From a virus, in IMG/VR virus record IMGVR_UViG_3300029309_000005, positions 1 through 64,000 of that record: a stretch of DNA of 64,000 nt. One strand, given 5' to 3'. The position numbers and the translations under genes were made by a program. The notes beneath the pieces were generated by a model. The model made no database searches and was not told the origin of the DNA. It was given only the letters and a program-made list of their open reading frames with translations. Shown here one piece after another: positions 1 through 64,000 of this stretch (position 1 is the first letter of the stretch; the number at the start of each line of letters is the position of its first letter).

Positions 1-852
1 CGTTAGTAAATCGACAAACATCATCTCAATATCCCTTCCATTGGCATATTCAACAAGATATATTCCTTCTTTCAGATTCACCGACTCAAGCATTTTCAGT
101 GTCGAATCTTCAATTTCAATATCATTTCCTATTGCACTAAATAATCTTACATCGTCTTTCAAGATATGTAAGGACATTCTCTCGCCTTCTGGAATCTCAA
201 TGTATGATTTACCAAAAGGAACATCTTGAATGTCACAGATTGAAGGAGATGGTATCAAAATCGGCATTCCAATTGCTGGCCTTAGTATGTTATGAATCGA
301 CTCTTGCCTAGAAAGTCTATCACATACCTTTTCTAAACCAATCAAAAAAGATGCTTTTCTAACATGCCTCATCAATTCACCGTTGGCATGTGCCAGTGCT
401 TTTGTAACATCATGTCGATTGATTACTCCTTGTCTATTACTAAGACGCTCAAAAAAACATGCGAGATCCAAAGCAGTAATTCTTGAAAACAGTGGTCTGA
501 GCAAAGCAGCCCTAGTTTCATTATCTTCACAGGAATCTAAAACGGCTCTTGTTACTTCAAAGACTCTATCAACTAATGCAACGGTTTTTTTGGCTTTAGA
601 AAGGTTCGCTAACATCTGTATCGGCTGCGGATTATCTTCAACTTCTTCAGGATAAAGATCTGTTAAAAGAAAATATATCTCACGCAAATCTTCATCAGAG
701 AGTCTATGCTTTGAGGATGGTGCGTGGCAGAGATATGCGATTTTATATTGACTCAAAGGACACATTAAAAGCATATTCTTTACAATTTTAGATTTATCTT
801 TGGGTATGGCTTTGCAGACTCTCAGTGATTCACTAAGAATACGATAATTCAA
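1..852 (-). CDS. ATP-dependent DNA ligase-like protein, partial (runs off window), motif I degenerate
   Basis: Not in ORF track. My translation is open from TTG at 852 to base 1: LNYRILSESLRVCKAIPKDKSKIVKNML...RPAIGMPILIPSP...YIEIPEGERMSLHILKDDVRLFSAIGNDI. Helical N-domain followed by an ExKxDGxR-like motif lacking the Lys. Confidence 0.5.
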   Translation of the reverse strand, partial: MNYRILSESLRVCKAIPKDKSKIVKNMLLMCPLSQYKIAYLCHAPSSKHRLSDEDLREIYFLLTDLYPEEVEDNPQPIQMLANLSKAKKTVALVDRVFEVTRAVLDSCEDNETRAALLRPLFSRITALDLACFFERLSNRQGVINRHDVTKALAHANGELMRHVRKASFLIGLEKVCDRLSRQESIHNILRPAIGMPILIPSPSICDIQDVPFGKSYIEIPEGERMSLHILKDDVRLFSAIGNDIEIEDSTLKMLESVNLKEGIYLVEYANGRDIEMMFVDLLT

Positions 853-856
853 ACAA

Positions 857-1258
857 TCACCTTGCCATGAAGTCTTTGAATGATTGCTCGTCTGGAACTA
901 ATGACAATATGGCTTCCTTAGCCCACTCCGTATTTATCCAGATTTCTTTTGTTTTTCTACGATCTTGATTGAATGGTTTAGTTCTTCTACCAATTACAAT
1001 ATTGGCAGCAGTTTTCATATCCTCAAAAGAACGCCTGTTGCCAGTCATGTGTGCAATTACATAAACACAGTCCACAATAAGTGATTTAGGAACCCTTGCT
1101 GCTTGTAATCTAACATCATTCCAAAGTTCGTGAACTAACTTTGATGTTTGCGTAGGCAAATCTAATTCTGCGACAAATTCTTCAATGACTTCGAGATGAT
1201 GGTTTTGCCATTTTAGCCAACTCATGCTCGCTGTTGAATAATCAATATCACTCATCAT
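857..1258 (-). CDS. TFIIB/TFB-like single cyclin-fold protein
   Basis: IEEFVAELDLPTQTSKLVHELW...ARVPKSLIVDCVYVIAHMTGNRRSFEDM resembles one TFB cyclin repeat (L.Lp...GR.p..laAa.lY.a......rt..ei). Confidence 0.55.
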   Translation of the reverse strand: MMSDIDYSTASMSWLKWQNHHLEVIEEFVAELDLPTQTSKLVHELWNDVRLQAARVPKSLIVDCVYVIAHMTGNRRSFEDMKTAANIVIGRRTKPFNQDRRKTKEIWINTEWAKEAILSLVPDEQSFKDFMAR

Positions 1259-1538
1259 CTATCACCACGATAGTTTCAGGTTCATCTTCCCACGCATCAT
1301 CATCATGTATGACCTCAATTAGTTTTTCTAACAACACTTTCGCCTCGTCTCTGGAGAGCATAAACCCTTGTTTAGTATATCCTGTATAACCTCGAACTGA
1401 TGGCACAATCCTATTCAACCTCAAATTCAACACTCTTGAATTATACGCTTCGCTAGTCATAACATGCAACTCAAAACCAGGCGAAAATAATGTAGGCACT
1501 ACCCCATGAATAGTCGAATTGAAGTTTTTGTCAGTCAT
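1248..1538 (-). CDS. PC4/YdbC-like ssDNA-binding protein
   Basis: LHVMTSEAYNSRVLNLR...GYTKQGFMLSRDEAKVL matches the PC4 pattern (vdiR...pTkKGi.l..ee); acidic C-tail. Confidence 0.55.
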   Translation of the reverse strand: MTDKNFNSTIHGVVPTLFSPGFELHVMTSEAYNSRVLNLRLNRIVPSVRGYTGYTKQGFMLSRDEAKVLLEKLIEVIHDDDAWEDEPETIVVIDDE

Positions 1539-2146
1539 TATTCTTCTTCCTGTTTTTCTTTCCTGCTTTCATTTAGAACAAATCCTCTATCATCAACAAC
1601 AACATACACTCCTTTTAGAATTGGTTCAACAGCATGTTCCTCTCCACAGCAAGGACATGCTAGTGTATCTTGTATCTTCACATATTGTTGTGCCGGACTC
1701 ATTTCTTCAACTCTAAATACTGCCCCACATCTGTTAGCACACATAGATACCATTCCAATCAATTCATCTGGTATATTTACCTCATCCCCTTCAGTATCTG
1801 TTGCTAAGACAACATCTTCTTTCACCTCCCATCCAATGTTATCTGCAAGAGTCATAATCCAGTGATGATTGTCAAACACTGATTGATCGAATACATTTTC
1901 TTGGGGTTTAGCGAAGTGGATTTCTTTAAGAGTCAATTGCTTTACTCCTGTTCTCACATAAGCCCCTACACCTGGTAAAACCCATCTGCCGTTACCAGTC
2001 GATAAAGAGTTCCAAAGGTAATAAGCCCATTCAACATCTCTCTCAGTCGCCTGTGGCATTTCAGTCATGAAATAGCCACCTCCTGCATTGAGCGCATTGT
2101 AATATCGGTCTTGTTTTCCCAGTAAATGGATCAAACCTCTTTCCAT
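1538..2146 (-). CDS. hypothetical protein with C-terminal Zn ribbon
   Basis: 202 aa ORF; CANRC...CPCC motifs; abuts the next gene. Confidence 0.6.
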   Translation of the reverse strand: MERGLIHLLGKQDRYYNALNAGGGYFMTEMPQATERDVEWAYYLWNSLSTGNGRWVLPGVGAYVRTGVKQLTLKEIHFAKPQENVFDQSVFDNHHWIMTLADNIGWEVKEDVVLATDTEGDEVNIPDELIGMVSMCANRCGAVFRVEEMSPAQQYVKIQDTLACPCCGEEHAVEPILKGVYVVVDDRGFVLNESRKEKQEEE

Positions 2147-2322
2147 TCTCTTTCATTTGATTACCACAATCAGGACATTTATTTTCATTCGATGCCATTT
2201 ACTCATCCTCCTGTAAAGATTTATCATATTCCTCTTTAGTCATCCCACAATTAGATTGGTAACAAAACCTAAATCCAGATTTTACATAGTTATTACAACC
2301 GCTTTTTATACATGTTGCAGAA

Positions 2323-2640
2323 CTAATCCTCATTGATGACTTCCTCCATAGAGTTACGAATGTTTGTCACAAAAAACCGCATACCTTGTTCAGAATCTTG
2401 TAAAACCTTATCCCATTTCCAACCCCTAAAATCATTATTTTGTTTGAAACATAATTCTTCAACTAGATACTTTTCTAAATCACTCAAGACCTCTTTTTCA
2501 TCGGTAGTCACATGTATTCCTACCATAACCTCTCTCCAGCCAGCACCGTTAGTTTCTGATATTACAACTGAGGGTTGATTGTCAATTGTTAGAAACATAC
2601 CATCCATGTCAGTTTCTATCAATTCAATAATTGTTGACAT
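2323..2640 (-). CDS. hypothetical protein
   Basis: 105 aa ORF in minus-strand gene run with GGAGG upstream. Confidence 0.6.
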   Translation of the reverse strand: MSTIIELIETDMDGMFLTIDNQPSVVISETNGAGWREVMVGIHVTTDEKEVLSDLEKYLVEELCFKQNNDFRGWKWDKVLQDSEQGMRFFVTNIRNSMEEVINED

Positions 2641-2888
2641 CTATTTTCCTCCTTCTGAATCAAATCCTTTACTTTGATAATTCGTGAATCTATCTCAAAC
2701 AAAGCATCGTATCTTTCGATACCAGTCATATCTCCATATCTAGCACTACCTAGCAACATCCCTCGATCAGCGAACAATTCAATCAATAGATTAGTGTAAG
2801 GTTTGATGAATGCTTCATGTTCCTGTTTGATTTTCAAAATGTCCTCTGGATTAGGACTGTTTTTATTGCCGTTATTAAAAGGCCACAT
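2619..2888 (-). CDS. hypothetical protein
   Basis: 89 aa ORF; TTTAAT box ~30 nt upstream of ATG (leaderless-type). Confidence 0.55.
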   Translation of the reverse strand: MWPFNNGNKNSPNPEDILKIKQEHEAFIKPYTNLLIELFADRGMLLGSARYGDMTGIERYDALFEIDSRIIKVKDLIQKEENRCQQLLN

Positions 2889-2925
2889 GGCTATAATGCA
2901 CAGGGGTTAGACAATTAAAGCCTCA

Positions 2926-3219
2926 CTACGCCTTCATCATGTCCTCATCGCTTATTGTAATCTTATGATAAGACACATACCAACGCTGATATGAAATCCA
3001 ACGGGCAATAAGATTTAATCTATTTTTAGGATATTTACTACCACAATACGGACAGTATCTAAATCCAGATAATACCCAATCTAAATTGACCTCATGGCCG
3101 CATTTCCAAACTTTTGAAATTTTAGCAGAGGGTTTTCTTGGTCTTTCTTCTGGTATTTCAAGAATCGGGATTGGTGCGATGTCTTGAGATAGAACCATAG
3201 TCTCACTCCCAATCCACAC
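2926..3219 (-). CDS. Zn-ribbon protein
   Basis: CGH...YCPYCG motif. Confidence 0.55.
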   Translation of the reverse strand: MWIGSETMVLSQDIAPIPILEIPEERPRKPSAKISKVWKCGHEVNLDWVLSGFRYCPYCGSKYPKNRLNLIARWISYQRWYVSYHKITISDEDMMKA

Positions 3220-3853
3220 CCAAATCTATTCCTTTACTTTCATCGAATTCTACAACAGGAATTTGGAAGTTTGCATAATCCTGTCTCTTTCCATCATCTT
3301 TTGATGGATCCCAATCACACGCTTCACAAACAGAATTCTTAACCCAATTTGATTTTAAGTTAGCATGACCGCACCAATCACAACAATGAATTAATTGAGA
3401 TTGTTTCCAAAAAGAATCAGAACTTACATCGAATCCGTTATCATCATTTCGTATTCTGAAATGCTTTTCCCAATCTATGCAAAGCCAAGCCACAGGTATA
3501 GCCTCCCATCCCGCAGAATAGAATAAACTACCCATTTGCACCGCTTCATGGTGATCATAGTGAACATTTTCAAAATAATCCTGGGCATCTTTTTTATTCA
3601 TCCAGCCCCTGTCTCCTTTCATGGTTAGAAAGGCAATTGCGTTTTCCTCCTGCAAGGCAACATGTGGTAAATCCAGATAAGGCAATAAAACTATCATATC
3701 CCCCACTTTTGGAAACTTTATCCATCCATCTCTCCCAGTGGGAAAGGAACCTTTGTTGATTATGGTTGGCTTAGTGTTACATCGCATATATGTAACAAAT
3801 ACGGGTGTTAATGGTGCTTTTGGCAATCTACTAATCGTTGGGAATAAACCCAT
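3203..3853 (-). CDS. hypothetical protein with C-terminal Zn finger
   Basis: 216 aa; CDWCG...CEAC. Confidence 0.6.
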   Translation of the reverse strand: MGLFPTISRLPKAPLTPVFVTYMRCNTKPTIINKGSFPTGRDGWIKFPKVGDMIVLLPYLDLPHVALQEENAIAFLTMKGDRGWMNKKDAQDYFENVHYDHHEAVQMGSLFYSAGWEAIPVAWLCIDWEKHFRIRNDDNGFDVSSDSFWKQSQLIHCCDWCGHANLKSNWVKNSVCEACDWDPSKDDGKRQDYANFQIPVVEFDESKGIDLGVDWE

Positions 3854-4171
3854 TTAGAACGCCTCTTGCATAATCAAGGTCTGAAAATGGGTAGGTAGCA
3901 TCTCGACCACTGTTTTTGCTGGCCCACTCAAAACCAATAATCTTTTCCCTTCATCATCAAATGAAATTTCCCATCTCGAAGTGTTGGTAAATTCCTTCTG
4001 CCCTTCTCGATTCTCAAACCATCTTCTGGCTGGAATCATACGCATCCATGAAGGAGGCTGCCCATACACAGAATGAACCGCATTCCATACTTTATTTGCC
4101 GTTGAGCGAGACTTAGGTTTCTTGGTGTATATTGTAGTTTTAGGGCCACTGTTTTGTTTATTTCGATTCAT
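3854..4171 (-). CDS. hypothetical protein
   Basis: 105 aa ORF abutting neighbours. Confidence 0.55.
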   Translation of the reverse strand: MNRNKQNSGPKTTIYTKKPKSRSTANKVWNAVHSVYGQPPSWMRMIPARRWFENREGQKEFTNTSRWEISFDDEGKRLLVLSGPAKTVVEMLPTHFQTLIMQEAF

Positions 4172-4175
4172 AGAA

Positions 4176-5639
4176 TCACAGCCCCATAATTACGCCTAGT
4201 AAATCATCGTCACCAACATTATCATTTTCAAGACGCTCTTGCCTAATTTCTGCAAATGCTTTTTCTTCAGCAATCATTTCTTCAGCATCTTCAATAACAT
4301 CCACTGGAGTTACAGCAGGACTAGGATCTGTTTCATCAACTTCTTTGAGAATTGGCGCATCATCCATTAGAGCCTCAATTGGTATTTCATTTACCTCTTG
4401 CGGGGCTTCGACTACCACTGGGCCATCTGTTGAATCAACCACTAGATGAAAAGGCAAATCCTCTTTCGGCCCTACGGTGAAAAGAATTGGTTTGCCTCTA
4501 GCATAGCGACCTGTTGGAGAACGCTCGCAAGTAATCAGAAGTCTATGTGTCTCGCTGATAGTGAAACCTAATTCAGTCCAATTCCCAAAAAGACCATCCA
4601 AATCAACAAATTCTGCTTCTTCTTCAAATTTATCCAATGCCCTCTTGATGGTCTGCACATGGCAATCCGCAAGGTCGGCAACATCTTGAATGCTAATTAC
4701 TGCTCTGAAGTAATCTTGAGCAAGTTGATACTTTATCCATGAAGTAGGATTTTTCTTGAAGTTATGAGGATTAGCCGGTAAATCGGTTCCATCATTCTCA
4801 AACTGAGGCTGTCTTTCAATGGACTCCAGAGATGATGGGCTGACAACATCAATCTCCGGCTCTGCTTCAGGAACAGATTCATGCACAGGCTTGTCGGATT
4901 GGGGATGACTGGTATGAGAAACCTCGTCAGCCACCTCTGCATGTTCCATAGGAGTTAGAGTATCTGCATGTTGAAGCAATCTTTCACTTGGAGAGACATA
5001 TTCTTCAACAATTTCTTCAGCCTGGTCTGGTATCTGTTCTAATTCTGTAACTTCAAATGAGAAGTGTGTCTTAGCACTACCAGCAGACTTGCTCTTGAAT
5101 GTGCGCTTGAATGAATCAATCATCTCAGCGACTTCGATAGGATTGTTAGGTTCTGGCAAAATGCTCTGATCGACTTTCATCCTACCCGTTTCATCAACCT
5201 GCATAGCACGATTGATTGCCGCATTTACGCTCTCAGTGTATTTTGATACAACAGCAGTATCGCCCTCACAGACTTCTATGAGAGCATCAATATACATGCC
5301 GATAAGCCACTCTCTAGGAATGGTTGCTGGCGTAGCCTTGTCACTCATTCCTACTGGGATAGAAACCATTGATTTGTTTTCATCACTAGGAACGACAGTC
5401 AGTAATTTGTTACCAACTCTAATTTGAATGTCTGAGCGTGGGATTTCAGCCAGTGGCTTTTTACCCCAATCTCTGCGCTCATCTTTGCTTAGATGTAGGC
5501 CATTAGTTTCTTGCCATTCCTTTGAGATTACATCCCCTAGTAGTTTCAATACTGGCCCCACATCTGCTGATAGATTCAATCCCTTTGCTTGTTCAGTTAC
5601 ATCCTTTCGACTCATACTTTTCACTTCTCTCACCGTCAT
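4176..5639 (-). CDS. acidic protein with internal HTH
   Basis: ISIQDVADLADCHVQTIKRALDKF is HTH-like. Start moved to ATG 5639, ~27 nt downstream of a TTGATATA box. Confidence 0.6.
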   Translation of the reverse strand: MTVREVKSMSRKDVTEQAKGLNLSADVGPVLKLLGDVISKEWQETNGLHLSKDERRDWGKKPLAEIPRSDIQIRVGNKLLTVVPSDENKSMVSIPVGMSDKATPATIPREWLIGMYIDALIEVCEGDTAVVSKYTESVNAAINRAMQVDETGRMKVDQSILPEPNNPIEVAEMIDSFKRTFKSKSAGSAKTHFSFEVTELEQIPDQAEEIVEEYVSPSERLLQHADTLTPMEHAEVADEVSHTSHPQSDKPVHESVPEAEPEIDVVSPSSLESIERQPQFENDGTDLPANPHNFKKNPTSWIKYQLAQDYFRAVISIQDVADLADCHVQTIKRALDKFEEEAEFVDLDGLFGNWTELGFTISETHRLLITCERSPTGRYARGKPILFTVGPKEDLPFHLVVDSTDGPVVVEAPQEVNEIPIEALMDDAPILKEVDETDPSPAVTPVDVIEDAEEMIAEEKAFAEIRQERLENDNVGDDDLLGVIMGL

Positions 5640-5662
5640 CGGCAAGTAATCCACAGGGGGCG

Positions 5663-5675
5663 GGGTATATCAACA
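5663..5675 (-). promoter_or_regulatory. putative early promoter TGTTGATATACCC
   Basis: Exact 13-mer shared with 17645-17657; TATA-like core ~27 nt before ATG 5639. Confidence 0.55.
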
Positions 5676-5928
5676 TTATTGCTAGTAATGATGGAATGTG
5701 CGCTTACTTTGCTCGTCTTGAGTAATCCATTTGCCTTTGCATTCTTTACCAGTGGTATTGATACAAAACTCTCCGAAGCATCTCCTAATTTGATAGATTC
5801 GCCCGTTGTCATTGTATGCTATGAATCCCCATTTATCCGACTCCCAACAATTCACACAAGCAAACACAAGTGAAGCGTATATGTTGTTGTCTTTCGATGG
5901 TTTTGATAAAGGAACAGTCGCTGGTAAT

Positions 5929-6279
5929 CTAGGCGACATGTCGATCCAACCCAGTAACTTTCCATGTGTTAGCGGTGCGATTTAACATCTCTGGATATTG
6001 TTTTAGTATAGACTCATTCAAAGCCCATGTTGAAACTTTGTAACGATTGCCACCCATGCTAGTGATAATGGGCGCATCAAATGAATTAGCATGAATAGTT
6101 TTGATGAATAGTGGCTCTTTGCCTAACACATTATTCAATTGATTTGTTGTCACTCCAGAGCGTAGGCCATATTTTGATGTGTTATCGTTTAGAGCATCAA
6201 ATATGTCTGCGGTTGTTGAATCTCCTTTGTCTCTTAAATAGTTAATTATACGAACTCTAACTGTCTTGGTTTTCGCCAT
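5929..6279 (-). CDS. winged-helix DNA-binding protein
   Basis: IINYLRDKGDSTTADIFDAL...GVTTNQLNNVLGKEPLF...TWAL is a wHTH pattern. Confidence 0.6.
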   Translation of the reverse strand: MAKTKTVRVRIINYLRDKGDSTTADIFDALNDNTSKYGLRSGVTTNQLNNVLGKEPLFIKTIHANSFDAPIITSMGGNRYKVSTWALNESILKQYPEMLNRTANTWKVTGLDRHVA

Positions 6280-6312
6280 AATTTAGGACAGGAACCTATC
6301 TAACTTAAACTC

Positions 6313-7938
6313 TCACATCTGAGGCGGCCCAGGCTGAGTAGGATTCATTCTTATAACATCATCAATCCTCAAAACCATTATCGCTGCTTCAGTGGCAGAA
6401 GTAAGTGCTTGCTTATGTAATTCAACTGGTTCAATTACGCCCTGTATTAGCGCATCATGCGGGAATGGCTTCTCAGTTTCGACATCAACAAAGTATCTTA
6501 TGTTTCCATCTTTGCTGTTCTTTACTAAAGCAAGCATTTCATCCACAGGATCTAAACCAGCGTTTTCAGCAATCGCTTTTGGTATAGTTAGAAGTGCTTC
6601 TGCAAAAGCATCAACAGCCATCTGAACTCTACCCTCTGGCCTACAATGTTCCTTCAATTGGTTATACAGGTATGCTTGAGTCGAACCGCCACCAAATGTT
6701 AGGTTAGTATTGCGTGACATCAACCAGGCTACGCCCACAGCATCTTCTAAGGCTCTTTCAACTTCTTCTGCTACATGATTGGTAGCACCACAAGCGATAA
6801 TTGTCCTAATGTTTGAGTCCTTCTTTGTCACCATGATTAGATCATGTTCATACTTATCAGATACATAGAAAGCGCAATGGCCTATGTTATCAAAATCAAT
6901 AGGATTTGATAAACTCGAAACTACGCTTGCACCAGATATTTGACAAACTGAATCTAAGTCAGATTTTTTTACTGAGTGAACTGCGGTAATACCATATTTT
7001 TTCAGGTAGTGCAAAGCCAAATCATCAATCTTTCTTTGAGTTAGAACTACATTAGCACCTGATTGCTTAATTAGTTCAACCATATCTCTAATTGAATCTT
7101 CTTCTTGGCGTAAGAATTCCTCAACTTGAGATGGATTTGTAATTTGAACCTGTGCTTCCATGTTAGTTTTCTTAGGCTCAACAGAGCAATCCAGCAACAA
7201 TACCTTAGCCTCTGGAACTGTCCTTGTCATGGTTTGGCTTGCCAAATCTCTTTCGATTACAATACCTGGAATTTGCATAGTATCTTCCTCTTTTGTGCCA
7301 CTTGCTGAAACAAATCGAATATCCTCTATCGCATTAGCGTTTATTACGACATCTTTGGCTAAGTCTGCTAACTTGTGTTGAATACCTTCAGCAGATTTAC
7401 CAGTTAGCGATGAGAACGCAGCCAAATACGCTAACTTCTCTTTTAACTCTTGACTCAATGGTAACAACTTGTAGTGATTCTGGAACTCCTTCAGATTGAG
7501 AGCAGACAATTGATCTAACTCATCTAAACAAAACCTCTTTGCTATCCTGAAACCTTTGCAGATAGTCGTGGCATGAATAGAATTGTCTAGTAATCTCTCG
7601 GCTTCTTCGAGTAAAGCACCAGACAATACTACTGCACTCGTAGTGCCATCATAACACCGGCTTTCTTGAGTTTTTGCCACTTCAACAATCATTTTGGCTG
7701 CTGGATGTTCAATACCTATCTCTCGCAATATCGAAACTCCATCATTGGTAATTAGAGCATTTCCAGCAGGATCAATCAACATCTTATCCATGCCCAGTGG
7801 CCCTAGAGTCGTTTTGATTGCATTTCCTACCGCTTTTGCCGCTTGGATATTACTTCTTTGGGCTGCTGAACCGTTTGTTTGCTCAGTTCCTTTCTGCATG
7901 ATATATACTGGCTGTTGACCGTTACCTGCTGGCTGCAT
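6313..7938 (-). CDS. ths: group II chaperonin (thermosome subunit)
   Basis: [87 protein letters not shown]. Confidence 0.97.
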
Positions 7939-8126
7939 GGACTGTTCGTATAAGTGTGCTACTTATCAAGACTCACTCATTTTGAAATCATAGCACTTTT
8001 TACAATAAGTTGCATTATATTCAAACACACCGCCAGTTAATTCTGCTGGAACCACTTCTTTCATAATTCTCCAACTTTCAGAAGTGATAGGGCATTGGCA
8101 CTCTTGGCATCTTGCTCGTAAGATAG

Positions 8127-8360
8127 TCATTTTTCCCAACTCGCAGTATTCCTTATGTAAAACACATATCTTTTTTCAGATTTTTGAAGTTTGCCATTTA
8201 TTTGTAAGATTTTACCTGTTCCTATCTTCTCCCATATTTGATCATCATACGGTTTTTCATGCTCATGTTCGACAAGGTGACAAATATCATATCGAACCTT
8301 TTTTCCATCATCCATTAATGCAACTTTATCTTTGTAACCCCACGCTAATCCCATATTCAT
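8127..8360 (-). CDS. hypothetical protein
   Basis: 77 aa ORF with GGAGG upstream. Confidence 0.45.
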   Translation of the reverse strand: MNMGLAWGYKDKVALMDDGKKVRYDICHLVEHEHEKPYDDQIWEKIGTGKILQINGKLQKSEKRYVFYIRNTASWEK

Positions 8361-8445
8361 TCCTCCGTTAAATCAATTATCATATTGACAAATATAGCCA
8401 TAAACACACAAAACAATAGATAGAGAGAAAACATCTGTGCGTTAT

Positions 8446-9015
8446 TCATACCTTCACCTCAATCCTCAAATTTGGCTCTCCATGCCACCATTTAGGCGCA
8501 GAGACTCCCCACTCCCATCTAGCGAACTTAGCCTTATCTCTCCTGTAAAATTCACGATATGCTGCATAATCACAAGGCCACTTTTCATAATCAACCAAAT
8601 CCAGATTCTCTCCTTTGGACTGATTGAAACATCTTGCAGATGGAGTCATAGGGATATTCGGCAGGTAATCTCCCCATTTGAAAGCCCTTAGTAAATGATT
8701 GATTTGAGACTGTGCAAAGTGTTCTTTGCCTCGCCTCCTATGAAACTCTTGACATAGGGCTTCAGCATGATAAAATAGCCATATCCAGTTAGAAACTGAT
8801 TCACCAGCCCAAATTACGGCTGGATGGTGTTTGTAGCCTCCACGATGGGGTTTTCCAGTGGATTTTGTAGGTGGCATCAATTCTGGAGGCACACCTGCTG
8901 TTAATGCAGCCTGGACTAAGATTTGCACTGATTCCGTTGCCATTTTACTCACATGCTGATCACATTGGTCGAAGGCAGATTGCCAAGGACAGGGCCATAA
9001 CCGATTGATGTTCAT
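8446..9015 (-). CDS. pyrimidine-dimer DNA glycosylase (DenV/Pyr_excise)-like protein
   Basis: MNI...CDQHVSKMATESVQIL...YKHHPAVIWAGESVSNWIWL..HAEALCQEFHRRRGKEH...AYREFY...P.WW is the pattern of this phage family. Confidence 0.75.
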   Translation of the reverse strand: MNINRLWPCPWQSAFDQCDQHVSKMATESVQILVQAALTAGVPPELMPPTKSTGKPHRGGYKHHPAVIWAGESVSNWIWLFYHAEALCQEFHRRRGKEHFAQSQINHLLRAFKWGDYLPNIPMTPSARCFNQSKGENLDLVDYEKWPCDYAAYREFYRRDKAKFARWEWGVSAPKWWHGEPNLRIEVKV

Positions 9016-9033
9016 GTAAATCCTCCTAACAGG

Positions 9034-9498
9034 TTAGGCACTAAAAGGTTTAGTGAAATTACAACCAAAGTCAATACTGGGCTTGCCATAGTTAGAACAC
9101 CCCATAAACTCGCCAAAAGAGCCTTTCTTTGGCAGCAGGATGCCCTCACATTCAGGACATGGCTCTGGAGTAGGGTCGGCCTCATAAATGCCGTCTATGC
9201 GCTGTAAAATGCTCTTTCTCCAATTTTGAGTCCTGTGAACCCTCTTGCACTTGTGAAAACCAATCTTGTGTTCATCATCGAAACAAATTACTCGAATCGC
9301 ATCTTTACCTCTGCTTCTAGCATACTTATTGCTAATCGAAGTATAGATTCTGATTTTGATTGAGCCTTTGTAATCAGATTGATACACCTTCTCAAGACAT
9401 GGATGACCAGGATCTACCTCAGTGAAATCCAGATATGTTAGAAACTCATCCATTTCATCTGCTGTAACTTCTTGAAATGTAGCAGCCATATCATTCAC
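9034..9498 (-). CDS. protein with C-terminal topoisomerase-type C4 Zn finger
   Basis: CPECEGILLPKKGSFGEFMGCSNY...C. Confidence 0.7.
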   Translation of the reverse strand: MNDMAATFQEVTADEMDEFLTYLDFTEVDPGHPCLEKVYQSDYKGSIKIRIYTSISNKYARSRGKDAIRVICFDDEHKIGFHKCKRVHRTQNWRKSILQRIDGIYEADPTPEPCPECEGILLPKKGSFGEFMGCSNYGKPSIDFGCNFTKPFSA

Positions 9499-10265
9499 TC
9501 CTGAAATACCTTATACAGCCTAGAATGACCGCATCTCCACCATACTTCATGCTGATTCTCACTAAGCGGCAAGCATTCTCCTGTTATTGTGTATGAAGTG
9601 ATGGAATTGCCCTTGTTGCTACCGCTACGGGCGCAAGAAGGACATTGGCCTAATTTGAACTTCTCCAAATGAGGATATTCTTCTGCCAATCGTATTCGCC
9701 ATTCTTTGCGTTCTGTCTTAACTCTCTCCTTTTCGGCAATCGCCTTCTGCCGTTCCTGTTCAAAGAAGATTCTTGTTCGCTCTTTTTCATCTGCCAAATA
9801 AGCCTCATAATCGGCATCAGTTTCTTTGGGTTTAGGCAACAGGCTAACTATCCTAAATGTGTTGGTGACATCGAATAATCTTAGTATCTCTTGCAGATTC
9901 ATGTCATAATATGTGTTAATATTCCAATTTCGATTCCCGTTCTCTTCTGGAACAAGGTTAATGCTGTAATCGTAACACAATTCTCCCCATCCATTGCCTA
10001 ACATGCAAGCAATCCAAGCAGTTTTACCATTCTTATCTTCAAACTTGATTCCAAATTCCTCATAGTCAATAATCTGAGCAAATCCTGTATCATATGTCAT
10101 CTGTCCGTGTGGCCTCTTGCGAAGATCGACATCGCTAATGTCAAACTTATCAATGTCATCATAACCCCAACTAACCGCATTCCATCCATCCTTCTTCAGA
10201 GCCTGGATAATAACTCGTAACTCAAACTCATAGCGTTGATTGCCTAAAAAATCCTCAATTCTCAT
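9495..10265 (-). CDS. hypothetical protein (coiled coil plus Zn-binding C-terminus)
   Basis: 256 aa; CPSC...CGH; 4-nt overlap with next gene. Confidence 0.6.
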   Translation of the reverse strand: MRIEDFLGNQRYEFELRVIIQALKKDGWNAVSWGYDDIDKFDISDVDLRKRPHGQMTYDTGFAQIIDYEEFGIKFEDKNGKTAWIACMLGNGWGELCYDYSINLVPEENGNRNWNINTYYDMNLQEILRLFDVTNTFRIVSLLPKPKETDADYEAYLADEKERTRIFFEQERQKAIAEKERVKTERKEWRIRLAEEYPHLEKFKLGQCPSCARSGSNKGNSITSYTITGECLPLSENQHEVWWRCGHSRLYKVFQE

Positions 10266-10710
10266 TCCATTCAGCCTCCATTTCTTTTTGGTGTTCCTCT
10301 AATTTTTCCATATATTCGCCAATCAAATCAACATTCCTTTCTAACTTTTCTTTCAGTTCTGCCGAACCTTCAGCAGACCAGTCATCAACCATGTGAATAT
10401 CACGCTCTGCGGCTTCATATCTGGAAACATACTGCATTATCATAAGATGCTTGTAAATGGCCTCAGATAAACCGATTCTCCTAACAGCAGGGGTTATCAG
10501 TGGACTCTTGCCTGTGATTGTCTGATTAATGTGCATCCAGTCCTTTCCTAACCTAATACCATCTCCAAAACTAGGCGCATGATTATCTCTGATATAACGG
10601 AGAGCAGGTGATAAAAAGGAATGAAAAATCCTACGCTTCAAAGAACTGAATCCAAAATAATTCTGCGGTGCATCCCAATCAATAGGCGGGATTTTTGGAA
10701 CTGGACTCAT
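10255..10710 (-). CDS. hypothetical protein
   Basis: 151 aa, coupled to neighbours. Confidence 0.6.
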   Translation of the reverse strand: MSPVPKIPPIDWDAPQNYFGFSSLKRRIFHSFLSPALRYIRDNHAPSFGDGIRLGKDWMHINQTITGKSPLITPAVRRIGLSEAIYKHLMIMQYVSRYEAAERDIHMVDDWSAEGSAELKEKLERNVDLIGEYMEKLEEHQKEMEAEWNEN

Positions 10711-11129
10711 TTCACATCACCTTCGATTGTAGTCACTAGGCACTCCCCACAGGCACAGTCCAGATATACCGTAGTTACGCCTCTGAGACTATCAAATGGA
10801 GTAGCAATTGGGTTGCTGAAGTCTGAGCCTTCACAGAATGTGCATCTGACTCCTACCTGTTCGATAAACCGTAGGATTTCACTAGGTTTAGTGCGGTATA
10901 ATTCTCTTGGATCTATATCAGTCAAATCTACTTCTGCTATGACCTCTGAAACTTTCAGTCTTGAGCATTTGGGGCATAAGTCTCGACAGTGATGCTCTGA
11001 TTCTTCTAAGGGTGCATGATACCATTGGTTCGCCTGTTTCTCGTAACAGTTAGGACAAAAGCAACCACATTCTGAACATTCTACTACTTCATCAACTGGC
11101 TCATTACATTCTATACATATTCCATTCAT
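10707..11129 (-). CDS. multi-CxxC Zn-finger protein
   Basis: CIEC, CSEC, CPNC, CPKC, CTFC, CACGEC. Confidence 0.65.
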   Translation of the reverse strand: MNGICIECNEPVDEVVECSECGCFCPNCYEKQANQWYHAPLEESEHHCRDLCPKCSRLKVSEVIAEVDLTDIDPRELYRTKPSEILRFIEQVGVRCTFCEGSDFSNPIATPFDSLRGVTTVYLDCACGECLVTTIEGDVK

Positions 11130-11632
11130 TCTTTCACCTCATTAAACAATGCAGCATGTTTATCACACATGCCAGGGCCATCGACTAGATTACATGCCTC
11201 ACACTTGATGAACTCAATGTCAAGATCGGTTAGGCCGTATATCTCCTTGGCCGTTCTCTTTACTGGTTCATATGCAACAATGGCATTGATTTGAACCTCA
11301 GTGTCTAAGCCTTTGCCACCATTCAAAATTAGGCATTCTAAGCATGCTTGGGCCTCTTTTTGGGTATGTTCCCTAATCAACCTACCACAGAAGCAAACTT
11401 CAGCAGCAGTAGCGAAAAGAACGCCATCTCCTTCAACCCATGTGCATGATGGATGCTCGCAGAAATCTTCTCCCCCTTCAACTCTAACTGCTGTCTTAGG
11501 GCTGTCGGCATAGTCATGTGAACCACATTCTGGATGAGGACAGGAATATCTCTCATTGTCCTTGAACATGTAGTTAGTTTCACCATTAGGGTCACAGATC
11601 TCGCAACCGTAGTCACAAACACAGCCAGTCAT
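11126..11632 (-). CDS. Cys-rich Zn-binding protein
   Basis: Many Cys/His clusters; ATGA overlaps. Confidence 0.6.
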   Translation of the reverse strand: MTGCVCDYGCEICDPNGETNYMFKDNERYSCPHPECGSHDYADSPKTAVRVEGGEDFCEHPSCTWVEGDGVLFATAAEVCFCGRLIREHTQKEAQACLECLILNGGKGLDTEVQINAIVAYEPVKRTAKEIYGLTDLDIEFIKCEACNLVDGPGMCDKHAALFNEVKE

Positions 11633-11823
11633 TGTGATTCCTCCCTCTCTGCAAATACACAGTGCAACGGTATTCCTGATTTGGCTGACTCCTTTTCTAA
11701 TTCTAGGACTTCTGAATTGACTCTAGCAACTTCATTTAGGATTTGCCTAGCAAGGTGTTGTAGTGTGGCTAATTCGGATGTTTTAGCAGACCATAGAGCG
11801 TCATTCATATTATCCCCTCCCAC
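11629..11823 (-). CDS. small hypothetical protein
   Basis: 64 aa, coupled to neighbours. Confidence 0.45.
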   Translation of the reverse strand: MGGDNMNDALWSAKTSELATLQHLARQILNEVARVNSEVLELEKESAKSGIPLHCVFAEREESQ

Positions 11824-13121
11824 TGAGGATTTTTATCAGGATTATCGCCATAAAACTCTCTGACCTTCTTGCTCTGTGCCTTTGATAACTTCAGATGTCG
11901 TAGGCTGCCCCCATAAGAGGATTGTATCTGAATTACTTCTTCTGTGAACCTAGTGGTTACATAAACGAATAATCCCTTTGTGCAAGGTTCTGTTTTCCAT
12001 ACAGCATCAGAACCTTTAGAATCCAGTTGCCTCTTAGGTGTTGAAACAATGCCATTTCCATCTAGGAAATCAGCATACACTATGGTATCAAAGGTTCTTT
12101 TCCATACAGGCTTTGTGTCATAAGTCCCTACTGTTTCGCCCCTATGAGGATCCTTCATAGGCTTGCCACCAGCGAAGTGTGTGGAAGGCATCTCTCCGAT
12201 TCTAACCTTCAACTTGTGCCTGTTCTTCTCATTCCAAGCGTCACGCTGAATACGGCTCATTCGCCCTCTGTAACCTGGAATTACTGTGTAACTTCTAGTG
12301 CAGGTTTCAGCAGAGCCATGAACCCTTCTCTCCATGTCTAATTCCTCATCAGTCTTTTGTGCCATAGGGCATAGACCATGTTCGTTAGGTAGGCTGCCAC
12401 AGATGTCACAAGCGGGAACTGAGCGGCCTCCAGAAGTAGTAGTGTGAATCGCCTTCTCTGTGATAAGACAAATATCATCTTGCTGGATTGGCACACCTTT
12501 ACCGTCTGAGATGCGTTCTGCTGCTGCGTGACCGTTTGAAATCCAATCTTTTTCAGCATCTGACATAGGGCAATGAGCCGAATGACATTCTGTTGCACCA
12601 AGCATGGCCTGTGGCCTCATATCGGCATCACAATGAGGACAAAACTCAGTCTTTGGGTTGACATCTGAAAACGGATTGAAACTGTCATCCTGAACCCAGT
12701 TGTCATAGTTTGTAATTCCATACTCATCTCTATCGTTAATGAACATGGATGGAACCGAATCACGCTCAATTATGTCTGCATGTTCCATCTTCTCAATTAT
12801 ATCCCATTGTAGCCTACCAAACCACTTCTCCTTCTTTTCATCCGGTATTGTTTGAAACTGCTGCATAATCTGTGCCTTGAGTATGTCTGTGTATTTATCC
12901 ATAAACTCATCCAGATTTTCAACATACATGAACTCCGGTAGGTTGGTGTCGCTGCTCTCAGTATCAATTGCTATTTGGTATCTAATGTCCTTCTTACCGT
13001 ATTGCTTATGCCACATTTTTTCGGCATATTCTCTCACATCTTTGAGCGATTCTAGCCCTAGTGCTTTCATTGAAACCAAAGCCTCATTGTATATCCTGTT
13101 GTAGTCATCATTTCCCTGCAT
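11805..13121 (-). CDS. hypothetical protein with Zn-binding motifs
   Basis: 438 aa; CPHC...CHSAHC; CDICG...HGLC. Confidence 0.65.
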   Translation of the reverse strand: MQGNDDYNRIYNEALVSMKALGLESLKDVREYAEKMWHKQYGKKDIRYQIAIDTESSDTNLPEFMYVENLDEFMDKYTDILKAQIMQQFQTIPDEKKEKWFGRLQWDIIEKMEHADIIERDSVPSMFINDRDEYGITNYDNWVQDDSFNPFSDVNPKTEFCPHCDADMRPQAMLGATECHSAHCPMSDAEKDWISNGHAAAERISDGKGVPIQQDDICLITEKAIHTTTSGGRSVPACDICGSLPNEHGLCPMAQKTDEELDMERRVHGSAETCTRSYTVIPGYRGRMSRIQRDAWNEKNRHKLKVRIGEMPSTHFAGGKPMKDPHRGETVGTYDTKPVWKRTFDTIVYADFLDGNGIVSTPKRQLDSKGSDAVWKTEPCTKGLFVYVTTRFTEEVIQIQSSYGGSLRHLKLSKAQSKKVREFYGDNPDKNPQWEGII

Positions 13122-13196
13122 TTTTCTTCATCTCCTAGTAGGTTCTCATACCCCTGTCAGTCATATCCACACCCAGTAGGGTATAAAAATCTGTCC

Positions 13197-15938
13197 TCAT
13201 TCATCATCACCTACATCACCATTCATTAGAACATCCCAATCAGCATTGTAGTATGCCTCTAGCCTCTTTTTGGCATCTGTGCATTGAACACCCTGTAAAT
13301 CAGCATTGATGATGATATTCTGCTTTTTAGCCCTAGTGAATGCAACATAACCCATATTGATTTCATTGATTGCAGATTCCTTAGAAGCCTCTAGTGAACG
13401 CTTATTCATGAAACAATCAATGGTCTTTGGTGCATCAGGATCCTCAGAATCATTTGTCATGGAATTGACTACAAACATGATGTCTGCCTCATCTCCCTTG
13501 TATTTGTGGATTGTAGCAATATGAACAGCGTTGCCGCCACGCTCTGAGAACAGTGTATTATTGACCCAATTCATCAGAGCCTCACTGATGTTCTTACCGC
13601 TTAGACTGTCGCCAGAATCAGACCATAGCATTACGAATGCCTCTAGCAATTCTAGGTCGCCTTGCATCTCTTGATATTCAGTTGATTGAGCCAAAGCCTG
13701 TGTATCTCCCTTGAACAGGTCGATGTATTTGGCTCTGAGTAGTGTTCTAATCTCATCAATAGAAAACAACAAAGTGCTAGACAAATTCATAACTTGACTA
13801 TATTGATTTGGCACTGACAAATCTTTCCAGCCTAATCCTAGCCTGGATTTGGCATTTACATTTCGAGTAGTGGTGTTAGATTGCGCCCTGTTAGCCAGTG
13901 CGAATGCTTGCTTGACAATACCATCTTTACCGCTAGGAGTTGATACTGGGATGCCATTCTTCAAGAATACCTTGATGAATGATGCTAATGGCCTCTTAAC
14001 TCTGCACAGCAGCCCAAAGGTCACATCTTCACCATGTAGCCTCCTAGACTCATGATATGCAGTTACAATCTCATCAGCAGTAATCTGTGCAGGTAAAGCA
14101 CCTTTAGGCCAGTCATATCCAGCCTCTAGTGGTGAACGGTGGGCTTGATAATCTGGAACATCCATATCTAATCCCCAGTGGCCTCTAGCGATGCTTACAA
14201 AGTTCTTACAAGCAACTCTAGCACTAGCAGCAACCATAGCGGTTCCTCTCCAGCAAATAGTGTTAGGATAGAATGTAGCACCTATCTTTTCAGCATTGGT
14301 CTTGAAAGCATCATTGTCAGCACCACAGAACGCATAGATAGCCTGTTTGAAGTCACCTACAATCACTTTGATTGCATTGTCCTTCACCAGCCTCCAAACC
14401 AGTTCTGCTTTGAGTATGCTGAGATCCTGAACTTCATCAATGAAAACTACATCTGCCTTTTCATGCTCTGCAATTTGCAGGTCTAAAGCATGTGGCAGAT
14501 AGATTTGGTCTGCCATGCTCAGATAGCATACTCCATTGCTAGTTACAGTTTCAACATCATCGACAGTGACATCACCTTCTAATTGATTGTCAAACTCATC
14601 ACCAAAGGTATCTGAGAGCAGTTTGATGACCTTCTTCAAGTCCTTTGGATTGATGACCGTAACTCCTAGATTTTGATTGAATTTACGCCATGAAGATACT
14701 CTTTCACCGTTGACTGAATAATTGCCCTTGAAACCAAACTGTGTGCCTATTGTTTTGTCACCTAGACGCTTCTTATGGCCTCCATTCTCAAAGGACATGA
14801 TAGTGTGACCAGAATACTCTTTGACAATACATTTGGCCTCAGTTTTGAATGATTTAGCAGAGATCGAGTTCTCCTTCTTCTCTGCTGGCGGCCACCTGCA
14901 ACCAGCAGTTTCAAGAGCAGCAAATTTAGCAGTTTCTTGAATTGCAGGGTCGGTGGTATAGATGCACTTAGATAACGGTTTAGCACTGTCTGGATAGCCT
15001 TGCCTGTTCTTATTTGGTATGATGGCTGACATAGGACTATTACTGCCACAGTATGGCCTTAATTCAGTTTTCAAGTATGCAGTTTCGATTACTACGGCCA
15101 GGATTTCAACTACCAACTGATACACAGATTGGTCGCCTAGATTTCTAGCGTTATTCTCAAACCAGCCTTGATTTACGCCCACCTTGTCAATGACTTCTAT
15201 CAGTGCTGCAATGTCATCTGAATGCACAGTAGGTGGAGTATATTGTTTGGAAATACAACTCCATGATTGACAAGGTTGTGGGGCTAGATTAGTGCCACAT
15301 GTGCAGACATCATTCTCAAATCGACCAGTATTCCTAATCGTATTACTAGGCACATATCCCTCATCCATAGCCATTGTAGCCACTTCAACTAATGGATTAA
15401 TCAGATTGTTGAATGTTGAAGATGTAGCCTTTTCCTGTGTAATCTCTTGAACCTGCTCTAGCAGCGATAATCTGTCCTCCCTAGCCAACCAGCCTGAGAG
15501 GGTAATACGAGCGATTCTAGCGTATCTATCGTTACCAAACTTAGTCAGAGCAACCCTGCTGAAACCTTCGCTTCTAGCCTTGCTAGTAATCATGCCGTGG
15601 CCTCCAGCATTGACAGTATTTGAGCCACCTAGGATCTTGACATTCAGACCAGCCTTGGTCTTGAATTCGAGTAGGATTTCCTTAGATGATTCCGATATGT
15701 GTGTATTGAACGCTGTCATCGCAGTTAGCAACTGTGGGGCTAGATGTGCAGTAATGTGACACATGCCCTGCAACAAAGATGTCTTTCCAGAACCTGCCAC
15801 AGCATCAATAGCAATGGAGAATGGTGTGCCATCCTGTGTGTAGGCATCCAATCCCTCTGCAAATGCGTCTAGCACATCCATCTGCTCATCAGACCATGTG
15901 TTCCCGTTTCTATCAACTGTTGGTATTACTGCCATCAT
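13197..15938 (-). CDS. superfamily 1 (UvrD/Rep-like) helicase with large insertions
   Basis: Motif I AVAGSGKT, II FIDEVQD, III VGDFKQAIYAFCGAD, IV CWR, LLCR, V TIHKYKGDE, VI YVAFTRAK. Confidence 0.9.
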   Translation of the reverse strand: MMAVIPTVDRNGNTWSDEQMDVLDAFAEGLDAYTQDGTPFSIAIDAVAGSGKTSLLQGMCHITAHLAPQLLTAMTAFNTHISESSKEILLEFKTKAGLNVKILGGSNTVNAGGHGMITSKARSEGFSRVALTKFGNDRYARIARITLSGWLAREDRLSLLEQVQEITQEKATSSTFNNLINPLVEVATMAMDEGYVPSNTIRNTGRFENDVCTCGTNLAPQPCQSWSCISKQYTPPTVHSDDIAALIEVIDKVGVNQGWFENNARNLGDQSVYQLVVEILAVVIETAYLKTELRPYCGSNSPMSAIIPNKNRQGYPDSAKPLSKCIYTTDPAIQETAKFAALETAGCRWPPAEKKENSISAKSFKTEAKCIVKEYSGHTIMSFENGGHKKRLGDKTIGTQFGFKGNYSVNGERVSSWRKFNQNLGVTVINPKDLKKVIKLLSDTFGDEFDNQLEGDVTVDDVETVTSNGVCYLSMADQIYLPHALDLQIAEHEKADVVFIDEVQDLSILKAELVWRLVKDNAIKVIVGDFKQAIYAFCGADNDAFKTNAEKIGATFYPNTICWRGTAMVAASARVACKNFVSIARGHWGLDMDVPDYQAHRSPLEAGYDWPKGALPAQITADEIVTAYHESRRLHGEDVTFGLLCRVKRPLASFIKVFLKNGIPVSTPSGKDGIVKQAFALANRAQSNTTTRNVNAKSRLGLGWKDLSVPNQYSQVMNLSSTLLFSIDEIRTLLRAKYIDLFKGDTQALAQSTEYQEMQGDLELLEAFVMLWSDSGDSLSGKNISEALMNWVNNTLFSERGGNAVHIATIHKYKGDEADIMFVVNSMTNDSEDPDAPKTIDCFMNKRSLEASKESAINEINMGYVAFTRAKKQNIIINADLQGVQCTDAKKRLEAYYNADWDVLMNGDVGDDE

Positions 15939-16324
15939 TCATCACCCCTAACTAGAAGCCATGTGCTTCTATACCTGCCACTACCATTCAGCCAATACTG
16001 AACAGTGTAATGATTGCCATTGTAGGTGTAGGAGGCAATAATCAATCCGCTACTGTGTGTTCTATTGCTACTGGCTAACTTAGTGCCAGAGGCTCTCTGA
16101 AGCGCATTCTTGATGTTCCTTTGGAGATTGCCTCTAGGGTTTGCTTTGTATCTGTAAATCTCTGGATTGATGCTGCGTAAAAACGACAAAATGATGGTTG
16201 TAACATCCACCCAACTTCCCCCTGCATGACGACCTATGCCCGTTTCCCTCATTTTGTAAATCTCAGAGCCTGGGTTGTGCCACATATCTTCAATCAGTCG
16301 CAGGTAGTTGATTCTTCCCATCAT
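15935..16324 (-). CDS. hypothetical basic protein, possibly DNA-binding
   Basis: 129 aa, coupled to neighbours. Confidence 0.55.
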   Translation of the reverse strand: MMGRINYLRLIEDMWHNPGSEIYKMRETGIGRHAGGSWVDVTTIILSFLRSINPEIYRYKANPRGNLQRNIKNALQRASGTKLASSNRTHSSGLIIASYTYNGNHYTVQYWLNGSGRYRSTWLLVRGDE

Positions 16325-17187
16325 TCCTCACCCCCTACGACAAATTCCTGATAGTATCTGACGGCTACAATATCCATCTCAACATAATACTTGAAAGCAG
16401 TTCCAATGGTCTTGAATTTGGCCGGTGAAAACATAGCAACAGAATCATTAGGACTAACGAATCCATGAGGCATTTCATGTGCTATCTGTTCATACTTAGC
16501 ACTCCTATTGCTGACTCCCCATCCTCCATCATTCCAGTCGATTGTGAAAGTCTCCAGATTAGGGTATGCTCTCGGATGATGGTTGGAATCATCGAAGTGG
16601 AATACCCAAACTAGGTTGCCACCTTCTCTGCTAGAAGTATTGCCATGATGTGGAGTATAACTCACAGATTCATTGTAATGTCTGCTGATAGTGCCTACAT
16701 GTCTTTCATTTGCATAAATATCCCATTCATCCTTGCTAGGATCCTCATGTGCAGTATATCCATTGTGTTCACAGGTGTATAGGGTATCAGTTTCTTCACA
16801 GTAGAATACGCCCTTTGTAGTCGGCCTCATAACCACTTCAATCTCCTTCTCTGACATGTTTGGCTTCAGACCTGCTATCTTCTTCAGATTGCGCTTTACA
16901 ATCTTCTCATGGGCTTCTTTGTATAGGTCGCCCTTGAGTTTTCGGACTGGTTCAATTGCGTCATTAAGTGAAACTCCAGACTCTCTTAATTGCTTTCTTA
17001 GGGTTTCACCAGCCTTGACGATTTTGGTGCGCTTAGACTTCAGCAATTGCCCAAATCCTGAATGTGGGCCAAAGCAATGTGTGTTTTGGAACCCAAACAT
17101 GTAGTAAATCTCATCTGAGAACACCTCAAATCTCATGTCCTTTTCTTTCATCTCTGCTGCGATAATCTCTCTGTTAGACCTGCTCAT
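16321..17187 (-). CDS. hypothetical protein
   Basis: 288 aa ORF, ATGA overlaps. Confidence 0.65.
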   Translation of the reverse strand: MSRSNREIIAAEMKEKDMRFEVFSDEIYYMFGFQNTHCFGPHSGFGQLLKSKRTKIVKAGETLRKQLRESGVSLNDAIEPVRKLKGDLYKEAHEKIVKRNLKKIAGLKPNMSEKEIEVVMRPTTKGVFYCEETDTLYTCEHNGYTAHEDPSKDEWDIYANERHVGTISRHYNESVSYTPHHGNTSSREGGNLVWVFHFDDSNHHPRAYPNLETFTIDWNDGGWGVSNRSAKYEQIAHEMPHGFVSPNDSVAMFSPAKFKTIGTAFKYYVEMDIVAVRYYQEFVVGGEE

Positions 17188-17636
17188 TGTTTATTCCTCC
17201 TTGCGTTTTCTTTTCCAATTCTATGTCCTGTTCTAAATCCAGATTGAAGCATCCCAATTGCTGCTTCCTTCAATTCGTTAATGTCATCTATGTAGTCAAG
17301 CAACTCAATGCTAGACTCAAAGATTGCATCTATGTCATCTGTGGTTACACCGTCTTTGAATACATGGTTCTCTTGACATACTTCGCACCATGCCAACGGG
17401 TCTGCTGCTATCGAATTGATGTGGGCTAGTGTTTCACAATTCACAACGAAACCATGTGACGCATGCCCCTCATAGCCGTAGCAGGTGGCTTGATACATCC
17501 CTGGCTCATTCAATCCATAATCAACAACAATCACCGTTCCAGTTTGGCGGTTCTTGAACTCTCTAATCTCTCTAACTTCTGGCATCTTTTCCTCAACTCT
17601 CATCGTTACGGCAATACTCCCCGTAGTCGTAACCAC
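17184..17636 (-). CDS. hypothetical protein (first gene of leftward arm; start uncertain)
   Basis: 150 aa ORF downstream of the conserved promoter 13-mer. Confidence 0.6.
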   Translation of the reverse strand: MVTTTGSIAVTMRVEEKMPEVREIREFKNRQTGTVIVVDYGLNEPGMYQATCYGYEGHASHGFVVNCETLAHINSIAADPLAWCEVCQENHVFKDGVTTDDIDAIFESSIELLDYIDDINELKEAAIGMLQSGFRTGHRIGKENARRNKQ

Positions 17637-17644
17637 ACTATGCA

Positions 17645-17657
17645 GGGTATATCAACA
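17645..17657 (-). promoter_or_regulatory. putative early promoter TGTTGATATACCC
   Basis: Identical to 5663-5675; heads the leftward gene arm. Confidence 0.55.
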
Positions 17658-17659
17658 CT

Positions 17660-18480
17660 ACGGACAACATAGACACTAAAGACACATTTCGAGACAGGGG
17701 TGTTCCATATCAAAAAGAGCATACTGCAAGCATCTAACAGCACATCTTAGGACACAATAGACACTTTCGACAGTTCCCTCAATATATGCAGACAAAAGAC
17801 AGGGATTTCATAGGGGAAATATGCAGTAAATCTAGGTGAAAATATACTGTTGTTTGTCATGTATTTTGTGTCTTTTTTATTGGCATCATGTCTAATATGT
17901 CTATCGTGTCTAATGTGGACTCAAAGATCGCTACTTTCAACCAGTATCAATACAACCGAAAACGACCTACTGCGAACCCCCTGCCGCTTGGGTGGGTGTT
18001 CGTTTTGTTTTGTTGAAATATGAGACAAATTGTGTATTTTGGTGTCCTACCAGGCTCTCAGTGGGTCGAAATTGGGTGTCGGACTGGGTTTTAGGCTAGG
18101 ATTTGGCCCGTTTTGAGCCAGTTTGTGGGCATGAAACTAGGTGTAAGACTGAGTGGCCTACCCAGTGTGGATATATCGCCACAGAACCCAGTTTATCGCC
18201 ACAAAATGGCCGGTTTTATCGCTACAAACACCCAGTTTGCGAGCCAGATCGAACGCACTGAGCCGAGCAGCCAGTCTGACGACTGGCTGGTGTGCCATAA
18301 ACGGGTGACTGAGAGCCTGGAACGCCCAGTATTGCACCCAGTAACTGCTAAATAGGCTCGCAGTAGCCTTTTTTTTGCCTAAAAGGGGTAGATTTGGGCA
18401 TATTTTTTTTTTTTTTTTGGCTGCCGCCATAAGTGACATACGCTACACGGAAAAAAATTTGAGAAAAAGTTGTTAGGAAT
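17660..18480. other. divergent non-coding region with short direct and inverted repeats (candidate origin / pac / genome end)
   Basis: Coding strand switches here. AGACA(C) repeats at 17663-17773 face TGTCT copies at 17868-17915; CCCAGT and TATCGCYACA repeats at 18161-18342; T16 run at 18403-18418. Confidence 0.55.
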
Positions 18481-18508
18481 GTCAATTAGTTGAGATGGAT
18501 TTATTTTA

Positions 18509-20038
18509 ATGTGTTGCATCGAGTGTAATATGCCTGAGTTTTCACCGTATGAAGATGGTGATAACATCATGCGTTTGCGTAGGTTTGCTCAAAGTGAGCC
18601 AATGAAAGTCAGAACTTCAGAAAATGACGATGATTTAACGCAAAGAGATCGCACAGAGAGTTGTTGTGATAAGTTCAAAGCGGATTTGGCTGCTGCTACA
18701 CTGACTGAGCGCATAAGTATGCTTCTCGATATGAGTTTGGGCGCAGTAAAGAGGGGTGGCAGAGGTGGCCCTGGCGAAGATGTGTATATGGGCGACTTTG
18801 GAAACTTTATGGATTGCAGAGAATTAGTTGAAGCGATAAATAATGTATTGACATATGAGACAGATGACCCTGCTGACCAAGATTCGCTAGACCAGTTAAG
18901 ACAAATAGTATTGGAATATGAGAGTTGTAAAGGTGTGCAGTTTGGAAACTTCACGCACGATATGATGCAGTTAAGTGAAAATACGTTTGAAGCGGCTTGG
19001 GATTCTATCTTTAAGATGCCGACAGATTTTGATCCGTTCCCTGATGTATCTCCAGAACAGGCTAGGGCTATTTTTGCACAGATGATGACAACCAGTGCAT
19101 TAGATAATGTAGATACGATGCCCGAAGTCAAAGTTGGTGATGCTGGTGGCGACAAGTGTTGTGCAGAGGCAAAGTCGAAGTGGATTACATACCTAACGGA
19201 ACAGTTTGATGCTGAGAACGAAATGATGGGAGATAAACAATCACACCGAGAACTTAGCGATTCAATTATAGCAAAATATGAAGCGATGGATTGTGATGAA
19301 TTCAAGATGTTTTTAGAAAATATAGCCGGAGTTAATAACAATCATCCGGTATATAGAGCGCATAACGAAAGAAAGGGATTGGGAAGGACTACCGAATCTT
19401 ATGAGGCTGCACGTATAATGGAGTCTTGGAACGCATGTGAGTTTGGCGCAGGTGAAAATGCAGAAGATATGGGGTTCTATGCAAGTGATGATTCTTTTGA
19501 AGCGACTTGGGATTCAATAAGTAAAGCCCCATTGGATATGGATTCAATCAAGCCGGTTGCTTATGTTCCAAATAATGATGATGAAAAGCGGTTTAGCATT
19601 GCAGATTTTATACACCCTAAGACTGGCAAACGCTATCCTATGGTTATGACAACGCCTTCATATTCACATGATTTTAATGTGGATATAGAATATCCACCGG
19701 ATGAACAAACTCAATTCGATGAAATGTTAGGTCACAAAATTGGTAGTAGCAATGTAAGTTATCACTTAGATCATGAACCTGATGATTTGCCATTTGCTAT
19801 GAATTATCCGATTGAAGGTGCAACCGTTAATATAAGCCCTTACATTGCAGATAATTTCAGAAACTTGGGAATGGCACAAGCGATATATGATTTGATAGAT
19901 GCTTTAGGATATAGGGTAAAGGCCAGTGACACTAGATCGGATGAAGGTGATGCGTTTTGGTCTGCTAATCAAGGCCGCACAGTTGATTCGTATGAGATGC
20001 CATTTTGGAGAAACAAAGAAACGAGGGAAAACTTATGA
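18509..20038 (+). CDS. polyprotein-like ORF: two Cys-containing helical repeats plus C-terminal GNAT-like domain, separated by two internal leader motifs
   Basis: Repeats CC...MDC.E......C. Internal SENTFEAAWDSIFK|MP and SDDSFEATWDSISK|AP. C-terminal YIADNFRNLGMAQAIYD...SDEGDAFW is GNAT motif A/B-like. Start uncertain. Confidence 0.65.
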   Translation: MCCIECNMPEFSPYEDGDNIMRLRRFAQSEPMKVRTSENDDDLTQRDRTESCCDKFKADLAAATLTERISMLLDMSLGAVKRGGRGGPGEDVYMGDFGNFMDCRELVEAINNVLTYETDDPADQDSLDQLRQIVLEYESCKGVQFGNFTHDMMQLSENTFEAAWDSIFKMPTDFDPFPDVSPEQARAIFAQMMTTSALDNVDTMPEVKVGDAGGDKCCAEAKSKWITYLTEQFDAENEMMGDKQSHRELSDSIIAKYEAMDCDEFKMFLENIAGVNNNHPVYRAHNERKGLGRTTESYEAARIMESWNACEFGAGENAEDMGFYASDDSFEATWDSISKAPLDMDSIKPVAYVPNNDDEKRFSIADFIHPKTGKRYPMVMTTPSYSHDFNVDIEYPPDEQTQFDEMLGHKIGSSNVSYHLDHEPDDLPFAMNYPIEGATVNISPYIADNFRNLGMAQAIYDLIDALGYRVKASDTRSDEGDAFWSANQGRTVDSYEMPFWRNKETRENL

Positions 20039-20142
20039 CGAGATGTAAATTATTAGACGGATGGCTTGATATTCAATCGAAAAGGATTGATGAAAAAGAA
20101 AAGCAGACCAAGAGGTGTTCTGTCACTGGTGAGAAAAAATGA
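20035..20142 (+). CDS. 35-aa small protein
   Basis: Not in track: MTRCKLLDGWLDIQSKRIDEKEKQTKRCSVTGEKK. ATGA-overlaps both neighbours exactly. Confidence 0.55.
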   Translation: MTRCKLLDGWLDIQSKRIDEKEKQTKRCSVTGEKK

Positions 20143-20621
20143 ATACTTTTGATACCGCTTGGGGGTTGCTCAAAGAGTTCCGTTTTGAAGGTGGCTTCCC
20201 AGGTATCTTATTAGCAGGTGCTTACAATCCAAAAACCGATACACCTTATGTCAATCTCGCTAGTCATGTTTCTGATTTCAAAAGACCTGCGGATTGGAAT
20301 CGAGATGGCGTTTCATATCCAGTGTTTCGAGATGATGAAGAATTAATGGAGAGGGTTCTGCGTATTCTTGCACATGAAAACATGCACCAAGCCCTTCATC
20401 CACCTTATACTGATGATTTATGGAATGAGGTTTCAATGTTTGGATTGAGCAGCAAAGATGTTGATGAGGCAGAGAGGAATCGACTTCAAGCCAAGATTGA
20501 TAATGACTGGGAAAGATTTCAAGAATATGGTGCGTGGAGTGCAACACCAGGAATTGATGAAGATGAGAAGTGGCGAATGCTACGACTCTATGGAATTTAT
20601 CCGAAGGAGGGAGAGCCATGA
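20139..20621 (+). CDS. leader-tagged zincin-like metalloprotease
   Basis: MNTFDTAWGLLK|; YVNL...RILAHENMHQAL...QEYGA (HExxH plus downstream E). Confidence 0.7.
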   Translation: MNTFDTAWGLLKEFRFEGGFPGILLAGAYNPKTDTPYVNLASHVSDFKRPADWNRDGVSYPVFRDDEELMERVLRILAHENMHQALHPPYTDDLWNEVSMFGLSSKDVDEAERNRLQAKIDNDWERFQEYGAWSATPGIDEDEKWRMLRLYGIYPKEGEP

Positions 20622-21205
20622 GTTCTTTTAATGTCGCTTGGGATTCCATTACAAAAATGCCTATTGTTCCTGGTTCAGTTTCAGAAGGAGTGCCAGATCC
20701 TAGAGCCAGATACGCAAAAAGTGGTTACAAGCAATATACGGCTTCATTTGAAGATCCTGTAACTGGTGAAATACTACCAATGTTGGCAAGACATGGCCCA
20801 AGTGACCTTCAGGTTACTATCAAAGACCCTAAAGAAGAAGTTATACTCTCGACTCTTGACCTTGACAGCCAATCCGATAACGCCTACCGAATAACATATG
20901 ATGATCAAGGTAACAAAAACCGTATGGAAGATTGGGAAATTTTGCCGCCCTACTATTCGGCAGGTTATGTAGAAACCCAAGATGACCGTCAAAGAAGGGG
21001 TTATGCTACGGCATTATATGACTTAGCAGCATACTTGTTAAGTCGAGGCCATCCAAACTACGAAGAACAATGGGGAGGCCAGCCACCGCTATCTATCGTT
21101 CCATCTGGCGACCAAGAAGAAGATGGTTTTTTGTTTTGGGAAAACGCATATAAGACTGGTAAAGTAACGGATGACGATACTTGGCGAGTGAGGGATGACT
21201 TATGA
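20618..21205 (+). CDS. leader-tagged GNAT-like acetyltransferase
   Basis: Start corrected to ATG 20618 (ATGA overlap): MSSFNVAWDSITK|MP; VETQDDRQRRGYATALYD...QEEDGFLFW. Confidence 0.7.
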   Translation: MSSFNVAWDSITKMPIVPGSVSEGVPDPRARYAKSGYKQYTASFEDPVTGEILPMLARHGPSDLQVTIKDPKEEVILSTLDLDSQSDNAYRITYDDQGNKNRMEDWEILPPYYSAGYVETQDDRQRRGYATALYDLAAYLLSRGHPNYEEQWGGQPPLSIVPSGDQEEDGFLFWENAYKTGKVTDDDTWRVRDDL

Positions 21206-22071
21206 TTAGGATTTTTGAGGTCGGCCCACGTGATGGTTTGCAGAATCTCCCCCATGTTCCATCCACAGAAGATAAAATCAAACTAATCCAATTACTGCGT
21301 GATGCAGGTCTTACTCGAATAGAAATTGCTTCATTCGTGCATCCAAAAGCAGTTCCAAACATGGCTGACGCTGAAGAAGTCTGCAAAGCGTTTGATAATA
21401 AAACTGGATTATCTGTGCTGGTTCCAAATAAGCGTGGTCTTGATCGAGCGATAGAATCTGGTATGGGCAACTTCAACATATTCTTTTCACCATCTGATAC
21501 TTTCAATGTAGCAAACTACGGTTTGAAGTTAGAACAGATATTAGAAGGATATGAAACGACTCTGCAAAATGTGTCTCCAGATATTGTTAGAGTGTATATA
21601 TCAGAGGCATTTGAAGCAAGTCAGGAGGAACTTACATTAGCGATACAACACGGTTTAAGGTTTGGAAATAGAATTGTGCTATGTGATACTAAAGGCACAG
21701 CCAAACCATTTGATATAGCAACTGGTATAGGAATCGCACAAGACTTCACACATGAAATATCATTACACCTTCATCATGGTCGCTACTTGATGAATAATGT
21801 GGCAACTGGATATGCAAACGGTGTGCGAGAGTTTGATTCGAGTATTGGCGGTCTTGGCGGTTGTCCGTTTGTTGAGAACTCTGGTGCTAATCTTGCTACT
21901 GAAGAATTAGTGAGATGGTGTAATAAGAGAGGAATAGATTGTGGAGTTAAACTATCTGATTTGAAGGCGGCACGTAAGTTAGCACATAAAATCAAAAATC
22001 CAACGCTTCGTATAGCAATAAAGAATAAGGTTAAGTCCACTAGGGATAGAATACGGGCGGGGTTATCATGA
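21202..22071 (+). CDS. hmgL: hydroxymethylglutaryl-CoA lyase (DRE-TIM)
   Basis: IFEVGPRDGLQN, IEIASFVHPKAVP.MAD, LVPNKRG, LCDT.G, HLHH, FDSSIGGLGGCPF, GANLATEEL. Confidence 0.9.
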   Translation: MIRIFEVGPRDGLQNLPHVPSTEDKIKLIQLLRDAGLTRIEIASFVHPKAVPNMADAEEVCKAFDNKTGLSVLVPNKRGLDRAIESGMGNFNIFFSPSDTFNVANYGLKLEQILEGYETTLQNVSPDIVRVYISEAFEASQEELTLAIQHGLRFGNRIVLCDTKGTAKPFDIATGIGIAQDFTHEISLHLHHGRYLMNNVATGYANGVREFDSSIGGLGGCPFVENSGANLATEELVRWCNKRGIDCGVKLSDLKAARKLAHKIKNPTLRIAIKNKVKSTRDRIRAGLS

Positions 22072-22754
22072 CGGCTTTTGACACCACTTGGGATTTGCTC
22101 AAGGATTTCTATTTTTCACCCAAGGACACGAAAATGAATGTCGTAAGACGTGATGACGGAAGCGTTCTTTCGTTTGCTGATCGGTTGGGAGAAATGCAGC
22201 CACCTATGATTGATGCCGATTATATGAGAAGGATTACAAGAGGATCTGATTTCAAACCTATTCCCTCGCCTTTTGTTGAGGGCAAGCACCAACCAGTTAT
22301 TTTGCCGAGAAATGTTGTGATGGAACATGACCCAGAAGAAGGAGGGTTTGCGCCAAGGCGAATTGATTCAATGCGAATGAGGGAAATGTATCGAGGCCAT
22401 GAAGGACTACCACACTATGTCGGAGTCAATTTATCAGCAATGCGTCAAGGCGAGGATGATTTAGATACGATATTAGAAACTTTGGCTCATGAACACGCTC
22501 ATGCAGCCATTGATGATGAGTTGATGCAGGTTTTGTATGATAGAATGGTGGAGGCTCAAAATTATGATGACGCTGAAAAAGCCTATCATCAGCACGTAGG
22601 GGCGCATGAAATCGGGGCATATAATCTCCAAAATCCAGGCGGAGAGGATGCTGCACGATCAGCCCGATTTAGCACAATACTTCATCCCAATTACAAATTA
22701 GCAAATCGGGGCAAGAGTCCACCGATGGCATACATTAGAGATAATCTAAAATAA
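22068..22754 (+). CDS. leader-tagged zincin-like metalloprotease (paralog of 20139 ORF)
   Basis: MTAFDTTWDLLK|; VGVNLS...ETLAHEHAHAAI...HEIGAY. Confidence 0.7.
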   Translation: MTAFDTTWDLLKDFYFSPKDTKMNVVRRDDGSVLSFADRLGEMQPPMIDADYMRRITRGSDFKPIPSPFVEGKHQPVILPRNVVMEHDPEEGGFAPRRIDSMRMREMYRGHEGLPHYVGVNLSAMRQGEDDLDTILETLAHEHAHAAIDDELMQVLYDRMVEAQNYDDAEKAYHQHVGAHEIGAYNLQNPGGEDAARSARFSTILHPNYKLANRGKSPPMAYIRDNLK

Positions 22755-22868
22755 TTTTTTTTGTGTAGTTTCAAAACTGGCTTAAAATAATGCCACATAG
22801 CCAAAAAGTGGCCTAATTTTTTTTTTCGATGGAATGGCTTTATTTCAGATAGCCACCTGCACATTAAT

Positions 22869-23438
22869 ATGGCATCGACATTTAACTCCGCTTGGAGTGT
22901 GATTAAGATGCCAGCCAAAGGATGGGAATGCCCTGAATGTAAGATGCCAATGATGGTCGAGGACACCAAAGGAAATCATCTTACTTGTATGAATTGTGGT
23001 GCAGTTGCTTTACAGCCTATTCGCAGAAGGAGAACAAGAGGAACGGGTGAAGCCTATGCTAGAACAAACCAAGCGTATGATGATTACAAACAATCCCAAC
23101 TTGACAATCGACCTAATGAGATAAAAGCATTAGAAGATGTGGGTGTAAATGTAGTCGATAAGCCAAAGAGATTGACTGAATATAATCCCGAACACATGTT
23201 TAATCCACTAGCAATGGCACTAAACGAGTTAGGTTTTGAATCGGTTCAAGAATTACTGCAAGAGTATGTAAAGTTGAAAGCCGTAACTAAAAACCAAGAT
23301 TTGCGAGATTTAGGACTATCTGACGAAGCAGATGAACTCGATCAGCAATGGATAGAATATATTTCAAACGCACATAATCAATTTGGTAGCCCATTTATGT
23401 CAGCAAAACGGGGGAGGCGATGGGATGACCCTGTTTGA
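22869..23438 (+). CDS. leader-tagged Zn-ribbon protein
   Basis: MASTFNSAWSVIK|MP; CPEC...LTCMNCG (TFIIB-like ribbon spacing). TTTATTT box ~30 nt upstream. Confidence 0.65.
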   Translation: MASTFNSAWSVIKMPAKGWECPECKMPMMVEDTKGNHLTCMNCGAVALQPIRRRRTRGTGEAYARTNQAYDDYKQSQLDNRPNEIKALEDVGVNVVDKPKRLTEYNPEHMFNPLAMALNELGFESVQELLQEYVKLKAVTKNQDLRDLGLSDEADELDQQWIEYISNAHNQFGSPFMSAKRGRRWDDPV

Positions 23439-24189
23439 TATTGCCTGGGCTTTGCTCAAAGAAGAAGGACAACGCAGGGATGTAAAGCCCCACGCATTAT
23501 CAGGACTTGCTGATCGTAAAACTATGTCTTTTGGAGAGGGTATTGATGATGCTAGGGCATTTTATCAACTACCATTAAGCACAATTACGAGTTACGGGAG
23601 TGACGCTAAACAAAGAATAGGGCCGAACCCTTCTAAACCCAATAATGAAAACGACTGGCAACAGGTCGGCCATATTCCTTTTATTGAGGGTTATGAGGCT
23701 GAAGGATATGGTGCTTATGAATCTGAAAGTAATGCTTTGAAAGACCTAATGAATGCTGCTGTGCCGCCCTCATTTGCTCAAGATGGTTTCTATCATCCTT
23801 ACTTACACGCTTTGGATTATGACACAAACGAATGGGTTACTCATTTAGGCGAAGATGCACCGCCCACTGGCGATTATGAGCGAATCTTCAGAGCAAAGGT
23901 AATTCAAGATGGTGGGCCACTTAGCCCTCATAATCCCATTTATCCAGATTGGGTTTGGACTAAAATTGAGAGAGAGCAAGATGAGGATGGCAAACATCAT
24001 TTGACATTATACACCGCAAAATACCCTTACAGTTTAGATGAATTATATGAAAATTTACGAGAAAACCCTGAACCTTACTTTGAGTCCGGTGCGATACAAG
24101 TTGATGACAACATACAAACAGGAGAGCCAATGAGTATCGCTTGGCAGTTGTTGAAGATGCGTATTCCTAATTTGCCAGAGGGGATTTAG
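23425..24189 (+). CDS. leader-tagged hypothetical protein with second leader copy near C-terminus
   Basis: Start corrected to ATG 23425 after GGAGG: MTLFDIAWALLK|; C-terminal TGEPMSIAWQLLK|MRIPNLPEGI. Confidence 0.65.
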   Translation: MTLFDIAWALLKEEGQRRDVKPHALSGLADRKTMSFGEGIDDARAFYQLPLSTITSYGSDAKQRIGPNPSKPNNENDWQQVGHIPFIEGYEAEGYGAYESESNALKDLMNAAVPPSFAQDGFYHPYLHALDYDTNEWVTHLGEDAPPTGDYERIFRAKVIQDGGPLSPHNPIYPDWVWTKIEREQDEDGKHHLTLYTAKYPYSLDELYENLRENPEPYFESGAIQVDDNIQTGEPMSIAWQLLKMRIPNLPEGI

Positions 24190-24381
24190 ATGATGTATCT
24201 TTGCCCAATGTGTCAATCCACTGAATTTGATACTGACACTATCATTATGCAAGGTAAGTGGAGTCGTCTAATCAATTACTCGAATAAGAAATATGATGCT
24301 GTTAGTTGTAAAAATTGTGGCTATACCATGCTTTTCAAACAGGATGCTAAGTTCAGCATAATGGAGGCGTTGATAGGATGA
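24190..24381 (+). CDS. small Zn-ribbon nucleic-acid-binding protein (DUF2082-like)
   Basis: CPMCQSTEFDTDTI...SRLINYSNKKYDAVSCKNCGYTMLF; no leader. Confidence 0.7.
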   Translation: MMYLCPMCQSTEFDTDTIIMQGKWSRLINYSNKKYDAVSCKNCGYTMLFKQDAKFSIMEALIG

Positions 24382-24806
24382 CAGCCTTCGACACCGCTTG
24401 GGGCTTGCTCAAAATGCCGTTTTTTGAAGATTTACCTCAAGTAACACAAGACGACATTACATACCTTATGCTGGAACGCAACCCACACATAGACGAACAA
24501 TACAAAAGGATTCACCCAAATTACCTCAAAAGGGATATGTTCGGAATGTTTTTGCCCGAAATCGAGCAGATGGAGATAAGTCGCTTGACGAATCAAAGAC
24601 CTGTTGAAAACACAAATGCAAAAACCATTGAACGCTACATCGAAATGCTCAATCAAGGAAGCCCTTCACCTCCGATCATTGTTTCGGGAAATCAATTTGT
24701 TGATGGAGGACACCGTTTGCATTCTCATAAACAGGTTGGATTGAAGAAGATACCAGCCATAAACATTGGAGATTTGTTGGAAAAACCATTGGGGGTTGCT
24801 GAATGA
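24378..24806 (+). CDS. leader-tagged ParB/Sulfiredoxin-like protein
   Basis: MTAFDTAWGLLK|MP; PPIIV...FVDGGHRL...GLKKIPA. Confidence 0.75.
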   Translation: MTAFDTAWGLLKMPFFEDLPQVTQDDITYLMLERNPHIDEQYKRIHPNYLKRDMFGMFLPEIEQMEISRLTNQRPVENTNAKTIERYIEMLNQGSPSPPIIVSGNQFVDGGHRLHSHKQVGLKKIPAINIGDLLEKPLGVAE

Positions 24807-25255
24807 CCGCCTTCGACACCGCTTGGGATTTGATGAAAGCCCCTTTTCATGGAACTACAACTGGCGTTCTTAAAAAAATAAGAAAACGAGGACTTCAACC
24901 AAAAAGGCCAGACGCTTTCACCAGCCCGTCTGTGTTTTTTTCACAAAGCCCTGAACAGGCGATAGCATTTGCCAATATCCGTTCCGACTTGACGAGAGGT
25001 AAGTATGGTGGCGATCCCGTTCTCCTTCATTTTCCTCTTTCAGCCGTTAAGAATCCGAATCAAGGTCTATTCCGACCAACACCCGAAGATGGAGATAATC
25101 AATGGACTAAACACCCCATTCCTGCAAGTGCAATAACAGAATACTACGGGCCGCCAAAACCCAAAGACAAAGAAAAATGGGATGAATGGCAAGACGCTAT
25201 CAATTCATGGAAAAAAGAAATGATGGAACGGTATGAACAGGGGGAGTTTGATTGA
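24803..25255 (+). CDS. leader-tagged ADP-ribosyltransferase-like (Tpt1/KptA-type HGT) protein
   Basis: MTAFDTAWDLMK|APFHGTT...IRKRGLQP...VFFSQSPEQAIAFA...PVLLHF...IPASAI. Confidence 0.7.
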   Translation: MTAFDTAWDLMKAPFHGTTTGVLKKIRKRGLQPKRPDAFTSPSVFFSQSPEQAIAFANIRSDLTRGKYGGDPVLLHFPLSAVKNPNQGLFRPTPEDGDNQWTKHPIPASAITEYYGPPKPKDKEKWDEWQDAINSWKKEMMERYEQGEFD

Positions 25256-25518
25256 CTGTCTTTGACATCGCTTGGGATTTAATGAAATCTATACCTATGG
25301 ATATTATGAATGACCCTTTGGTGTATGTTGCCCCCGATAACAGCCACCGTTTCGTTAGACAAGACCGTGATTTTCGTTCTTGGTTGTATGAAAATGGCTA
25401 TCCAGCCGATGATGATTTCCTTCAATTAGATTTCATGCAACAGATACAAGTTTTGTTTCATTACAGGGTTCAGCAAGGTGCTTCAAAGGAACAGTCGTTT
25501 ATGGAGGACAATGTATGA
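25252..25518 (+). CDS. leader-tagged hypothetical protein
   Basis: TTG start; MTVFDIAWDLMK|S. Confidence 0.65.
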   Translation: MTVFDIAWDLMKSIPMDIMNDPLVYVAPDNSHRFVRQDRDFRSWLYENGYPADDDFLQLDFMQQIQVLFHYRVQQGASKEQSFMEDNV

Positions 25519-26144
25519 CCGCCTTCGATCAGGCTTGGGGCTTGCTCAAAGCACCTTATCACGGAACTACGTCAGATCGTGTTGAAAGCATAATGCGTGA
25601 GGGATTGAAGCCGAGCGATTGGAAGTCAGGGAATCGTTTTGTTGGTGGCAAGGGTCAATATGAAGAAGGAAAGCCTGTGGTTTTTGCTACATCGTTTCCA
25701 AAATTGGCGTTGAAATATGCAAAGATGGGGGCAAATAGAGCCTCAAGGCGGAGGGCGCAAGATGAAGGCAGAATTACAGGGAACTGGACTACCGCAACAT
25801 CGGACAAAACCTTTGACTCAAAATCGGGTCGCCCTGTGATTATTGAGATTGATCCGTCTTTTCCGCTTAGGCACAACAAAGAATGGAATGCCTACAAATC
25901 AAATGTCGTCATTCCGCCTCAATTTTTGCGACTTGCTTTTGAAAGCGAGATAGCCCCAACTGAACCAATCACTTATGGTCGCATGGAGGCTATCGTTGAT
26001 GGAGAATATGAGCGCATGGATCCTCAACTGCCAAGAAGTGAAGTTAAACGAAGGTTGGCCTCATACGATGACGATCCAGATGAAACGGGATATTCGCCAG
26101 AATTGAGTCTTGAAGAAATTGAAAGGCGGGTGATGCGTGAATGA
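25515..26144 (+). CDS. leader-tagged ADP-ribosyltransferase-like (Tpt1/KptA-type HGT) protein
   Basis: MTAFDQAWGLLK|APYHGTT...SIMREGLKP...VFATSFPKLALKYA...PVIIEID...IPPQFL. Confidence 0.72.
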   Translation: MTAFDQAWGLLKAPYHGTTSDRVESIMREGLKPSDWKSGNRFVGGKGQYEEGKPVVFATSFPKLALKYAKMGANRASRRRAQDEGRITGNWTTATSDKTFDSKSGRPVIIEIDPSFPLRHNKEWNAYKSNVVIPPQFLRLAFESEIAPTEPITYGRMEAIVDGEYERMDPQLPRSEVKRRLASYDDDPDETGYSPELSLEEIERRVMRE

Positions 26145-26479
26145 CCGCCTTCGACACCGCTTGGTCTTTGTTGAAAGAAGGCTTGCCGTATTACGGGAAT
26201 TGTGTTAATGGTTTTGACGATGTGGAAGTTTTGCATTATATCATTGATAATTCAATTGAAACAACCTATGATGATTTAGCAAACAATGTATCGGCAAGTG
26301 ATTTAGCCGCATTAGAACAGGGGTTGGGATATGGCGAACATTTGCATATTGCAGACGATTATGCGGCTTCCTTTCATAAATTACCTTCTTTACCCCTCTT
26401 TTACATAGACCAAAGCGGGATTGAAAGGGTGTTTGCTGAACCAAGCACAATTGAACGGATAGAGAGGTTGGTTGAATGA
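26141..26479 (+). CDS. leader-tagged hypothetical acidic protein
   Basis: MTAFDTAWSLLK|E. Confidence 0.68.
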   Translation: MTAFDTAWSLLKEGLPYYGNCVNGFDDVEVLHYIIDNSIETTYDDLANNVSASDLAALEQGLGYGEHLHIADDYAASFHKLPSLPLFYIDQSGIERVFAEPSTIERIERLVE

Positions 26480-26895
26480 ACGCCTTCGACATCGCTTGGG
26501 CTATTGTAAAAATGCAAACAGGCCATAGACGCTTTTTTTCAAAAAAGGAGATTCAAGAAATTGCCGAGATGAACAGGCATTTGGCTTTGATGATTGATGA
26601 TGGTTCACTTGACCCAGATCCAAGCGTGAATTATCCCTCTCAATGCAGGGAGTGTTTTAGTGAAATCAATAACATTGTTGAGGGTATTCCAAATCATTGT
26701 AGTCGTTGTATTCATCCCTTTGTGGATAAGCGAATAAATGATGCGATGGGAATAGCAGGTCTATTTGGAGATGGTAAGCCATTTGATTTACAAGACGCAT
26801 TGCGGCAAGACAAAAATGAAATCAATCCTTTTGATGGTTCGGCAAGTGAAGTTGATTTTAGAATGTATGAAGATAGGATGCGTGGTTTAGAATGA
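26476..26895 (+). CDS. leader-tagged CxxC protein
   Basis: MNAFDIAWAIVK|M; CREC...CSRC. Confidence 0.68.
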   Translation: MNAFDIAWAIVKMQTGHRRFFSKKEIQEIAEMNRHLALMIDDGSLDPDPSVNYPSQCRECFSEINNIVEGIPNHCSRCIHPFVDKRINDAMGIAGLFGDGKPFDLQDALRQDKNEINPFDGSASEVDFRMYEDRMRGLE

Positions 26896-27626
26896 CCGCC
26901 TTCGACACCGCTTGGCAATTGATGAAAGCACCCATTGATGTTTATTCGGATCGTGGCCGAATAAGGGAGATTACTGATGATGAGATGTTGTATAGCGGTG
27001 GGGATTTTAGAGATGACCCACGCTATTATTCAAATGACCTTGATGTTGCTTTGCATTATGCTTTGTATGGTTCAGCCATTCCCTACGCTGATTTTAGAGG
27101 GCGAAGAAATACAGAAGGAAAATCCTCTCCACCAATGCGAAGAACAATACCGAGCATCAGAATCATTGACCCAAGCGATTTTGAAGAATACGAATACGCA
27201 ATGCAAGAAGATCCATATAGCCCTGGTATTGGTGTTATGGATGATGAGAATATGGGTGAACGTTTGTCGCATGATCGAGTTATTGAATTGCTTCAAGAAT
27301 ACATTGATGAAAGACGATATGAGGGGGTTATGGGCGGAACAACAGGCGAATTATTCACCCCTGAACAAAGAGGGCAACACGCAAAAGACGCTCTTAATCG
27401 TTTGAGGGCTTACAGGGATAATGAATCACTTGAGAGGTTTAACCCCAAACCACCAACCTATGAGATGGATGCCGATGTGTTTAGAACTGCCGAATACGAT
27501 GATTTCATGGAGGCACTTTCTTATGACGATAGCATGGTTGAAATGCTTGGCGAATGGGAGGATTTAGAGGATTGGCAACGAAAAGCAGCCAAAGAAGCGG
27601 GATATTCGGAGGATGATTGGATATGA
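26892..27626 (+). CDS. leader-tagged protein, possibly a divergent ART fold
   Basis: MTAFDTAWQLMK|AP; LYSGG...YYSNDLDVALHYA resembles ART strands 1-2 with the His replaced. Confidence 0.6.
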   Translation: MTAFDTAWQLMKAPIDVYSDRGRIREITDDEMLYSGGDFRDDPRYYSNDLDVALHYALYGSAIPYADFRGRRNTEGKSSPPMRRTIPSIRIIDPSDFEEYEYAMQEDPYSPGIGVMDDENMGERLSHDRVIELLQEYIDERRYEGVMGGTTGELFTPEQRGQHAKDALNRLRAYRDNESLERFNPKPPTYEMDADVFRTAEYDDFMEALSYDDSMVEMLGEWEDLEDWQRKAAKEAGYSEDDWI

Positions 27627-28369
27627 CCGCCTTCGACACCGCTTGGAATCTTGTCAAAGAATATACTCCAAATTGGAGAGATGTTGCTAGTAATTTGCCA
27701 GAACTTTCTATGAGTGAGCGTCAAAAGTTGTTAAGCGAGGATTCTATAATGGATGATATGATGGGGCAAGGTGGCTCATTAAGCACCTTTATTCATCCAA
27801 GTGATAGAAGATTTGTTGTTAAATTACCCCACATGCAACACTCTAAAGACAATTTAGCAAGCAGGTTTGGTGATTATGATGGAGATGGTTACTACATGAC
27901 TGAATTGTTAGAAAGTCTTGGTTTCCCCGTAGTATCTGAATTTAATGTAGATGATGAGTATATTATTCAGCCAATTCTCGAAACTCATGCTTATGGTGGG
28001 TTTGGTGAACTAGGGCGGCCAACTTTAGGAATTGCAGATATTCCAATGAATCATATATTTGGCGATAGAGTAAGTGCTAATTGGGGTCGTGATCAGACAG
28101 GGAATTGGCGTTTGTTTGATACTGATATGGGTATGCCTCCACCGTATGATTGGTGGCCTTCTTCATCAGCGAATCCAGGTCAAGCCTATCAAGAAAATCT
28201 TGACAAGTTCAACATTCAATTGCCAGCCTCTAGTGTTCTCGATATTTTGGATGAAATACCAAACGACATGGATGGTTTGAGGGCTGTAATGGAATCCATT
28301 GAACCATATTCGGACAATCCGCAATATGTAACGGTTGATAAAAAACCTGTGTGGAGAACAGGGTATTGA
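27623..28369 (+). CDS. leader-tagged protein-kinase-like (HipA/PI3K-type) protein
   Basis: Start at ATG 27623: MTAFDTAWNLVK|E; MGQGG (Gly loop), FVVKLP, GDRVSANWG (DRxxxN), RLFDTD. Confidence 0.6.
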   Translation: MTAFDTAWNLVKEYTPNWRDVASNLPELSMSERQKLLSEDSIMDDMMGQGGSLSTFIHPSDRRFVVKLPHMQHSKDNLASRFGDYDGDGYYMTELLESLGFPVVSEFNVDDEYIIQPILETHAYGGFGELGRPTLGIADIPMNHIFGDRVSANWGRDQTGNWRLFDTDMGMPPPYDWWPSSSANPGQAYQENLDKFNIQLPASSVLDILDEIPNDMDGLRAVMESIEPYSDNPQYVTVDKKPVWRTGY

Positions 28370-28384
28370 CTACTGGATGAAGAT

Positions 28385-28485
28385 AGGTGGCGAAGCAAAC
28401 AAGGTATTTATCGAATGCCCAAATATTCGATATGTTTTGTGAAAGTTAAAGCCTAAAATTGACAGGAGGTTGTTTGCTCGCCAGT
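28385..28485 (-). ncRNA. putative structured small RNA
   Basis: 28388-28402 TGGCGAAGCAAACAA pairs with 28470-28483 TTGTTTGCTCGCCA (one bulge); inner 8-bp hairpin 28409-28432; minus-strand TTTAATAA box at 28505-28512. Confidence 0.45.
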
Positions 28486-28572
28486 TATTGCTTTATTCCT
28501 TATCTTATTAAAGACTCTCCAACCACTTGTTAGTTTAGATAAGTTCTTATCTGGTAACTGTTTCCAACAATC

Positions 28573-29886
28573 ATGAGCGAGGCTTTATTCAATGAAGCAT
28601 TTTCGCTTATGCTGGCAAAAATGTTACCTTCTTATGATATAGAAGATATGAGGGCTAATTTTGAGTCAAGATTTCCTAGATACCCTATGAGAGATGATGT
28701 AGGGCTAATTGCTGAATATGCTGGAATGGGCGGTTTTGATGAAGGATTCGCAAGTATGGGCATACCAACCATTGCATCAGTAGATGCTTGGAATGCTGCT
28801 AATCAAGTAAGAGCAGCAAATCAAGAAGGAGAGGTTATTCAAGGGTATATTGGAACTGAACAGGGGCAACTTCATCCTGACGATTTAGTAGAAAGATATG
28901 CAGATCTATCTCAAGGCAGACCTATTCATTACCACGCCTCCCCTCCATGTCAAGCCTTTACACTGGCTCAAAGGAGAACAGGGCCAGCAGGAAAAACAGA
29001 GGAAGAAATTTATGAAAGCAAATTGGCTGCCTTTCCTATGATTGGAAATGCCCTTTACACGGCTGAACAGATGATAAAGCATCCCGACATTAATCTTAAT
29101 TCATGGTCACTTGAAGAAGCACCAGCCGTTGCACAGTTTATCAAAGAAAATCCGCATTTGTTAGATAAATATGTTAGCAAACCATTCCAACATCGGGTCA
29201 TGAATCTTTTGAAAAATCAACCCAAATTGGATGCAATTGATTTTGGAGTTCCAACAACAAGAGGTAGAACATTCATAGGCGAAGGATTTACTGCTGAACC
29301 AACACATTACAAGTATGGCACAAAACCAATAGCGGGCAGAGAAGAAGGCCCGTCAATACTTGATTTTTTGCCACATTTAGCAGATGAAGAACGGGCAAAC
29401 CAAGCAAACAAATTGGCATTTCTAAATCAGATAGTCTCAGAAGGTAAAATTAGTCCAGAAGTTAGAGATTATCTTATGAGTCAAGGTTTTGTTTCGCAAT
29501 CAGGAGGCATTAATCCAGGCAAAGGTAAAGGAAAGGGCTGGATGAATGTAAAAGCAAACCATCCTAGTCAAGAGGGAGGCCCTGGAACTGCATTCATACA
29601 TAGAAAGCCTTTAGATTCAACATTCACAGGCATAACGCATAATCTACCATCTCATATGTATAATCGTTATTTGACACCGGAAGAAGTGATGATGGTTCAA
29701 GGATTTAGACCGGATTATGATATTTCATCTGCTTTGTCAGCACCTACTTACAAAGCATCATCTGGAAAACCAATTAAAGCAATAAATCAGATGATTGGCA
29801 ATGTAGTTTCACCTGCTGTTTCAAGAGCAATAGGGCGTGGCGCATTTGGTTCAAACGCACAAAAGACACTTTTTGACCAGTTTTGA
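28573..29886 (+). CDS. C5-cytosine DNA methyltransferase with variant leader and C-terminal PIP-box-like motif
   Basis: Motif I YAGMGG, IV SPPCQAF, VI-like LEEAP, VIII PTTRGRTF, IX RYLTPEEVMMVQGF, X QMIGNVV; N-term LFNEAFSLMLAK|M; C-term QKTLFDQF. Confidence 0.88.
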   Translation: MSEALFNEAFSLMLAKMLPSYDIEDMRANFESRFPRYPMRDDVGLIAEYAGMGGFDEGFASMGIPTIASVDAWNAANQVRAANQEGEVIQGYIGTEQGQLHPDDLVERYADLSQGRPIHYHASPPCQAFTLAQRRTGPAGKTEEEIYESKLAAFPMIGNALYTAEQMIKHPDINLNSWSLEEAPAVAQFIKENPHLLDKYVSKPFQHRVMNLLKNQPKLDAIDFGVPTTRGRTFIGEGFTAEPTHYKYGTKPIAGREEGPSILDFLPHLADEERANQANKLAFLNQIVSEGKISPEVRDYLMSQGFVSQSGGINPGKGKGKGWMNVKANHPSQEGGPGTAFIHRKPLDSTFTGITHNLPSHMYNRYLTPEEVMMVQGFRPDYDISSALSAPTYKASSGKPIKAINQMIGNVVSPAVSRAIGRGAFGSNAQKTLFDQF

Positions 29887-29924
29887 AGGGTCAAATTGAT
29901 ATTTGAAATAAGTATGCCGGTTAT

Positions 29925-30224
29925 ATGGCTGGTAGCGAATGCTTTGAACAAGTATGGTCAGCCATAGTAAAATCTATGACAGATCCTAATCGTGAAAGAG
30001 AGTTAGAAGATGTTATTGATGAGAACATGGCTCAATACGAAAAGACTAAAAAAACCCGTAAAGACATGCGACAAAAACCGATTAATCCTACTGAAAATAA
30101 AACCATGCAAAGAATGATTGCGAGAGCAAAGGGGAATGAGCCTCAGAGAAAACAATCTCCAAGAACACCTGTTAAATTAAGTGAAACTCTTGAGAGGTTG
30201 CATAACAAAGTGCGTAAGGATTGA
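29925..30224 (+). CDS. leader-tagged basic hypothetical protein
   Basis: MAGSECFEQVWSAIVK|S. Confidence 0.65.
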   Translation: MAGSECFEQVWSAIVKSMTDPNRERELEDVIDENMAQYEKTKKTRKDMRQKPINPTENKTMQRMIARAKGNEPQRKQSPRTPVKLSETLERLHNKVRKD

Positions 30225-30233
30225 GGTAATGAT

Positions 30234-31520
30234 ATGACTGAGGATATTGTTACAAATCTAATAAAGACCCTTGAAATAAGGGATGACTTTAGCATTCAGA
30301 AGATGCCGCATCCCTCTGCTGGAAAGTTCGGAAGAAGGAGGGCTTTACCTACTGCATTTAGGCTTCAAGGTGTAAAAAATAATCCAATGTATTCAAACAT
30401 CATGGCTGCTTTAAGAGATACCCTTGGAGATCGTGAAATGATTGAGACATTTGGGGGGGGTGGAGGTTTGTCATTAGGATTTAAGCCGTCAAGAGCCATC
30501 ATCAATGACATAAATCCAGATATTGGCAATTTAATGCGTAGAATCATCCGTGAACCGTTTCAAATAAATCCTAGTGATTACAATGTTGCAGAAGGGGAAT
30601 CAATTATAATGCCACATCCTACTTTGGGGGATATTGATATTGGAACAATGACTCCTGAATTGATGAGTCAATTTGGTGAAGGAAAAGAAGCATTTGTGCC
30701 AGCACATTATTACAATCTCCGTAATCAATATAACGCACTTAGAGAAAAAGCCGCAAATCAAACTGCAACACAGGAAGATTATGATAGAATGGCCGAATTA
30801 TTTTACATGTTACAACTGACTGGATTCAATAGTTTAGTTCGTTATGGTCGAACTAAGGAATTACCATCACTTGAAAACCCTTATTCAACACCTCCAGGGC
30901 TTTCACGTGACAAAAAATATTTGCCAGAAAACCCACAGATGGCAGGGGCATTTTTCGATAGATTGATGGAGGCAGGGCTTTATAATCCTGAAAAGAACAG
31001 ATACAAAGGCCGAATACAACCTGGTGGCAATACTTTCAGACCTACACCCATTAGAGGCGGTATAGGGCCGCATGATTTTTCGCCTTGGCATGAGGCAATG
31101 AAAGATTGGGATTGGAGAACAGGTGACGCATTCCAATTTTATGACGACATCAAAGACCAAATGAAAGCCGATAAAAACCTCATTACTTTCGATCCGCCCT
31201 ACTTTGGAGAAGAAGGCGCACACGGATTCTTTAACGAGCAAGAGCAAGATAAATTGCTTCAACAAATTATTGACGCAAAGGAACGTGGTGTGCCAACAGT
31301 TGTTTTTAATTCAATGAGTCCTTCAATTGTAAATCCGTTACGAGATGCAGGTTTTGACATTCGTGAATTAAATCGTCAAGATATGTCAGGTTCAAAGGCT
31401 TCAACAAGAGGAACAGTCGGTGAACTTATGGCTATGGCAAATGTTCCTCAAGATTCTTTTAATGAAGCATTAAGACGAATGCAGCAAGGTAATAATAGAA
31501 ATCAACAAAGGCTGTTCTAA
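30234..31520 (+). CDS. Dam/D12-class N6-adenine DNA methyltransferase
   Basis: IETFGGGGG, IINDINPD, GFNSLVRY, FDPPYF, SGSKASTRGTVGELM. Confidence 0.88.
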   Translation: MTEDIVTNLIKTLEIRDDFSIQKMPHPSAGKFGRRRALPTAFRLQGVKNNPMYSNIMAALRDTLGDREMIETFGGGGGLSLGFKPSRAIINDINPDIGNLMRRIIREPFQINPSDYNVAEGESIIMPHPTLGDIDIGTMTPELMSQFGEGKEAFVPAHYYNLRNQYNALREKAANQTATQEDYDRMAELFYMLQLTGFNSLVRYGRTKELPSLENPYSTPPGLSRDKKYLPENPQMAGAFFDRLMEAGLYNPEKNRYKGRIQPGGNTFRPTPIRGGIGPHDFSPWHEAMKDWDWRTGDAFQFYDDIKDQMKADKNLITFDPPYFGEEGAHGFFNEQEQDKLLQQIIDAKERGVPTVVFNSMSPSIVNPLRDAGFDIRELNRQDMSGSKASTRGTVGELMAMANVPQDSFNEALRRMQQGNNRNQQRLF

Positions 31521-32029
31521 GGCACAGGTTGTTGCATACTAGGATGAGTCATTGGTGAATGTGATATGCTACCTGCACCGGATGAACCTTGACACTGGCG
31601 TAAATCTGCAATTACCTTATTCACAAAATATTCAAACGGTATATCCATCGAATACTGTAAAGATTGAGCATATTGTTGAATCCATTGTATATCTGTGCTG
31701 AAAACTCTATCGTATGAAGTTAGATTGTGCTGATATGTTTGTGCGCCTTGCCAGTTTGCTTCTTCATTTAGTGCTTGCTCTGCACTACCAAAAATGCCAG
31801 ACCATGATTGTTGATTGTTGTTTATGTTATTGTAAGCGTATATTGGATTGCCTAAATGACAGAGCAAACCAATTGCTGCGTCTTGACAAAAGTTTGGAGA
31901 TTTGCCATCATTTTCTGCATATCTTGTAGTCCATGAGGAAATGCTCTGTGGATCATGTGCCATCCCAGTTAGTGCGATGTTATATGAACGGAGGGTATGA
32001 ACTGCTTCAATTAAGTTAGGTTGGCTCAT
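31517..32029 (-). CDS. hypothetical protein, lone antisense-oriented gene
   Basis: 170 aa ORF convergent with the MTase; no competing long plus-strand ORF. Confidence 0.55.
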   Translation of the reverse strand: MSQPNLIEAVHTLRSYNIALTGMAHDPQSISSWTTRYAENDGKSPNFCQDAAIGLLCHLGNPIYAYNNINNNQQSWSGIFGSAEQALNEEANWQGAQTYQHNLTSYDRVFSTDIQWIQQYAQSLQYSMDIPFEYFVNKVIADLRQCQGSSGAGSISHSPMTHPSMQQPVP

Positions 32030-32110
32030 AATAAAGCCACCTTACCTCTTGTATTTGATGTTGTTTATACTGTCATAGTTCATATACTTGTTATACATGG
32101 GAGGTGCTAG

Positions 32111-32257
32111 ATGGGCAAACACGTTTCTGTTGTAATGAAAGATAGTCTATTTGCTAAAATGGAGAATGAAAGAGGGCGTGAGTCTAAATCTTCATTTGTA
32201 AATCATGCACTTGCATTTTACTTCAAAAACAAAGACAAGGTGAACACTGATGAATAA
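32111..32257 (+). CDS. ribbon-helix-helix (CopG-like) protein
   Basis: Not in track: MGKHVSVVMKDSLFAKMENERGRESKSSFVNHALAFYF..., with GGAGGTG upstream. Confidence 0.7.
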   Translation: MGKHVSVVMKDSLFAKMENERGRESKSSFVNHALAFYFKNKDKVNTDE

Positions 32258-32687
32258 ACCTGATGAAAAGGAAAGAGGCTTTTATCCTCCCCCTTATATG
32301 GCCGAAGATACAAATAGAATAGACATAAATCTCATAGCAATGTTGCTATGGCAAGCACTTTTGACTGGTATTTCAGTTGCAGTATCTCATATGGGATGGT
32401 ATCTGCCTAACGCTGGTGCTGGAGAAATGGGATTACAATATGGTTTGATTGCATTTGGCTTCCTTTGCACTTCAATGGTGTTGTTTCATGTGGGTGGCAT
32501 TCGTGATTCTTTGGCTATGCGAGCAGAATTCTCTAGGGAAAATCAAATTGATAAATGGTATAGGCAGCAACAAAGATTACAACAGCGAAGGGCAACAAAA
32601 GAGCAGTATTGGCGAAATAACGGCCAGCAAAACCCTTATGGGAAACAACAGTTCGGTTTGCCTAATGATAGCAAAGATGAAGATTGA
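32250..32687 (+). CDS. 2-TM membrane protein with Gln-rich tail
   Basis: Two hydrophobic segments (LIAMLLWQALLTGISVAVS; LIAFGFLCTSMVLFHV). Confidence 0.65.
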   Translation: MNKPDEKERGFYPPPYMAEDTNRIDINLIAMLLWQALLTGISVAVSHMGWYLPNAGAGEMGLQYGLIAFGFLCTSMVLFHVGGIRDSLAMRAEFSRENQIDKWYRQQQRLQQRRATKEQYWRNNGQQNPYGKQQFGLPNDSKDED

Positions 32688-32708
32688 TTTCACTTTGGGG
32701 TGAACTAG

Positions 32709-32933
32709 ATGTGGCCGTTCTCAACTGCACAAGAGCGACAAACGGAAGCAATGTCGCAAATATTAGCAGAAAACGCATATGAAAGAAAAATGGAGAGGGT
32801 TGCTGGATGGGTAAGAACAATTACTGCACTAATTGGAGGAATCGCTTTGACATTTGGAATTTTATTTGGACTAGAAATCTTAGGAATATCACCTTCAGAT
32901 GTATGGACTTTTATAACAAGCATAGGAAACTGA
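32709..32933 (+). CDS. small membrane protein
   Basis: TITALIGGIALTFGILFGLEILGI TM segment. Confidence 0.65.
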   Translation: MWPFSTAQERQTEAMSQILAENAYERKMERVAGWVRTITALIGGIALTFGILFGLEILGISPSDVWTFITSIGN

Positions 32934-32946
32934 AGGGGGTAACTCT

Positions 32947-33678
32947 TTGTCTGCCTTGATTGCAGGGCATATGCTAATGGCATCAGCGTCTGCACTTTAC
33001 TCACTTTACAGAATATTACGGCCTTTTCGAGTAGGCATTTATGGCCCATCAATGGTTGGTAAAACAACTTTAGATCAGTATCTCACTGTGCCAGGAGATA
33101 TTGATCCTATACCTTTTCATTTGAGAACTGCACATCCTAAAAGTAAAACAGCAACTGGTTATAAAAATCCCTCTGAAACCAGAAAACAGGTTCGTTTAGT
33201 CAAGGTCAAAAAGCCAATTACTACAACAGATATTGCAGGAGATGTGATGTTTCGTAATCTTTGGATAGATGATATGTTTGGTAGAAATGTTGAATTGGTA
33301 ATGTTCATGGTTGATCATAGGGCAATGACATCACGACAGTTTGCTATGGATGCTTCTGCTAGTTTGTCATATTTGGTTGATAACATAGTAAAAAAAGACA
33401 TCAGCAAAAAAATCTCCAGAAAGGCAAAGAAAAATTCTAAAAAATATGTTCCACGCTTATTTTGTTTGATGATAAATAAAATGGATATATGGTGGGATGA
33501 ACGTGCTGAAGCGTTGTGGTCTTTAGGTTTGCAGAAAGAGCATCCTATCGTTGCACCATTTAGAGATTCGTTAAAACGGTTGAGAAAAGCAGGTATTCGT
33601 GCAGAAGTAATGGCAATGTCATCTCAACATGGAATTAATGTTGAAAAGAGTTTAATTGCATTATTGGATTCTTTGTAG
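32947..33678 (+). CDS. small Ras/Arf-like GTPase
   Basis: G1 GPSMVGKTT, G3 DIAG, G4 NKMD, G5-like MSSQHGINV; hydrophobic N-terminal helix. Confidence 0.8.
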   Translation: MSALIAGHMLMASASALYSLYRILRPFRVGIYGPSMVGKTTLDQYLTVPGDIDPIPFHLRTAHPKSKTATGYKNPSETRKQVRLVKVKKPITTTDIAGDVMFRNLWIDDMFGRNVELVMFMVDHRAMTSRQFAMDASASLSYLVDNIVKKDISKKISRKAKKNSKKYVPRLFCLMINKMDIWWDERAEALWSLGLQKEHPIVAPFRDSLKRLRKAGIRAEVMAMSSQHGINVEKSLIALLDSL

Positions 33679-33703
33679 GATAACGCTTATGGGGGTGTTA
33701 GGC

Positions 33704-34675
33704 ATGGCAGGGTTAATGGCGTGGAATCCCCAAGTTCTAAATCCGATGTCATATTTGCCATATCAAAGAGGTCTAAAATTACAAGGACTTGATGATGAGC
33801 AATTAAAGTTGGTATCACAGCAAACTGGCATTTCATATGAGTTATTGAAATCTCAACAACGTGCGGAGATGGCAAGTGCTGGTTCAACTGGAGATATAGG
33901 TGAAGAACAACTTATGCCTACTGTTGAAATACAGTTGAAATCTAATCCTAAAAATCCTAAGAAGGCTAGAAAGCAAAATATCAAGATGCTGAGAAAGGCT
34001 TTGAGGCCACCAAATTATAATTTAGGATTTTTCAAAATATACCGCTACAATGCAGCGCATGAATGTGCTTGCTGCGGAGTCGATATTCGCAGATTTTTAG
34101 AGGGCGATAACGCTTATGCACATATTGTTGACGAAAGCACCGGACTTTCCTTAGCAGATATTTATTGGTTCGATGAAGAAACTGGAAACGCTAGAAAGCC
34201 ATTGGCAAGGACTCATGGCGATCACGGTGATGAAATGAACAGTTCTCTATGTCCTGCACATCTTCACATTTATCATACTCTAAAATCTTTAATTCAAGAG
34301 CATGAAATGGCAGAAGAAGGATTTAGTCGCATTGCTTCAAAAGGAACTAAATTTACCAAAATACCTGGAATGAGTGCTTTGATGAAAGGTAACTCTCCTA
34401 AAAATAGAAGCACAGCAGAATCATTGTTAAAGTATGAGCCATTTTTTGCTATGGTTCACAAAGATGCACAACATAGCAAAGGTGTTCAATTAACACAATT
34501 GCCAAATCCTGTAACTGGAGTAGTAGATATTGTGCAAGTCACTTTTGATTTGAGAGCATTACAAGCAGAATCACAAATGGCACAAAGAAATGCTATGGCA
34601 AACGGCATTTCTATGCAAACTGCTATGAACGCACAGGCTTTGCCACAACAAGAGGCTACAATTCAACAACAGTAG
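33704..34675 (+). CDS. hypothetical protein with CxCC...CxxH Zn motif
   Basis: Start set to ATG 33704; CACCG...LCPAH. Confidence 0.65.
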   Translation: MAGLMAWNPQVLNPMSYLPYQRGLKLQGLDDEQLKLVSQQTGISYELLKSQQRAEMASAGSTGDIGEEQLMPTVEIQLKSNPKNPKKARKQNIKMLRKALRPPNYNLGFFKIYRYNAAHECACCGVDIRRFLEGDNAYAHIVDESTGLSLADIYWFDEETGNARKPLARTHGDHGDEMNSSLCPAHLHIYHTLKSLIQEHEMAEEGFSRIASKGTKFTKIPGMSALMKGNSPKNRSTAESLLKYEPFFAMVHKDAQHSKGVQLTQLPNPVTGVVDIVQVTFDLRALQAESQMAQRNAMANGISMQTAMNAQALPQQEATIQQQ

Positions 34676-34683
34676 GTGATAAT

Positions 34684-35289
34684 ATGGGCTGGTTTAGCAA
34701 AAATGACAATACAAGCACACAATTTGGCTCTCCAACGCAAAATCTGAGTCAAACAAACGGAATGAGCATGGATAATGGCATTTTGGGTATGCAAGCAGCC
34801 CAAAACCCAATGATGCAACAAATGGCAAACGATCCAATTACTGCTACTGCCCGTTTGCTTGAATTAAATGACCCAGTTGCTCAATTTATTGTTTCACAAA
34901 ATATAGGTTTGCTTATGGATTTGGTTGGAGAGGTAGTTCGATTATCTATCAAAGAATTCTTTACCAGTATCACCTTTACACAAGCGGAAGATGGTAAAAT
35001 TACACTTGACCAATCATCATTACCAGCGTCAATAAATACACTGTCTCCTGAAAATCTAGGTTTGACAATGACAAAACTACAATCTTCTGCACAACAAACT
35101 CTTGCTAACAATGCAAACCAAAGGCAGATGTTTTTACAAGCACATAATATGGGGATGTCAATGAATCCTCAAACGCAACCAGGGTTCTTTGGTGCGTTGC
35201 TAGGTAATGTGCTTGGAAATCAAGTCCAGCAACAGGGCGGCTTTGGTCAAACTGCTGCAAAAGTAGGAATGGGGGCTGCGGTCTTATGA
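34684..35289 (+). CDS. Gln/Met-rich hypothetical protein
   Basis: 201 aa; N-terminal MGWF; amphipathic C-terminus. Confidence 0.65.
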   Translation: MGWFSKNDNTSTQFGSPTQNLSQTNGMSMDNGILGMQAAQNPMMQQMANDPITATARLLELNDPVAQFIVSQNIGLLMDLVGEVVRLSIKEFFTSITFTQAEDGKITLDQSSLPASINTLSPENLGLTMTKLQSSAQQTLANNANQRQMFLQAHNMGMSMNPQTQPGFFGALLGNVLGNQVQQQGGFGQTAAKVGMGAAVL

Positions 35290-35531
35290 ATGCCAGAGAT
35301 AAACAACCAGAGCAAGCAAATATCTACAATGCCACAGGCATGATTATGAGTCCAAACAAAATGTTAGTTGAAAGTGCTACAATGATTTTTATTATTTCAT
35401 TTATGCTTGCCATGTTTGTTATGCTTGTTTGGAGAGGTTCTTCACTTTCATCAACACAAGTTCTGATGGGTGCTTTTGGATTAATTTTTACCTTTGGGAT
35501 AGCAGTTAGACAATTTGCCTCTTTTCGGTAG
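35286..35531 (+). CDS. 2-TM small membrane protein
   Basis: Two hydrophobic helices. Confidence 0.65.
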   Translation: MNARDKQPEQANIYNATGMIMSPNKMLVESATMIFIISFMLAMFVMLVWRGSSLSSTQVLMGAFGLIFTFGIAVRQFASFR

Positions 35532-35542
35532 CCTCATCGGGA

Positions 35543-35770
35543 ATGAGGCGGTTTAATCCTCTACCGTATAGTCCTTTGCTGACTAAATTTGATCAAGACG
35601 GTGATGGTGATTTTGATTTTGATGATATTAAGATAATATTAGGCAAAAAGAAAGAGCAAAAAGAAACTTGTATTGCGATTACAAAATCTGGTAAAAGGTG
35701 TAAGCGGCAAGGTAATTTAGATGAAAATAACTTGTGTTATACCCATAGAAACTATGACAAAGCCAATTAA
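35543..35770 (+). CDS. small protein with EF-hand-like loop and CCCH motif
   Basis: DQDGDGDFDFDD; CIAITKSGKRCKR...LCYTH. Confidence 0.55.
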   Translation: MRRFNPLPYSPLLTKFDQDGDGDFDFDDIKIILGKKKEQKETCIAITKSGKRCKRQGNLDENNLCYTHRNYDKAN

Positions 35771-35792
35771 GTCAAGAAGGATGCGGTAATTT

Positions 35793-36500
35793 ATGGCTGG
35801 TCGGCAGACACGCAAAAACTGTCCGTTTTGCCAGCACCCTGAAAGAGATTTACTCGAACAAAAAATCCTAGAAGGTTCATTAGATGTTCAAGACTGTGAT
35901 AGGCAACATCAATGGGCTGAAGGAACAACTCACAGACACATGCGGAGGCATTCTGGAGAATATTACAATAACAGTAATTCTTCATGCCCTATATGCACAG
36001 ATCCAAATCGTGCAGATATTGAAGCAGCCATTTTAGAAGGTAGAGCAGGTATAGATGATTTCGCTGTTGAGTTAGGTATTGCTAGTAGCACAGTGTCAAA
36101 TCACATGGAAAAACATACAAAACCAATCATTCAACAACATGTAGATATTCAAGCCTTACCTAATGCTATGAAAACAGTTCATGAGTCGTTAAGTCGTGTT
36201 GAAACTAATATGAACCGTTTAGATAAATTATTAGGGAGAGTTCTCGATCATGTTGAAAATCAATTTGATGATGAACAAGAGGTTGTTGAAATGCGTGATG
36301 TTGAAACTGCATTGAAGGTTCATCGTGAAGTTCGAGATACTTTAGTTGAGTTAGCAAAATGGATGGAGAAGGCAGAAACCATTGAAGATAAACAATCGGT
36401 TTCTATTCTAAACGTATTACAACAATTTTATTCTGAAAAATCACCCCAAGAATGGGCTGAATTAAAAAAGCGTCTTGTTGCATCGGGGGTGATGAGTTGA
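35793..36500 (+). CDS. putative terminase small subunit / Zn-HTH DNA-binding protein
   Basis: Tandem CxxC..P.R..iE..ILEG...HM..H repeats followed by coiled coils; upstream of TerL. Confidence 0.5.
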   Translation: MAGRQTRKNCPFCQHPERDLLEQKILEGSLDVQDCDRQHQWAEGTTHRHMRRHSGEYYNNSNSSCPICTDPNRADIEAAILEGRAGIDDFAVELGIASSTVSNHMEKHTKPIIQQHVDIQALPNAMKTVHESLSRVETNMNRLDKLLGRVLDHVENQFDDEQEVVEMRDVETALKVHREVRDTLVELAKWMEKAETIEDKQSVSILNVLQQFYSEKSPQEWAELKKRLVASGVMS

Positions 36501-36937
36501 GAACAGTTCATCAGTTGATGCTCAAAGATTTGCCTACTCATCATAGTATTTTATCTAATAACAAAGCAAAAGATTTGTGGAGTATAGATGATTTGTTAGC
36601 ATACACTAATTCTGTTGATGTAGTTGTAAAGCGTTGGGCTGAAGCGGTTGAAGAACATTTAGAATATCCCGAAAGCATAGTTGCAGACATACTAGGTTCG
36701 CTAATAGTTACAAGACTTTTGATTAGTGATTTGAAGATATTAAAACATAAACCAAATGCTGAGTGTATATCTTTGTTAGATGGCACACAGATAATTACTG
36801 ACTTAAAACAAAAAATGTTGCCAATGTCAAAATCTTATGCACGTGTTCCTTCGTTAGCACAATGGTATATGACTTTAGCAAGTGAAATTGATACAGCGTA
36901 TCGCTCAATTCGTAGGAGGTTAAAAGATGGTAGTTAG
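36497..36937 (+). CDS. hypothetical protein
   Basis: 146 aa, overlaps neighbours. Confidence 0.6.
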   Translation: MRTVHQLMLKDLPTHHSILSNNKAKDLWSIDDLLAYTNSVDVVVKRWAEAVEEHLEYPESIVADILGSLIVTRLLISDLKILKHKPNAECISLLDGTQIITDLKQKMLPMSKSYARVPSLAQWYMTLASEIDTAYRSIRRRLKDGS

Positions 36938-38477
36938 CAATCCTAGAGAACCCCTTATTTGGACTCCACGAACTCAAGAAATGATGGGAGGTTTCAATCC
37001 ACGTGAAGTTTTAGACCATGACATTAACCCTAATGAGGATAGTGATGGTCTTTCACATCATGGTCGTGAAACTCCAGAGGATGGTCGTAGTCGTGATCAA
37101 GCAGACCCTAAAAAGCGAAGGGAGAGAGCGTTAAGTGAATTGGCTGCAAAAATACCTCACGTTAGTATCAAACCACAGAAGATTGATGATGTATTAGGAA
37201 GATCACCACAGTTTGAACAGGAACAGACTATGCTTGAAGCAGGTATTGGACTTGATTTGAACAGAAATGGAATTGGTTTATCGAATGGAATGAATGCTGG
37301 TTCTGTTAGAACAGAGGGGCCGAATGTCAGATACGGTATGAGTAATACTCTAGTTCCAGCGATGTTAGGTAAAGCAGAAGAAGGAGGCTCGCCTGAACTT
37401 CCTACATGTAAAAACTGTGGTTATAAAATGGGAATCGCTAGATATGCAAGAGGAAAGGAATTATGCGTTGTGTGCGATCCAGAAATTCAAGACAAAGTTG
37501 AGGCAAAGGTTAGGAGAAATTTAGTTCCTAAACCTGTGCGTGAAATAGATTTTAACCCCGACCCAAATGAGCAATACGACCCAAGGTTTGGTGACACATC
37601 TAAATATCCAGAATTTACTGCAAGTGAGGACTCATTTACTTACGCTTGGGATAGCGTTCTAAAAGCAAAAAGGCGTTACAAAGGTCGTAGGATGTATGAT
37701 GAGGAAGAATCCGATGAGGATGAGCGTAAATCAAAGGCCAAACGAAAGAGGTCAAAAAGACGCAAAGGTAAGACTCAGAAGAAGGGCGCACGTGGGGGTC
37801 GTCAAATAAAGTCAGCATCTAAAAGGAGGGCGAGTAGTGTTGCTTTAGATGTTGATCGTGGTTCAAAAAGACAAGCATTCCACCCTAATATCCATAGTGA
37901 AGCAGTTAGAAGAATAGGGTCTGGTCGAAATGAAGCGATACCTTTGCGGTTACGTGACCCCGTTGCATGGGAACGCAAAAAAGCAAATGAGAGAATGAGA
38001 AGGCAAGTTGGTTCAGTTCCGAGGGCTTTAAGATTATCACATCACGCAGACACTAGAGGCATGGGAACAAAAGGCCGTTCAATACTTGGAGGCACTATTG
38101 GAACCGGCACTAGAATGCCCTCAGTGAGTAGAATGGGAACATCAACATCTAAATTTTCAAGAGGTGCAGTTGGTGATCCTTTAGGCATTAACGACCCGTT
38201 AGTTGCTAAAATGAATCTCCTTTCCAAATCAAAACCTAACATTTCAAGGTCTGAGTTTATGGCTATGAAGCGTAAGATTGAGAAATTACTTCAACGGCTT
38301 AACAAATTGACAAAGGCTACCCCTGAATTAGATAATGCAGGAAAAGTAGGTGCGGTTGTTAGCGGTCATGAATCGTCTGCACCAACTGGTGCAACAAAAA
38401 CAAATGAGGAAGAAAAAGCATTCCGTTTTGTTGATATGGCTTTAGCACAGGAGATGGGTCTTATAGGCAAGAAGTGA
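36927..38477 (+). CDS. putative internal virion protein with internal leader motif and very basic segment
   Basis: ASEDSFTYAWDSVLK|AKRRYKGRR...KRKRSKRRKGK; Zn ribbon CKNC...CVVC. Confidence 0.6.
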   Translation: MVVSNPREPLIWTPRTQEMMGGFNPREVLDHDINPNEDSDGLSHHGRETPEDGRSRDQADPKKRRERALSELAAKIPHVSIKPQKIDDVLGRSPQFEQEQTMLEAGIGLDLNRNGIGLSNGMNAGSVRTEGPNVRYGMSNTLVPAMLGKAEEGGSPELPTCKNCGYKMGIARYARGKELCVVCDPEIQDKVEAKVRRNLVPKPVREIDFNPDPNEQYDPRFGDTSKYPEFTASEDSFTYAWDSVLKAKRRYKGRRMYDEEESDEDERKSKAKRKRSKRRKGKTQKKGARGGRQIKSASKRRASSVALDVDRGSKRQAFHPNIHSEAVRRIGSGRNEAIPLRLRDPVAWERKKANERMRRQVGSVPRALRLSHHADTRGMGTKGRSILGGTIGTGTRMPSVSRMGTSTSKFSRGAVGDPLGINDPLVAKMNLLSKSKPNISRSEFMAMKRKIEKLLQRLNKLTKATPELDNAGKVGAVVSGHESSAPTGATKTNEEEKAFRFVDMALAQEMGLIGKK

Positions 38478-40330
38478 TTGTCATGCCGTTGATTGTTTTA
38501 GAAAACTATCTGATTCGTAAAGGGCATGGTGTTTTCAATATACATGACTACATCAATGCTTTTCTAGGTAGTAATAATGTTGAAGAAGGTTATGCGTCTT
38601 TAATTAACTCGCATCACGATCTCAACCATGATAGTTTTGCAGGTGTTGAAGCAGACGCTGTTAAACTTGCATTTGATTTACATTTAGGAGGGCTGACAGA
38701 TCAAGATAGAGATATTCTAAATGCTGGAGAGGCAGCAAATCCTACTCTGTGGCATCAAACTTTTCAAAAAGCGGTCAATGCAGGTGCAGAGGAAATCAAT
38801 AATTCTATCAAAAGACAGAACATGATTAATGCTGAAAGATCTGCACAAAGCGGAATTCCAACAAGGCAAATACCGTTGGCTTTTGAAAAAGATATGGGAA
38901 ATTATGTTGCAGTAGCCGCTTGGAGAACTCCAGTTTTAGGTAGAAAAGGCGAAGGAGATTTCAACAGTCAAGGTGCTTTGATTACTCAATATGTCAGTAA
39001 ATTGAATGGTAAGCCGGAAGCATATGCAAGGCCATATCATAACGGCTTAACAGCATTGAGGCGTGAAAGAGCAGAGCAGATGGGTATTGATTTGAAAGGA
39101 GTTCCAAAAGCATCCGATGAAATTAAACCTGGGCTATTACACGGAGATACAATCTATATTCGAGATAATAATTTAAGGTCTAAGTTTGCTTTGACTGTTC
39201 AAGGAATAAAACAAAGATACCCAAATGCTAATCCTGAAATGCTTCAAGGTATGGCTTTACAAGCATTGAGAAATCTACCGGAGTTTAACCAGTTTGCGGG
39301 TAATTCTCATAGCGATGGGTTACAAATAGGAAACTTCTCAGATGCGGCAATGGAGGCTAGAGCCACTGATGAAAGATTCAATCAAGCAGATTCTTATGGT
39401 AATTTAATGAACTTTATTCACCCCAATATGAGAAACCATGCTATCAACAACACAACTGGGCATTCGTATTATCACAATGAGAATCCAAGCAAAAAAATGC
39501 TTTCAATGTATGAGGAACACTACGGGTGGGATGAAGAAACATCAAGGCGAGTTCATGAAAATGCTTATTCTGGAAAATATGACGGTGTGGGAATGAATCG
39601 TGCTGAAAAATTGATGGCTGCAAAGCGAGATGAATTGATGGCTGGCGGAAAGCCCCCTGAGTGGGCTGGAGAGGCAATTATGCCTAGAGACTCAGCGATA
39701 ACATCCCCAGTCGAGCCAGCAGAGCCTTTGGCTCAGGATAGTCCAACTCCTGCACCGTTAGCAGCCCCTCCCCCTCCTACTACTCCTATTCAAGAGGCTG
39801 TATCATTACCCCCTCCTGTTCCTGTTCGTGCAGATCCACCGCCACCTCCGCCCAACCCAAGTGTAACAGGTGCGATTCCGGTTCCGGTTGCAGAAAAACC
39901 GCCTCCGCCCCCTATGCAGACCCTAAACACTTATCCCTCAAATGTTCCTCCCTCTCAAAATACGGGGCGAGGCTTTTTGGATAACCTAATGACTAGACTT
40001 GGTTATGCGTATGAAACATTATTCCCTAGTTATCGCAAATCTGAAGATGCTGAAGCATCAGATGTATTGAAGGAAATGCTTGAAAATGTTCAGTTAGAAC
40101 TCGCTAAGTCAGCACTCCCTTACTCTCCACTATATCAACCAAATAGTGTTAGAAAATCATCATCCATTGCTTCGATAAATGATGTATCAATGGTCGCTCA
40201 AAGAATGAATAGACCAAACTCTGATATAATTTCCATATTCCATAGCCGAGGCGATTGGGAGAGTATAGCGAAATCTTTTGGATTGACACATCAAGACGTG
40301 CAGTATGTGAAGGTGATTTTTAATGAGTGA
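38474..40330 (+). CDS. large protein with Pro-rich linker, putative internal head protein
   Basis: 618 aa; PPPP tracts; possible K|S sites (YRK|SE, LAK|SA, VRK|SS). Confidence 0.6.
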   Translation: MIVMPLIVLENYLIRKGHGVFNIHDYINAFLGSNNVEEGYASLINSHHDLNHDSFAGVEADAVKLAFDLHLGGLTDQDRDILNAGEAANPTLWHQTFQKAVNAGAEEINNSIKRQNMINAERSAQSGIPTRQIPLAFEKDMGNYVAVAAWRTPVLGRKGEGDFNSQGALITQYVSKLNGKPEAYARPYHNGLTALRRERAEQMGIDLKGVPKASDEIKPGLLHGDTIYIRDNNLRSKFALTVQGIKQRYPNANPEMLQGMALQALRNLPEFNQFAGNSHSDGLQIGNFSDAAMEARATDERFNQADSYGNLMNFIHPNMRNHAINNTTGHSYYHNENPSKKMLSMYEEHYGWDEETSRRVHENAYSGKYDGVGMNRAEKLMAAKRDELMAGGKPPEWAGEAIMPRDSAITSPVEPAEPLAQDSPTPAPLAAPPPPTTPIQEAVSLPPPVPVRADPPPPPPNPSVTGAIPVPVAEKPPPPPMQTLNTYPSNVPPSQNTGRGFLDNLMTRLGYAYETLFPSYRKSEDAEASDVLKEMLENVQLELAKSALPYSPLYQPNSVRKSSSIASINDVSMVAQRMNRPNSDIISIFHSRGDWESIAKSFGLTHQDVQYVKVIFNE

Positions 40331-41276
40331 TGATTTAGTATTGAGAGCAAGATTAGTTCAGCAAGGATATTCGGATGATGATATTGTCAAAGTCTTAGGT
40401 ATGTCACAACTTCCAGGTGGCGGTATAACATCATACATTCCAGGTGTTGGGGGAATGTTGCATCGGAAGAAAACTGGAATGTCAAAGGATGAATACAACA
40501 AACAAGTTGAAGCAGAAAAGGCTAGAAAGCAACAAATTGCGAGAAACAGAACAACTGATGCAATTCAATCGAAAGGTGGCATTAACGTATTGAGTTCAGA
40601 AGCACCGGCAATGGGGGGAACAGCAAATATAGGGGCTGGCAAGCAAACATTTACAGAAATCGGACAACAACAGGTCGAGGCAAATGCACCAGCAGCACCA
40701 ACACCGGCAGCACCAGCAGCAGCACCAGCAGCAGCACCAGCACCGGCAGCACCAGCACCGGCAGCACCAGCACCGGCAGCACCAGCACCGGCAGCACCAG
40801 AACCAGCAGCAGCAGCACCAGCACCAGCAACTATGGATGAGAAAGTGCAACAAACAAATCAACAAATGAATCAACAAATGCCACAAGCAGCAACAGTAAA
40901 CCCTCAAATTCAATCAATGGCTCAACAATTCCAAGCAGGACAGGATATGCAAACTCTCCAACAAGGAAAAGGTGCAAATCAACAAACTTATCTTCAAAAT
41001 CGTTCTGGTGCAGGAAAATTGGCAGATGCTCTAACTTTTGGTTTGACTAGAAATATTGGTAGCACAGGTGGAACAGCAAGACGTAGGGCAAACGAACAAT
41101 CAGCACAGCAAACTAAAAATTACCAATCAGCACAGAATCGTATGAATCAAAGAGCAATGGGGATGGCCCCTGTAATGACTTCTTTAGATTCTAAATTATC
41201 TGCTTATGCTGATATGCTTTCTATCAAAAAAGGTGTTCAAGAGCAAAACACTACTGTTAATCTAAGAAGGAGATGA
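40323..41276 (+). CDS. Ala/Pro/Gln-rich low-complexity protein
   Basis: 317 aa, PAAPA repeats. Confidence 0.65.
   Translation: MSDDLVLRARLVQQGYSDDDIVKVLGMSQLPGGGITSYIPGVGGMLHRKKTGMSKDEYNKQVEAEKARKQQIARNRTTDAIQSKGGINVLSSEAPAMGGTANIGAGKQTFTEIGQQQVEANAPAAPTPAAPAAAPAAAPAPAAPAPAAPAPAAPAPAAPEPAAAAPAPATMDEKVQQTNQQMNQQMPQAATVNPQIQSMAQQFQAGQDMQTLQQGKGANQQTYLQNRSGAGKLADALTFGLTRNIGSTGGTARRRANEQSAQQTKNYQSAQNRMNQRAMGMAPVMTSLDSKLSAYADMLSIKKGVQEQNTTVNLRRR
40686..40829 (+). repeat. coding microsatellite-like GCACCAGCA/GCACCGGCA repeat (PAAPA)
   Basis: Seen directly in sequence. Confidence 0.9.
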
Positions 41277-41280
41277 TAAC

Positions 41281-42579
41281 TTGTCTGAGCGTAATGCAGC
41301 AATTGATTTTATTTACAATAAAGCATTTCGAGATGGCCGTAGGCAAAAGGCCCAACAAAGATTTCAGAGGGGAAATGAGCGTTTAGCCTCCACGCTTGCA
41401 CCTATGGGGGCAAATGTAAGGACATTCATTCCTGAAGTTGCTTCTGCGCCTCCAAGCACCAATCCATCGGATTCACCTAATAACTTTGCTGATGACGTTA
41501 CTACGGAGGATGATGAATCGACCCTTTTTGATGAAAGCCGAGCGTTAGCGGAACCGAAACAGGTTCCTATGTTACCAGCCCCTGGCGAATCATCACATGT
41601 TAGTAATCAACCAGTGGAGGAAACTGCTTCCTCTCCCCCAAATTACGATGATCCATTGAATGATATAATTGATTCTAATATGATAGATCCTGCTGGATTT
41701 GGGCAAGGCCCACCGCCCCCTCCAAAACTTAATGATGATACAACAAGCCAAGATTCATCTGGCGTGATGGATAAAAAAGAATATAATGCGAAATTAAATG
41801 CAAAATACGATGAATTAGTAGAAAATGTGAAACAAAAAATGCGGAATAAAATAATCGGTCTAAGAGAAGGCACACAGATGTTAGCAGACTTGATGGACTC
41901 ACGCAAAGCCAATATTCTAGCACCTACATTACCTGATATAAAGGATTTGCCAGTAGGCAGAGAAATACCGCCTCCAATGGAACTGCCACCAGTAAAGAAT
42001 GTTGGTGAAAGGACTCCATCAGGAGAACCTGTCAAGCCGGTAGAAGAACCTGCTGAACCTGCTGAACCTGCTGAACCTGCTGAACCTGCTGAACCTGCTG
42101 AACCTGTTGAACCTGTTGATGAATCGTTTGAAACAGCGTATGAGGAAATGACTAAACCGGAAGAAACACCAAAACCAAAAACACCAAAACCAGATCCAAA
42201 GGTTGCTAAAGTAGCATCAAAAGCAATCAAACCTAAAACTGAATCTGATACAGAAGTTCCTTATTCCGAATACAGTAAGGCTATACAAGGGGCTATGAGA
42301 GGAAATGAAAAATCATTAGAATGGATAAAAAAACATCCAGATGCAGTTAAACAATATTCTGGTAATGACGGATTGCCTAAAAGAATCTTAGACTATCTTG
42401 GACTCAAAGGTGCAATGGCTATGCGTGATAATACAGCAAAGAAAAAGAAAAAAACGATTACATCTCCCAAAAAGAAGGCTACATCAAAGGGCAAAAAAAA
42501 GTTAGAGGCTGCTGCTAAAAAACTTGATAATGATGCAGAAGCAGCAATGAGTGGCAAAGCACCTAATAAGAAAGAGTAG
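41281..42579 (+). CDS. disordered Pro/Glu/Lys-rich protein
   Basis: 432 aa; EPA repeat; Lys-rich C-terminus. Confidence 0.65.
   Translation: MSERNAAIDFIYNKAFRDGRRQKAQQRFQRGNERLASTLAPMGANVRTFIPEVASAPPSTNPSDSPNNFADDVTTEDDESTLFDESRALAEPKQVPMLPAPGESSHVSNQPVEETASSPPNYDDPLNDIIDSNMIDPAGFGQGPPPPPKLNDDTTSQDSSGVMDKKEYNAKLNAKYDELVENVKQKMRNKIIGLREGTQMLADLMDSRKANILAPTLPDIKDLPVGREIPPPMELPPVKNVGERTPSGEPVKPVEEPAEPAEPAEPAEPAEPAEPVEPVDESFETAYEEMTKPEETPKPKTPKPDPKVAKVASKAIKPKTESDTEVPYSEYSKAIQGAMRGNEKSLEWIKKHPDAVKQYSGNDGLPKRILDYLGLKGAMAMRDNTAKKKKKTITSPKKKATSKGKKKLEAAAKKLDNDAEAAMSGKAPNKKE
42046..42117 (+). repeat. 9-nt tandem repeat GAACCTGCT x6 plus GAACCTGTT x2
   Basis: Encodes (EPA)6(EPV)2. Confidence 0.92.
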
Positions 42580-42588
42580 GTGTAAATT

Positions 42589-44025
42589 ATGTCAGACGCT
42601 TTACAAAAATTGGCAGCCAATGTTGATTTTGAAATGGGGCGTAGAGATTTCAAATACTTTTTTGAAGAAATATGTGGCAAATTCGATGAAAAGAATCCTT
42701 GGATTTTGACAAAATTTCATCAAGAATGGTTTGATTTATCTGAAAACAACAACAAGACTTGTATCGTAGCCAGTCGTGATCACGGCAAATCTGTATTCTA
42801 TCGTGTGTATCTACTATGGAAAATGGCATATAATCCTGGCACAGAAGTCTTATTTTTCTCTCATAGTCAGCACCAGTCAATTGAACACATGGCTAAGATG
42901 AATGAATTGATTGAATCAATACCTGCATTGCAGCATCTTAAACCAAAAAGAGGTTGGGCAAAGCAGAAGTTCAAGTTCACAAATAAGTCATCAATATCTG
43001 CTATGTCTGTTGGTAAAGCGGTTCGTGGCGCACACCCTCAAATTGTAGTGCTTGACGATATTCTATCTAGCGAAGCGCAAACACAGTTAAAGCATATTTC
43101 ATCTTGGTTCTATACTGCATTATTGCCAGTTCTTCACCATACAGCACAATTATGTATTGTTGGAACACCATTTTCATATACTGATTTGTATTCAGAATTA
43201 AAAAAACTAAAATCGTATGCTGTTAGAGAATACCCTGCAATTAATGAGCAAACAGGAGAACCATTATTCCCTGAACGCTGGTCTTTGGATGCACTGAATA
43301 ATAGAAGAAATGATATGACATCCATAGCATTTACTAGGGAATATTTGTGTAAGCCGATTGCTAGTGAAGCAAGTTTGTTTCCAGAAGAAGTTCTTGAAAA
43401 AGTTAAAGATGAACACTTGTCATTATCTTATTATCCTCATGACGGTGAATCATACAATTACTACATAGGATGGGATCCTGCAATTTCAGCAGACCGGAGA
43501 GCAGATTATACCTGTATGATGGTGATTGCAGTTGATGAAAATAAAAACAAACATGTTATTCATACACATCATGAAAAAGGAATGGACTTTTCATCACAAA
43601 TAGATAAAATCATAGAATTGAATGCTAGATTTAATCCAGTAATTATTGAATTAGAGACAAATAACTTTGCTGTGGCATTCAATCAAGTTCTAAATGAGAT
43701 TAGCGATCTTCCAATAAAACCATTCAATATGAGCCGAATGAAGAAAGAGGCTTTAATTCATACCCTCCAACTGCAATTTGAACAGGGCAAACTAACTTTA
43801 CCTTACAAAGATGAAGGAGGCACAAGAAGATTGATGAATACTCTATTAACCGAACTCTCTACGTTCACTATGCTGGATAACGGTAGAATGGAGAGTCTAG
43901 GCGGTCACGATGACATGGTTATGGCTCTTGCTCTAAGTGTTCAAGCAACAAAGGAGTATCGTGATAACATCGTTATACTAGATGCTGACATATGGCAGAA
44001 TAGACTAGGGTGGGCAAATGTCTGA
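42589..44025 (+). CDS. terL: terminase large subunit
   Basis: Walker A ASRDHGKS, RGAHP..VVLDD (Walker B), VGTP, FTREY, GWDPA, ELETNNF, HDDMVMALAL. Confidence 0.93.
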   Translation: MSDALQKLAANVDFEMGRRDFKYFFEEICGKFDEKNPWILTKFHQEWFDLSENNNKTCIVASRDHGKSVFYRVYLLWKMAYNPGTEVLFFSHSQHQSIEHMAKMNELIESIPALQHLKPKRGWAKQKFKFTNKSSISAMSVGKAVRGAHPQIVVLDDILSSEAQTQLKHISSWFYTALLPVLHHTAQLCIVGTPFSYTDLYSELKKLKSYAVREYPAINEQTGEPLFPERWSLDALNNRRNDMTSIAFTREYLCKPIASEASLFPEEVLEKVKDEHLSLSYYPHDGESYNYYIGWDPAISADRRADYTCMMVIAVDENKNKHVIHTHHEKGMDFSSQIDKIIELNARFNPVIIELETNNFAVAFNQVLNEISDLPIKPFNMSRMKKEALIHTLQLQFEQGKLTLPYKDEGGTRRLMNTLLTELSTFTMLDNGRMESLGGHDDMVMALALSVQATKEYRDNIVILDADIWQNRLGWANV

Positions 44026-45253
44026 AAGAATAGAGGGAGTTTTAGGTGTTGAGTCGCCCACTGATGTTATACTCAAAATTTTGGATGAACAACTCATTGA
44101 TGCGGAATTGAAAAACAATGCTCAAGAAAGAAAACTTCTCGAAACTCAGAAAAAAGTTGCTGCAAAAAAAGGCAAATCGACAGGCGAATCACGTGAAGGT
44201 GCTAGTATAGATGGATTAGATGCAGACAATCGAGGTGGAGGTGATGTTCAACCAGGAACTGCCGTTCAAACTCAAACATCCCCCATTCCAGTTACAAAGA
44301 CATGGTTTGTTGATAATTTTGGGATGCAAGGATCTGAAATGGTTGATTTATTTATGAAATCTGACAAAAGTGAAATTGTTTCAATTATAGAACCGTTGAT
44401 TATTCAAGAAAGAATTGCTTTATTGAAATCATTTCCTTCAGTTTCTCCCGATCTTGTTACTAAAATCCCATTTACTGATTTTGATTGGCAGATGTTACAA
44501 AAAAATGTATCATCATTGGAAATACCATTTAGAAGATTTGTGAAAAGTTGGAGTGATGGAAATGATTCTGCGTATGATGTTTGGCACAATCGCATTACAA
44601 AGGAACAAAGATTAAGTTTGCCAGAAAGAAAAATATTACAAAAAGCACATGATGTTTTAGAATCTCATGGTAGCATGAATACTCAATCGTTACAGTCGCA
44701 TGGCGTTAATGGTAGCACTACTAAAATTGCCATGTTAATAAAATCACATGGATTTTTGTATGATATTAAGCCACAGGGTAGCGGCTCAAAAAATACAGAC
44801 AAAGGTTTGTTTTATGGGTTACAAAAGATGGATGTTTTCATAAAAGATGCTGGTGCTTTGATTGGCGGGTTATATGAGATGGGAGGGGAAATTGAAATCA
44901 GTTCACGTGGCATTCCAAGATTGGTTCTACCTTTTAGTTCTAACATTCGCAAAGAATATGCCAATGCACTGAATAATGAATTGGGTGTGCGAGGAATTAT
45001 AGCCGAAGGCAGGGGGCTAGTGATTGAAGGGGAGATTTCAGTCGCTAAATCAATTGAGTCTGCTTTACCATTTTTGCATGATAAGAAAGGAGAGATTGTT
45101 ATACTAAAGAAGTCACTAAAAGATGATACTGATGCTTTGCGGTGTTTAACATACTCACAATCTAAGCCTCAGAAACAAGTGTCTTTACTGAAAATGTGGA
45201 ACATGTCATTAGAATCATTTGAAACTATGAAACGAGGTGTGATTGATGGCTGA
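44018..45253 (+). CDS. protein with wHTH-like region and degenerate LAGLIDADG-like C-terminal domain
   Basis: ALIGGLYEMGGEIEIS...PRLVL...LNNELG...LVIEG...ALPFLHDKK resembles the LAGLIDADG fold without the catalytic acid. Confidence 0.45.
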   Translation: MSERIEGVLGVESPTDVILKILDEQLIDAELKNNAQERKLLETQKKVAAKKGKSTGESREGASIDGLDADNRGGGDVQPGTAVQTQTSPIPVTKTWFVDNFGMQGSEMVDLFMKSDKSEIVSIIEPLIIQERIALLKSFPSVSPDLVTKIPFTDFDWQMLQKNVSSLEIPFRRFVKSWSDGNDSAYDVWHNRITKEQRLSLPERKILQKAHDVLESHGSMNTQSLQSHGVNGSTTKIAMLIKSHGFLYDIKPQGSGSKNTDKGLFYGLQKMDVFIKDAGALIGGLYEMGGEIEISSRGIPRLVLPFSSNIRKEYANALNNELGVRGIIAEGRGLVIEGEISVAKSIESALPFLHDKKGEIVILKKSLKDDTDALRCLTYSQSKPQKQVSLLKMWNMSLESFETMKRGVIDG

Positions 45254-47054
45254 TAAAGAGCGATTAGAACGGCTCTTTTCTGCCATAGGTATAGACATGG
45301 AGAGGCATACTACTCCAATGCCAACTATGCCTTTGTTCCAGTCTGGAATACAAGAGCCTCCACTTTTACAAGGTATCACAATACCTGCCTTGTATGCTTG
45401 CACATTTGAGTGCGTAGTTTTGCGTTCTATTCTAAATCATTTAGCAGTTGAAACATTTCGTAAAGGGTATGGATGGAAACCAAAGTTTGTTGTAAAGTGT
45501 GTTGATTGTAATGAAGTATATCATCAAGAAGTTGATGCCTGTAAAAAGTGTGGCGGTGAAGTTCGTAAGGCAGACAAAGGCGAATTAGAATATGCTGAAA
45601 CTTTACTCGAAAGCAAAAATGGAATGATGCAAAACTTTGTTGAAATTATGAAAGAAATTGAAATGGACTTAAACATTGTTGATGATGCTTACATTGTTTT
45701 GACAAAAGAATACTTCGTTGATCCTGATAGCAAGAAGGTTATGTTTTATCGAATAAAAGAAATATCACGTGCAGACCCTATCTTTATGCGTATGCTTGCT
45801 GATAAAAGAGGGGTTCGTGGAGGTAGTCAATACACAAGTTTAGTTGATAGAACCTTCAGAACCAGTGACCCAAAAGATAAGTGTCCTACAACTGGTATGC
45901 CAGTAGTGCCAATACATTACATGAACCTAGCAGGTGTTGGTAAAGGTCAAGTATATACTGAAGGCGAAGTAATACACCTAAGTAAGTGGTCGCCATCTAA
46001 ACTGTATGGTCGTAGCCCAGTTGCTACGATGTGGAGGCAAGTGAACACTTTAATTGCTATGGATAACTATGTTTATTCTGCATATCAAAAGAAGCGTATG
46101 CCTAGAGGTGTAATGGTGATTAAATCATCCAATATGGAAACTGTTGAAAGAACTGCTAGAAATATACAGGAACACCTTGAGCGTGACCCATCTTACATTC
46201 CTACAATTGGTGTTGAAACTGAATCTGGTAGAGGCGGTCTTGAATATGTCCGTATGATGGACACACTAGAAGAATTACAATATATTCCAATCAAAGACGA
46301 TATTAGACAAAGAATTGCTGCATTCTTTGGCGTGTCAAATGTGTTTATGAATGATGTATCTGGAGGCGGTTTGAATAATGAAGGTATGCAGATTGTAGTT
46401 AGCAATCGTGCGGTTGCTTATGCTCAGTCTATTTACAATCGTATTTTATTCCCTCAACTTGTCGAAGCGTTTGAAATCAAAGAATGGGAATTGGTTTTGA
46501 ACCCGCATGAAGAAGAAGATGAAATCATGCAACTCAGGAGAGATGAAATGGCAATACGCAATATGATGCAGATGAAACAAGCAGGTTATGACGCATCATT
46601 GAGAGATGGTATTGATGATAAGATTCTGCACTTTGATTTCAAAGAACCTGATCCGCAGAAAGTGGCTGCTGCTGAAGCAGCACAGGCGGCTGCTGCTCAA
46701 CAACAGGGAGGTCAAGCCCCTGTTCAAAAAACGAATGAAATTGATGATGACCCAAGTATGATGTTCAAACGAACTACATTTGATTCAAGTCGGGGGTCTG
46801 TGCCTATTAATGCTTCATTGATAACTACTGTTGGCACTGATTTGCCACCGCTAAGAACTCAAAGTCAAAACACTAGAAGAAGCGGTGGCTCAAGTCCAGG
46901 TATGATTGATCGAGTCGAAGGTGCGCCTACTGGTGCAGATGTAAAAACCGATAAACGCAATTTGAAATCACCCGCAGAAAAAGCAATTGATGAAAATATA
47001 CGTCAAAAGGAAAAACGCAATGGTTTAGGCGAATCAAGGGGTAACAGTCAATAA
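45246..47054 (+). CDS. portal protein (with CxxC insert)
   Basis: Position after TerL; EVIH, LYGRSP, MPRGVM, IAAFFGVS motifs; CVDC...CKKC insert. Confidence 0.88.
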   Translation: MADKERLERLFSAIGIDMERHTTPMPTMPLFQSGIQEPPLLQGITIPALYACTFECVVLRSILNHLAVETFRKGYGWKPKFVVKCVDCNEVYHQEVDACKKCGGEVRKADKGELEYAETLLESKNGMMQNFVEIMKEIEMDLNIVDDAYIVLTKEYFVDPDSKKVMFYRIKEISRADPIFMRMLADKRGVRGGSQYTSLVDRTFRTSDPKDKCPTTGMPVVPIHYMNLAGVGKGQVYTEGEVIHLSKWSPSKLYGRSPVATMWRQVNTLIAMDNYVYSAYQKKRMPRGVMVIKSSNMETVERTARNIQEHLERDPSYIPTIGVETESGRGGLEYVRMMDTLEELQYIPIKDDIRQRIAAFFGVSNVFMNDVSGGGLNNEGMQIVVSNRAVAYAQSIYNRILFPQLVEAFEIKEWELVLNPHEEEDEIMQLRRDEMAIRNMMQMKQAGYDASLRDGIDDKILHFDFKEPDPQKVAAAEAAQAAAAQQQGGQAPVQKTNEIDDDPSMMFKRTTFDSSRGSVPINASLITTVGTDLPPLRTQSQNTRRSGGSSPGMIDRVEGAPTGADVKTDKRNLKSPAEKAIDENIRQKEKRNGLGESRGNSQ

Positions 47055-47084
47055 ATAGGAGATTATGCGAAAGGGTGAGCGAAG

Positions 47085-47432
47085 ATGTCTGAGCAATTTG
47101 AAATTATAGCGAAAATGGATCCGATGGCTAGAAGGGCATTGGCAGCAGTTGAGGCAATTGCTAAAGGCATTGCTGAAAATAATACCGACTCAATCTCTGC
47201 AAATATCATGGCGGCAGAGAACGCATTATCAATGTTAAAGTCTGATTTAGCACTTCACGACCAACTGCAAAAGGCACTAGCAAAGAGTCAACCAGCAGAG
47301 AAGTTTTTGGGTGTGATACCACAATATGATAACACCGCTTCAGATTACAATGGCACTGAAAACGCTGTTGCTATGGGTGTAAGCAGACATGGCCGTGACA
47401 CTGGATTCTTTACACCGCATAGGATTGTGTGA
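47085..47432 (+). CDS. hypothetical helical protein (head module)
   Basis: 115 aa; IAK|M, LAK|S. Confidence 0.6.
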   Translation: MSEQFEIIAKMDPMARRALAAVEAIAKGIAENNTDSISANIMAAENALSMLKSDLALHDQLQKALAKSQPAEKFLGVIPQYDNTASDYNGTENAVAMGVSRHGRDTGFFTPHRIV

Positions 47433-47860
47433 TTACAATGTATTCAAGTAGCGGGTGGAGAGATAATCGCCCTAGGGCGCATATTTACAATATGTTCCAA
47501 AAACAAGATCCTGTTACATCAGTCTCAACAGCACCTGCGGCTCAATTAATTAATGCCATAGATGATGGTATTCAATCATTAGCAAGGCAATGCGATGAAA
47601 TGAATCAACTTATGTCGCAAGCACGTTCAACCAATGTCGCTTCTGAACCAACAATTGCACTTCAAAAGAATGTTGATGCACTTAGGCAGAAGGTTTTGTC
47701 ATTGACTCAAGACATTTCAATGATTCGAGAAGCACATGCTTCAATTGCACAAATGCAGCCCCTTGCACCAGTTCAGCCTAACGATCCAATGATGGCTTCG
47801 CAAGATCAACAACCGCCAATGAACCCAATGGGTGGTGGCATGGGAGGTATGGGAGTATGA
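47429..47860 (+). CDS. coiled-coil protein with GGM tail
   Basis: 143 aa; ends MGGGMGGMGV. Confidence 0.6.
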   Translation: MITMYSSSGWRDNRPRAHIYNMFQKQDPVTSVSTAPAAQLINAIDDGIQSLARQCDEMNQLMSQARSTNVASEPTIALQKNVDALRQKVLSLTQDISMIREAHASIAQMQPLAPVQPNDPMMASQDQQPPMNPMGGGMGGMGV

Positions 47861-48177
47861 GTGAGGCCCAGGAACAGGAACATATTGATATTCTCAAAGA
47901 ATTGGTTTCAGAAGTTCGTGTTCTAAACCAGCGTGTTCAAGCACTTGAGGCTGAGAATAATACTTTGGCAAAAGCAATGAGCGACCCTGAAATGCTTATG
48001 AGGAAACAAGGATGGAAAAAGTTCACCACTCCCCATGCAGAAGAAACATTTGACCCATTAAATCGTGAAATTCCAGTCGATAACACACCATTCTCAGGGA
48101 GTGGCGACTTATTCCTAAAATCAAGGGATGAAAGACTCAAAGAGTGGGAAGCAGCAGAAAAACAGGTGAGAGTATAA
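47857..48177 (+). CDS. coiled-coil hypothetical protein
   Basis: 106 aa. Confidence 0.6.
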   Translation: MSEAQEQEHIDILKELVSEVRVLNQRVQALEAENNTLAKAMSDPEMLMRKQGWKKFTTPHAEETFDPLNREIPVDNTPFSGSGDLFLKSRDERLKEWEAAEKQVRV

Positions 48178-49235
48178 TGAGCGCACAATGGTTTAATCCG
48201 CTTGAACAAACTCCAGAAGGACTTCTTTTGAAAGATGTTAGAGTATTATTGAAAGAAGTAAAGAACAAAAAGAAGGCTGATCTTGACAATGATGGGAAAC
48301 TATCTAGTTATGAAAAAAAGCGTGGAAAAGCAATTGAACAATCTATGGCAAGGCAAGGCTACAAATCAAATCGTGGTCAAACTCCACCAAAAAAATTACC
48401 AAGACCAAAAGGTAACAAAAACAAAATTGATAAAACAACTGAAATACTTATTGAAATGGGTATTATCAAAAATACAAATTGTAGTGAATGTAAAGAGGCA
48501 ATGAATAAAAACATGGAATGCCATAGATGCGCTGGCGTAAGAAAAGCCTCTATGGATGAGAAAGATGAGTATTGTCGAAAGAACTTTGGGCGTGAATACT
48601 CTAAATGCACACCAAAACAACAAGCGCAATGTGATAGGCATTGCGGAAAAGTGTCAAAGGCTGAGAATCATGAGAGTAAAATTAGGGCTTGCCTCAAGGA
48701 AAAAGGAGGGGCTGCTAGTCTTGATGATTGTGCCAAAGTGTGTGGTATTTCTGACAAAGAATGTAAAAAAATCATTAGCAACATGGATGGTGTAAAAATA
48801 TCACCACATGGAGATGTTGTGTTAATGGATGGTCTGCAAAAAAGCGAAATCAAAAAATACAGCCAAGAATCTAGTGTTGAAAATCTAAAACCTATTTTTG
48901 AAAATGTCGATGGTGGAAAACCTGTAAGAGCGCATGGTTTTACAACAAATGGAACATACCCTGCAACTAACGATGGCCCTAAAAAGTCAATAATAAGTGA
49001 AAATGCAAAGATTCCATCTGTTGCTCAAAAAGGATATACTGTGAAAAGTAGTAGTTTGCATATGCACTACAATGATGCTGGAGGCAATAGAAAAAATCCT
49101 CCAAATATTGATACTATTGAGCAGAGACTTGCATCACTAACAAAACATGCAGGTCGAAACAATCTTGGTATTATTGGTGAGATTGAAGGGTTGCTCAAGC
49201 AAGTTAGAGAGCGCACAGAGAATCCTTCCAATTGA
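48177..49235 (+). CDS. modular Cys-rich/basic protein, probable internal head protein
   Basis: Start ATG 48177; EF-like DLDNDGKLSSYE; small Cys modules separated by RK|AS, SK|AE, QK|SE. Confidence 0.6.
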   Translation: MSAQWFNPLEQTPEGLLLKDVRVLLKEVKNKKKADLDNDGKLSSYEKKRGKAIEQSMARQGYKSNRGQTPPKKLPRPKGNKNKIDKTTEILIEMGIIKNTNCSECKEAMNKNMECHRCAGVRKASMDEKDEYCRKNFGREYSKCTPKQQAQCDRHCGKVSKAENHESKIRACLKEKGGAASLDDCAKVCGISDKECKKIISNMDGVKISPHGDVVLMDGLQKSEIKKYSQESSVENLKPIFENVDGGKPVRAHGFTTNGTYPATNDGPKKSIISENAKIPSVAQKGYTVKSSSLHMHYNDAGGNRKNPPNIDTIEQRLASLTKHAGRNNLGIIGEIEGLLKQVRERTENPSN

Positions 49236-52200
49236 GGGGGGATTTTGTGACTAGCGACTTAGATAGATTGCGAACTGATGCAATAGTATCTATTCTAAGA
49301 GGTTCAGATTACAATATTGAAAAGTATATGGATCAAGTTCCTGAGCAAATATCAGGCTCTCCAGAAGATATGGTTACAATGCTTGGGGCTATGGAACCTA
49401 GATTGCCCGAATATAGGATGCAAGACTTGTCAAAGCCTCTGCCTGTATCTCAAATGAAAATTCCAAACTACGAAGATTTTGTTGCAGGTCATACTAAAAT
49501 ATCAAACAGTCCTATCAAAGACTGGCCCCTTGCTTCAGCAGACAACCAATTTGGAGAGCATCATGTTTTTGGAATGGCTTCAAACAGTTGTCCTCTATTG
49601 CATGGTGCTGCACATGGCGACCCTGCATACGCAGAACACTTGGCACATGTGATGCCAATGCTAAAACAAATTGCAGCACGTGAAAAGCAGTTAAATTATG
49701 ATAAAAGGATCTATGGCGACCCAAAAGAAAGTCAATATGATTTAATGGTTAGAGATCGTAATCGTTACAGAACATATACAGATGAAGAATATTCTCAAGG
49801 AAAAATAGAGGAATGGAAAAAGAATCTAGGTCTGCTACCGTATCTTTTTGGTTTAGAATATCAAACGGATGAACAGCGTGAAAACTTTGTTGACTTGATT
49901 AGACAATTGGCAACCACTGAGGGGATGATTTCTCCAGATGGTAAATTCATAAGAAATAAAATGCAAGAAAAAGCAGGTATATCTTGGGGTAGGGCATTGC
50001 GTAATTTTAGAGCAAGATTCATTCCTTTAATTCAATGGTGGAAAAGAGCCAGCGATAGACATGGCCCTGTATCTCCCGTTCAAAATATGATGGATTTAGA
50101 AACTCTTGTTAAATCTGATACTAATGATGCAGGGCCGCATTATGCTAGTCCGTTTGTGCTAGTTCCTCCATCTGAAATAACAAACTCTCATACATATCAA
50201 TGGTGGGATATTTACCAGCCCTGGGGCGGTGTTGGTCGTGATTTGAATTCATTGCATGATGTAATGAAACAATCTTATCCGAAGATTTTTGATGGAGGAT
50301 GGTTAGATAATACTTTGATGTTAGCCTCTAATTCTATTTTAGATACCTATAATACAGATGGTGGTAGTCATTTTCCACATTTGATTAACCATCCACAATC
50401 AAGTGGAACTCCTGAATATAGTTCTCTAAAATCGACATTTGACGATGTGTTTGAAAGAAAAAGAGCAAACTTTAGTCATGCTTCTAATCTTCATTTCCTA
50501 CATCCTAGTGAAATAACAGGACAGGGCGGTAGGATGTTAATACCTTCAGACCAAATGATATTGAGTCGCTTAGGCAGATCCTTAGCAAGTCAAACTGATA
50601 TGGGTGCGCCAAGAATTGGAATGTTTAGAGAGGAACACCCAACAAGTAATCCTACATATTGGGATAGTCACAATGCTTTGTTTGCTGCAAATGATATGCA
50701 CATTGGCAAGGTAATGAATAATATGGCTCAACAAGTAATGAAACAGTTTGGGTCAGGAATATTAAATCCTCAAGACCCAAATAATATCGAAGCGGCTACT
50801 CTTGCACGTGGTAATTTACAACAAATAGCAAGTGCGGCTGACTTTGTATTAAAACGAATGAACATGGGTGAAGAATACAAAGCATTAGCCCCTACTTTAG
50901 AAAACGGCATGATGAATATGCAAATAAAACCGATTGGCCCTATAAGCCCAAACTCATTTGCTACAACCCCCCCTACATACCTCACAGGGAATACACATTT
51001 ATGGGGCCACGAAATGCCAACAAACTTAGCATGGAAAGAGGATCGTAAAAGCGGGGGTGTTAAGTTTTCACAAATCGCAGAACCATTCAATATAATGCAA
51101 AGGACTGTGCATGAAAATAAAATCAAAGCCATATTACCTTCATTACTAGATACTAATATTATGCCAAAGCAGAATGATATAATGGCCTTATCTGCATTAG
51201 ATAGTAGAGGTCTTTCACCTATTGCTACTGGTAGTCTATTGAAGTCTGATGAGTATGAGCCAACGGGTGTATTCAAAACAAAAATTATACCTGCATATAC
51301 CATTCACAAATTAGATGATATGGATAAATTAAAAGGGTTTTCTGGTGAATGGGTGGTTCAAAAAATGCCAAAAGGCAAAAGAATGTTTATTGAAAAGAAA
51401 GAAAATCATTTGAAGAATGGTAAATTGCCATCCGAAGTAAAGAAGGATCTTCGTAAAATAAATGGGGATTTTACATTTGATGCTTATTTAGATGGAGATA
51501 CTTTGTCAGTAGTTGATTTGTTAGTTCACAAAGGAACGGATATGCACCTTGAGCCTTTAGAAGATAGAGTCAATGCTCTTAGAACTCTATATGATTCAAC
51601 TGAAAATGTTCATTTTCCAATGCCAACTAATTGTGTTTCAACTGATCAAGAGGGTTTGAGTAAGGCAATTACGGCATTCGATGAGTCTGAACTACTGATT
51701 CGAGATTCTAAATCTACATTTATGAAAGAGAAAGAAGTGCATCCCAAATGGATTAGATATGCAAAAGATTCTATCGCTAAGGCTTTCTATCCACCAATGC
51801 CCGAACTAATAGTTTATCCAAACAAAATTAAATTGTGTTATCCTTCTGTGTTTGAACCTGTGGTTGTGAAAGGCTCATTTGATGGCATTGGTTTTGATAT
51901 TGCAGGATATGAAGGTAATCAAGCAATGCTTTCAAAGGCTGTTCGAGATATACCCCTTTGGAGTCCGGTAGCCATTAGTTTATTGAAAGAGGGTGCAGCG
52001 ACAGGTAGTGGTGGTGCATTTACATCAACCAGCACTGGCGGTTTCAATCCGATTCATTCAAAACCTAATAGAAAAAATAGACCACGAAAACTAAAGATAG
52101 TGAAAGAAACAATAGTTCGTGCGCCATCTGTAATTGGTGAAGATGAGGAAGGAGATAGTGTCGCAGATACTATGAAATATGCAAGGAAAGCAATTACAAT

Positions 52201-52678
52201 AGATGACCAGGCAAAAACAACAAAACAACTTTTAGAAAAAGTCAAAGGTCTAAATGAAAAAATGCTAGAAATGTATGCTGGCGAATACGGTTTGGAGAGA
52301 ACTAAAGATGGAAAAAAGTGGACTATTAATGAGGCAATAGATGACGACATCATTGAAAGAATGTTTCCACGTATGAACCGTATCTCTCCAGACGGAGGTG
52401 CTTGGGCGGGTATGCAAGCAGACATTACTGCACCAAGAGGGCCAACAGAATTGATTGAAGATAGTGGAACTACATTTTACGATCCAAAACAAAATGAAGA
52501 AGTTGAGGAAATACCAATGAAACATCTCAAAGTCAAAGATGATATGACTGGAGATGAAGCAGTTATTGACATCAAAGATGGAAAAGCAACACTTCGTATG
52601 CCATTAAAAACACAGCAGGAGTTGGCAGATGAGCAAGAAGTTGAGGCTGATGATAGATCAGAACCACAAGAAATCTGA
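49232..52678 (+). CDS. large head-module protein containing an ATP-dependent ligase-like nucleotidyltransferase domain
   Basis: EWVVQKMPKGKRMFI (motif I-like), FTFDAYL, VVDLL, PLEDRVNAL, LLIRDSKSTF, KWIRY; flanked by LLK|SD and IAK|AF. Confidence 0.6.
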   Translation: MRGDFVTSDLDRLRTDAIVSILRGSDYNIEKYMDQVPEQISGSPEDMVTMLGAMEPRLPEYRMQDLSKPLPVSQMKIPNYEDFVAGHTKISNSPIKDWPLASADNQFGEHHVFGMASNSCPLLHGAAHGDPAYAEHLAHVMPMLKQIAAREKQLNYDKRIYGDPKESQYDLMVRDRNRYRTYTDEEYSQGKIEEWKKNLGLLPYLFGLEYQTDEQRENFVDLIRQLATTEGMISPDGKFIRNKMQEKAGISWGRALRNFRARFIPLIQWWKRASDRHGPVSPVQNMMDLETLVKSDTNDAGPHYASPFVLVPPSEITNSHTYQWWDIYQPWGGVGRDLNSLHDVMKQSYPKIFDGGWLDNTLMLASNSILDTYNTDGGSHFPHLINHPQSSGTPEYSSLKSTFDDVFERKRANFSHASNLHFLHPSEITGQGGRMLIPSDQMILSRLGRSLASQTDMGAPRIGMFREEHPTSNPTYWDSHNALFAANDMHIGKVMNNMAQQVMKQFGSGILNPQDPNNIEAATLARGNLQQIASAADFVLKRMNMGEEYKALAPTLENGMMNMQIKPIGPISPNSFATTPPTYLTGNTHLWGHEMPTNLAWKEDRKSGGVKFSQIAEPFNIMQRTVHENKIKAILPSLLDTNIMPKQNDIMALSALDSRGLSPIATGSLLKSDEYEPTGVFKTKIIPAYTIHKLDDMDKLKGFSGEWVVQKMPKGKRMFIEKKENHLKNGKLPSEVKKDLRKINGDFTFDAYLDGDTLSVVDLLVHKGTDMHLEPLEDRVNALRTLYDSTENVHFPMPTNCVSTDQEGLSKAITAFDESELLIRDSKSTFMKEKEVHPKWIRYAKDSIAKAFYPPMPELIVYPNKIKLCYPSVFEPVVVKGSFDGIGFDIAGYEGNQAMLSKAVRDIPLWSPVAISLLKEGAATGSGGAFTSTSTGGFNPIHSKPNRKNRPRKLKIVKETIVRAPSVIGEDEEGDSVADTMKYARKAITIDDQAKTTKQLLEKVKGLNEKMLEMYAGEYGLERTKDGKKWTINEAIDDDIIERMFPRMNRISPDGGAWAGMQADITAPRGPTELIEDSGTTFYDPKQNEEVEEIPMKHLKVKDDMTGDEAVIDIKDGKATLRMPLKTQQELADEQEVEADDRSEPQEI

Positions 52679-52721
52679 AACCTACCCCTTCATATAGGAT
52701 TACACTAACTCGACTGATTCA

Positions 52722-54119
52722 ATGGCGAACAGTCTCACCATCGAAACAGCATCTTGGAGTGCTGATGGTTCTGACTTTTTGCTAAAGTCTGCTGGTAGCC
52801 AAGGTGAACTATATGTTGCTGGCTACGCATCAGTTGATATGGTGGATAAGCAGGGAGATAGAATCCCAACATCTGCGCTAAAAAAGGCATTTTCACAATT
52901 TATGGATAACAAGGCTTTCAGAAATGTTCAGTTAGCACATTCTGGAATACAGGTTGGAGAAGTGGTTGCAGACCACACTGATTCTGAAGGCCGTGTTTGG
53001 AAATCTGAAGTCGATAATCACGGACTGTTCGTAGTCTGTAAGATTCGTAACGACATACAAAAAGCACGTGAAGTGCAAAAACAAATTCGCAATGGAGATT
53101 TGCGAGCATTTTCGATTGGCGGCCAAGCCTTATTCCGTGTAAGTAAAACTACACCAGAACTTGGTAGTCATCGTGAAATAACCGATCTTGAGTTACATGA
53201 GATTACACTGTGCAAGAAAGGTATTAACCCTGAATCGGGTTATACAATACTAAAAATGGAAGGCGATAACGTGAGCAATACCGAAGTATTAGAAGAAATA
53301 AAGGCTGGACTTAGCGAAGTTCTAAAAGAATTGAGTGAGAAGGCTGATGACAAAGAAATGAAAGAAATGAAAGAAATGAAGGAGATGAAACCCTCAAGTC
53401 ATGGTGACAAAATGTATGCAGAAGATGATAAGATGTATGCAGAGGATGATAAGATGATGGGCAAATCTGAAGAAGCCGCCCTTGATTACATCACTACACT
53501 TGAGAAGTTTGCACACGATTCCGGTGTGGACTTGAACGGACTTCGTGACCACTTTGGACTTGAAAAAGCGTATATGCTAGAGCAAGGTCAAGGCGGCTAT
53601 TCCCACAGGGGTCAAGGCGATGAAATAGGATCTGGCGAAGATGCAACCGAGCCAGCCTACCCAACTCTCCCAAGTCCTGGTGGCAACCAATATGTCATCA
53701 AAGCACCAAATGTAGGAGGTATGAATATGAACGCACCAAAAGGAAACCAGAATGTTATCAAACAATTGACCCCTGAAACACTAGAAAAGGGTTACAGAAC
53801 ATATGCAGCACTTAGAGATGAAGAAGCAGTAAAAGCACTTGTAGAGAAGGAGTGGCAAGACCGCTACCATCAAGAAACTGCACACGCTCTTGAAGTTAGA
53901 AAGCAATCCGATGTTGGGCTACAACTAGATTCCCTACGTGAAGAAATTGCCATGCTAAAATCTGAAAACGCATCTCTACAAAAGAGTGACGTTACACCAA
54001 CTACACCATCCACCTCCATTCGTGTGCCAACTCATGAAGAATTCGCACAAATGGGTAGTGACTTGGAAGGCTGGAGAGCAGCAGAGATGCTTGCTCAGAG
54101 AGCATTAAGAGGTGAGTGA
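52722..54119 (+). CDS. HK97-type prohead protease fused to scaffold-like C-terminal region
   Basis: VAGYAS..VDKQGD.I, H...VG, GLFVVCKI, G.LRAFSIGG, LHEITLC..GINP; acidic coiled-coil tail. Confidence 0.9.
   Translation: MANSLTIETASWSADGSDFLLKSAGSQGELYVAGYASVDMVDKQGDRIPTSALKKAFSQFMDNKAFRNVQLAHSGIQVGEVVADHTDSEGRVWKSEVDNHGLFVVCKIRNDIQKAREVQKQIRNGDLRAFSIGGQALFRVSKTTPELGSHREITDLELHEITLCKKGINPESGYTILKMEGDNVSNTEVLEEIKAGLSEVLKELSEKADDKEMKEMKEMKEMKPSSHGDKMYAEDDKMYAEDDKMMGKSEEAALDYITTLEKFAHDSGVDLNGLRDHFGLEKAYMLEQGQGGYSHRGQGDEIGSGEDATEPAYPTLPSPGGNQYVIKAPNVGGMNMNAPKGNQNVIKQLTPETLEKGYRTYAALRDEEAVKALVEKEWQDRYHQETAHALEVRKQSDVGLQLDSLREEIAMLKSENASLQKSDVTPTTPSTSIRVPTHEEFAQMGSDLEGWRAAEMLAQRALRGE
53352..53387 (+). 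repeat. 9-nt tandem repeat AAAGAAATG (KEM x4)
   Basis: Seen directly; followed by a DKMYAED duplication. Confidence 0.85.
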
Positions 54120-54120
54120 A

Positions 54121-55269
54121 ATGACACAAGGATATATTCGCACAATTGAAGATATGGAACGCTTGTATTACGGTGCAGGTGCAGGAACAAACGCATGGGC
54201 ATACAGTGGAACAGACTTATTGAAGGCTGACAATCCCCTAATGTCCTCTACTGCTGGAACATACCAAGCCATTTTTGGTCGTAAAGTATGGTCACAGTTA
54301 AATCAAGAATTCAACGCATTTAGCATTCTGCCAAAGAAGCCTTGGGAGAAATCTGGATGGCGTGTTGTAACTGGTAAGCCAACTGATGCAGTAGGATTGC
54401 CAGAAAACGGTGCGCTACCGGATTCCACCAAGCCAACATTTGAAGAAGTTGCTACAAAGCCAAAGACAGTCGCAAGCAAATTCGACCTATCTGAAACTGC
54501 AATGTTCCTTGCTGACAAGGATGACGGTCTAGGTGACGCAAGAGCAGTTATCAAGATGGAAATGTCGAAATCTCACGCAGAATCAATTAACAAAATGTTG
54601 CTTCGTGATGTAGATACAGTCGCTGGAAACAACTTTGAATCCATTGATCGTGCTGTTTCATCATCCTTTACTGAGCCAGCATCTTTCGCTGATATTTCAG
54701 CACTATCAGACCACAACCAGTATTCTATCACCCGTAACTCAACTGGTGCTAACTCTTGGTTCGATGCAAACGTAGATGCTGGAACTGGAGGAACAGAGCG
54801 ACCATTGACACTGAATGTGCTTGATGGAATGTTTAGACAAGTTTGGGAACGTGGTGGTCAGCCAAAGGTTATTCTAACTGGCTATGACACTATTGAGAAG
54901 ATTCAACAACTATTGCAGCCTCAACAAAGATTTACTGAGATGCAAAGAGTTACACCATCAGTCAACGGAGTGCAAGGTATTCCTGGTATGGAGGGCGGAT
55001 TCGTAGTAGCAACCTACAACGGTGTGCCAATTATACCTGCTAAAGATGTTCATGCACCATCTGGTGGACTTTCAAGAATTTACATGCTAGACACAGATTA
55101 CATGTATTTCTGCACAGCAAAACCAACTCTTTACCATGAAAGCGGAATTGAGACTGGCGATCCATTCGGTATCAACAGATTGGGTCAGGTTGGTCTATTC
55201 CACACAATGGGTGAACTATGGCAACTGTTCTATGGCGCACATGGAAAGATTCGTGACCTAAGTGCATGA
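54121..55269 (+). CDS. major capsid protein (HK97 fold)
   Basis: Follows protease; ~380 aa; PKKPWEKSGWRV, LPENGALPD, YNGVPII, GEL...HGKIRDL. Confidence 0.88.
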   Translation: MTQGYIRTIEDMERLYYGAGAGTNAWAYSGTDLLKADNPLMSSTAGTYQAIFGRKVWSQLNQEFNAFSILPKKPWEKSGWRVVTGKPTDAVGLPENGALPDSTKPTFEEVATKPKTVASKFDLSETAMFLADKDDGLGDARAVIKMEMSKSHAESINKMLLRDVDTVAGNNFESIDRAVSSSFTEPASFADISALSDHNQYSITRNSTGANSWFDANVDAGTGGTERPLTLNVLDGMFRQVWERGGQPKVILTGYDTIEKIQQLLQPQQRFTEMQRVTPSVNGVQGIPGMEGGFVVATYNGVPIIPAKDVHAPSGGLSRIYMLDTDYMYFCTAKPTLYHESGIETGDPFGINRLGQVGLFHTMGELWQLFYGAHGKIRDLSA

Positions 55270-55303
55270 TGGAGATATTAGAAAATAATTGGAGATGAAG
55301 ATA

Positions 55304-55708
55304 ATGGCAAACGCAAATATCACAGGAAATGGAGAAGTAATACTAGACATACCTTTGGCTGGTGTCGGTGGGGCAACCATCGTCAACAACTCAGGAACAC
55401 TAATTTCTAGTGGAGACACTGATTGGCTACAAACACCTATCGGTAGCAACGCTGGTAACACACCAGTCAGTCTTGGAATTGTTGAAGTAACTGTTACAGC
55501 AACCAACACAGCAACCACTTACGACCTAGCACTAGCAACCAACGCTGTTAGTGGAACTGAACTCGTAGCGGTTCTTGACGGTCACAACATCACAACAGCA
55601 GCAGGTCGAATGGCTCAAGGAGATCATACAACGACCCTAATCAAATTCGCTGCTGATGCAGGTGTAGTTGCTGCTGACAAATTCCGAATTACATTCTTGT
55701 ATCGTTGA
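55304..55708 (+). CDS. putative capsid decoration/minor head protein
   Basis: Thr/Gly/Ala-rich beta protein right after MCP. Confidence 0.5.
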   Translation: MANANITGNGEVILDIPLAGVGGATIVNNSGTLISSGDTDWLQTPIGSNAGNTPVSLGIVEVTVTATNTATTYDLALATNAVSGTELVAVLDGHNITTAAGRMAQGDHTTTLIKFAADAGVVAADKFRITFLYR

Positions 55709-55718
55709 GGTGTCCTTT

Positions 55719-56090
55719 ATGGGCATTTTAGTCCAATACGTGGGCGCACGTGCATACACAGAGTTTCCTCTAAATGGAGTCAGAACTGGCTTTTCTAGGG
55801 GTATGATTCGTGAGTTACCTGAAGATTTCGTAGATGCGATGATTAGACCAGGTATCGAGAATGGATCTAAAATGTGGAAAATTGTTGATGAGGTAAAGCC
55901 TGATCAAACTGAAGCAATGAAGTCTGTAATTGAGCCTACTGTTGAAGAACCAGTTGAAGAAACATCTAATGAAGATGTTGATTATTCATCTTTAACTAGA
56001 GCAAAACTAATGTCACTTTGTAAAGAACGTGGAATTGCAGTAAAAAATACTAGCAAGAAAGCGGAATTGATTGAGTTGTTGTCTGCATAA
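55719..56090 (+). CDS. protein with C-terminal HeH/Rho-N (SAP-like) domain
   Basis: DYSSLTRAKLMSLCKERGIAVKNTSKKAELIELL. Confidence 0.7.
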   Translation: MGILVQYVGARAYTEFPLNGVRTGFSRGMIRELPEDFVDAMIRPGIENGSKMWKIVDEVKPDQTEAMKSVIEPTVEEPVEETSNEDVDYSSLTRAKLMSLCKERGIAVKNTSKKAELIELLSA

Positions 56091-56103
56091 GTAGGGGTTA
56101 AAT

Positions 56104-56616
56104 ATGGGCCTAGATGCAATAGATGACGGTGACTTTTACCTAAGCCGTTGCCGTGTTAATCGCCATGTCGTTACAATGAATGCTGGAGAGGTAGGTCAAG
56201 TTCGTTTGAATGGTAAAGTATCAAAAGTAATCATTGATGCAACCCAATCCGCATACAGTTCTGGTTCTGGCACTAATTTAGGTCGATTTCAATTAAAAAT
56301 GGATGTTGATGATGGAGATGGGGCGCAACTTCAATACTTTGATCAGATAACTGGATTGAATTATTCCGGTGGAGGTTCAAATCAAATAACCTATCTCGAA
56401 GTATCGCAAGGTGCAAATCAAGGAACAGCCAATAGTAAGAATGGGATGCACTTTTCAGTATCAGCCCCTACTACTGGTAGTAGTGGTGGAGGAACTTTCA
56501 ATGAACCGGCATCATGGAACGGTTTGGTTTGCGGATTAGTAAGCATTGTATGTGATACCGCATCAGGAACTTTGAACTCAGCAAACACAATACGGGTAAT
56601 TATCTATTTAGAATGA
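56104..56616 (+). CDS. putative virion structural protein
   Basis: Gly/Ser-rich beta protein in head module. Confidence 0.5.
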   Translation: MGLDAIDDGDFYLSRCRVNRHVVTMNAGEVGQVRLNGKVSKVIIDATQSAYSSGSGTNLGRFQLKMDVDDGDGAQLQYFDQITGLNYSGGGSNQITYLEVSQGANQGTANSKNGMHFSVSAPTTGSSGGGTFNEPASWNGLVCGLVSIVCDTASGTLNSANTIRVIIYLE

Positions 56617-56665
56617 GGCTTTACTCTAGCAAGGAATATAAACAATAACACAATGAGGGAAGAAT

Positions 56666-57040
56666 ATGGCACTGACTGTAACACAGAAGGGAAGAAAGAA
56701 CGTAATAGGTTCAAGACAAATGGTAACTTTAGATATTACTTTTGGCAACAATTATCCTACTGGCGGAGAAAACCTAGATTTAGAGGAATATGTAGGCACT
56801 ATCGACCTAGTAATGACTGAAACTGCAAGTAATGGAATAAATGCTTTTTACGATAGAACCAATAAGAAGTTGAAGGCTTTTGGAACTATTGCCCCGTCTG
56901 TTGTTGATGCAGACCCTGGTTCCAATGCTACCAACTTGGAAGGCGAATTAAGTGTAACTTCTGGTTACGGTGAAATTGAAAATGGGTCTAACCTATCGTC
57001 AGTTACAGTATCTCTAGTAGTGTATGGCACACGATCATGA
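56666..57040 (+). CDS. putative virion structural (head decoration/fibre) protein
   Basis: ITFGNNYPTGGE...YDRTNKKLKAF...EIENGSNLS; preceded by TATAAA box. Confidence 0.55.
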   Translation: MALTVTQKGRKNVIGSRQMVTLDITFGNNYPTGGENLDLEEYVGTIDLVMTETASNGINAFYDRTNKKLKAFGTIAPSVVDADPGSNATNLEGELSVTSGYGEIENGSNLSSVTVSLVVYGTRS

Positions 57041-57055
57041 TGGGGGTTTTTTCCC

Positions 57056-57370
57056 ATGCCACGACTAGAACTGGGCGAAATTGACCTTGATACATCAATT
57101 GAGATAAAAAAGCGCAGAAATAGTCGAATGTTTGAGATAATGACATCTCAAGGTTCTATTGGTGAAGATCAATCTCCATTTAGTAGAGAGAATATGGAGA
57201 GAGCGCAAACACGTTTTGTCAAAGTAACTAAGGAACAGGCTCAAGATATTCAGAATATAGGTTCAGGAACTAGATGCACTTCATGTGGGTTACTACATTT
57301 TTGTTGGACTCCTAATTGTGCTGTTTGTGGAGAACCAATGTATTTTAATTTAGGAGGCCATCATCAATGA
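57056..57370 (+). CDS. Zn-ribbon protein
   Basis: CTSCG...CAVCG. Confidence 0.6.
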   Translation: MPRLELGEIDLDTSIEIKKRRNSRMFEIMTSQGSIGEDQSPFSRENMERAQTRFVKVTKEQAQDIQNIGSGTRCTSCGLLHFCWTPNCAVCGEPMYFNLGGHHQ

Positions 57371-57558
57371 GCGAACCTGTGTTTCAAACATCGTTTCAAT
57401 TGATGAAGTTTGGTGATTGCCCAGTTTGTCTTGGCGATGCACTTAGATGCCCAACACCTCAAGTTCCAATGTCGGCTTGCCGAATGCGGAGGGGGGCAAT
57501 CCGTCATATGCTCAAAAGAATGATGAAGCCTGTGGATGTTCGGCCCCCAAGAATGTAA
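57367..57558 (+). CDS. small Cys/Arg-rich protein with variant leader
   Basis: MSEPVFQTSFQLMK|FG; ATGA overlap with upstream gene. Confidence 0.5.
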   Translation: MSEPVFQTSFQLMKFGDCPVCLGDALRCPTPQVPMSACRMRRGAIRHMLKRMMKPVDVRPPRM

Positions 57559-57569
57559 GGGGAAACGAT

Positions 57570-59153
57570 ATGCCGGAGATATTTAATCCAGGCCACAGGC
57601 CAAACTCACCGTTATTTCCTGATGAGTTAGTCTATTGCTCAGTAGATGATGTTGCTAACTTTTTACAATTACCACTACCCGATCCAGTAGCATTGTCTGG
57701 AAATTCTTCTATTGTCGGTAGTAATTTGAAGTTACCAGTATCTGGTGCTAATTATAGAAGATGGAAAATTGAAACAGATGTGTCAATAACAGTATATGAT
57801 GATGCTGATGCTCTAGGTAAAACCTACACTGTCACTGGTGTCGAAAGCGCAGGTAGTGGTGGCAATGTCAATATAATCGTGACAAAAATAGGTGCTGAAT
57901 CATTTACAACTGCTAATAATGCAAAGATACAAGTCAACAGTGCAATCACAAACAGTAATGAAAGAGGTTTGAAAAAAACACAAGTTGAGGCTTTAATTCG
58001 AGAAAAGCAAGATTATATTGATAGTGTATGTCGTATGTCTTGGCGACCAACTTTAGTGTCAGACGAGTATCAGAACTTTACAACATTCAAGCCTTATCGA
58101 AGGAGATACTATACAGATTATGTTGGTGCTATCTATTTGCGTAATAGGTCAATCCAACGCATTCTAAGATTATCTGTGTGGCAAGGTGATAAATATAGAG
58201 AGTTGGGGTCATCTATCGTAAAACTTACTGTAACTGCAACATCAATTGGTGCGTCTGATAAACTGTTTTTATGTCCAGGTGTGCCGCATGTAGCCACATT
58301 AACTAGAGGCAAAACTTCGACTACATGGGATGGCGATTTTGGCAACAAAACAACCGCACAAAATATTGCTAGTCTAATCAATAAAGATAAAGCAACAAGT
58401 AGAGGCGACATAGCAATAGGAACATTACAAGAAAATGGAAAGCAACTAAATGTTGATAATGAGTTTTTAGCAACTGCAAACAGTGATGAAGGAGATGGAA
58501 TCATTATTATCTCATCAATGCGGTCAACAGAAGAAGGGGAGGATTGCACTATTGCTACTACTAATCCTGATGCCTTTGCATTTTCACTAATGTCAGATCC
58601 TCAGAGTAAAATTACTAATGTTGCTGGTTCAAACTTTACAGTCACTGATGCCAGCACTTTTACCTTGCGTCATGGCTTAGTCTTTTACACGTTAGGGGGC
58701 GTTACCTATGTTGCTAGATGTAGTCGTAATGGAAATACCTTTACTGTTCAAGAGGAATTAGTTGCTGGTTTTACAAGTAATTTGGCACTAGATATTGATA
58801 TAAAGCAGTTGAAATTGAAAACTGATGTTATTGATGAGGCTAGACAAAAGGATTGGTGGTCTATGGAGGATAACGGTGCAATTATGTTTAACAACCAATA
58901 TCCCTTTTATGAAAATCACGCAATCAAAGTATCATATATTTATGGTGAAAGATACTTGGAAAAGGTAATCAAAGAGGCATGTATCAAATTAGTCTGCATG
59001 GATATTTACTTAACCGATGATTATACCGTTCTATTTCCTGAAGGAACATCAAACATTGATTTGAATGCTAAAGTTCAAAAATTAGATGAAGAAGTAAAGA
59101 GAATGTTGATACCGTATCAAGAGACAATAATAGTTGCTGGCATGGGTGGTTGA
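57570..59153 (+). CDS. head-tail adaptor (gp6/gp15-like) with large insertions
   Basis: Start ATG 57570; YCSVDDVANFL...LIREKQDYIDSVC...IKVSYIYG...IKEACIKLV...LIPY. Confidence 0.7.
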   Translation: MPEIFNPGHRPNSPLFPDELVYCSVDDVANFLQLPLPDPVALSGNSSIVGSNLKLPVSGANYRRWKIETDVSITVYDDADALGKTYTVTGVESAGSGGNVNIIVTKIGAESFTTANNAKIQVNSAITNSNERGLKKTQVEALIREKQDYIDSVCRMSWRPTLVSDEYQNFTTFKPYRRRYYTDYVGAIYLRNRSIQRILRLSVWQGDKYRELGSSIVKLTVTATSIGASDKLFLCPGVPHVATLTRGKTSTTWDGDFGNKTTAQNIASLINKDKATSRGDIAIGTLQENGKQLNVDNEFLATANSDEGDGIIIISSMRSTEEGEDCTIATTNPDAFAFSLMSDPQSKITNVAGSNFTVTDASTFTLRHGLVFYTLGGVTYVARCSRNGNTFTVQEELVAGFTSNLALDIDIKQLKLKTDVIDEARQKDWWSMEDNGAIMFNNQYPFYENHAIKVSYIYGERYLEKVIKEACIKLVCMDIYLTDDYTVLFPEGTSNIDLNAKVQKLDEEVKRMLIPYQETIIVAGMGG

Positions 59154-59417
59154 ATGTTGTTTATTTTTATGGAAAGTTATTGTAAAGAGTTAGCAAAGGC
59201 TTACAAGGATATTGCTAAATCAACTAAGGCTGCAATCACTGGTGAACCTAATTATCAAAAAAATCTAAAGAAAAGGGAAAAAGAACTTGCTGAACAGGAT
59301 GAAATAGAAATAACTGATGAGGAATTGGAGTTATACGTCAAAGCACAGCCTAGCCCTTATCGAATGAAAACTGAAGAAAAACTTGGTAAATTGAAAAAGG
59401 TGATGCTTAATGGCTAA
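59154..59417 (+). CDS. hypothetical neck-region protein
   Basis: 87 aa between adaptor and terminator. Confidence 0.5.
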   Translation: MLFIFMESYCKELAKAYKDIAKSTKAAITGEPNYQKNLKKREKELAEQDEIEITDEELELYVKAQPSPYRMKTEEKLGKLKKVMLNG

Positions 59418-59847
59418 AGATGCAATAGTAGCCATCAGAGACTTATTAGATTCCGATTGGAATTTATCTCCTAAACCTTCAATTGAAGATATTACAGTGT
59501 TAGATCGGGGAGAAGGTAAGCGTGGTAGATTACAAGACCATGACATCATCCGTATCTTTGAAACAGCACACAATGAAGCCCAACCTGAATTACTCTTTGA
59601 TTTTGTAAATATAAATGTAAATCTAACAATTGACATTAGAACTGTTAAAGGTAGAGAAAGATTATCTGAACTGCGAGATGAGGTGCGGAGAATCATTCAT
59701 AAACATAGAAAAGGCAATAATAACGACTTTGACAGGGTTATATTCAAGACCAGAACCGATTTGTCTGATCGTAGTAAGAGGTTCTTTAGATACACTATGC
59801 AAGCGGAAGTAGTGACATTTGCTGATGCTTTAGAAACAATTACATGA
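59410..59847 (+). CDS. putative tail terminator/completion protein
   Basis: 145 aa just before tail tube; LTIDIRT...LRDEVRRII. Confidence 0.6.
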   Translation: MAKDAIVAIRDLLDSDWNLSPKPSIEDITVLDRGEGKRGRLQDHDIIRIFETAHNEAQPELLFDFVNINVNLTIDIRTVKGRERLSELRDEVRRIIHKHRKGNNNDFDRVIFKTRTDLSDRSKRFFRYTMQAEVVTFADALETIT

Positions 59848-59857
59848 GGAATGAAAG

Positions 59858-62029
59858 ATGGTTGGAACGATATTCAAGGGTGACGTAGCCGAAGTATCTT
59901 GGGGTAAGGAAACAGGCTTGATGATACAAGGAACAGGTTCAGCGAGTGGTTTTGCTCATACTTCAGTTTCAGGAAATACCAGCCTTATCACTGTTGGAAC
60001 TGCTGCTTATTGGCATACTGGGTCTGGCACTGATGTTGAGATTCCAGACAACGCACTTGTAGGGTGCATTATGAGAATTACAGGCGGTGTTAATTTTACA
60101 GGAGATGATTATACTTCTACTCGAAGGGTGTATTATGTGATTGGAAATGATACATCTAATGGAACTATTACTGTTCAGCCAAAGTTGGTAACAGGCACAG
60201 GAACAAATGCTAGTGCAAGCACTATCCTAACACTAGATTCACTAAGATGTCCTACCTTTGAATCTGCAATGACGGATGCTGCACAACAAGTAAAGACAGA
60301 TCAATTCTTTGGACTTCTTGATAACTTTTCTCTACCTGAGCCAGCAATTGATGTTAGAAGGCAACATATCATAGGAATGGGTCGAGATGTAAATGTTTTA
60401 ACATCTGGAAGGGAGACACTAGCGGGTGGCTCATTTACATTAAATGCCCATAGTTTTAGATGGATGAAATATGTCCTTGGAGGGCATGTAGCAAAGAGTG
60501 ATGGCGAGTTTGTAACCGTAGCAGCAGGGCCAGCACCAACCGATAGTGAATTGCCTTTGAATATCAAAGCGGCTACTGCCACATATCAGATTCAACAATA
60601 TCAAACAGGAGATGCAGATACATTAACCGCAGTTTCAACAAGCGCATTGACTGGACTAAGCAATGTTGCTGTTGGCGATCACGCTTTGTTAGGCGATAAA
60701 GCAGGTGCAGATACAGGAACAGACATCACACTAGCAAATATTAGTTCATCACACGTTGCTACTGATGCAAGCAATGGTGGTATTTTCAAGACATTGCACA
60801 CTACAACTGGTGAAGTATTGTTTGGTTCTTTCACAGGCATTACAACAAATGTATTGAACGGATGTGCAAACATTGATGATTTGGCTGTGGCACAAGCACA
60901 AACCAATGGTGCAACAGTATATCTCCTTGCCCCTCTTGCTGACCCAATCGCTCGCAGAGATGTTAGGGTCGATTTAGGCTCTACTATTGCTGGTAAGTTT
61001 GCTGTTGGAGATTACATTCAAATTATTGACAAAGATACTCATACAATTCCAGGTCAAGATGCAACACTACCCACTGTGTTCAAGAATGAAATTAGAAGGG
61101 TCATTGCGGTGGATGGGGATTATGTCTATATTGAAGAACCGTTCTTTTATTCACATGCAGTAGGCTCTGCTGGTGTTGAAAGATTACAGTATTCTTCTGA
61201 TAACTCAAGAGGTAGTCCTAACATTGATGCTACTACTAAAGAATTACAATTTGGTGTTGAGCATACTTTGTTTGGAGACACTACTTTACCTACATTCATG
61301 ATTGAGCAATCATTCAGAAGGGATAATGCAACGCCAGGTGCAGAACAATTGTTAAGACTTTACAATGGCTGCAAAGTTAATTCCTTGGCATTCAACGCTA
61401 ATACTGAAGGTGAAGTTAAGTTACAAGTGGATTATGAAGGTGGCAGACATTACACTGATACTAACCGTGTATTCACTCCACATCGCATGTTTGAAAATAC
61501 TGCAAATACAGCAGTAAATAGAAAAGCAAGTGGTATTGCGATTAATGGTGAAAAACCGTATTTATTCCAAGATTTATCCTTTGAAGTATTTGGGCGACCC
61601 GTTCTAAGAGCAACCCAAATAGAAGTAGGAATAAGCAATAGCAATCAAGCAAGACACTTCATTAGAGGGTATGAAGGAAATACTGTTGATGGTGATCAAG
61701 TGCAATTAGGCGCAGTTCAAATGCCTCTTGACATTACAGAGGCAAAGCGTGAATACACATTTAGTTTCAGTGCTATGATTGAAGATGATCAACTGTGGAA
61801 CCAAATTAGAACTCGAAAGCATCATCAAAACACAAATGACATCACTCTAACTATGAAAAAGCGTGGTAGTAGCAGCACACGTGAGAGCGCAACTGTAACA
61901 ATTGAAGATTATACTATTGTTAGCGCAGATCATCAAATGCCCGATGATAAAGGTGCAGTTATAGTGCAGGTTGAATTAGCGGTTCGACATCTAAAAGTTA
62001 CAGAAAACTCTCCGTATTTCTTACTTTGA
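59858..62029 (+). CDS. major tail tube protein with inserted domains
   Basis: N-term VSWGKETG; LPTFMIEQ...LYNGCKVNSLAF...ITEAKREYTFSFS; precedes tail chaperones. Confidence 0.7.
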   Translation: MVGTIFKGDVAEVSWGKETGLMIQGTGSASGFAHTSVSGNTSLITVGTAAYWHTGSGTDVEIPDNALVGCIMRITGGVNFTGDDYTSTRRVYYVIGNDTSNGTITVQPKLVTGTGTNASASTILTLDSLRCPTFESAMTDAAQQVKTDQFFGLLDNFSLPEPAIDVRRQHIIGMGRDVNVLTSGRETLAGGSFTLNAHSFRWMKYVLGGHVAKSDGEFVTVAAGPAPTDSELPLNIKAATATYQIQQYQTGDADTLTAVSTSALTGLSNVAVGDHALLGDKAGADTGTDITLANISSSHVATDASNGGIFKTLHTTTGEVLFGSFTGITTNVLNGCANIDDLAVAQAQTNGATVYLLAPLADPIARRDVRVDLGSTIAGKFAVGDYIQIIDKDTHTIPGQDATLPTVFKNEIRRVIAVDGDYVYIEEPFFYSHAVGSAGVERLQYSSDNSRGSPNIDATTKELQFGVEHTLFGDTTLPTFMIEQSFRRDNATPGAEQLLRLYNGCKVNSLAFNANTEGEVKLQVDYEGGRHYTDTNRVFTPHRMFENTANTAVNRKASGIAINGEKPYLFQDLSFEVFGRPVLRATQIEVGISNSNQARHFIRGYEGNTVDGDQVQLGAVQMPLDITEAKREYTFSFSAMIEDDQLWNQIRTRKHHQNTNDITLTMKKRGSSSTRESATVTIEDYTIVSADHQMPDDKGAVIVQVELAVRHLKVTENSPYFLL

Positions 62030-62060
62030 TAATGAGGCTTTAATATAAAAAAAAACATGG

Positions 62061-62429
62061 GTGATAACAATGCGATTAATAGGAACTGTAAATGTTGATG
62101 GTAAAAGAGTGGCTTTAGATTGGAAAGTAAATGGTATATCTGTGCAAGCGGGGCCAGGACTTTCAGCAGATGATGTTAAAGTAATTACTAACTTACCAGC
62201 ATTAGAAGAAGCACCTTTGGGTGGAACTGCACCGATTAAGCCAATTGAAACTAACAGTTGGGATGCCCTAACTGTTACTGAACTTCGTGTTGAATTGACA
62301 AAGCGTGATTTGCCACCTAATGGCAAAAAAGCAGACTTAATTGCACGATTAATCGAAGCAGATTCTGATACAGAAGAAGTTGTTGTAGAAGAAGTAGGAG
62401 AGGATGAGAGTGCCGACTCTGCCGAATAA
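62061..62429 (+). CDS. SAP-domain protein
   Basis: WDALTVTELRVELTKRDLPPNGKKADLIARL. Confidence 0.78.
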   Translation: MITMRLIGTVNVDGKRVALDWKVNGISVQAGPGLSADDVKVITNLPALEEAPLGGTAPIKPIETNSWDALTVTELRVELTKRDLPPNGKKADLIARLIEADSDTEEVVVEEVGEDESADSAE

Positions 62430-62775
62430 TAATCCATTCGTTTTAAGCAATAGCCCAAAAAGACATGAACTAGAAACACCAGTTGGAACGCTGGTTGTTT
62501 ATGTCAAACCGTTGTCATGGGTAGCACAGCAAGAAGCGATGTCACAATTTGTTTCATTCAAGCCGGATTCAAATGGTGAAGTGTCACCAAACATTGATTT
62601 AGGTGGCTATTGGAAATATGTTTTAACTCAGTGTATCACTAAGACTGAACCTGCTATGTCAAAAGATGATTTGCTTAACTTAACTCCAGAAGTCGGTGCT
62701 GTTGTTAGAACAGTATTGCCCGATCTAAATGACATCATCGGACAGTTTGCTGGTGGTGAAAGCCCTTTGGGTTAA
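62404..62775 (+). CDS. tail assembly chaperone (gpG-like)
   Basis: Between tube and TMP; ends in slippery sequence. Confidence 0.7.
   Translation: MRVPTLPNNNPFVLSNSPKRHELETPVGTLVVYVKPLSWVAQQEAMSQFVSFKPDSNGEVSPNIDLGGYWKYVLTQCITKTEPAMSKDDLLNLTPEVGAVVRTVLPDLNDIIGQFAGGESPLG
62763..62772 (+). other. programmed -1 frameshift site CCCTTTGGGT
   Basis: C-CCT-TTG and T-TTG-GGT both fit X-XXY-YYZ. The -1 frame is open into the 62787 ORF. Confidence 0.75.
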
Positions 62776-62786
62776 GTTATGAGGAT

Positions 62787-63140
62787 ATGGTAGCATTCTT
62801 GGATGAAGATTTGCCCGAAGATGAAAAGCCAAAACTGAATCCTCAACAAGCCCTTATTTTATCCTATCAAGCAATGACATTTGGTTTAGGAACGCATTTT
62901 CATTGCCCTCCCCATTTTTGGGATAACATGCCAGCAGATCGGGTTATGTTAGATTATATGATTATGAGAGCCGCAAATGACAAAAAAGCCGAAATGATTG
63001 AGCGTATGAAAAAAGATGCCGAAAGACAAATGAAGAAGGGTCAAGGCAATAAAGGCAGACCTATACGCACAACAAGTGATGGAGAAACACTACATGATTT
63101 TTTTGAACTTCATAATCAAAAATTAATGGGGGATGACTGA
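62787..63140 (+). CDS. tail assembly chaperone C-terminal part (gpT-like)
   Basis: In -1 frame relative to the upstream ORF, directly before TMP. Confidence 0.7.
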   Translation: MVAFLDEDLPEDEKPKLNPQQALILSYQAMTFGLGTHFHCPPHFWDNMPADRVMLDYMIMRAANDKKAEMIERMKKDAERQMKKGQGNKGRPIRTTSDGETLHDFFELHNQKLMGDD

Positions 63141-64000
63141 TGAGTGAACTTGACAAATTCATCGCATCCCAGGCTAAATTAAACACTCTCGCTAAACAGC
63201 AAGGCACAAGCATAAACCTATTGAATCTGAAATATAAGGTTCTCAATAAAACTCTAGGGCCATTTTACAAGTTGTATGTTGATATTCAAAATGCTGTTGA
63301 TACTACGAATGACTTATTTGAGAAATTTACTAAAACTACTGAGGAATTGGGAGAGGTTACTGAAGAAGCACTGACCCCATTTCAGTTATTTCTAAAAACA
63401 TTTAGACAAATCAATACTTTGATGTTTTTTGTGTTAGGTGCTTTTACGTTAATTGGTGCAGCCATTTATTTATTGACTCAACAATTTGGAGGGGGGGAGG
63501 CTGCCGCTTCTACCTTTGGAATGGTAATTGATGCAGGTAAGGCTATTTTAGAGGCTTTTATGGGGGTTGTAAGCGCAATAGGTGAAGCATTAGGCGCAAT
63601 AGATTTTGAGGCTACAACTGGAATATTCATTATAATTTTAGAAACTATATTTGGCTTATTAGGAAATATATTGACAATTTACTTTACACTAATTGCAGCA
63701 ATCTTAAACGGTATTGCTGACATAGTTACTCGAATGAATGAAGAAGGTATGCTTCAAAGAGTAGTTGATGCTTTTGGAGTATTCTTTGGCCTTGTTGGTA
63801 TGGCTTTAGGAATAATCAAAGACGCATTTGATGATGTTGGATTTAACATGGATTCCTTAATATCTGGAATAAATATGGTAGTATCAGGATTTGTTGACTT
63901 CTTATTTAATAGTGGCATTATCGACTTTGCAGTTAAAGTGATTGAATATGTAGCAGTAATTGGTGGAGTTATTGCTGTTTTATTCGCAAGTTTTATCTCA
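63140..64000 (+). CDS. tail tape measure protein, partial
   Basis: Not in track; ATG 63140 (MSELDKFIASQAKLNTLAKQQG...) appears open to window end; amphipathic Ile/Gly/Ala/Phe-rich helices. Confidence 0.75.
   Translation, partial: MSELDKFIASQAKLNTLAKQQGTSINLLNLKYKVLNKTLGPFYKLYVDIQNAVDTTNDLFEKFTKTTEELGEVTEEALTPFQLFLKTFRQINTLMFFVLGAFTLIGAAIYLLTQQFGGGEAAASTFGMVIDAGKAILEAFMGVVSAIGEALGAIDFEATTGIFIIILETIFGLLGNILTIYFTLIAAILNGIADIVTRMNEEGMLQRVVDAFGVFFGLVGMALGIIKDAFDDVGFNMDSLISGINMVVSGFVDFLFNSGIIDFAVKVIEYVAVIGGVIAVLFASFIS

Follow-up and report, generated by a model that had tools for sequence, protein, structure and literature searches.

The stretch of DNA analysed here (the window, 64,000 nucleotides) comes from the 96.6-kb genome of a magrovirus, one of the tailed viruses that infect archaea of Marine Group II (Poseidoniales), and a relative with 54% identity is located on a 106-kb contig within a Poseidoniales single-cell genome. 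Between 32111 and 35770 there are eight tightly packed plus-strand open reading frames (ORFs), separated by gaps of at most 22 nt or overlapping by 4–8 nt (at 32250 and 35286), and from 32111 on through the terminase and portal genes no gap exceeds 22 nt. The eight ORFs are preceded by an 81-nt conserved intergenic region. The features are listed below, with the basis of each assignment in brackets.

32030..32110, no strand: candidate promoter/operator region, divergent intergenic (sequence and conservation)
32111..32257, plus strand: 48-aa possible regulator with a ribbon-helix-helix-like pattern (sequence pattern)
32250..32687, plus strand: 145-aa membrane protein with two transmembrane (TM) helices (TM scan, alignment over two deep clades)
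32709..32933, plus strand: 74-aa single-pass membrane protein (TM scan, tblastn)
32947..33678, plus strand: divergent Arf-like small GTPase, 243 aa (motifs, profile search, AF2 model)
33689..34675, plus strand: zinc-site orphan, 328 aa (alignment)
34684..35289, plus strand: Gln/Gly/Met-rich orphan, 201 aa (alignment)
35286..35531, plus strand: 81-aa membrane protein, two-TM hairpin (TM scan)
35543..35770, plus strand: accessory EF-hand/Cys protein, 75 aa (weak Pfam and NCBIfam matches)
35793..36500, plus strand: 235-aa protein outside the cassette, with two C-x-x-C pairs and an HTH-like segment (alignment, weak HTH matches)

The eight ORFs named in the preliminary description are genuine genes, all on the plus strand, and purifying selection acts on all nine genes tested (dN/dS 0.03–0.19). 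The region very probably opens the long plus-strand morphogenetic block of the virus and holds a virus-specific cassette with a five-gene core, inherited as a block; with the same high confidence, this core consists of one membrane protein with two TM segments, another with a single TM segment, the highly divergent Arf-like GTPase, the zinc-site orphan and the Gln/Gly/Met-rich orphan starting M-G-(W/L)-F. The cassette had been placed just upstream of the packaging genes and does precede them, but the large terminase gene starts at 42589, 6.8 kb downstream. The replication block of the genome lies on the opposite strand, and the cassette is packed with the late structural genes.

The intergenic region contains three direct repeats resembling TT(N)ATAC, a TTTATA box at 32064 and, ahead of the first cassette gene, a GGGAGGTG ribosome-binding site. 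Mean column identity across six related loci is 84%, synonymous sites in the genes being saturated by comparison, and a 24-mer of the region occurs once in the window. The region may serve as promoter and operator of the cassette. The product of the first gene had been called a ribbon-helix-helix regulator; the corresponding pattern (beta strand HVSVV, helix, G-R-E-S turn, helix) is present and conserved, with 11 invariant alignment columns, a dN/dS of 0.11 and detection in 50 of 79 loci, but no Pfam, NCBIfam or PDB profile matches it, and the protein is retained as a possible regulator.

Conservation of the cassette as a unit

The clustering of these genes proved to be widely conserved, with the cassette found on 289 and a further 140 viral contigs that represent three deep clades. 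Gene order is the same across 79 loci, down to 40% GTPase identity, and the GTPase is present in all nine terminase-anchored loci with a long enough flank. In two of the clades the cassette precedes a Zn-ribbon/HTH protein and the terminase and portal genes, whereas in the third (140 contigs) it is found between the head genes and the tail genes and no terminase lies within 10 kb; there the five-gene core is kept in 57–66 of 67 loci. Because the core is kept as a block even though it is placed elsewhere in the third clade, it behaves as a functional unit. The protein encoded at 35793–36500 was found in every terminase-anchored locus (22/22) and in none of the 67 third-clade cassette loci, and belongs with the packaging genes rather than with the cassette core.

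A divergent Arf-like GTPase with a hydrophobic N-terminal helix

In the GTPase an N-terminal hydrophobic helix (residues 2–24) is followed by a G domain with two inserts, a long low-confidence one of ~30 residues after switch I (AF2 pLDDT <50) and a polybasic one at ~148–170, before beta-5. The motifs of the Ras superfamily occur in order (G1 G-x4-G-K-[ST], switch I Thr, G3 D-x-x-G and G4 N-K-x-D), and positions invariant among 32 relatives include P-loop G38/K39/T41, R60/T61, D95..G98, W106 and N177-K178-x-D180. The AF2 model (pLDDT 76) has a Ras-superfamily fold, with Foldseek matches to Rab, Arf and Rap chains (E ~1e-8, probability 1.00), and a dN/dS of 0.03 indicates strongly purifying selection. 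The earlier identification of a GTPase from G1, G3 and G4 therefore stands, and the motifs suggest that the protein binds GTP.

In profile searches, the top solved relative of the family is the Asgard ArfR entry 8OUN (E 7e-6), followed by Arl8/Arl10, and the best solved-structure relatives are the ArfR entries 8OUN/8OUM together with Arl8. At the weak end of an exhaustive profile search, the matches are proteins that themselves pass Pfam Arf, and hhalign of the viral family to these intermediates gives 99.9% over 188 columns. Pfam Arf itself (PF00025, gathering cut-off 22.3 bits) has no match to the window GTPase at E ≤1, matches 16 of the 32 relatives weakly (best E 2e-4), and is passed by more distant intermediates. 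The switch II family consensus, D-I-G-G-Q-x-Q-F-R-N-L-W, fits the Arf-type D-x-G-G-Q-x3-R-x-L-W, with a D-to-W spacing identical to that of Arf1. The window protein reads D-I-A-G-D...F-R-N-L-W, without the second Gly, which is Ala in several clades, and without the catalytic Gln; most family members have Gln at the latter position, whereas the window's clade has Asp and a distant clade has Glu. Since this position is variable, GTP hydrolysis may be unusual or slow.

The hydrophobic N-helix reported in the preliminary description is present, and across 27 relatives it is uniformly hydrophobic (Eisenberg <H> 0.42–0.76) with a low moment (0.02–0.23); an A-G-H motif is kept within it. The analogy drawn there with the amphipathic helices of Arf and Sar1 has to be given up, since a uniformly hydrophobic helix with so low a moment looks like a membrane anchor in the style of SR-beta. 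The amphipathic N-terminal helix has been described as the defining feature of the Arf family (10.1101/2024.02.28.582541), and by its moment the viral helix falls outside this definition. In common with the Arf family (Arf/Arl8/Sar1 and ArfR), the viral GTPase has the switch II signature, N-K-x-D and a helix before the G domain; it differs in both inserts, in the Asp that the window protein has in place of the catalytic Gln, and in its setting, a prokaryotic virus in which it is accompanied by an unvarying set of orphan partners.

SR-beta shares the architecture, with a membrane anchor at the N terminus and an Arf-like G domain behind it, and its Pfam family (SRPRB, PF09439) has weak matches in 4 of 32 members of the viral family (best E 0.021) as well as in profile-search intermediates, one of which is named SR-beta by JGI. 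An identification as SR-beta was rejected, as no match reaches the SRPRB cut-off and the virus offers no SR-alpha-like partner. SR-beta is a protein of eukaryotes; the viral gene stands in a late operon.

Membrane proteins and soluble orphans

The membrane proteins had been described as having two, one and two TM segments, and a Kyte-Doolittle scan, by which all TM segments were called, gives these same numbers. They are the sole convincing small membrane proteins of the 96.6-kb genome, whose other multi-segment TM protein is the tape measure. In the 32250–32687 protein, a juxtamembrane R-D-S-L-A-M-R-A-E-F segment is conserved and is accompanied by a basic Gln/Arg-rich cytoplasmic tail; counterparts by position, with at least two TM segments, are present in 66 of 67 third-clade loci. 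The protein at 32709–32933, which begins M-W-P-F-S and is charged in its N-terminal half, was detected by tblastn in 52 of 79 loci and has positional counterparts of 60–100 aa in the other clades. The two-TM hairpin (35286–35531) was detected in 51 of 79 loci and has a counterpart in a distant clade, and no equivalent directly after the Gln/Gly/Met-rich gene was seen in the four third-clade loci inspected.

The two large soluble proteins, described earlier as a Zn-motif protein and a Q/M-rich protein, are both confirmed by alignment. The zinc-site orphan, whose start is probably the ATG at 33689 and not the TTG at 33656 that gives the longest ORF, has one invariant Cys and a C-P-x-H-L-H-x-x-H motif, replaced in the third clade by a C-x2-C ... 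C-x2-H version. Present in 79 of 79 loci, it is the gene always directly after the GTPase, and in the third clade the two genes are neighbours in 66 of 67 loci. It could be assigned to no known fold or family; its position makes it a candidate regulator or effector of the GTPase, a GAP or effector role being a guess. The Gln/Gly/Met-rich orphan, which had no match in PDB and Pfam searches, begins M-G-W-F-S and has a low-complexity stretch rich in Gln, Gly and Met, a conserved core of ~100 aa and a glycine-rich P-G-F-F-G...G tail, and an equivalent with an M-G-(L/W)-F-(G/S) start occurs in 59 of 67 third-clade loci. The last gene (35543–35770) encodes, as noted before, an EF-hand/Cys protein, in which a single EF-hand-like loop, D-x-D-x-D-G, is combined with a Cys/His motif at the C terminus (DUF5763/GvpO-N-like); it is poorly conserved, being detected in 17 of 79 related loci.

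Candidate functions of the cassette

A late membrane event such as egress is tentatively favoured as the function of the cassette. The hydrophobic helix, aided by the polybasic insert, would keep the GTPase on the host membrane at its cytoplasmic face. There the GTPase would act as a nucleotide-dependent switch, with the two soluble orphans setting or reading its state; of these, the zinc-site orphan directly downstream is the foremost candidate for a GAP-like regulator or effector. Late in infection, this switch would control when or where the small membrane proteins act on the host membrane, and the likeliest event would be a membrane breach for virion release in a host without a murein wall; the cassette would then amount to a GTPase-gated, holin-like egress device. 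Taken as a whole, this mechanism is a credible proposal that stops short of being probable. Late timing is supported by the close packing of the genes from 32111 through terminase and portal, and egress by the finding of no other egress candidate in the genome. The egress machinery of archaeal tailed viruses has been described as ‘completely uncharacterized’ (PMC10791045).

The earlier statement that no holin or endolysin is recognisable was upheld, as Pfam and PHROGs gave no match to either in the cassette or in the ~40 larger ORFs of the genome that were scanned. No known lysis gene came to light elsewhere in the genome, and no envelope-degrading enzyme was found in the ORFs scanned. Many genes of the 96.6-kb genome are unannotated, and an egress system may lie unrecognised elsewhere in it. 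As in phage lysis cassettes, small proteins of one or two TM segments, one with a charged cytoplasmic tail, are grouped compactly in a late operon, and the 32250–32687 protein has the holin feature of one to three TM segments with a charged cytoplasmic C-terminal tail; it is thus holin-like in size and layout, a generic feature that does not by itself prove function. The two positions of the cassette, before the terminase and between head and tail genes, match those of lambda-like and P2-like lysis cassettes, but this positional analogy is weak evidence for egress. Against egress, none of the cassette membrane proteins matches a known holin family (Pfam, PHROGs); unlike phage lysis cassettes, the viral cassette has no wall-degrading enzyme, and its GTPase and two large soluble orphans have no counterpart in known lysis cassettes.

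A core gene set within the morphogenetic block fits an assembly role equally well, and the anchored GTPase and its partners might instead mark a membrane site that nucleates proheads, packaging or head–tail joining, an idea comparable to the membrane-initiated prohead assembly of T4. In every case the cassette is embedded in the morphogenetic block, before the packaging genes or between head and tail genes, and as a core gene set it resembles assembly factors. This reading is nevertheless unlikely, given that the cassette is tied to no single structural gene, having moved relative to them, that none of its proteins carries the F-x-x-A-W-x-L-L-K leader present on 18 other proteins of the genome, and that tailed-virus assembly generally needs no membrane. 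Somewhat less likely again is a role in host take-over or exclusion, in which the host membrane is remodelled or re-programmed (superinfection block, altered transport or energy, a replication compartment) rather than opened for release. Membrane-located proteins together with a switch protein would suit such a role, and the regulator-like first gene with its conserved upstream region suggests separate control; genes of this kind are, however, usually variable accessories, whereas the cassette is universal, strongly constrained and packed with the late structural genes instead of the opposite-strand replication block.

In other Euryarchaeota the small GTPase ArvA drives membrane vesiculation, acting in Haloferax with ArvB and the Zn-ribbon protein ArvC (PMC10927574), and the virus might supply an ArvA-like function to a host order without detected ArvABC, for decoys, membrane supply or non-lytic release. 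The layouts are alike, a small GTPase with an N-terminal membrane-binding helix preceding small partners that include a zinc-binding protein, and both systems have the archaeal cell membrane as their target, a proposed one in the viral case; OapB/ArvB was found in none of 201 host-order genomes, compared with 123 of 301 genomes of the phylum. Set against ArvA sequences taken from loci adjoining OapB, the viral GTPase gave a BLASTP match of 41% identity over only 44 residues, from the P-loop to switch I, and an hhalign match of 43 columns (94% probability). It was rejected as an ArvA relative, since no homology extends beyond this segment and ArvA has a D-T-P-G switch II and is of the MMR_HSR1 type (match at 7e-14). 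The virus is also without OapB (PF09846) or OapC (PF09845): neither had a Pfam match at E ≤1 in any cassette protein, and a six-frame search of the whole viral genome did not find OapB, with Haloferax and Methanosarcina controls positive. The viral cassette adds three integral membrane proteins, non-enveloped tailed virions have no known need for budding, and viral vesiculation is improbable. There is an equally slight chance that the GTPase is a pseudo-switch, serving chiefly as a nucleotide-locked scaffold that keeps the membrane proteins organised but has no working GTP/GDP cycle, as the Asp or Glu at the catalytic Gln and the Ala for the second Gly might suggest; all nucleotide-binding motifs, including the switch I Thr and N-K-x-D, are nevertheless invariant down to 40% identity, and Rap-type GTPases function without that Gln.

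For the question of how archaeal tailed viruses leave their host, the cassette offers a concrete, conserved and compact set of genes. The broader form of the egress reading, more doubtful than the mechanism itself, takes the cassette for the egress machine so far missing in an entire order of archaeal tailed viruses, with the GTPase and its zinc partner as clock or trigger for a holin-like membrane breach. If true, it would mean a GTP-gated lysis system unmatched among bacteriophages, and viruses would have put Arf-type membrane switching to use independently, beyond eukaryotes and Asgard archaea. The cassette is not mentioned in the magrovirus papers searched or described in any other paper found by literature search, and in the literature searched such membrane-anchored Arf-like switches with partners are described only for cells. 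Whatever their function, an Arf-like, membrane-anchored GTPase and its dedicated partners are core genes of prokaryotic viruses, with a bearing on the origin and spread of small-GTPase membrane switches. The GTPase is virus-specific, its profile matching one of 201 host-order genomes, namely the single-cell genome in which the viral contig lies.

Organization and conservation of the cassette

The virus record is linear, 96,627 bp in length and rated 91% complete, with the window representing its first 64 kb. All eight ORFs of the cassette were borne out at 32111–35770 on the + strand, and from 32111 onward the intergenic gaps are ≤22 nt, a spacing that continues across the terminase and portal genes.

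Features of the virus record (coordinates, strand where assigned, description)
31517–32029, − strand, 170-aa gene diverging from the cassette promoter region
32947–33678, + strand, GTPase (243 aa, Arf-like)
33689–34675, + strand, zinc-site protein, an orphan
34684–35289, + strand, Gln/Gly/Met-rich protein (201 aa), an orphan
35793–36500, Zn-ribbon/HTH protein, outside the cassette
42589–44025, large terminase
45243–47054, portal
52722–54119, head protease
54112–55269, major capsid protein
63140–64564, tape measure
Strand opposite to the structural genes, thermosome-type chaperonin
Strand opposite to the structural genes, UvrD-like helicase

The view of the cassette as a membrane-protein operon held in a whole-genome hydrophobicity scan, which places the sole convincing small membrane proteins within it. 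An 81-nt region upstream of the cassette, beside the diverging gene, carries a strong ribosome-binding site together with a TTTATA box and three TT(N)ATAC-like repeats, and its conservation is far above that of synonymous sites in the genes. A 24-mer upstream of the cassette occurs once in the window, which speaks against a duplicated RHH operator. The diverging 170-aa gene is kept in 27 of the 79 related loci fetched and matches no Pfam or PADLOC family. Comparison with close relatives gave a dN/dS of 0.03–0.19 for each of the nine genes included, the GTPase being the most constrained. A tblastn search of a public phage-record collection returned no match. All data sets listed as containing this stretch are DNA metagenomes, with no RNA data set among them. 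The C-terminal Cys/His motif of the 75-aa protein (motif at 35666–35761) matches the model of the halophile-type GvpO N-terminal domain (NCBIfam E 1.4e-6, below the cut-off), and Pfam DUF5763 was also matched.

Relatives of the GTPase are encoded on 289 IMG/VR contigs. Across the 79 fetched loci the gene order is RHH-like, 2-TM, 1-TM, GTPase, zinc-site, Gln/Gly/Met-rich, 2-TM, Zn-ribbon/HTH and terminase, supported by sequence to ~45% GTPase identity and, at 40%, by sequence, position and topology together. Searches anchored on the terminase recovered the Zn-ribbon/HTH gene in all 22 loci whose upstream flank was complete and the GTPase in all nine whose flank extended to its position. A third, deeper magrovirus clade encodes a 223-aa GTPase on 140 contigs and keeps the five-gene core (2-TM, 1-TM, GTPase, zinc-site and Gln/Gly/Met-rich proteins) in 57–66 of 67 loci, with a shorter zinc-site protein that retains the C-x2-C ... 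C-x2-H pattern. In this clade the core is flanked by capsid-side genes on one side and tail genes on the other, with the tape measure ~7 kb downstream (loci L176–L255, e.g., L183 9222–12123) and the terminase and Zn-ribbon/HTH gene absent within 10 kb. On the synteny check proposed in the preliminary description, the cluster is conserved across magrovirus clades; the position upstream of the packaging genes applies to the 79 loci, where the cassette precedes the terminase, and does not extend to the third clade, so association with the packaging genes is dispensable. That the core relocated as one block, keeping its internal order, is the best indication obtained here of a joint function of its five genes.

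An Arf-like GTPase with orphan partners

A word-based search returned 125 GTPase relatives of ~240 aa, many on 95–116 kb contigs. The GTPase motifs recognized at the outset were confirmed, as the P-loop, the switch I R-T pair, D-x-x-G and N-K-x-D are invariant across 32 aligned relatives (reaching down to 40% identity), as is a Trp eleven residues past the D-x-x-G Asp. The family consensus, D-I-G-G-Q-x-Q-F-R-N-L-W, reproduces the Arf switch II signature, and a family profile has as its top matches the Asgard ArfR structures 8OUN/8OUM (E 7e-6), followed by Arl8/Arl10; these structures come from the preprint ‘Arf family GTPases are present in Asgard archaea’ (10.1101/2024.02.28.582541). In its AlphaFold model (pLDDT 76) the GTPase adopts a Ras-superfamily fold. 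When 1.84 billion representative proteins were searched exhaustively with the profile, only 99 matched, mostly the family itself or its fragments; the weak tail comprises proteins above the Pfam Arf cut-off, often with a hydrophobic N-terminal segment. Aligned with hhalign, the viral set and this tail set scored 99.9% over 188 columns, with an E-value inflated because the Arf-passing set was picked from the viral profile’s own matches. The window GTPase itself gives no match to Pfam Arf and is therefore named Arf-like, not an Arf-family member; a few database entries are automatically named ‘GTPase SAR1 family protein’. The GTPase was not seen in fused or longer form, though the evidence for this is weak. 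In P0140, a predicted protein of 2180 aa from the profile search, the P-loop to switch I part of the profile matched 21 times, which may reflect misassembly or an odd tandem repeat.

The proposed analogy to the amphipathic N-terminal helix of Arf/Sar1 was not upheld. The GTPase helix (residues 2–24) has a conserved A-G-H with basic residues after it, and in 27 of 27 relatives tested it is highly hydrophobic on average while its hydrophobic moment is very low, as is typical of a membrane anchor. Whereas Arf proteins are defined by an amphipathic N-helix, that of the viral GTPase is anchor-like and resembles the membrane-anchor N-helix of SR-beta. The viral GTPase further differs from Arf in two inserts: one of ~30 residues past switch I, poorly modelled, and a conserved, polybasic one ahead of beta-5. 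At the catalytic Gln position most clades keep Gln, the window’s clade has Asp and a distant one has Glu.

The zinc-site protein has no family in Pfam, NCBIfam or PHROGs, no match in PDB profile or Atlas searches, no Foldseek match at E ≤ 1e-3 and a best VIA Z of 4.4, within noise. Neither the Gln/Gly/Met-rich protein nor the 2-TM protein has a PDB profile match below E 0.08. A possible likeness of the M-G-L-F-G N-terminus to PspA/ESCRT-III was considered and not retained.

Virus group and host

The thermosome gene, ~100-kb genome and halovirus-like structural genes fit the features by which group A magroviruses were described (PMC5434244). A GTPase relative with 54% identity (3422–4144) occurs on L084, a 106,262-bp contig in the single-cell genome ‘uncultured Candidatus Poseidoniales archaeon AG-422-I20’, which supports Poseidoniales as the host and likely represents an infected cell and a direct virus–host link. 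The viral GTPase profile matches one of 201 host-order genomes, that one being the single-cell genome with the viral contig; a six-frame Pfam Arf search matches 13 of 14 control genomes and is too unspecific for finding Arf in genomes of the host order. GTPase-bearing contigs of 8–16 kb are also binned in Parvibaculum and Maricaulis MAGs (L083, L085 and L087) and in a Promethearchaeati (Asgard) MAG (L086); these are probably mis-binned viral contigs, by which host or taxon assignments would be misled.

Candidate roles and other genes

At the level of sequence, the cassette is a conserved, membrane-located unit in the late block, built around a predicted nucleotide-binding switch protein. The anchored GTPase may cycle under regulation by its soluble orphan partners; late in infection it would gate how the small membrane proteins act on the membrane of the host. 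Virion release is the favored role, tentatively and at somewhat less than an even chance, because all other essential late functions have recognizable genes and egress has none, the host is without a murein wall and a membrane breach may suffice, the 2-TM protein is holin-like in layout, and the two positions of the cassette match the lysis-cassette sites of lambda-like and P2-like phages. A membrane-bound assembly platform is unlikely, at roughly half that probability, and host take-over or exclusion is somewhat less probable again. A nucleotide-locked scaffold and vesiculation are equally improbable, each below the other readings. No PADLOC defence-system model matches the cassette. The searchable magrovirus papers make no mention of a GTPase, lysis or membrane proteins, and no paper was found that combines virus-encoded, Arf-like and archaea.

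For vesiculation, the best functional precedent in the Euryarchaeota is ArvA-ArvB-ArvC, a small GTPase and two partners that drive vesicle formation in Haloferax (PMC10927574). In the virus neither OapB (ArvB) nor OapC (ArvC) was found, and OapB was detected in none of 201 host-order genomes (G001, G003–G202) vs 123 of 301 sampled from the phylum. Compared with ArvA genes, taken from genomes of this phylum at sites next to Pfam OapB, the viral GTPase is of another subfamily, ArvA being MMR_HSR1-type with a D-T-P-G switch II, and membership of ArvA was rejected, the match being limited to the P-loop–switch I region. The ArvA of L093 (822–1460) and window 33028–33141 share an unusually similar stretch, R-[IV]-G-I-Y-G-P-x-x-x-G-K-T-T-L ... 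I-P-x-E-x-R, in G domains that otherwise belong to different subfamilies; this stretch could be due to chance, convergence or an old chimera.

Elsewhere in the genome, an F-x-x-[AST]-W-x-x-[LIVM]-K motif occurs in 18 proteins (window 20570–28369 and 36927–38477; genome 80658–86900), mostly at residues 4–6 and internally in two large proteins. None of the 18 belongs to the GTPase cassette, whose proteins all lack the F-x-x-A-W-x-L-L-K leader carried by these others; in related loci the same leader opens small inserted genes (e.g., L041 14786–15210 and L046 13490–13921). The window also has an HMGL-like (pyruvate carboxyltransferase-type) gene at 21202–22071; genes similar to it at the N-terminus lie at different sites in related loci (L041 13941–14789; L046 7729–8553), and the gene is a mobile auxiliary metabolic gene.
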